Below, piece after piece: positions 1-32,000 of a stretch of 32,000 nt of DNA. The stretch covers positions 512,190 to 544,189 of the forward strand of contig NW_008806278.1 of NCBI RefSeq assembly GCF_000400465.1. The letters are read 5' to 3'. The position numbers and the translations under genes are program-made. Below the pieces are notes generated by a model, which was not told the origin of the DNA, did no database searches, and saw only the letters and a program-made list of their open reading frames with translations. Numbering within the stretch: position 1 is the stretch's first letter; each line of letters starts with the position of its first letter. This stretch comes from Wallemia ichthyophaga EXF-994. Its lineage: Eukaryota > Fungi > Basidiomycota.

Positions 1-2151
1 CGTAAAGAACCTCCTAAGGATACGCAGATGCACACCACTGACTACGGCGTTTCTTCCATCACGCAGGAGAAAGATTTGGATGAGTTTCTTAACACGGCCG
101 CTATGGCTGAGACTGAGTTTACGGCTGAGAAAAATAAGAATGTTACAGTTATCCAGCACCCTTCAGTCGCTGGCCACGCCAATCCCTTCCTCCTCTCCCA
201 CGAAGAAGAAGTTCAAGTTAAAAAGAAACATGATTTGAACAGAGATCAGTTGAAGCTCCCACAGCGACCAGAGTGGTCTACCAGTACTACCCCCGCACAG
301 CTTGACAAATCCGAGAGAGAATCCTTTTTGAACTGGCGCAGAGATCTTGCTCTGCTTATTGAGAGCGATGACAGCCTCCTCCTCACTCCCTACGAGCGCA
401 ATCTCAACGTCTGGCGTCAACTTTGGCGTGTCATTGAGCGTTCTCAGCTGGTTGTTCAGATTGTCGACGGTCGTAACCCACAGATGTTCTGGGCGAGGGA
501 TTTAGACCCGTACACACGCAAAATGGGTGCAAAAGAGGTACATTGGCGTACTGAAGGCACTATGCAGGGCGAGGGGAAGCGCTCACTCGTTCTCATCAAT
601 AAGGCTGACTTGCTGGACGTTGAGCAACGCCAAAGATGGGCTGACTATTTCGACGCTCAAGGGATACGCTACGCCTTCTTTTCCGCCCTTAATGCCTCGG
701 AACTCATCGAGCAGCTCCGTGTGGTTAGACAAGTCCGCGATGAAATCCTCAACGCTGATGAGGTCGCTGAAGTAGCTGAAGAGCAGGAGCAGCAGAGGAA
801 ACAGCTTGAGGTGCAGGATATAGTGGAGTCTGCGGGGTTGGATGGGTTAAAGGGGGAGGAGCAGAAACACCCACACTCACAGGATCACTCACACCCACCA
901 CACCACCCTCCCATCGAATCCGCAGAAGGTTACGTCTCCCATGCACGTGGTCTGCCAGTTAATGTCGACGAGGCCATCAACGCCGTCGAGAAGCTGAAGA
1001 CGGGTGAAGAAGTTGGTGACCAAGGTGACGGCAAGGCACACAATCAAGACACAGTAGCAGCCGAATCCACAACTCCAGCACCACCACCTTCTCAACAAAG
1101 CGAGCAACGCCGCACGCGAGTGCTCAATATAGTCGAACTCGAGCAGTTATTCATCGACGAAGCGCCCGACCTATCCTATCTCCCCGCCGGGCACAAGCTG
1201 ACAGTGGGTTTAGTTGGGTATCCGAATGTCGGTAAATCCTCAACGCTCAATGCGTTATTGGGAGCTCATCGTGTGAGTGTGTCCAGTACACCAGGTAAGA
1301 CGAAGCACCTGCAGACGCACTTACTCGGTAAATCGCTTGTGTTATGTGATTGTCCAGGATTGGTATTCCCGCAATTTGCTAGCACGCGTGCTGAGCTGGT
1401 ATGCGATGGTGTGTTGCCTATTGACGATATGCGCGACTGGCGCGCACCGCTCGAGTTAGTCGCGCGCCGCGTTCCCCAGAGCGTGCTTGAGGGGTTGTAT
1501 GGTATCAAGATCGATACGCGTGCGGTGGAAGATGGAGGTGATGGCGTGCCTACTGCTGAAGAACTAGCAACGGCATTCGCAGGTGAGTAGCACGTTTCAC
1601 TTGCACTCTTAGAACACTCCCCACTAACATCTTGCTCAGTCGCTCGCGGTTTCACTCGCCAGGGCAGCTCAGGTGGAAATCCAGACGAGCAGCGCGCGGC
1701 GCGTATCATACTGAAGGACTACATCAACGCCAAACTCGTTTTCTGCCATCCCCCACCGGGCGTAAGTGCGGATGAGTTCAACGCAGCCATGCGCAGACGC
1801 TTGCAAGCCCGTGCGAGAGCACTCGGTCGTCGTCTCATCGGCTCTGAGCAAGGCAAGGTGCAGTCGATGAAGGGCGCCAGTCACGCTCGCTCCCTCGATC
1901 ACACCTTCTTTCAGAAAAACCCGGCGAAACTCACCCCTACCCTCGCAGGCAAAGCTGCAGAGCAGCACGGGGATTTCTCACGCGTTAATATGTATCCTCA
2001 TCAAGGCATCGTCGCTGATGACGGTACCCTCCTTAAAGGCAGGAAAGCTAAACAGGCCATGGCGGATGCAGGTATTGATGTCGCCAGCAGTAAGAAACAT
2101 TTCAAGGGTGGTAAGCGCGTCAAGAAGAGATCTGGAGCGGGGTATGACTAG
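1..2151 (+). CDS. LSG1: Large-subunit GTPase 1 (circularly permuted 60S export/maturation GTPase), 5'-partial
   Basis: Motifs LLTPYERNLNVWRQLWRVIERS, QIVDGRNP, G4 NKAD, G1 GYPNVGKSS, G2 TPGKTKH, G3 DCPG. Intron 1583-1639 (GTGAGT...ACTAAC...CAG, 57 nt) joins to VARGFTRQG...RAARIILKDYINAKL and ends at TAG 2151. The frame is open from base 1, so the true start is probably upstream of the window. Confidence 0.95.
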
Positions 2152-2234
2152 ATTACAGCACATTTACATTTGCACATATAATGAGATGAGATGACTATAG
2201 AATCTATCACTTTTATTTATACTATAATGCCTGC

Positions 2235-3611
2235 TTATATTCTCGTGTTTATCCGTCTCAAAAGGGTGGCAGCCGAGAAGAGGGCAAACGCCACAGCGGC
2301 AACGGCGAGGGGTTTTCTGAGAGCATTGAAGAGGGAGAGTGAGTAAACGATTGTGACGTCGCCGTTGTGCGCATCAGAAGTGTTGTGCTTGGAGAGTACG
2401 ACGGTGTTTCTGCCGATGGTATCGAGGTACGAGGTCGTAGTTTCGTACTGCACATCCACCTCGAATGGAACGTACACGCTGTGTACCTGAGCACCCTCGG
2501 GAAGAATGATGCGAGTGGTGTGCCTGTCGACGGCAACATCCTCGGGAGTGCTGCTGAATGGGATGCTCAATCTGGTTGTACCGTCGCGAGCCAGCTTAGC
2601 AGCAAACCTCAGGCTATTCTCCCAGCCGATACTGAACGAGTATTTCCACCCGCCCATCAGTGGATAGCGTGGCTTGAGCTGTAAGAGGGAGTGCGAGGAG
2701 TGACCATCGCCCTGCTTGTAGTGGCTAGTAGTGACATTGCCGATCTGGTCAACGAAGAAAACTTCCTCAGAGAGCGCTGGTAGGCGGACACTAAGCATTG
2801 TGGCGATATTCGTGGGCAACACGTTCAAAAAGGTCTGGGCTTGATGGGTTAGACGCGTGAACTGGCCTTTGAGAGAAGGACCGTTGTTGCGCACGACGAT
2901 ATCGTCTCTAAAGCTCACCACATTCCCCCAGTGACTGACCTGGGCACTCCTCTCACTCACCTCATACTTCAATCTCGGGCCAGCAGCTTCGTAGAGTATC
3001 TCAATGTGGTCTGTAGGGATTGAGTAGGGAGCTACGTCCATCCACGGCCCATATACCATACTACCGCCGTTCTTGGTCGTCTTGCTGTCGTCATGCGTCA
3101 TGCCATATCGGTGTATTTTGGAGGTGGGTGCGCGCACTTTAACGCGCATTTCGTTAGTGTGATACGGGGTAACGACGTGTGTGTATGTCTTGAAGGAGAG
3201 TGAGTAGGCGAGGTCGTCCTGGGTGAGCTGGGATGGTAGTGGAGTGCTTGGGTTGTTGAGAGAGATAGAGAGTACTAGAGTGAGCTGTGGTGTGTTGGGT
3301 GGGAGTTGAACTGCGAGCCTCTTGAAATTATAGGGTTGAACATATGAATCACCGTTCAACCACGTGTAGGGGAGTTGTTCGCCGGATTCTTTGAGAGAGA
3401 CGGAGAGATGAGACAGCTGATCAAACTCATTAGGGCTAATGAGAATGTCGTATGTACCGTCATCCACCCCGCTAACGTGATAAGTAGTGGTTGAGTGTGC
3501 AGTTGAGTGGAATAGCTTTGTGGATTTAACTATATTATCATTTACAGTTGCTGCTAATGCTGAAATATTAACAAATAATATTAACCCCAACACGCTCAAC
3601 AGATTATTCAT
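2235..3611 (-). CDS. OST1: Oligosaccharyltransferase subunit 1 (ribophorin I)
   Basis: 458-aa single ORF with a hydrophobic signal peptide, ribophorin I motifs (VSHWGN, LKGQFTR, DQIGNVTTS, PRYPLMGGWKYSF, RIILPEGA, TSYLDTIGR) and a C-terminal TM segment. Confidence 0.93.
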   Translation of the reverse strand: MNNLLSVLGLILFVNISALAATVNDNIVKSTKLFHSTAHSTTTYHVSGVDDGTYDILISPNEFDQLSHLSVSLKESGEQLPYTWLNGDSYVQPYNFKRLAVQLPPNTPQLTLVLSISLNNPSTPLPSQLTQDDLAYSLSFKTYTHVVTPYHTNEMRVKVRAPTSKIHRYGMTHDDSKTTKNGGSMVYGPWMDVAPYSIPTDHIEILYEAAGPRLKYEVSERSAQVSHWGNVVSFRDDIVVRNNGPSLKGQFTRLTHQAQTFLNVLPTNIATMLSVRLPALSEEVFFVDQIGNVTTSHYKQGDGHSSHSLLQLKPRYPLMGGWKYSFSIGWENSLRFAAKLARDGTTRLSIPFSSTPEDVAVDRHTTRIILPEGAQVHSVYVPFEVDVQYETTTSYLDTIGRNTVVLSKHNTSDAHNGDVTIVYSLSLFNALRKPLAVAAVAFALFSAATLLRRINTRI

Positions 3612-3662
3612 GCTCGTCGTTTAAATTATAGCTGTGAATTCCCCTCTCACTCCTAAACAACC

Positions 3663-5682
3663 ATGTGTGAGTTGGTAGACATACGCGTTAATTGCTCAAC
3701 TCATTGGAATTTTCAGCAGGATTCTCATTTGGCGGTAATAGTGCGGGTGCATTTGGTGGAGGCCAGCAGCAGCAGCAGCAGCAACCACAGCAACAACAAC
3801 AGGGATTCAGCTTCGGTGCACAACCACCATCACAACCACAATCAAATACACCAGCAAAGCCATCTCTCTTTGGCAACCAGGGATCCACCACTCCAGCTGC
3901 ACCCCCACCAGCAAACAACACCTTCTCCTTCGGTAACAGCCAGTCAACCACCCCATCATCTGGCTTTGGTGGTTTCAGTGGCTTCGGTAAGCCAGCAGAA
4001 AATCCAAGCACGCCTGGTGCAGGTGGTAGTGGTGGTTTGTTCGGTGGAAACGCAGGTGGTAGCGCATTCGGCAGCACACAACCATCCTCACAACCTTCAT
4101 CAACCACCCCTTCCACTACTCCAGCTGCCCCTTCTTCTGGTGGTTTCAACTTGGGTGCTATGGGTTTTGGTAATACCCCCAAACCAGAGGAAAAGAAGGA
4201 GGCACCTAAACCAGGTGGTTTTACTTTCGGTGGTCTTGGAATGGGAAGCAAGCCCGGTGAGTTGCGCGCTATACACATTAAATACTCTTCTCACTCTCTA
4301 CTCTCGCAGAGGAGAAGAAAGATGACGCGCCTAAACCTAGCTTGTTCGGTGGTGGAGCTTTTGGTAAGCCTGAAGAGAAGAAGGAGGAGAGCAAGCCATC
4401 AGGTAGTGGAGGCGGTGGTTTCTCTTTCGGCAGCGGCGGCTTCGGCAAGCCAGACGAGAAGAAGGATGATGCACCAAAACCTGCGCCCAGTGGTGGATTC
4501 TCCTTGAGTGGTTCTGATAAGGGCAAAGACAAAGAAAAAGAGAAGGATGATACATCCAAACCAGCCGGTGGATTTGGATTTGGAGGTCTCGGTGGACTAG
4601 GCGCACCTAAACCTGCAGAGGCACCTAAACCTGCTACTTCTGGTGGATTTACATTTGGTGGTGCCCCTGCCAAGCCCTCTGAAGAGAAAAAGGACGATGC
4701 AGCTAAGGCGTCGAATCCATCACAGTCCAACCCCTCACAACCTGCCAAACCAACTGGTGGATTTTCGTTCGGCGGTACACCTGCCAAACCCACTGAAGAG
4801 AAGAAGGACGACGCGGCTAAACCGGCTGCACCTGCCGCACCTGCACCTGGTGGATTCTCTTCATTCAAACTCGGCGGAGAGAACAAAGACGCAGATAAGG
4901 AAAAGGAGAAAGAAACAAAAGATCCACTCTCAGTGAGTGCACTAGGGAAATCCACACCAGGCAATTCCACAACCACAAGCAACGCCGTTAAAGCATCACC
5001 CACGCCATCACTCCTGCGCAACAAAACGCTCGACGAAATCACTCATCGCTGGACAGGCGAACTCGAAACCCAGCAGAAGGATTTCAACAAGATAGGTCAC
5101 GAGGTAAAAGCGTGGGATGGGGTACTACGTCAGAATGCAGAGCAAATATCGCGTATATACAACCAAACAGTACAAGCTGAGCAGACTCAGCTGGGTGTTG
5201 ACCAATCGCTCGACTACATAGAAGCTCAGCAGCGTGAACTCGACGTCGTGCTAACCAGGTATGAGAAAGAGACGGAGGAGCTGCTCGATGGTGGAGAGAA
5301 CGTTGGCTTAGGTGTTGGTGTGGCTGATAACGAACGCACCAAATCTTACACTCTTGCTGAGACGGTCAACGATGAACTCGATGACCTCAGCAGAAATCTG
5401 TCGACTATGATCGACGAAATTAATCTCCTCTCAGGCGGCGTTGGAGCTAAAGAGGAAACTACTAAACAGGAGGATGTGATTGGACAGATCGCTGCTATAC
5501 TTAATGCTCACCTTAGCTCCCTTCAATGGATAGATGGCACGTCTAACAACCTCGTCGAGAGAGTCAAAGAGCTCGATGGTGTTGTTGGAGGTATTCAAAC
5601 CAAGAAGGAGTATGACGGTGGATTGAATAAGAGTAGCAATGCGTTACCGAGAAGAGGAGGATTTGGCATGAGTTTGGTGTAA
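3663..5682 (+). CDS. NSP1: FG-nucleoporin Nsp1/Nup62
   Basis: Exons 3663-3666 (ATGT), 3717-4256 and 4310-5682; introns 3667-3716 and 4257-4309 (both GTGAGT...CAG). Spliced product begins MSGFSFGG, has many FSFG/FTFG repeats with KPEEKKDD spacers, and a C-terminal Nsp1_C coiled coil (LRNKTLDEITHRWTGELETQQKDF...WD..L..N...I). Confidence 0.93.
3763..3802 (+). repeat. (CAG)7/CAA poly-glutamine microsatellite within NSP1
   Basis: cagcagcagcagcagcagcagcaaccacagcaacaacaacag encodes QQQQQQQQPQQQQQ. Confidence 0.85.
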
Positions 5683-5761
5683 CAATTCTAATATTATACA
5701 TTATACATTGAAGATATTTACATGATCCAGTCGAGTTAAGAGTATTAAGCAAGTGTCAAGC

Positions 5762-6433
5762 TCAAAACATTGATTCATCCACAGGGATTTCAGCGAAAAG
5801 TGAGTAGTTGATTTGTTTCCATGGTTCTGTTGGTTCTAAACCTAGTTCTTCACCTTTTTCACCTTTTTTTTCACTTTCTTCTAAACCACCTTCCACAAGC
5901 CCTTCAACCAGCTCAGTCTCCGATTTAAGGGAAAATTCGTTGAGCTTGTTGTAGGTTGGTGAGCTGATGATGCTGTGAGAGGGGAGCGATGAGTGGGGTG
6001 ATGAGATGGGTGATGAAAGGTGTCGATGTTTAGTTGCCTTTACCGGTCTGTTTCCGCTAAGTGAATGTGAGACCGTATACTCACTATCGTCATCGCTCTG
6101 TTTCAGATTGCTTCTCTTTTTCGCCTTATTCGATGGTGCAAGGGGTAAAGGACTACTGAATACATCATCCTCAGTAAACTCCTGACAACTCCTAGCGTAC
6201 GACAAAGATTTAGTAGCAATGGTGAAAATTTTTGGTGTAGCAGGTGGATGTATGTGTGTATATAGCTGCTGTTGTTGTTGGATATCTTGGTTAGGTGAGG
6301 AGGTGGGTGTGTAGCGTTTAGAAGAGGAGCCTAGATGATTGAAGTGATTTGGATTGTTGTAGGGACTAATGAAGTGATTGTCAACTGCAGTTGAACGAGT
6401 TGGAGATAATTTCGGTGTTTTTGGTGGTTTCAT
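5762..6433 (-). CDS. Hypothetical Ser/Pro-rich low-complexity protein (223 aa)
   Basis: ATG-initiated 223-aa ORF filling the gap between NSP1 and the next gene; no recognisable domain; basic patch KAKKR. Confidence 0.6.
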   Translation of the reverse strand: MKPPKTPKLSPTRSTAVDNHFISPYNNPNHFNHLGSSSKRYTPTSSPNQDIQQQQQLYTHIHPPATPKIFTIATKSLSYARSCQEFTEDDVFSSPLPLAPSNKAKKRSNLKQSDDDSEYTVSHSLSGNRPVKATKHRHLSSPISSPHSSLPSHSIISSPTYNKLNEFSLKSETELVEGLVEGGLEESEKKGEKGEELGLEPTEPWKQINYSLFAEIPVDESMF

Positions 6434-6448
6434 GGAAACAAGGAATTT

Positions 6449-6550
6449 AATAGGGATGTCTAGTAAGTAAATAGGGGTGACTAGTAATTTAGTAGGATGA
6501 CTATTACTTTAATAGGGATATTTATCAAGTTAATAGAAAGTCTGATAGTT
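6449..6550. repeat. Degenerate 20-21-bp tandem minisatellite, about 5 units
   Basis: Units: aatagggatgtctagtaagta / aataggggtgactagtaattt / agtaggatgactattacttt / aatagggatatttatcaagtt / aatagaaagtctgatagtt. Confidence 0.6.
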
Positions 6551-6661
6551 AAGAAGAATGACTAGTAAATTCCAAGTAAAAATAAAAAAATAATAGAAGT
6601 AGAATATATTGATGTTGGTTGAAGAACACAAACGTGACAATCGACGGCCACCTTCTCACCA

Positions 6662-7765
6662 ATGGACAAGACATATAAACACATCAACGATGAATTCATT
6701 AGTAGAGGATATTTAAATAATCCCATTGAATTTAATAAGCTTTCAAATCCAAGTGAGCTATCAAAGTTGTTGTTCCAGTTTTTAGATTTAAAGGCAGATA
6801 ATTTGGAATTAGTTGATAAACTTAAGCAGCAAGATAAGAATAACGATTATGAGCATACTAGGCTGGCTGGTTTGTTAGCTGATTCCAATCAATCCATCAT
6901 CCTCAAGGACCAGCAATTGGCACAGCAGTCTGCTACCATCGATTCACTACAATCCCAATTATCCGATCATTCCCATCTACTCAAGCAATCTCGTCATCAA
7001 CTCAGCCTCTCCAAATCCGTAACTCAATCCATTCAAAAACAAAACATTCAAGATTTGAAGAGAAGAGAGGTGCATGGTACTGGTGCTGGGACTAGTAATG
7101 GCGACAGCCACTCTGATTCTTCCCTCTTTGAACGCACTCTCTACCAATCTCAACAAGCTCAATCAAAACTCACTCAAGAAAACGCTCAATGGAGAGATAC
7201 CTTCAATTTAATCGGTAGTGAGCTGTCGGATCTAACAACTGAGACTACCAAGAGGGTTGAGTTGCTCACTGGTAATGTCATACACATCGACGATTCCACA
7301 AACAGTAAACCACCAACAAAACAAACCAAAGATCGTCTCCTCACCTACCTCAAGACTCTCAAACACTCTATGAAACTTCTTTCTGGTCAGAAAACATTCA
7401 ACTTTGTCGACGACTACGATTTTGAGAAGATAGACGTGTTGAAATCCGAGTATTTGTCCTTGAAGAGTGGCTTGGATGGTTTGTCTGGGGCTAGTATGGC
7501 TCCTGTGGCTCTTGGTGGTGTAGATACCAACATTGCATCTCTACAAGATACACAATCAGAATCAGATTTTTACCCTCGACGCAGCACTAGGCTAAACTTG
7601 AGCGATCTTCAAGCTGAACAGAGGGATGTCGTTGAGGATGAGATCCGTCCACGTAAAGCACCACGTAAAGCAGTCAAAGTCTCCTCTTCTCAATCACTTA
7701 AACGCCGTCCCAGTGCTGCTGCTGGTACGTCCAAACTCGCAGATGTCAGGAGGGTGGATGATTAA
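6662..7765 (+). CDS. Coiled-coil protein, afadin/alpha-actinin-binding (ADIP/SSX2IP/Msd1-like) family candidate
   Basis: 367-aa ORF. N-terminal HINDEFISRGYL and a long coiled coil ending QNIQDLKRRE resemble my recollection of the ADIP domain pattern (N.EL...GF ... HDL+K+E). No database check was possible. Confidence 0.55.
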   Translation: MDKTYKHINDEFISRGYLNNPIEFNKLSNPSELSKLLFQFLDLKADNLELVDKLKQQDKNNDYEHTRLAGLLADSNQSIILKDQQLAQQSATIDSLQSQLSDHSHLLKQSRHQLSLSKSVTQSIQKQNIQDLKRREVHGTGAGTSNGDSHSDSSLFERTLYQSQQAQSKLTQENAQWRDTFNLIGSELSDLTTETTKRVELLTGNVIHIDDSTNSKPPTKQTKDRLLTYLKTLKHSMKLLSGQKTFNFVDDYDFEKIDVLKSEYLSLKSGLDGLSGASMAPVALGGVDTNIASLQDTQSESDFYPRRSTRLNLSDLQAEQRDVVEDEIRPRKAPRKAVKVSSSQSLKRRPSAAAGTSKLADVRRVDD

Positions 7766-7915
7766 ATAGCGCAAATCAGACTTTATGTAGTACACAGCGC
7801 CATTGCATCTTTTGCAGTATGCACACTTGTACCCGCGCACCTCACGCACCTCGCACACTCGCACACCACTTGTAATATTAATCTACTATAATTCTAATCT
7901 GTTGTAATAACCTCT

Positions 7916-8894
7916 TTAGTGTGAGTGTTTGAAGAAAACTGATACAAGTACAGGTGCGAAAATGCCAATGAGATACATGCTCAAAAAGCCTTTCCTATCC
8001 GTAGAGCACTCTAGCTGTTCGGAAGTGGCCTGTGTAGCCACAAAGAGGAAAGTGCCACCCGAGAACAAAAGCGCGTATCCGGGAATACTACCTAGAGCAG
8101 TGCCCAGATTGAGGAGATGGAGTGCAGTATAAGTTGCGAATGCTGAGAATGGGGTTGAGAGGGAGAAAATAACGATGCAGAGTCTATAAAAGGTCCTGCT
8201 CAATTGCGGCACCAAATTTAATAAACTACTGGATAAACCAAGACTAGCAGGTGCTTTGTGCACAGCGATCGCGAGGAACACCACCAAACTCAATCCACCG
8301 CCGTTATCACCGTATGTAGCCGCGCCTAAAGCAACACCGTCGCAAATCGAGTGGATCGTCAAGCCCGCAGTTTTGGAAATGGCCTTGGAAGGTGACGTAT
8401 TGATTGTAGAAATCGGGCGTAGGGGGGTGTAAGAGCGCATTCTACGTGGCGCATGGGCGTGGTTGTGGCCATTCGAATGACCCTCTTCGGCGTGCTCGTC
8501 GTGCTCGCGCTCATCGTGCTGGACATCTTGTTTACCATGCGAATGGGTATTATGCGGCGCTATGAGCGTATCTATAAGCAGCATCATAACAAATCCAGTA
8601 GTGGTAAGTATACCTATTTTCCGTGAGGCTGTTTCCGTGCTGCTCGAATGCTCATAAATGCTCTCGACGCCCCTAAAGCGTAATCAGCCGGGAATAATAT
8701 CATATCTCAGACGCCACCCACTCTGGTATAACAATTCCCAACGCACTGCCAACGAGCAGTCCAGCGCCGAGCGTCGCAAGCTTGATAATGTTCTCCTGTC
8801 GAACTTTGAATATTTGCGGTGAGAGCGCTGCGAGGAGGCTACCGAGAGTGATACAGATGCAGATAAGCAGCAGATGTAAGCTGCGAGAGGACAT
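7916..8894 (-). CDS. ZIP-family metal transporter (ZIP9/Atx2-type)
   Basis: Exons 8894-8722 and 8672-7916; intron 8673-8721 (GTGGGT...TAG, 49 nt). Motifs LGAGLLVGSALGIVIPEGV, His-rich loop, GLTIHSICDGVALG, AIAVHKAPAS, SGGTFLFVAT. Confidence 0.9.
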
Positions 8895-8950
8895 GGTGGT
8901 ACAGGTGAGAGAGAAGACCGCACCAGTCCTCTTGATAGAATACACCCACA

Positions 8951-10048
8951 ATGTCCCAACCTCAACGGGTACAATCTCAGACAGATTCTCAGTCACAGCC
9001 ACAGCCCCTCCAAATTCCGCCGGCGGAACTCCTCGCAGAATACTCCGCTTGGACCGTCCAAGCCCCGATGGTGCGCTACAGCAAGCTGCCTTTCCGGGAG
9101 TTGTGTGGGGGATACAACACCCACATAACTTACACACCCATGATGCTGTCTACTGAATTTTCCCGCAGCGAGTATGCTCGTGCGTCTGATTTCTCTACTT
9201 CGTCAAGCGAACGAGGTGTATTTGAGCTGCGAAGGAGACGCACTGCGGGATGGCACGATGAGGCTTTCGAAAAACACTCACAACTTACACGCGGTGCTCT
9301 CATCGCTCAATTCGCTGCCAGCGAGCCTGTCCCCTTCATGCAGTCTGCTGAACTTATAGCGCCGTATGTCGACGCTATCGATCTCAACACTGGTTGTCCG
9401 ACCAGTTGGGCATACGCGGAGGGAATTGGTGGCGCCCTCCTACGTCGTCCGGAGACTGTGCGCGATATCATTCGCACTACCCACGATAGACTCGGTAGCT
9501 CTCTCCCCGTAACCGTTAAAATACGCATCGATCAGGATGAAAAGAGGACTGAGCAGCTCATTCGCAATGCTGTCGCTGCCGGTGTGTCGCTCGTCGGTAT
9601 ACACGGTCGTTATAGGACACAGGCTTCCACCTCTCCTGTCAATTTAGATGGCGTTCGTCTCGCGCAGTCCTTTTCTGATGTACCCACCATCTCCAATGGT
9701 GACGCTTGGTCGCTCGATGAAAGCTTGCGCATTAGAGATGTCACCGGCTGCAATGGCGTCATGAGCGCTCGCGGTATTCTTTCCAACCCAGCCATGTTTG
9801 CGGGGTATAATGAGACACCGATGGAATGCGTTGATGTAGGTTTGTTATTTGCTATCTCACTTCCCTTCTAATAGCACTCTCAGAAATTCATAAACCTAGC
9901 CATCGCATATGGACTGCCTTTCCCACTCTTCCACCGCCATTTAGCCTATATGCTTGAAAGTCGGATGTCTAAGTCTCAACGCTTATCGTGGCATACTCTG
10001 CACAGCATACCGGGTGCACTAGACTGGATCCATGAGCAGCCATTATAG
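8951..10048 (+). CDS. DUS4: tRNA-dihydrouridine(20a/20b) synthase
   Basis: APMVRYSKLPFR, YTPM, LNTGCP (catalytic Cys), VKIRI, IHGR, NGD, MSARG. Intron 9836-9883 (GTAGGT...CTAAT...CAG) joins KFINLAIAYGLPFPLFHRHLAYML...; stop TAG at 10048. Confidence 0.9.
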
Positions 10049-10242
10049 ATAATTTGATTAAATCAAATGTATTGTATTGTAAAGTATATAGAACATAAAT
10101 ATTCGCAAAAATAAATTAATTACTAAGTTTGTATAGTAATGAGGATTTGGGGAATATAACGAGTGTGTTATTCTGAGTGATTGAGTGCGTGAGTGCGAGT
10201 GAGTGGATATATTCCATGCATTCCTTATAAGTCTAGATCAAC

Positions 10243-13234
10243 CTAATTGTCTGCATCAAGACCTTGCGTTCTACCGTAGAGTCTGTAAACATCTCTGTCA
10301 GAGCGTTCGTGAACAATCGTGATTCTTTGGAGCTCATTCATAAAGTCTTCAACGCGTCTGTCGATCTTTCCTCTCTGTGTTCTGCCAATATTGTTGATTG
10401 CTTTCATGTTGTTCATGACAATGTATGCCAATGTGCAAACAATCATAACTGCGATAGAGAAACACCAAACCTTGACAACAGTGACAATGTCGGTATGACC
10501 GTTGTGATCTTCGTCATCAGAGTGGAACCAACCGAAGAGTGTGAAAATTGTAGCGAGAATATCAACACCAGCAATGGCACCAGTGAGTTGCCAAGATGGC
10601 CACTTGAACTCACCCTCGCCAGTTCTTGTCAAGAAAATTAACCAGTTCTCTGTGAGACAGACCTCCAAGAAAAGAATGTGCTGAATACCACCCCAGTTCT
10701 GAATAACACCTCCATTGTTGAGGAAGAGTGTACCTCTGAGAATCCAGGTACCAGCTGCCAAGATAATTCCGAGAACGGTTGACATGATCCAGATCTTTGG
10801 AAGTTGCCATTCAACTGGCTTGAGAGCGTATGGTGCGTTGTCATATGCAACAGCGACAGTAGCCAAATCAGCGAATAAGGCAATCCAGACAATCAAGTCT
10901 GCGCGGATGGTTTCGTTCATGATGATGATTGAGAGTGTGAGATATATTTCCAAGTGGAGACAGAGTGCAATACGGTAGACAATGTAAGCCTTCATGCGGT
11001 GGAAGATTTCACGAGCGACCTTGATAGCAGTAATGATAGTTGAAAGACCTTCATCGAGGAAAACGACAGCAGCAGCTGAACGAGCTGCATCGGAAGCACC
11101 TTCAACAGCGATACCACAGTCAGCCTTCTTGAGTGCAGGAGCGTCGTTGACACCATCACCAGTCATGGCTGTTAAGTGGCCACGGTGTTGGAGCATTTCA
11201 ACAATTTGGTACTTGTGTTCAGGGAAGACCTCACCGAAACCATCAGCGTTTTCAATAAAGTCGTGCATTTCAGAACCAGCCATTGAGCCACCGCCGATGA
11301 GTCTGTGTGAGTCGTATACCTGAGTTTTGTTAGCAAAAATGATAAGTGTCTCAGATGTGACTCACATTAGTACCCATACCAAGCATCTTGCAAGTCTCCT
11401 TAGCGATAGCGACAGCATCACCAGTCAACATTTTCACACCAACGCCGAGCTTGATAGCTTCACCGACGGTAGCAGCAGTGTCGTGACGTGGAGGATCGAA
11501 CATAGGGAGCAAACCGAGTACTTGCCAGTCACCATTGTTTTCTTGAACTGCAACACCAAGGGAACGGAAACCTCTTGAAGCGAATTCCATAGTTTGGTCG
11601 CGGAAGGCCTGAGCTGTTTGTGGTGGACATGCGCACATCTTGAGGATTGAGTTTGGAGCACCCTTAGCGCAAGTGTAAGTAATACCGTCACGCTCGACAA
11701 TTGAAGTAATACGCTTGGATACTGGGTCGAATGGTCTGAAATCCTTTGTTACCCAACCTGTCTTGAGCATTTCTGTTGCCTTTGGGTATTCCTTAAGAGT
11801 GGAAATGGTGATCTTGTCGATAGGGTCCAATGACTTAACGTTGTGAGATGAGGCGAGGGCAGCAACGCACATCATCCAATCCATGTCAACACCCTCGGCT
11901 GTGTATGGTTCGTGGATCGAGAGCTTGTTAGCGGTAAGAGTACCAGTCTTGTCTGAGCAGAGTATGTCACATCCAGCCAATGACTCGATTGAGGTGAGCT
12001 TCTGTACGATAGCTTGTCTCTTGGCGAGGTACGCGGCACCAACAGCGAGCGTAGTGGTGGTAACAACTGGTAAACCAACTGGAACACCAATAACAGCGAA
12101 GATAAGAGTGTAGACAAGCAAGTTGTTGTCTCTTGGTTGAGCAATCTCTACGTTCCGGAAGAAACAACCAATCCAGACGGCGAACAAGAAGACAATAACA
12201 AGAACGAGAAGAGTACCAGCGATAATGTTCATGACCTTGACAAAGTGACCCTTTTCGTTAGATCCGAGGACGAGTGCTGCTGTCTTACCAACGAAAGAGA
12301 TTGGTGCAGTCATCTTGACGCGTGCAAACACCTTGCCACGCTTGCAGATGGTGGTATAGAAAGCGATGTCACCGTGGTACTTGTCGACAGCGAGAGATTC
12401 ACCAGTGATAGCAGATTGGTCGGCGGCTAAGATGGATGGGCCTTTACCATAAGAGTCTTCTTCATCTTCCGTCTTTTCTTTCTTCGTCTCTGCCTTCACC
12501 TTTTCGAATACCTCTCTAGCTCTCGAGCCATCCTTGTCCTTGTAGTCTGCAAGCAACTCGCAGTCTGCTGGAATAGTAGAGCCTTCTTCGATGACGACAA
12601 TATCGCCAGGAACCAACATTCTTGCTTCGACTTCTTGTTCTTGTCCATCGCGAATGACGATAGTACGAAGAGCGATACCTTTTTTGAGCTGTGCTACAAT
12701 GTCACCAGCTTGCTTTTCTTGGTAGAAACCAACGAAAGCGTTGAGAAGGAGAATACCAATGATGACACCGAAGTCGACCCATTCACGAAGACCACCGGCA
12801 AGGGCGACGGCACCTTCCATAACATAGAGGACAGGGCCTCTAAAGAAACCAATAAATTTGAGTACCAAGTTCTCTTCTGGAGACTCTAACTCGTTGAAAC
12901 CGAACTGGCGACGACGTGGATCGACGTCACCTGAGCTGATACCATGTTTAATATCAGCATGCATCCAATCATCTGGCACTGATTTGCCTTGCTGTCTAAT
13001 TTCGATTTTCTTCCAAGGCGCATACCACGGCTAGTTTGTTGGTTAGTAAGTCATGTCTCAGTTTGTAATACCACTCACCCTCTTATACTCGATGTTGTCG
13101 TCTTGCACATCTTGAGCGTCGTCTGCTTTTCTCAACTCAACGTTGTGGATATAATCTACCAGCGCGTTGTATTCATGCTGCGGGCTATCCTCCTCTTCGT
13201 ATCTTGGTTGTTTTTCCCCGTCTAGGAATGACAT
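10243..13234 (-). CDS. PMA1: Plasma-membrane H+-ATPase (P-type IIIA), full length, about 965 aa
   Basis: Exons 13234-13079, 13030-11366 and 11319-10243; introns 13031-13078 and 11320-11365 (GTGAGT...AG with CTAAC). Motifs [54 protein letters not shown]. Confidence 0.97.
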
Positions 13235-13674
13235 AGCGAAAGAATTGTAGTTGGTGGGAGTTGATGGTCAAGCAGTCTTAGCCGCACTTGAAAGCTTCTG
13301 CCAAGTGATTTAGTGTGCTTTTGACTGGAATGTCATCCAAATTAGGAAAGTTGATTACCTCACTAAATCAAATCACCTTTGGTCGTTTAAGTAAATATTC
13401 ATTCTTCATTGACTAGTTTGTGTGATTTTATTGTGTTTTAAATCATGTGCTTTGCTTATCAGTACATCCTCGCGCGCAAATGCACGCCAAGTGGGGGCAT
13501 TTGACAGTTCATCAGCACAGCGGAATTTTCCAAAGGAAGAAGTAGAGCTGTCAAATGTATATCCTCGTCACGGTGATGAAATTCTAGTTGCGCGCTGTGC
13601 ACGTGCACTTGTACGAATTTTCTTTAATGATTTGCCAAATAAAAATTTATTCCTCTTCTATACAAATGTCCCAT
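13235..13674 (-). promoter_or_regulatory. PMA1 upstream region with two PacC/Rim101-type GCCAAG sites, a TGACAG inverted repeat and an E-box palindrome (copied at 18083-18522)
   Basis: GCCAAGTG at 13300-13307 and 13486-13493; CATTTGACAGTTC (13498-13510) / GAGCTGTCAAATG (13545-13557) inverted pair; GTGCACGTGCAC at 13597-13608. Function is inferred only. Confidence 0.4.
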
Positions 13675-15242
13675 TTACTGCCTCTTTATTGCATATGTGT
13701 AATGTAGCTCTTCAACAATTCTATATTTTGTTAGCGTCGTCTCTTTAGCAGCTCTTGCTATTATGTTATTGATATCAGGTTCATAGTAACCTCGTTTAAG
13801 GAAAATGGGTATAAATGATCTAAACAGGTTGAGTAGATCGTCTGCAAACAGATGCGCAACATGTCTATTAGGGAGCTTTGAGGTGTTTGTTAGCACTGTT
13901 ACTCCTGAAGAATCTCTCCACCCACATCAACCCCCGAGTACGCCGGCCATGCTCCAATACGAGCATGGAATACCTTGCTCTTTACTTCATCAAACTCCCC
14001 GGATGCTCTGACATAAGTCTCCAGCCTGTCACCGTCAAGCCCTGGGTCTAGACCTTTCTCAACAAACAATTGCTCTATCCAGGTAGCGAGAGTGCGGCAA
14101 CAAGGTCCAGCGGTCGTGGAGCGCGAAACAGTAGTCCACTTGGGTTCCATTAGTAGGAGCATTCCACCTGGCCTGAGAAGTGGGAGTGTGTCTTTAAGGA
14201 GCGCCGGGTAATCTTGTATAGCTGCATATAAACATCTAATTTGGATTGCATCGAAACTCTCTGGTTGATATGCCAATGTGAGATCTTTAGTGATATCGAC
14301 GCATCTATAGAAGCTGGTGCAAGTGTGAGAGGGTGTGGCGACGAAGAAAAGGTGAAGCCTACCAGTTCCTTGGTACTTGTCGTCTTTAGGAAGTGTGAGT
14401 AAAAAACACCCCAACTAAATCAACTAACTCACCCTTTTATTGGCGTGATGCATTGGATGTCATTGCCGTGAGTGCTGTAGGGTAATTTAGAGCAGTTCAA
14501 ATGAAAACAGCCTACCCACTCTGCTCCTGGGAACTGCTGAGCTAATTCCATTGCCCTGAAAGAGGATTATCAGTGTTGCTCTCTCTAAACCACACAAAAC
14601 ACACCAAATACCAGTCCCAGCACCCCAATCGCCGATGACACCCTTTTTTCCTGCTCGTGTAGTTCTTGAGACAACCTCACTAAGCGGACCCCACCAAAGG
14701 CCACCGATAATGAACTGCGCGAGGGCGTGACAGTTAGGAGGTTATGCGTTTGCGAGCCTAGGCAACCCACTTTAAACAGCTCATGCTCTCTATTCAGCCG
14801 CAAGTTCTCAGATTCACCTTGCGGGATCTGAGAAGCATTTAGAGTGTATCGTCGAGTACGCCCTCAAAACCCACAACATAAACTTTATCGTCGTATTTAA
14901 TATTTGCGAGGTCTATAGGATGCCTCCCGTTGAGCTTTTCGATCTCTAATAAGCCAAATGAGCCAGAATCCACGCTATTATATCCCACCCACCGTTATCG
15001 TTGTTGAGAGTCGTCTGACGGTAGCCAGCATCAATCGGTCTAAGCTGGTACTCGGGGTTGTACGGGAAAGACTGTTGTGCGGCCGTGGTAAGCGGTTCAG
15101 TTGCTGCCTTGTACTCGTTGTAGTAATACAGGCTCGGACTCTGTTGGACTTGCTTTGTGGAGGCTGATTGTATCTGGGCGAGTAGCGCACTGGCGTTGTT
15201 GATGTATTCCTTCTTGGTCTGCTCAGTTTGCTCTTCCATCAC
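13675..15242 (-). CDS. Class I SAM-dependent methyltransferase, LaeA-like family, copy A (391 aa, 9 exons)
   Basis: Exons 15242-14993, 14945-14875, 14827-14771, 14714-14605, 14555-14520, 14474-14433, 14383-14363, 14313-13926, 13875-13675. All 8 GT-AG introns are phase-compatible. Spliced product has ESENLRLNREHELFK, SAM motif I DWGAGTGIWAMELAQQFPGA, FDAIQIR and LLRPGGMLLLME. Confidence 0.85.
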
Positions 15243-15510
15243 TCGCTGAGCCTATTTCAACGTGGTGGTTCAAGAAGGAGTGATCCAAGAGAGGGGCGCC
15301 TGTTCATGTGCCTTCTATTTCATCCACACGATGCACGGGATTTTCACAAGGCTCACGCGGGGGGTGCACACCTCAACGCACATCTTTTCACATTTCGGAC
15401 AGGCACATAAGATAAGGCACAATGCTGTTTTTGGGTGTGTCTGTGTGTTTGCCTGTGCTTTCTGCTTTTGTCTATGTAATCTTTCATGTATGCATTATAC
15501 TACTGCCACT

Positions 15511-16354
15511 TCACGCGCCATCCGCCTGCTTCCTCTGTTTAACTCTCTGCGCCTTCTGTCTACTTTCTTCCAACTCTCTCCTGACCATCAAGCCCTCTGC
15601 TCCAGCTTCAGCGAGGAGATTGATAATAAGTTCACCCGCTCTCTCGCTGTCGTCGTTGGCGGGTATGGCATACGTGACACCCCTTGGATCACCGTCACTG
15701 TCCATCAATCCAACAGTCGGTACTCGAGTAAGAGCACACTCCCTCAGTGCGTGTGGATATGTCTGTGGATTACTGAACACAACCAAATCAGGAAGTGGTG
15801 GTGGTTGCTCTGGTTTTCCTCCTGGCAACAATCTGTAGCGATTAGTGAGCGTACCAGGCAGCCAGTTGTTCGGTACGCAGAACCCGTTACCCTCCAATTT
15901 CTCAGCTGCTCTCTCAGTTGCTCTCTTCACGATCGTAGTCCTCGTCTTGCCTCCAACGAAAAGAACGATGCCGTCACGCTCAACAACGCCTCTGACGACT
16001 GCTGCTGCTCTCCTAATGGCAACGAGTGTCTGCTCCAAGTCAATTATAGATTGTCCATGCCTTGTGCCGTAGATGTAAGGTCTCATTGAAGGATTCCACT
16101 CGCTGTGATTGTGTCCAAGGTGAGCACCTGCTGCTGTTAATGCACCAACTAAGCTGTCAATTGGCTGCTGTGACGTAGGCAGCCTCGTCTTCCATGGCTT
16201 GTAGGCGTTAGATGAGTTTTGCGTGGATCCCAAATGCTCGAGTGATTCGACTTTAAAATGGCTTGTTTAGATGATGATTGGAGTGAATTAAGCTATCTCA
16301 CCATTCTCTTTCTGGATTAACCGCTGCTTCAAGCTAAGCTCGTTGCTGTCGTGC
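15511..16354 (-). pseudogene. MRP4: 5'-truncated mitochondrial ribosomal protein uS2m, copy A, fused behind the PMA1 fragment
   Basis: Has the last exon (16250-15511), intron 16251-16301 and part of exon 2, but lacks the promoter, exon 1 and the first 32 codons, which are replaced by PMA1 sequence at 16355. Confidence 0.85.
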
Positions 16355-18082
16355 GAGCAAACCGAGTACTTGCCAGTCACCATTGTTTTCTTGAACTGCA
16401 ACACCAAGGGAACGGAAACCTCTTGAAGCGAATTCCATAGTTTGGTCGCGGAAGGCCTGAGCTGTTTGTGGTGGACATGCGCACATCTTGAGGATTGAGT
16501 TTGGAGCACCCTTAGCGCAAGTGTAAGTAATACCGTCACGCTCGACAATTGAAGTAATACGCTTGGATACTGGGTCGAATGGTCTGAAATCCTTTGTTAC
16601 CCAACCTGTCTTGAGCATTTCTGTTGCCTTTGGGTATTCCTTAAGAGTGGAAATGGTGATCTTGTCGATAGGGTCCAATGACTTAACGTTGTGAGATGAG
16701 GCGAGGGCAGCAACGCACATCATCCAATCCATGTCAACACCCTCGGCTGTGTATGGTTCGTGGATCGAGAGCTTGTTAGCGGTAAGAGTACCAGTCTTGT
16801 CTGAGCAGAGTATGTCACATCCAGCCAATGACTCGATTGAGGTGAGCTTCTGTACGATAGCTTGTCTCTTGGCGAGGTACGCGGCACCAACAGCGAGCGT
16901 AGTGGTGGTAACAACTGGTAAACCAACTGGAACACCAATAACAGCGAAGATAAGAGTGTAGACAAGCAAGTTGTTGTCTCTTGGTTGAGCAATCTCTACG
17001 TTCCGGAAGAAACAACCAATCCAGACGGCGAACAAGAAGACAATAACAAGAACGAGAAGAGTACCAGCGATAATGTTCATGACCTTGACAAAGTGACCCT
17101 TTTCGTTAGATCCGAGGACGAGTGCTGCTGTCTTACCAACGAAAGAGATTGGTGCAGTCATCTTGACGCGTGCAAACACCTTGCCACGCTTGCAGATGGT
17201 GGTATAGAAAGCGATGTCACCGTGGTACTTGTCGACAGCGAGAGATTCACCAGTGATAGCAGATTGGTCGGCGGCTAAGATGGATGGGCCTTTACCATAA
17301 GAGTCTTCTTCATCTTCCGTCTTTTCTTTCTTCGTCTCTGCCTTCACCTTTTCGAATACCTCTCTAGCTCTCGAGCCATCCTTGTCCTTGTAGTCTGCAA
17401 GCAACTCGCAGTCTGCTGGAATAGTAGAGCCTTCTTCGATGACGACAATATCGCCAGGAACCAACATTCTTGCTTCGACTTCTTGTTCTTGTCCATCGCG
17501 AATGACGATAGTACGAAGAGCGATACCTTTTTTGAGCTGTGCTACAATGTCACCAGCTTGCTTTTCTTGGTAGAAACCAACGAAAGCGTTGAGAAGGAGA
17601 ATACCAATGATGACACCGAAGTCGACCCATTCACGAAGACCACCGGCAAGGGCGACGGCACCTTCCATAACATAGAGGACAGGGCCTCTAAAGAAACCAA
17701 TAAATTTGAGTACCAAGTTCTCTTCTGGAGACTCTAACTCGTTGAAACCGAACTGGCGACGACGTGGATCGACGTCACCTGAGCTGATACCATGTTTAAT
17801 ATCAGCATGCATCCAATCATCTGGCACTGATTTGCCTTGCTGTCTAATTTCGATTTTCTTCCAAGGCGCATACCACGGCTAGTTTGTTGGTTAGTAAGTC
17901 ATGTCTCAGTTTGTAATACCACTCACCCTCTTATACTCGATGTTGTCGTCTTGCACATCTTGAGCGTCGTCTGCTTTTCTCAACTCAACGTTGTGGATAT
18001 AATCTACCAGCGCGTTGTATTCATGCTGCGGGCTATCCTCCTCTTCGTATCTTGGTTGTTTTTCCCCGTCTAGGAATGACAT
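16334..18082 (-). pseudogene. PMA1: 3'-truncated PMA1 copy (560 Pma1 residues + ARQQRA, stop)
   Basis: Exon 18082-17927, intron 17879-17926, exon 17878-16334. Identical to PMA1 up to ...WQVLGLL, then reads out of frame into MRP4 exon 2 and stops at TAG 16336-16334. Confidence 0.9.
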
Positions 18083-21000
18083 AGCGAAAGAATTGTAGTT
18101 GGTGGGAGTTGATGGTCAAGCAGTCTTAGCCGCACTTGAAAGCTTCTGCCAAGTGATTTAGTGTGCTTTTGACTGGAATGTCATCCAAATTAGGAAAGTT
18201 GATTACCTCACTAAATCAAATCACCTTTGGTCGTTTAAGTAAATATTCATTCTTCATTGACTAGTTTGTGTGATTTTATTGTGTTTTAAATCATGTGCTT
18301 TGCTTATCAGTACATCCTCGCGCGCAAATGCACGCCAAGTGGGGGCATTTGACAGTTCATCAGCACAGCGGAATTTTCCAAAGGAAGAAGTAGAGCTGTC
18401 AAATGTATATCCTCGTCACGGTGATGAAATTCTAGTTGCGCGCTGTGCACGTGCACTTGTACGAATTTTCTTTAATGATTTGCCAAATAAAAATTTATTC
18501 CTCTTCTATACAAATGTCCCATTTACTGCCTCTTTATTGCATATGTGTAATGTAGCTCTTCAACAATTCTATATTTTGTTAGCGTCGTCTCTTTAGCAGC
18601 TCTTGCTATTATGTTATTGATATCAGGTTCATAGTAACCTCGTTTAAGGAAAATGGGTATAAATGATCTAAACAGGTTGAGTAGATCGTCTGCAAACAGA
18701 TGCGCAACATGTCTATTAGGGAGCTTTGAGGTGTTTGTTAGCACTGTTACTCCTGAAGAATCTCTCCACCCACATCAACCCCCGAGTACGCCGGCCATGC
18801 TCCAATACGAGCATGGAATACCTTGCTCTTTACTTCATCAAACTCCCCGGATGCTCTGACATAAGTCTCCAGCCTGTCACCGTCAAGCCCTGGGTCTAGA
18901 CCTTTCTCAACAAACAATTGCTCTATCCAGGTAGCGAGAGTGCGGCAACAAGGTCCAGCGGTCGTGGAGCGCGAAACAGTAGTCCACTTGGGTTCCATTA
19001 GTAGGAGCATTCCACCTGGCCTGAGAAGTGGGAGTGTGTCTTTAAGGAGCGCCGGGTAATCTTGTATAGCTGCATATAAACATCTAATTTGGATTGCATC
19101 GAAACTCTCTGGTTGATATGCCAATGTGAGATCTTTAGTGATATCGACGCATCTATAGAAGCTGGTGCAAGTGTGAGAGGGTGTGGCGACGAAGAAAAGG
19201 TGAAGCCTACCAGTTCCTTGGTACTTGTCGTCTTTAGGAAGTGTGAGTAAAAAACACCCCAACTAAATCAACTAACTCACCCTTTTATTGGCGTGATGCA
19301 TTGGATGTCATTGCCGTGAGTGCTGTAGGGTAATTTAGAGCAGTTCAAATGAAAACAGCCTACCCACTCTGCTCCTGGGAACTGCTGAGCTAATTCCATT
19401 GCCCTGAAAGAGGATTATCAGTGTTGCTCTCTCTAAACCACACAAAACACACCAAATACCAGTCCCAGCACCCCAATCGCCGATGACACCCTTTTTTCCT
19501 GCTCGTGTAGTTCTTGAGACAACCTCACTAAGCGGACCCCACCAAAGGCCACCGATAATGAACTGCGCGAGGGCGTGACAGTTAGGAGGTTATGCGTTTG
19601 CGAGCCTAGGCAACCCACTTTAAACAGCTCATGCTCTCTATTCAGCCGCAAGTTCTCAGATTCACCTTGCGGGATCTGAGAAGCATTTAGAGTGTATCGT
19701 CGAGTACGCCCTCAAAACCCACAACATAAACTTTATCGTCGTATTTAATATTTGCGAGGTCTATAGGATGCCTCCCGTTGAGCTTTTCGATCTCTAATAA
19801 GCCAAATGAGCCAGAATCCACGCTATTATATCCCACCCACCGTTATCGTTGTTGAGAGTCGTCTGACGGTAGCCAGCATCAATCGGTCTAAGCTGGTACT
19901 CGGGGTTGTACGGGAAAGACTGTTGTGCGGCCGTGGTAAGCGGTTCAGTTGCTGCCTTGTACTCGTTGTAGTAATACAGGCTCGGACTCTGTTGGACTTG
20001 CTTTGTGGAGGCTGATTGTATCTGGGCGAGTAGCGCACTGGCGTTGTTGATGTATTCCTTCTTGGTCTGCTCAGTTTGCTCTTCCATCACTCGCTGAGCC
20101 TATTTCAACGTGGTGGTTCAAGAAGGAGTGATCCAAGAGAGGGGCGCCTGTTCATGTGCCTTCTATTTCATCCACACGATGCACGGGATTTTCACAAGGC
20201 TCACGCGGGGGGTGCACACCTCAACGCACATCTTTTCACATTTCGGACAGGCACATAAGATAAGGCACAATGCTGTTTTTGGGTGTGTCTGTGTGTTTGC
20301 CTGTGCTTTCTGCTTTTGTCTATGTAATCTTTCATGTATGCATTATACTACTGCCACTTCACGCGCCATCCGCCTGCTTCCTCTGTTTAACTCTCTGCGC
20401 CTTCTGTCTACTTTCTTCCAACTCTCTCCTGACCATCAAGCCCTCTGCTCCAGCTTCAGCGAGGAGATTGATAATAAGTTCACCCGCTCTCTCGCTGTCG
20501 TCGTTGGCGGGTATGGCATACGTGACACCCCTTGGATCACCGTCACTGTCCATCAATCCAACAGTCGGTACTCGAGTAAGAGCACACTCCCTCAGTGCGT
20601 GTGGATATGTCTGTGGATTACTGAACACAACCAAATCAGGAAGTGGTGGTGGTTGCTCTGGTTTTCCTCCTGGCAACAATCTGTAGCGATTAGTGAGCGT
20701 ACCAGGCAGCCAGTTGTTCGGTACGCAGAACCCGTTACCCTCCAATTTCTCAGCTGCTCTCTCAGTTGCTCTCTTCACGATCGTAGTCCTCGTCTTGCCT
20801 CCAACGAAAAGAACGATGCCGTCACGCTCAACAACGCCTCTGACGACTGCTGCTGCTCTCCTAATGGCAACGAGTGTCTGCTCCAAGTCAATTATAGATT
20901 GTCCATGCCTTGTGCCGTAGATGTAAGGTCTCATTGAAGGATTCCACTCGCTGTGATTGTGTCCAAGGTGAGCACCTGCTGCTGTTAATGCACCAACTAA

Positions 21001-21202
21001 GCTGTCAATTGGCTGCTGTGACGTAGGCAGCCTCGTCTTCCATGGCTTGTAGGCGTTAGATGAGTTTTGCGTGGATCCCAAATGCTCGAGTGATTCGACT
21101 TTAAAATGGCTTGTTTAGATGATGATTGGAGTGAATTAAGCTATCTCACCATTCTCTTTCTGGATTAACCGCTGCTTCAAGCTAAGCTCGTTGCTGTCGT
21201 GC
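16355..21202 (+). repeat. Tandem duplication unit B (4,848 bp)
   Basis: Right boundary: 16354=21202=C, then 16355=G versus 21203=T (mismatch). Junction reads ...gctgtcgtgc|gagcaaaccg... Confidence 0.95.
18523..20090 (-). CDS. Class I SAM-dependent methyltransferase, LaeA-like family, copy B
   Basis: Same exon structure as copy A shifted by +4848. Confidence 0.85.
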
Positions 21203-21343
21203 TCGAGTGTGCCATCTCTTGCATATACCACTGATCTTCTCGCAGAAGATGTAAACGTACGAGCTGTGCTGTGTTAGCTGATTCTGCTGAAATGATGGCC
21301 ATCTCTCACCTGCGACGCTGCCTCCGCGAACAATTCCCTTCAT
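20359..21343 (-). CDS. MRP4: Mitochondrial ribosomal protein uS2m, intact copy (295 aa)
   Basis: Exons 21343-21310, 21263-21150 and 21098-20359; introns 21264-21309 (GTGAGA...GCTAAC...CAG) and 21099-21149. Presequence MKGIVRGGSVAARTFTSSARR; S2 motifs AGAHLGH, WNPSMRPYIYG, GILLFVG-like GIVLFVG, WLPGTLTN, IPANDDS. Confidence 0.9.
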
Positions 21344-22078
21344 TGGTGTGGTGGTGGTGGTAGATGAAAAAGACAGCAATACATATTCTTACAATACAAT
21401 ATAGAGCTTGAATTCCAGCTTATTCTGGAGATGGTCTTTGGCTACGGCCACCTCTATACTCCTCACTACATTCTACTGGGAGCAACCTGAACACATAAAC
21501 CAGGCACATTCTACTAATATACTCTACATCTCCAATGACGCGCTTTCTTAATATTTCATTCGCTGACCTGATGACCGTCATATCTGTGAATTTCTATCCA
21601 CCCCATCTTCCCGTTTAAAGTCCGGCTTATTTTCTAATTCTTTCAAAGTACTCTTAGTCTGGTTTGTACGCATACCTTCTAATCAGCGTTTTCAGCGATA
21701 TCCTTCCTCTTTTCACTCCTGTTTTCGCTTATGTCTAAGATGCGGATAAGCCGAGTGAAGAGTTTAGCCAAGGCGTTATGGCCTACTTCGATATTATTAA
21801 AGCTATATTCTCTCTTGCATAAGCTTCCCACCTTCAACTTTCAAAATCACGTGTTTTATCACATCCGCGTTCACTCTACTAGTTGCAGCACGGCAGGATT
21901 GCAATTGCTTGTGATTTATGATGATCAGACTGCTTAATGCTAACAAAACATTCTCTTAAATTCCTCCCGCTTCCATCCGACCAATAAACCACCTAGAGAC
22001 CTCCAAACATAAAAACATTTATTAGTGAAAAATAAGATATATTTCATTTCAGCTATCGTGGCTCCAAGCCGAGACAAA

Positions 22079-22179
22079 AGCTTTCGGCCGGGTTCGAACC
22101 GGCGGCCCTGTGCGATCCAAGTTTGTTTATTGAAATACAGTTTGTAAAGCACATGTCATAACCACTAGACCACGAAAGC
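22079..22179 (-). tRNA. tRNA-Val(UAC) with a 28-nt intron
   Basis: Acceptor stem GCTTTCG/CGAAAGC, D arm GTCT-AGTGGTTA-TGAC, anticodon stem TGTGC/GCACA with loop TT-TAC-A-[intron 22142-22115]-C, T arm GCCGG-TTCGAAC-CCGGC. The intron contains TGTA, complementary to the anticodon region. Confidence 0.93.
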
Positions 22180-22250
22180 CTATCATATCTAGCTACTTTG
22201 AAAAATATTGGATTCGAATATTGATTGTAAATTACCAAAAATTTTAAAAT

Positions 22251-22455
22251 ATAGCTAAGATTTTCACGGTGGCTCAGCGTAATTGAGAGCCGCCAACAAT
22301 TTATAAATTACGGCGCTAGTCAAGAAACGCTTCCAGTAAATTCAGCACCCCCTTTGACTCCTCATGCTTTAAAAGTATTGATGGACGCAGTTTAACATTT
22401 ATCGTCTTGACAATATAATCAGATTTCATCATCATCATCATAGCTAAGATTTTCA
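22251..22455 (+). mobile_element. Candidate short retroposed (SINE-like) insertion: 173 bp flanked by a 16-bp direct repeat
   Basis: ATAGCTAAGATTTTCA at 22251-22266 and 22440-22455 with no similarity beyond it. The interior starts with an A-box-like hairpin (GGTGGCTC...GAGCCGCC) and ends in (ATC)4. Confidence 0.4.
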
Positions 22456-22766
22456 TGTTTTCATCTTCATGAGAGGTTTGCGTGACCAGAAGCGACAACG
22501 GAGGTGCTGGAGTAGCTTATATTGTCCTCGCACATACGTGAAACCTCAAAAACGGTTTAAATTGGATGTGCGTGTGTTTGGCAGTAATCGAGGCGAGTGC
22601 TTTCGGAAATGACATTCATCACATCGTGACAAGCGGCTTAGACATTTTAGGGCTCTGGGACTCTGGGACATGTTAGATACCTTATCACACATTATTGCAG
22701 CATAAAATCGTCAATTTGGAATCAAAAAATAAAAAGGCACCATTATCCCCGGTTCAGCTAGGAAAG

Positions 22767-23850
22767 CTACTCAGGATAGCGGCCGCCTTTTATCTCTACC
22801 TTCTCCACCGCCTCGTTGAGATGCTTCATGTCATCGTCTGTCAACGTGATGCTGTTGATCAAGTTCTCCTCGACCCGGCGGACAGAGCTGGCACCAGGGA
22901 TAGGAATGATGGTTGGCAGACCATTCCTGTTGGAGTGATACTTCACCCACGCAATTGCAATTTGTGCTGGTGTGCATCTCTTCTTCTCTGCCAGCTTTTC
23001 AACCTCGGCCACCAGCTTGAGATTCTCTTCGATATTGCCGTCTTGGAAGCGTGGAAAGTGCTTTGCCATTCCCTTCGCATCAGCGTTACTCTTAATTTTA
23101 CCACTGAGCAAACCTCTTCCAATTGGACTGGTTGGTTTACGTTAGAAAATCTCATCCTCTACGCTAAAGTACTCACCTGTAAGCGTAGATCGGGATATTA
23201 AAGTCAGCGCAAGCCTTCGCAACGCCGTTGTAGAGAATATCTGGCGAAGCCATGCTAAATTCAACTTCTACAGAAGACACCTTCGTTCCCAAATCCTCTG
23301 CCGCCTTCGCGGCCTCTCTGATAGTCTTTTCGTCGACCTCAGACAGGCTGATACCGCCAATCTTGCCCTCCTTCTCGATACGCGCGAGATTCTCAATAAT
23401 CTGTTGTGATGTGTGGTTTGGATCACGCCTAGCTGGCTCAAATTGGTCAATCTTCTTCACTCCACCAAGTAACTCATTGCACTTATCGACTGATGAAGAT
23501 AAGAACTCGTATGATCCGTTTGGAGCAAACACCTTCAGATCGATACCCCCCTTAATGCACAGAACAACCTTGCTCGCGTCTTCTGGATATTTTGTGAAGT
23601 AAGCCTTGAGGAGGTGCAAAGAGTTGTGTTCTGGAGGACCGTAGAACTCTCCGCCATTCCACGCTACACTTCCTCCGGATACCTCAATGCTCCTCTTCAT
23701 CACCGCCATAGCCTCGTCGATTGGTATAGGCTTATCGGTCCAAGTCATTCCTTCAACATCCTAATAAGCAGATAAATGGCCAGGCACGCATCACATACCC
23801 ATCAATCCATGGCCGATATCTGCTATTTGCTTATTAAGTACTTGTGGCAT
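22767..23850 (-). CDS. Aldo-keto reductase, pyridoxal reductase (AKR8/Plr1)-like
   Basis: Exons 23850-23799, 23750-23177 and 23127-22767; introns 23751-23798 and 23128-23176. Motifs IGHGLMGMTW, WNGGEFYG, LCIKGG, EPARRD, GISLSEV, EVEFS, AYSPIGRGLLSG, IPIPGAS. Confidence 0.9.
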
Positions 23851-24219
23851 AATCGCTATCTTCTTCAAATCACGATTGTAGCACAAAAAGACGTTGATCA
23901 ATTCACAACTTCTAAAAAAAGACTTATCTCCACTGACGTCATGGCGGGCACCGTGGAAGGCTTGTTGATGATGTTTTTTGAAAAGAGAAGCCCTCCGGAC
24001 ACCCTCTATTCAAGCACTCCATAATTCTTGCCGGAGTCTTACTTACCAATGCCTTTAAGAACCGCGGTGAGCAGGTTTTACATCGCAGCGATTCAGCTAT
24101 TCTCATCTACAGCTACTTTTCCCAATTCAAACGCTCGTCAAAGCACTTAATTGAAAAGGTCTCATTTCCTTCTATGACTGTCACAGAAACTACTGCCATT
24201 GGCTCTGCATCGGATTTCC

Positions 24220-24585
24220 ATGGATTTTCGACTCAGTGACTTCAATCCATTCGAGAATCACTCTTTTATTTCTTCAAAGAATTCCTCAACAGTATCTGCG
24301 ACTGCCTCTGCAACAATTTCTTCAATATATTTTTCACCTCCGACTAATGACAACTGCAATAATACCCACAACGTCCCATTCAACAAACTTACATCAAGCA
24401 CTTGTAACGGCTTAGAGGAATCCGCAAACGCATCAGCAATCTCTTACTTCTCATATGAACACACGTTCCTTAACGATGGATATGACGAAAGCGACGATCA
24501 CAATTGTACACAACAATACAATCTTATTACGAATGCTTTTGTTAAGGATTACAATACCCTGCTATACATTAATATCACTGGATAA
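24220..24585 (+). CDS. Possible orphan Ser/Thr/Asn-rich glycoprotein or pseudogene remnant
   Basis: 121-codon ATG ORF with six N-X-S/T sequons and 3 Cys. An upstream consensus intron (24067-24112) and a short signal-like ORF from ATG 24049 do not splice in frame to it. Confidence 0.3.
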   Translation: MDFRLSDFNPFENHSFISSKNSSTVSATASATISSIYFSPPTNDNCNNTHNVPFNKLTSSTCNGLEESANASAISYFSYEHTFLNDGYDESDDHNCTQQYNLITNAFVKDYNTLLYINITG

Positions 24586-24698
24586 AACCTTATTTAGATT
24601 CTTCATGTTTTTGTTTGGTTTTACTATTCATTATTGTCGTGTTAATAAATTATGTATTCTATCAGAGTAATTTATACAATTGTGACATCACCACTTCT

Positions 24699-26179
24699 CT
24701 AATAAGCTACATTATCACTGTAGTGCTTGATATGGTAGAGGAGCAGCTTTCCTCTGTGATTTCCAATCACAATCCAGCGACCATCAGTTGAGAAATCAAT
24801 TGCTTGTATCTTGCCAAGTGGTGTGTTAGCTGTCGGCCAGTTTTGGAAGACAGTGAAAGAGGGAATATGAATGAGACGTAGCTGGTCATTCTTCTCGGCC
24901 GAAGTTGATGCTAGCAGTTGTGTATCCTTGTTGAATACCAGCTTATCTATCGTAGTGATGAGGTTTCCAATTGATTTGAGGAGTTTGAGTGAGCTAGCGT
25001 CGTATATAGTGACAATACCACTCTTGTATCCGATAGTAATAAACTTGCCATCCTTCGAAACAGACAATCTAGTAGGCGCAAAGTTGTCCTCGTCTTTCCA
25101 GGTCCGCATGCATCGTCTCCTTACAGCGTCCCAAGTACTAATTTCGGAACTATCGGAGATAGTGTACAGTGTGCTGCTATCTTTCCCCCACGCAATGTCT
25201 GCTACAGGCTTGTTCATCTTGACACTCCCACTAGGCACACATGCAGAGTTTGACCATCTCAACAACTCGACATGTCCTCGTTTTCCTTTTAAAGCGATCA
25301 TTGAGCCATCCGAGTTAAATTTTGCATGAGCGCTGACAACGTCGTCACCGTTTTTGAAGCGCTCTGTCGCACCAGTGTCGAGGTGGAATAAGTAGGAGAA
25401 GGGACGAGGACCACCTATGAAAACTGAAGGCTTTGTAGGGTTGAAGATGGCAGTAGTGATGGGCATATCTTTGACGTGTAGTTGTTGTACAAGAGTACTC
25501 TTGGAACCTTCAACGTTGTATATCTTGAGTCTTCGATCAGACTGAGCGACGAGAAGGAGGTTGTTGATAATAGGATGAAATTGCACGCAAACAATTTTAA
25601 TTTGGTCTGTCTGAATCACGTCTTTGAGACGTTCGACCTTAATCTCACCAGCTCTCAGGCGTGTTTTTCTGTTGGTGAGAGTGTTGAGACCGGTTGAATT
25701 GAGAATATCGTCCTCATCGTCGTCACTGTCATCTTCACGCTGCTTGCGCTTATTTTTAGCTTGTGAAGCCCAAGCTGGTGTAGGATTTATAGATTTGAAT
25801 CTGGAGAGTGTAAGTGTGTGAGGATAAGAGAGAAGACAGCGACAAACTTCTCCCTGAGCCTGATTTCAAGATCATCACCACCGACACGGTCTTCGTCTTC
25901 CTCCTTTCTCAGCTTACGCAGCTTTGAGTTGTCTGCGAGTGATATTTCCAAGTCCTTATCGTCATCGTCTGCCCAAACTTCTTTTGGATGAGAAGGCGCA
26001 GATTCATCTATAAAAAAGGGTTCATCACCATCACCGTCTTCATCCGCGTCGCCCAATTGATGGCTGTCGTTGAAAAGCTCATCTTCGAGCTCAATCTCCT
26101 GATCATCCTTCTTTGGCTCATATCCATCATCATCTCCTAATACACGCTGCCTTTTAAAATTTCTTTGATTTTCCGCCAT
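24699..26179 (-). CDS. UTP18: U3 snoRNA-associated protein 18 (WD40)
   Basis: Exons 26179-25848 and 25800-24699; intron 25801-25847 (GTTTGT...CAG). Motifs WADDDD.DLEISL.D.SKLRKLRK.E.E, NPTPAWA, QFHP, LIHIPSFTVFQNWPTANTPLG. Confidence 0.92.
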
Positions 26180-26229
26180 CTCTTCAATCGCTCTTTGTAT
26201 TCGTTCAAGAAGGCGTATCGACGATTATA

Positions 26230-28225
26230 TTGAGAAGATTTTATCAGCCAGTATTTAATATACGCAGGATGTCCACACAACTACCTTTTATCCCAAACAC
26301 TGAGCCAGAGCGCTGTATCCTTGACAGCTACAAAGCAGCCTGTGCGGTTGAGCTGAACAAGTCGCTCGATTTGCCTTTAGAAAAGGCCTATGAAGGTGTA
26401 CACGTTGGCTCAAAGAATGGTGACTTCCATATTGCTCTTCCTCGCTTTAGACTGCCTGGTGACGTTAAAGAGCACGCTCAGAAGGTACATGACAACTTTA
26501 AGCCTAACGAGTACATTGAAAAGTGCACCGTTAAGCAGGGCTTTGTCACGTTTCAAGCTACCACTCAAAACTTTATTAGAAATGTCTTGGACCAGATTCA
26601 CTACATGTCCAACAAATCCCCATCAGGAAAGCCAGAGTATGGTACTTCAACCATTTCTGGTCAGGGCAAGCACGTCATTATTGAGTTCAGCTCTCCAAAC
26701 ATCGCTAAGCCTTTCCACGCAGGCCACTTGCGTTCAACTATTATCGGTGCCTTCTTGGCCAACTTATATGAAGCCTGTGGATGGAAGGTTACTCGTATGA
26801 ACTACTTGGGTGATTGGGGAAAGCAATTCGGTCTTCTGGGTGTTGGTTTTGAGCGTTATGGTAGCCAGGAGAAGCTCAAGGTTGACCCGATCGGTCATTT
26901 GTTTGAAGTGTATGTGCGTGTCAATAATGAGGCAAAGGAGGAGGACGAGAAGCTTGGTAAGAAGAGTCAAGATATTGAAGAGGGTGGTGATGAGCAAGAC
27001 TCAGCTCCGATAGAAGCAGGTAACACCATCAACGACCAAGCCAGACGCTTCTTTAAACGTATGGAAGATGGCGAGGAAGGTCCCCTTTCTCTCTGGAAGC
27101 AATTTAGAGATCTTTCCATTGAAAAGTACAAGGATACCTACGCACGCCTTAACATCCACTTCGACGTTTACTCCGGTGAATCTCAAATTTCCCAAGAAAA
27201 CCAAAACAAGGCCATTGATGTGTTGCATGAGAAGGGTCTCATCAAGCAATCAGGTCAGTCGCAAATTATCGACCTCGAAGAGTATAAGCTTGGTAAGGCT
27301 GTCGTTAAGAAAATGGACGGTACAACACTCTATTTGACGCGTGATTTCGCTGCAGCTGCTGAGCGTCATGAAAATTACCACTTTGACAAGATGATCTATG
27401 TTATTGCTTCTCAACAAGATCTTCACACTGCGCAATTGTTCAAGGCAATGGACTTGATTGGGTATGACTGGGCCAAGAACCTTCTTCACATTAACTTTGG
27501 TATGGTTATGGGTATGTCTACTCGTAAAGGAACTGCAGTCTTCCTCGATCAGATCCTCAACGAAGCTAAGAGTGTTATGCTTGATGTGATGAAGAAGGAT
27601 TCTATGAACAAGTACGATCAACTTGAAAATCCAGAATGGACTGCTGATACACTCGGTTTGAGTGCTGTTAAGATACAGGACATGGCTGGCCGTAGAATCA
27701 TGAACTACAAGTTTGCATGGGACCGTATGACTTCATTTGAAGGGTGGGTGGTGTTGTGAAAGAGTGATGCAATTTAACGCTCTCACAGTGACACAGGACC
27801 ATACCTCCAATACGCTCACGTCAGAATGTCATCCATTCAACGTAAAGTTGCTGACGAAACTGTGCTTCCTGAAGATCCAACCAAGGATGTTGACACCAAG
27901 CTTCTCACTGAACCAAAAGCCAGAGAGCTAGTTTATCTGTTATCACAGTACCCAGATGTCGTCAAGAATGCCCTCAAGACACATGAGCCAAATAACATTG
28001 TCTCATATGCTTTTCAACTAACCCATGTTGTATCTAGCTTGCTTGAAATGTTGAAGGTTAAAGGACAAGAAAAGAAACTGGCAGAAGCCCGTTTGTACTT
28101 GTTCATGAGTGCCAGAGACGGTGAGTGCTAGGGTTGCCCAACTGAGTTAAAAATAGCTGACAAATCGTGTAGTTCTTGGCAGTGCGATGCGCTTACTCAC
28201 TTTGACGCCATTAGAGAAGATGTAA
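26230..28225 (+). CDS. RRS1: Arginyl-tRNA synthetase (first ATG 26269; putative UUG start 26230)
   Basis: EFSSPNIAKPFHAGHLRST (HIGH), NYLGDWG, GTTLYLTRD, GMSTRKG, FEGDTGPYLQYAH, C-terminal PLEKM. Introns 27744-27788 and 28121-28172; stop TAA at 28225. Confidence 0.95.
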
Positions 28226-28438
28226 GGTTGATATAATATATTTTTATTTCCTTTTGCATGTTTTGGTCTTTTGTTTGAGAGTGACGTGTGCGAGGATGGC
28301 TAGAGCGGAAGGTGCCAGAAAACGGGGTTAAGAGGGAGGTAAAGCGCGTGCATATGTGGTATACAAAACATCTAAGAATAAAAAGTGCTTTTATCTTATT
28401 TCACTGTCCATATCACCACCTTGTCTTCTTACCACCAT

Positions 28439-31400
28439 ATGCCTAGAGATCGGAAGCGCACAAACTCAGGCTCAAGCGATCAAAAGCCCGTGAAGCCAGT
28501 TGGAAGCACATCTTCAACGCTCTATAACAACCAACCAGAAGGTTTGAAGAGCTATCATCCATCTCTGGTACCCCCAACAGCTGAAGAGGCTGCTAGATTA
28601 GCACACCAGACTCCCCCTCACACATCTCCCACAACCGTCGCAGACGCTGAAGGCTTGTACACGTACTCTACCAGTTTCAGGAAGGCATCTCTTGAAGCTA
28701 ACGCCCGCAAACCATCTCTCCCTCATTTGAAGCCTTCAGAGCTTCCAAGCCCATTCGATTCAGCTGCCGCAGAGAAGAAAGAAGACGACGATAGAAGAAA
28801 GGCTATGACACATTCTCTTGAGTCGGATCCTGCTCACACGTCAACGCCGTCAGCACAGTACGCAAAGCTATCAGTCGATGTGGGTGTTTTCTTTGGAGTG
28901 TGGACGCGCTATTGACTTTCTTTTTGCAGCAAACCATCGCTCGATTAAACACAAACCCTAAAGACGGATTGAGCTCTGCCGACGTGAAAGAATTGCGCCC
29001 TAGATACGGTTTTAATGAATTCTCGGTTGAAGCAGGTGACAGCTTATTCAAAAAGTTCTTCGAGCAGATTTACGAAAGTCCGCTGATCCTTCTCTTACTC
29101 GGTTCGGCCGTTGTCTCAGCTTTGGTTGGTAACGTAGACGATTCAATTAGTATATCTCTTGCAGTAATTATCGTTTTGACTGTTCAATTCGTCCAAGAAA
29201 CGCGCTCAGAGAAGTCTTTGCAAGCATTAAACAAGCTCGTTCCACACTACTGTCACTTGGTCAGAGGTGGCCAAAACTCATCACCGCTCGCCAACGACCT
29301 TATTCCAGGCGATGTCGTTACTTTCTCAACTGGCGACCGTATCCCTGCAGACGTTCGCATTATTGAGGCAGTTGACCTTGAGATCGACGAGAGCAACCTC
29401 ACAGGTGAAACCAAACCAACGAAGAAAACCACTGAGCAATCTGATTTGTTGAACGTCGGTGTTAGTGACCGCAAATGTATCGCACATATGGGAACCCTCG
29501 TTAGAAGTGGTCACGGTAGAGGTTTGGTTGTTGGTACTGGCTCCGAGACTGAATTTGGTGTTGTCTTTACTATGATGCAGGACGTTGAAGAGCGCCGCAC
29601 ACCTCTTCAATACTCAATGGACGAACTCGCTAAGCAGCTCTCTATCATCTCCTTTGCTGTTATCGGTGTTATATTCCTGATCGGTATTATTCAATCACGC
29701 AGCTGGCTCGAAATGTTCACAATAGGTGTTTCTCTCGCTGTCGCAGCTATTCCAGAAGGTCTTCCAGTTGTCACTACTGTCACTCTCGCACTCGGTGTTC
29801 TCCGTATGAGCAAGCGCAAGGCCATTGTCAAGAAGCTCCCATCTGTCGAGTCACTTGGCTCTGTTAGCGTTATTTGTTCAGATAAGACAGGTACCCTCAC
29901 AAAAAATATTATGACTGTCACCAAAGCATTCACAGTTCCAGATGGTCCTATTTCTATAGACGGCAAGCTCGATAAAATCAGCCCAGCCCTCGAACGTACA
30001 CTACTTATTGGAAACATTTGTAACAACGCAAGGAAGGATGAGCACGGTAAGAATGTTGGACAACCTACTGATGTAGCCCTTGTCGATGTTATTGAAGGGC
30101 AAGGTACAAATGATAAACGTACGTCATTTGTACGCCGTCATGAACAAGCATTCTCGTCAGAGTCCAAGGTTCAATTAGTCACCGGTACACTTGCTAGCGA
30201 TGCTGAGGGCAAACCACAAGAGTGCAACTACCTTAAAGGAGCATTGGAGAGAGTCTTGGAGCGTTGCGACAGCTACTTGACAGCATCTGGTCATCACACC
30301 GTCCGTCTCGACGATTCTACTCGCCAGCTCATCCTCTCAAGGGGTAATGAATGTGGTGACAAAGGATTGAGAAATATTGGTATGGCATACAGAATCAGCA
30401 GCAACATTTCAGATTTCACTAGTGGTTTCATATTTACAGGTTTTCAAGGTATGAAGGATCCACCAAGACCTGGCGTGGCTGCTTCCATCGCTTCATTGCA
30501 AAGAGCAGGTGTTCACGTTGTTATGATTACCGGTGACGCTGAGCGTACTGCACTTGCTATTGCTAGAGAGTTGGGCCTCTGTGTCAGACCAGCATCACCA
30601 AGCACCAACTCACGCAGAGATACGAGCGAGTGTCTCACTGGTTTGGAGCTGGATAACATGTCAGAGAGAGAGCTGATGGAGCGTATTAACAGTGTTAGTG
30701 TATTTGCTAGAACCTCACCAAAGCATAAGATGAGAATTATCGGAGTACTACAGAAGCTTGAGAAAGTCGTTGCGATGACGGGTGATGGTGTTAATGATGC
30801 ACCTGCTCTCAAGATGGCTGATATTGGTGTTAGTATGGGTAAAGGTGGTACAGACGTGGCCAAAGAGGCTGCTGATTGTATTCTCGTCGACGACAACTTT
30901 GCAACGCTTTTGCCAGCTGTTGAAGAAGGTACGGTTTGCTGGTTTGCTGCCTTTCATAAAACTCCTAACTAACAACCACTCCAGGAAAGAGTATTTTCTA
31001 CAACATACAAAATTTCCTCAGCTTCCAGCTTTCTACTGCCGTCGCTGCACTCAGCTTGATCACTATTTCCACAGCACTACGCATGCGCAACCCACTCAAT
31101 GCCATGCAGATTCTCTTCATCAACGTAATCATGGATGGACCACCATCACAGTCACTTGGTGTAGATCCAGTGAACAAGACGGTCATGAAGCGTCCACCTC
31201 GTCCAAAGAATGCGTCAGTCATTACCAACAGGCTCCTAACAAGAGTACTTTTCTCTGCTTCAATAATTATCACTGGTGTTCTTTTCATCTATGCTTACGA
31301 AATTGGAGACGGATTTTCAACTCGCGACCAGACAATGACTTTCACCGCGTTCGTTGTTTTGGACTTGGCCAGTGCGCTTCAAAACAGGGGAGTTACATGT

Positions 31401-31643
31401 GGATTCGGCGACAACAAGATGTTGCTTATAACTGTGGCAGTTTCATTCCTTGCGCAGATGTGCTTTGTCTACATCCCTACGCTTCAAGCTGTGTTCCAAA
31501 CGGAAGCACTTGCGTTGAGAGATATGGGTGTGCTTAGCTCACTCGTCCTCTTCTCTATCGGATTACACGAGATCAGAAGACGTTGGGAGAGAGAGCAAGA
31601 GAGGAAGGACGCGCTGTTCTCATTCTCGAATGACGACGTGTAG
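28439..31643 (+). CDS. PMR1: Golgi Ca2+/Mn2+ P-type ATPase (SPCA)
   Basis: Exons 28439-28879, 28930-30928 and 30985-31643; introns 28880-28929 and 30929-30984. Motifs [86 protein letters not shown]. Confidence 0.95.
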
Positions 31644-31810
31644 CTGTGTGTGTTTACGAAAGAATCCAAGTTTTTATTATTTCAAATTAAAATGATATTT
31701 GCATAAAATGTAGACAAGTTAAACAATGCTAATTTTGTAACCTGTAGTTTGATGTGATATCTGCCTGTACCGCACTGTCTTCTCAACTATCATCACCTCA
31801 GATACAGAAG

Positions 31811-32000
31811 ATGGTCACACTCAAACTCGGTACGAGAAAAAGCAAGCTGGCAATGATACAAGCCAATATTGTTAAAGCCTCACTCGAAAATCGGCACCCA
31901 GATATCCAAGTTGAGATTGTTGGCATGTCAACCGCCGGCGATAGGGACAACACTACGTCTTTGTACACACTCGGTGGCGCTGATAAAGGTTTGTGGACGA
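31811..32000 (+). CDS. HEM3: Porphobilinogen deaminase (hydroxymethylbilane synthase), 3'-partial
   Basis: My translation: MVTLKLGTRKSKLAMIQANIVKASLENRHPDIQVEIVGMSTAGDRDNTTSLYTLGGADKGLWT, matching the family N-terminus (GTR.S.LA..Q, T.GD, KGLWT). Confidence 0.92.
   Translation, partial: MVTLKLGTRKSKLAMIQANIVKASLENRHPDIQVEIVGMSTAGDRDNTTSLYTLGGADKGLWT

Follow-up and report, generated by a model that had tools for sequence, protein, structure and literature searches.

A perfect 4,848-bp tandem repeat in the Wallemia ichthyophaga EXF-994 reference assembly, possibly an assembly artefact, with a broken PMA1 chimera at its junction

Tandem segmental duplications formed by end joining or at micro-homologies were reportedly characterized in yeasts by Koszul et al. 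in 2004 and Payen et al. in 2008; extrachromosomal circular DNA (eccDNA), such as the GAP1 circle of S. cerevisiae, is said to have been described by Gresham et al. in 2010 and Moller et al. in 2015; and false duplications in draft assemblies were reportedly documented by Kelley and Salzberg in 2010. The repeat analyzed here, from the reference assembly of Wallemia ichthyophaga EXF-994, resembles the yeast duplications in its head-to-tail layout, its size of a few kb, its arbitrary intragenic breakpoints with 0 to a few bp of homology, its junction chimera, and the intact genes on its flanks. However, evidence for the yeast duplications came from selection, PCR, Southern blot, or CGH, whereas the EXF-994 repeat is known from one short-read assembly and its relatives lack it. 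The junction of an eccDNA is identical to that of a tandem duplication, and the few-kb size is also alike; the GAP1 circle, in contrast, arises by recombination between flanking LTRs and has an ARS aboard, whereas the EXF-994 unit lacks flanking repeats and no origin was identified in it. With false (homotype) duplications, the repeat shares an identical copy found in one assembly only, an extra chimeric gene taken as a gene-family gain, and a short-read assembly of the same generation (PMC9516828). Most of those false duplications have N gaps or unsupported fill between the copies, and heterozygosity is often their cause (Ko et al. 2022, PMC9516828), whereas the EXF-994 copies are perfect and their join is free of Ns. 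The population study treated W. ichthyophaga as haploid in its variant calling.

The window, the whole stretch of DNA that was analyzed, is the final 32 kb of scaffold KE007228.1 of the EXF-994 reference. The public record is 100% identical to the window over both copies and the junction, and the window is thus unaltered. The repeat is laid out as follows:

11507..16354, no strand: duplication unit copy 1, 4,848 bp, which together with the left flank completes an intact PMA1 gene
16355..21202, no strand: duplication unit copy 2, 4,848 bp, which together with the right flank completes an intact MRP4 gene
16354..16355: novel junction, blunt, present in KE007228.1 and missing from all other assemblies examined

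A unit-versus-unit comparison found 0 mismatches over the 4,848 bp (100% identity), in agreement with the coordinates and the perfect identity given in the preliminary description. The run of identity at a period of 4848 spans exactly 11507..16354 and breaks off at the very next base in both directions, where the flanking bases are G versus C before the unit and G versus T after it. A perfect repeat of 4.8 kb cannot have originated by chance. The record therefore contains two adjacent head-to-tail copies and one novel junction, GTCGTGC/GAGCAAA, for which CTCGTTGCTGTCGTGCGAGCAAACCGAGTACT would mark junction-containing reads. No N occurs in the 32-kb window, the junction included. The junction has zero microhomology, as had been claimed, since the flanking bases differ on both sides. 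A GAG at 21205-21207 had also been read as a possible 3-bp microhomology join that lost TC; the trinucleotide is present, but such a join is unnecessary, as a trinucleotide 2 nt away is a matter of chance.

Within ±150 nt of the two breakpoints, the longest k-mer common to both was 8 (null median 8-9), which leaves neither homology nor a cryptic repeat nor an overlap of K=21 there. A homology-mediated origin, whether by NAHR or by a K=21 graph mis-join at a common k-mer, was rejected because the breakpoints have nothing in common beyond chance. Dispersed repeats flanking the unit, terminal repeats, and tRNAs or repeat elements at the unit ends were likewise not found, and with tRNAs and terminal repeats absent, we also rejected the unit as a mobile element or as a tRNA-linked or repeat-bounded segment.

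The genes and gene fragments at the locus, all on the minus strand, are:

10243..13234, minus: intact PMA1-type plasma-membrane H+-ATPase, 965 aa; exons 13234-13079, 13030-11366, and 11319-10243
13675..15239, minus: SAM-dependent methyltransferase gene copy 1, 390 aa (public annotation); Methyltransf_23/12/25/31
15511..16354, minus: 5'-truncated MRP4 fragment, promoterless, with the first 141 nt of the gene missing
15511..18082, minus: public chimeric gene model, 805 aa; Cation_ATPase_N + E1-E2_ATPase + Ribosomal_S2
16334..18082, minus: 3'-truncated PMA1 copy, 566 aa by straight reading, with its own upstream region present
18523..20087, minus: methyltransferase gene copy 2 (L025 carries two 390-aa genes)
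20359..21343, minus: intact MRP4 (mitochondrial ribosomal protein uS2m), 295 aa; exons 21343-21310, 21263-21150, and 21098-20359

The PMA1 exon model is the sole GT-AG solution that both fits the annotated span and yields the annotated length of 965 aa, and the protein carries the Pfam domains Cation_ATPase_N, E1-E2_ATPase, and Hydrolase. The MRP4 model carries Ribosomal_S2 and is 100% identical over its full length to P0121 (W. ichthyophaga; UniRef name 37S ribosomal protein mrp4). The left breakpoint, 11506/11507, lies in PMA1 exon 2, between ...VLGLL and PMFDPPR, and the right breakpoint, 21202/21203, lies in MRP4 exon 2, within a GAG codon. The exon models, Pfam domains, and P0121 match thus bear out the earlier naming of the two genes, and the reconstructed 965-aa and 295-aa models bear out the placement of both breakpoints in exon 2 with one intact copy of each gene on the flanks. 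To call them two essential genes, however, is an overstatement; according to the genome paper, another Pma paralogue (EOR00565) resides elsewhere in the genome. The methyltransferase gene is the only one duplicated whole. The MRP4 fragment is missing the start codon, exon 1, intron 1, and part of exon 2, and its reading frame differs from that of the upstream PMA1 piece.

Read straight through the junction, the truncated PMA1 copy encodes PMA1 residues 1-560 followed by ARQQRA and a stop. Like the fungal Pma1/Pma2 paralogues, it has the N-terminal region and the actuator domain, together with the first membrane segments and the phosphorylation motif CSDKTGT; unlike them, it ends at residue 560, before the C-terminal membrane segments, which it lacks. 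The public 805-aa model, present only in GCA_000400465.1, requires a 55-nt 'intron' (16362-16308) over the junction and then a 6-nt exon, the unique reconstruction of its exon structure. A complete P-type ATPase core, with the phosphorylation motif, TGD, the GDGVND hinge, and all membrane segments in one uninterrupted frame, is not found at the junction gene. Judged by its sequence, the junction gene is a broken chimera that cannot work as a pump and is not a third Pma paralogue, whether the duplication is real or an artefact. Three Pma proton pumps are attributed to W. ichthyophaga, versus two to W. sebi, both in the genome paper, which terms this an enrichment, and in a later review. EOR02128, the third 'Pma pump' of the genome paper, appears to be the junction chimera.

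We then compared the locus across strains and species, using contiguous ORFs (ADIP, OST1, and a 223-aa ORF) and the MRP4 match P0121 for the look-ups. At least seven other W. ichthyophaga population assemblies hold a single copy, MRP4-MT-PMA1(965). Each of the five aligned population contigs (L020/L024, L022, L023, L026, and L027) gave one collinear match to the collapsed window at 99.6-99.99%, and strain SPOL01 shows no difference over the unit or either breakpoint, yet is single copy. The Logan contigs of SRR25394091 and SRR25394068 run across the breakpoints as a single copy, and W. mellicola, the sister species, has the identical single-copy gene order; the order at the single-copy locus is Dus, PMA1, methyltransferase, MRP4, and aldo-keto reductase. 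The repeat is missing from the population assemblies although these were guided by the EXF-994 reference (population study). It was thus seen in no independent assembly or isolate among these at least seven population assemblies, the two Logan samples, and W. mellicola, and it is private to one record, the comparators being other strains, as EXF-994 was not re-sequenced in the population study. The repeat occurs in one assembly only and is absent from the closest genotypes, with no second EXF-994 assembly in the collections searched: exact-ORF look-ups of within-unit sequences returned no EXF-994 contigs, no Logan assembly of EXF-994 was found, and a literature search found no long-read W. ichthyophaga assembly. 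Neither the 492-aa junction ORF, at which a k=31 graph would break contigs, nor the window's 191-aa MRP4 ORF is in the public gene-call index. A homologue search with the PMA1 exon gave, among the matches listed, none exceeding 72% identity and none from W. ichthyophaga or another Wallemia. The junction 32-mer and the ancestral 32-mer were both missing from the JGI metagenome contigs, a collection without this locus.

The 2013 EXF-994 reference is a SOAPdenovo 1.04 assembly (K=21) of Illumina reads from two libraries, one of 500 bp and one of 2 kb (genome paper). The perfect repeat of 4,848 bp exceeds the largest insert (500 and 2,000 bp), and thus any read pair (≤2 kb), so that the assembler cannot tell two tandem copies from three or more, or from one copy plus a circle. 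Inserts of ≤2 kb do not allow the copies of a perfect 4.85-kb repeat to be counted, and the layout with two copies reflects a choice by the assembler rather than something observed. Our leading reading, to which we give a probability of about 0.5, is that the second copy is an assembly artefact and, by inference, is not in the EXF-994 chromosome. The true chromosome would hold the locus once, as in all other assemblies; the SOAPdenovo and gap-closing pipeline would have put out one stretch of 4.85 kb two times and closed the seam between them; GeneMark-ES would have bridged the join by an invented intron, giving the 805-aa ATPase/ribosomal-S2 chimera; and the genome paper would have taken this chimera for a third Pma proton pump. 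Identity of 100% between the copies is expected if one sequence was written twice. False duplications, some of them on the same scaffold, occur at the percent level in assemblies of the same generation, including an Illumina short-read one, and have produced false gene gains (PMC9516828). The window also has a second discrepancy in repeat length, in favor of an artefact: the Nsp1 FG-repeat of the reference is two 81-bp units shorter than that of the near-identical strain SPOL01. Against an artefact, the usual behavior of De Bruijn assemblers is to collapse perfect repeats, not to expand them, and no specific SOAPdenovo or GapCloser step is nameable that would emit a 4.85-kb contig twice. Moreover, false duplications are mostly gap-separated (PMC9516828), unlike the EXF-994 copies, which have no N between them.

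The N-free, overlap-free junction has a further bearing: in a k-mer pipeline, it usually means that junction-spanning reads existed, and it would point to a real tandem copy or a circle. A real, private, very recent tandem duplication in EXF-994, which could have arisen in the wild or over the roughly ten years in culture, is a serious if less favored possibility. Breaks in PMA1 exon 2 and MRP4 exon 2 would have been joined without homology, by unequal sister-chromatid end joining or a microhomology-free template switch, and an N-free junction without a common k-mer is what blunt end joining produces and implies junction-spanning k-mers in the reads. The zero divergence fits a very young event, and one intact copy of each broken gene remains, as is required of a viable tandem duplication. 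On the other side stand all the other strains without the repeat, one of them identical across the locus, and the oddity of the layout itself, as a short-read assembler with ≤2-kb inserts should collapse a perfect 4.85-kb repeat. Dominant-negative pma1 alleles are established in yeast, and on this basis a truncated polytopic Pma1 expressed from a strong promoter would be expected to be costly. In favor of a real event, the genome paper lists a Pol mu-like polymerase and RAD50, which belong to end joining, as present here and missing in W. sebi. A real duplication would have to be both very recent and private. The preliminary description, which had correctly named duplication, circle, and artefact as the alternatives, favored a recent NHEJ or circle event; its recency, if the event is real, is upheld by the other strains and the sister species, which lack the repeat, but nothing in the present analysis supports preferring it over an artefact.

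A single-copy chromosome accompanied by a 4,848-bp extrachromosomal circle, in the EXF-994 DNA preparation or in a sub-population of cells, would leave the same junction as a tandem duplication, and the two are inferred to be indistinguishable by short reads. In this case, junction reads would close a loop in the graph that the assembler unrolls into two tandem copies; in a variant, re-integration of the circle by homologous recombination would leave a sequence identical to that of a tandem duplication. A blunt join is in keeping with circles closed by end joining. Nevertheless, we consider a circle improbable: neither a replication origin nor a selectable gene was identified in the unit, and the unrolling of the loop by the assembler is still needed. 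A chimeric library molecule, either a mate-pair circularization junction or a PCR-amplified ligation chimera, could also have linked the end of the unit falsely to its start. Libraries of the 2-kb type are usually made by blunt circularization, which gives end-to-start joins without homology. The 2-kb library here was made from 20 μg of DNA (genome paper), a point in favor of such a molecule; the implied fragment of 4.85 kb, however, is far off the 2-kb size selection, and rare k-mers are normally pruned at >270x coverage, leaving this the least probable of the readings. Weighing these lines of evidence, we lean towards an assembly artefact over a private, very recent end-joined duplication, for which the odds are somewhat lower, or a circle, for which they are small.

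The published inference of Pma enrichment needs correction whether or not the duplication is real: EOR02128, which appears to be the chimera, lacks half of the enzyme, and the other strains examined have no third Pma gene at this locus. Two identical 4.85-kb copies make read mapping ambiguous over most of PMA1, the methyltransferase gene, and most of MRP4, and variant calls and expression values there are therefore unreliable, including those of the population study, which mapped to this reference. The locus illustrates in compact form how a short-read assembly that contains a perfect duplicate comes to show a gene-family 'expansion'. Tentatively, EXF-994 (CBS 113033), the type strain of the most halophilic known fungus, a non-pathogenic one, may instead truly carry a private, very young, homology-free tandem duplication, perhaps one that originated in high-salt culture or that is partly a 4.85-kb circle. 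This would be an ordinary but clean example of its kind, in which the SAM-methyltransferase is doubled, a truncated PMA1 (566 aa, non-functional, and probably degraded) is driven by a second copy of the PMA1 promoter, and the MRP4 fragment is dead. It would also show, in nature, gene birth and a change of gene dosage driven by end joining in a species deemed asexual by the genome paper.

Direct comparison of 11507-16354 with 16355-21202 showed that every base is identical across the 4,848 bp of each unit, as the preliminary description had proposed, and the period-4848 identity run in the window is exactly 11507-16354. Immediately before the unit, the left flank has G where the junction has C; immediately after it, the junction has G where the right flank has T. 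The join GTCGTGC/GAGCAAA is therefore base-exact with zero microhomology, again as originally described. The longest k-mer common to both ancestral breakpoints (±150 nt, either strand) is 8, compared to a median of 8-9 for site pairs 4,848 bp apart. Thus, the breakpoints are without homology of any kind, while the repeat itself far exceeds chance expectation. The 32 kb contained no ambiguous bases (N), no tRNA genes were found in it, and there were no repeats of note besides the 4,848-bp tandem. In the public record, KE007228.1 matches the window at 100% identity in the stretches that span both copies and the junction. The window represents the final 32 kb of this scaffold (positions 512190-544189; total length 544,189 bp; GCA_000400465.1). 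Position 32000 coincides exactly with the scaffold end at 544189, only 10.8 kb from the duplication; by coordinate arithmetic, contigs of other W. ichthyophaga strains extend approximately 1.2 kb further.

All genes inside the unit lie on the minus strand. The relevant features of the window are as follows:

2235-3611, minus strand, ribophorin I/OST1 ORF, single exon
about 3692-5682, plus strand, Nsp1-like FG-repeat nucleoporin gene (discrepancy at 4345-4466)
10243-13234, minus strand, PMA1, 965 aa (exons 13234-13079, 13030-11366, 11319-10243)
13675-15239, minus strand, SAM-dependent methyltransferase, 390 aa, copy 1, between PMA1 and MRP4
18523-20087, minus strand, SAM-dependent methyltransferase, copy 2
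20359-21343, minus strand, MRP4 (mitochondrial ribosomal protein uS2m), 295 aa (exons 21343-21310, 21263-21150, 21098-20359)

The PMA1 exon structure is the sole GT-AG model that matches the annotated span and length, and the MRP4 model matches the W. ichthyophaga database protein P0121 from end to end at 100% identity. These models place the breakpoints in exon 2 of both genes, where they had been expected: the left one falls in PMA1 between NNGDWQVLGLL and PMFDPPRHD, and the right one within a GAG codon of MRP4. Only the methyltransferase gene is duplicated in full. The exact protein of the ribophorin I/OST1 ORF occurs on KE007228.1 of GCA_000400465.1 and in a series of ~45-kb contigs of the GCA_0049xxxxx assemblies.

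The comparison with other isolates, suggested in the preliminary description, drew on assemblies from a population study in which 21 other strains were sequenced (BGISEQ PE150) and assembled by IDBA-Hybrid with the EXF-994 reference as a guide (PMC6738226). Besides the reference, seven population contigs encode the exact MRP4 protein (eight contigs in all), and each population contig displayed has MRP4 (295), the methyltransferase (390), PMA1 (965), and Dus in one copy. When aligned to the window with the second copy removed, L023, L024, and L026 each gave one collinear match of 20,985 bp and L027 aligned over 12,281 bp, with identities of 99.69-99.99%. Strain SPOL01 (L020/L024, GCA_004918415.1) has zero differences across the unit and both breakpoints; its differences are confined to the Nsp1 FG-repeat region (~4350-4460) on the left and 22372 on the right. 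Right of the Nsp1 repeats, it differs only by intergenic indels of 1 nt (G) at 22372 and 2 nt (TA) at 22393, which may be genuine or may be errors in the reference. A single copy is likewise present in L022 (GCA_004918235.1). Among the Logan contigs (k=31, from public read sets), a 13.2-kb contig of SRR25394091 extends from the right flank across one unit into the left flank, and a contig of SRR25394068 crosses the unit/right-flank boundary, both in the single-copy arrangement. The sister species W. mellicola has the same gene order in single copy. Taken together, these results indicate that single copy is the ancestral and species-wide state and that only the EXF-994 reference record carries the duplication.

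Perfect tandem repeats get collapsed by short-read assemblers. At a real junction, however, the assembly would show a branch at each end of the unit, and the comparator contigs pass straight through these ends, even with the repeat-containing reference as a guide; we infer that the comparator strains are truly single copy.

At the junction, the second PMA1 copy retains its own upstream region and reads straight to residue 560, followed by ARQQRA and a stop (566 aa). The truncated protein retains the CSDKTGT phosphorylation motif; both a 20-residue stretch (not spelled out here) and the C-terminal membrane segments are missing, and it thus cannot pump. Downstream of the junction, the MRP4 fragment is missing its first 141 nt and is not in frame. 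An 805-aa gene combining Cation_ATPase_N, E1-E2_ATPase, and Ribosomal_S2 domains is nevertheless annotated here in the public record. Its single possible reconstruction uses a 55-nt "intron" (16362-16308) across the junction, a 6-nt exon, and the genuine MRP4 intron; the chimera is a gene-finder construct. The reference genes were predicted by GeneMark-ES (PMC3849046). The genome paper counted three putative Pma pumps in W. ichthyophaga (EOR02126, EOR02128, and EOR00565) versus two in W. sebi (PMC3849046), and a 2014 review gives the same count of three (PMC4017127). The accession numbers EOR02126 and EOR02128 differ by two, matching the order PMA1 (965), methyltransferase, chimera (805), which suggests that the junction chimera is EOR02128, the "third Pma". 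The published third pump would then rest on an invented intron, making the result useful as a correction of the reference genome and of a gene-family claim.

The alternatives originally listed proved to be the right set. We consider it about an even bet (probability about 0.5) that the second copy is an assembly artefact. The reference was assembled from Illumina HiSeq libraries of 500 and 2,000 bp by SOAPdenovo 1.04 at K=21 (PMC3849046); since 2-kb inserts are far shorter than a perfect 4.85-kb repeat, a layout with two copies could not be measured from such data. An artefact is also favored by the identity of the copies, by the absence of the repeat from all relatives, and by false duplications, some on the same scaffold, occurring at the percent level in assemblies of that generation, including one from Illumina short reads (PMC9516828). 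A second repeat-length discrepancy in the window points the same way: the Nsp1 gene of the reference is two 81-bp units short relative to a near-identical strain. However, De Bruijn pipelines tend to collapse rather than expand repeats, and we cannot point to the particular step in the software at which the stretch would be written out twice. Moreover, the join has no N and no overlap, which usually means that junction-spanning k-mers were present among the reads. Such k-mers would come from a genuine tandem copy or a 4.85-kb circle, and less probably from a chimeric library molecule. A real, private, very recent end-joined duplication in EXF-994 is a serious but less probable reading; a circle or sub-population unrolled by the assembler is improbable, and a library chimera slightly more so. 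The population strains exclude EXF-994 itself (PMC6738226), searches for exact matches to ORFs inside the unit yielded no EXF-994 read-set assembly, and no long-read W. ichthyophaga assembly was found in the literature.

A real duplication would have arisen by homology-free joining of two sister-chromatid breaks 4.85 kb apart or by a template switch without microhomology, recently enough for zero substitutions over 2 x 4,848 bp. It would double the methyltransferase dose and yield a truncated membrane protein from a strongly promoted transcript with a long false 3' UTR, whose likely fate is mRNA and protein quality control. Nothing suggests a benefit; biologically, the duplication is either unreal or an ordinary young tandem duplication.

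In the Nsp1-like gene, the two units missing from the reference and present in SPOL01 are imperfect FG repeats (162 bp, 54 aa), and the annotated length is 638 aa in the reference versus 664-692 aa in other strains. The difference is either a genuine polymorphism in length or the result of repeat collapse in the K=21 short-read reference. An ORF at 5762-6433 (minus strand), serine/proline-rich and without a Pfam domain, is annotated with 223 aa in the reference and in part of the strains; in the others its model has 190 aa within the same span, presumably through splicing. At 26230-32000 (plus strand), a 1,648-aa reference model fuses arginyl-tRNA synthetase to a Pmr1-like Ca2+ P-type ATPase; in population assemblies (L023-L026, positions 1-5075) the fusion, at 1,987 aa, takes in porphobilinogen deaminase as well. 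In this very compact genome, neighboring gene models seem to be fused often, an error of the same type as the 805-aa chimera. Among the matches listed in a protein homologue search with PMA1 exon 2, none exceeded 72% identity, despite the 965-aa orthologues annotated in public assemblies of W. ichthyophaga and W. mellicola; for this query, near relatives appear to be missing or hidden. Several Logan runs from SRR25393946 to SRR25394091 (2023) contain W. ichthyophaga-like contigs (L001-L008) at 99.2-99.5% identity to the window; all population strains examined are closer. Their short length (1.5-13 kb) suggests low-abundance or mixed samples, and three contigs of different runs share a start at 12406.
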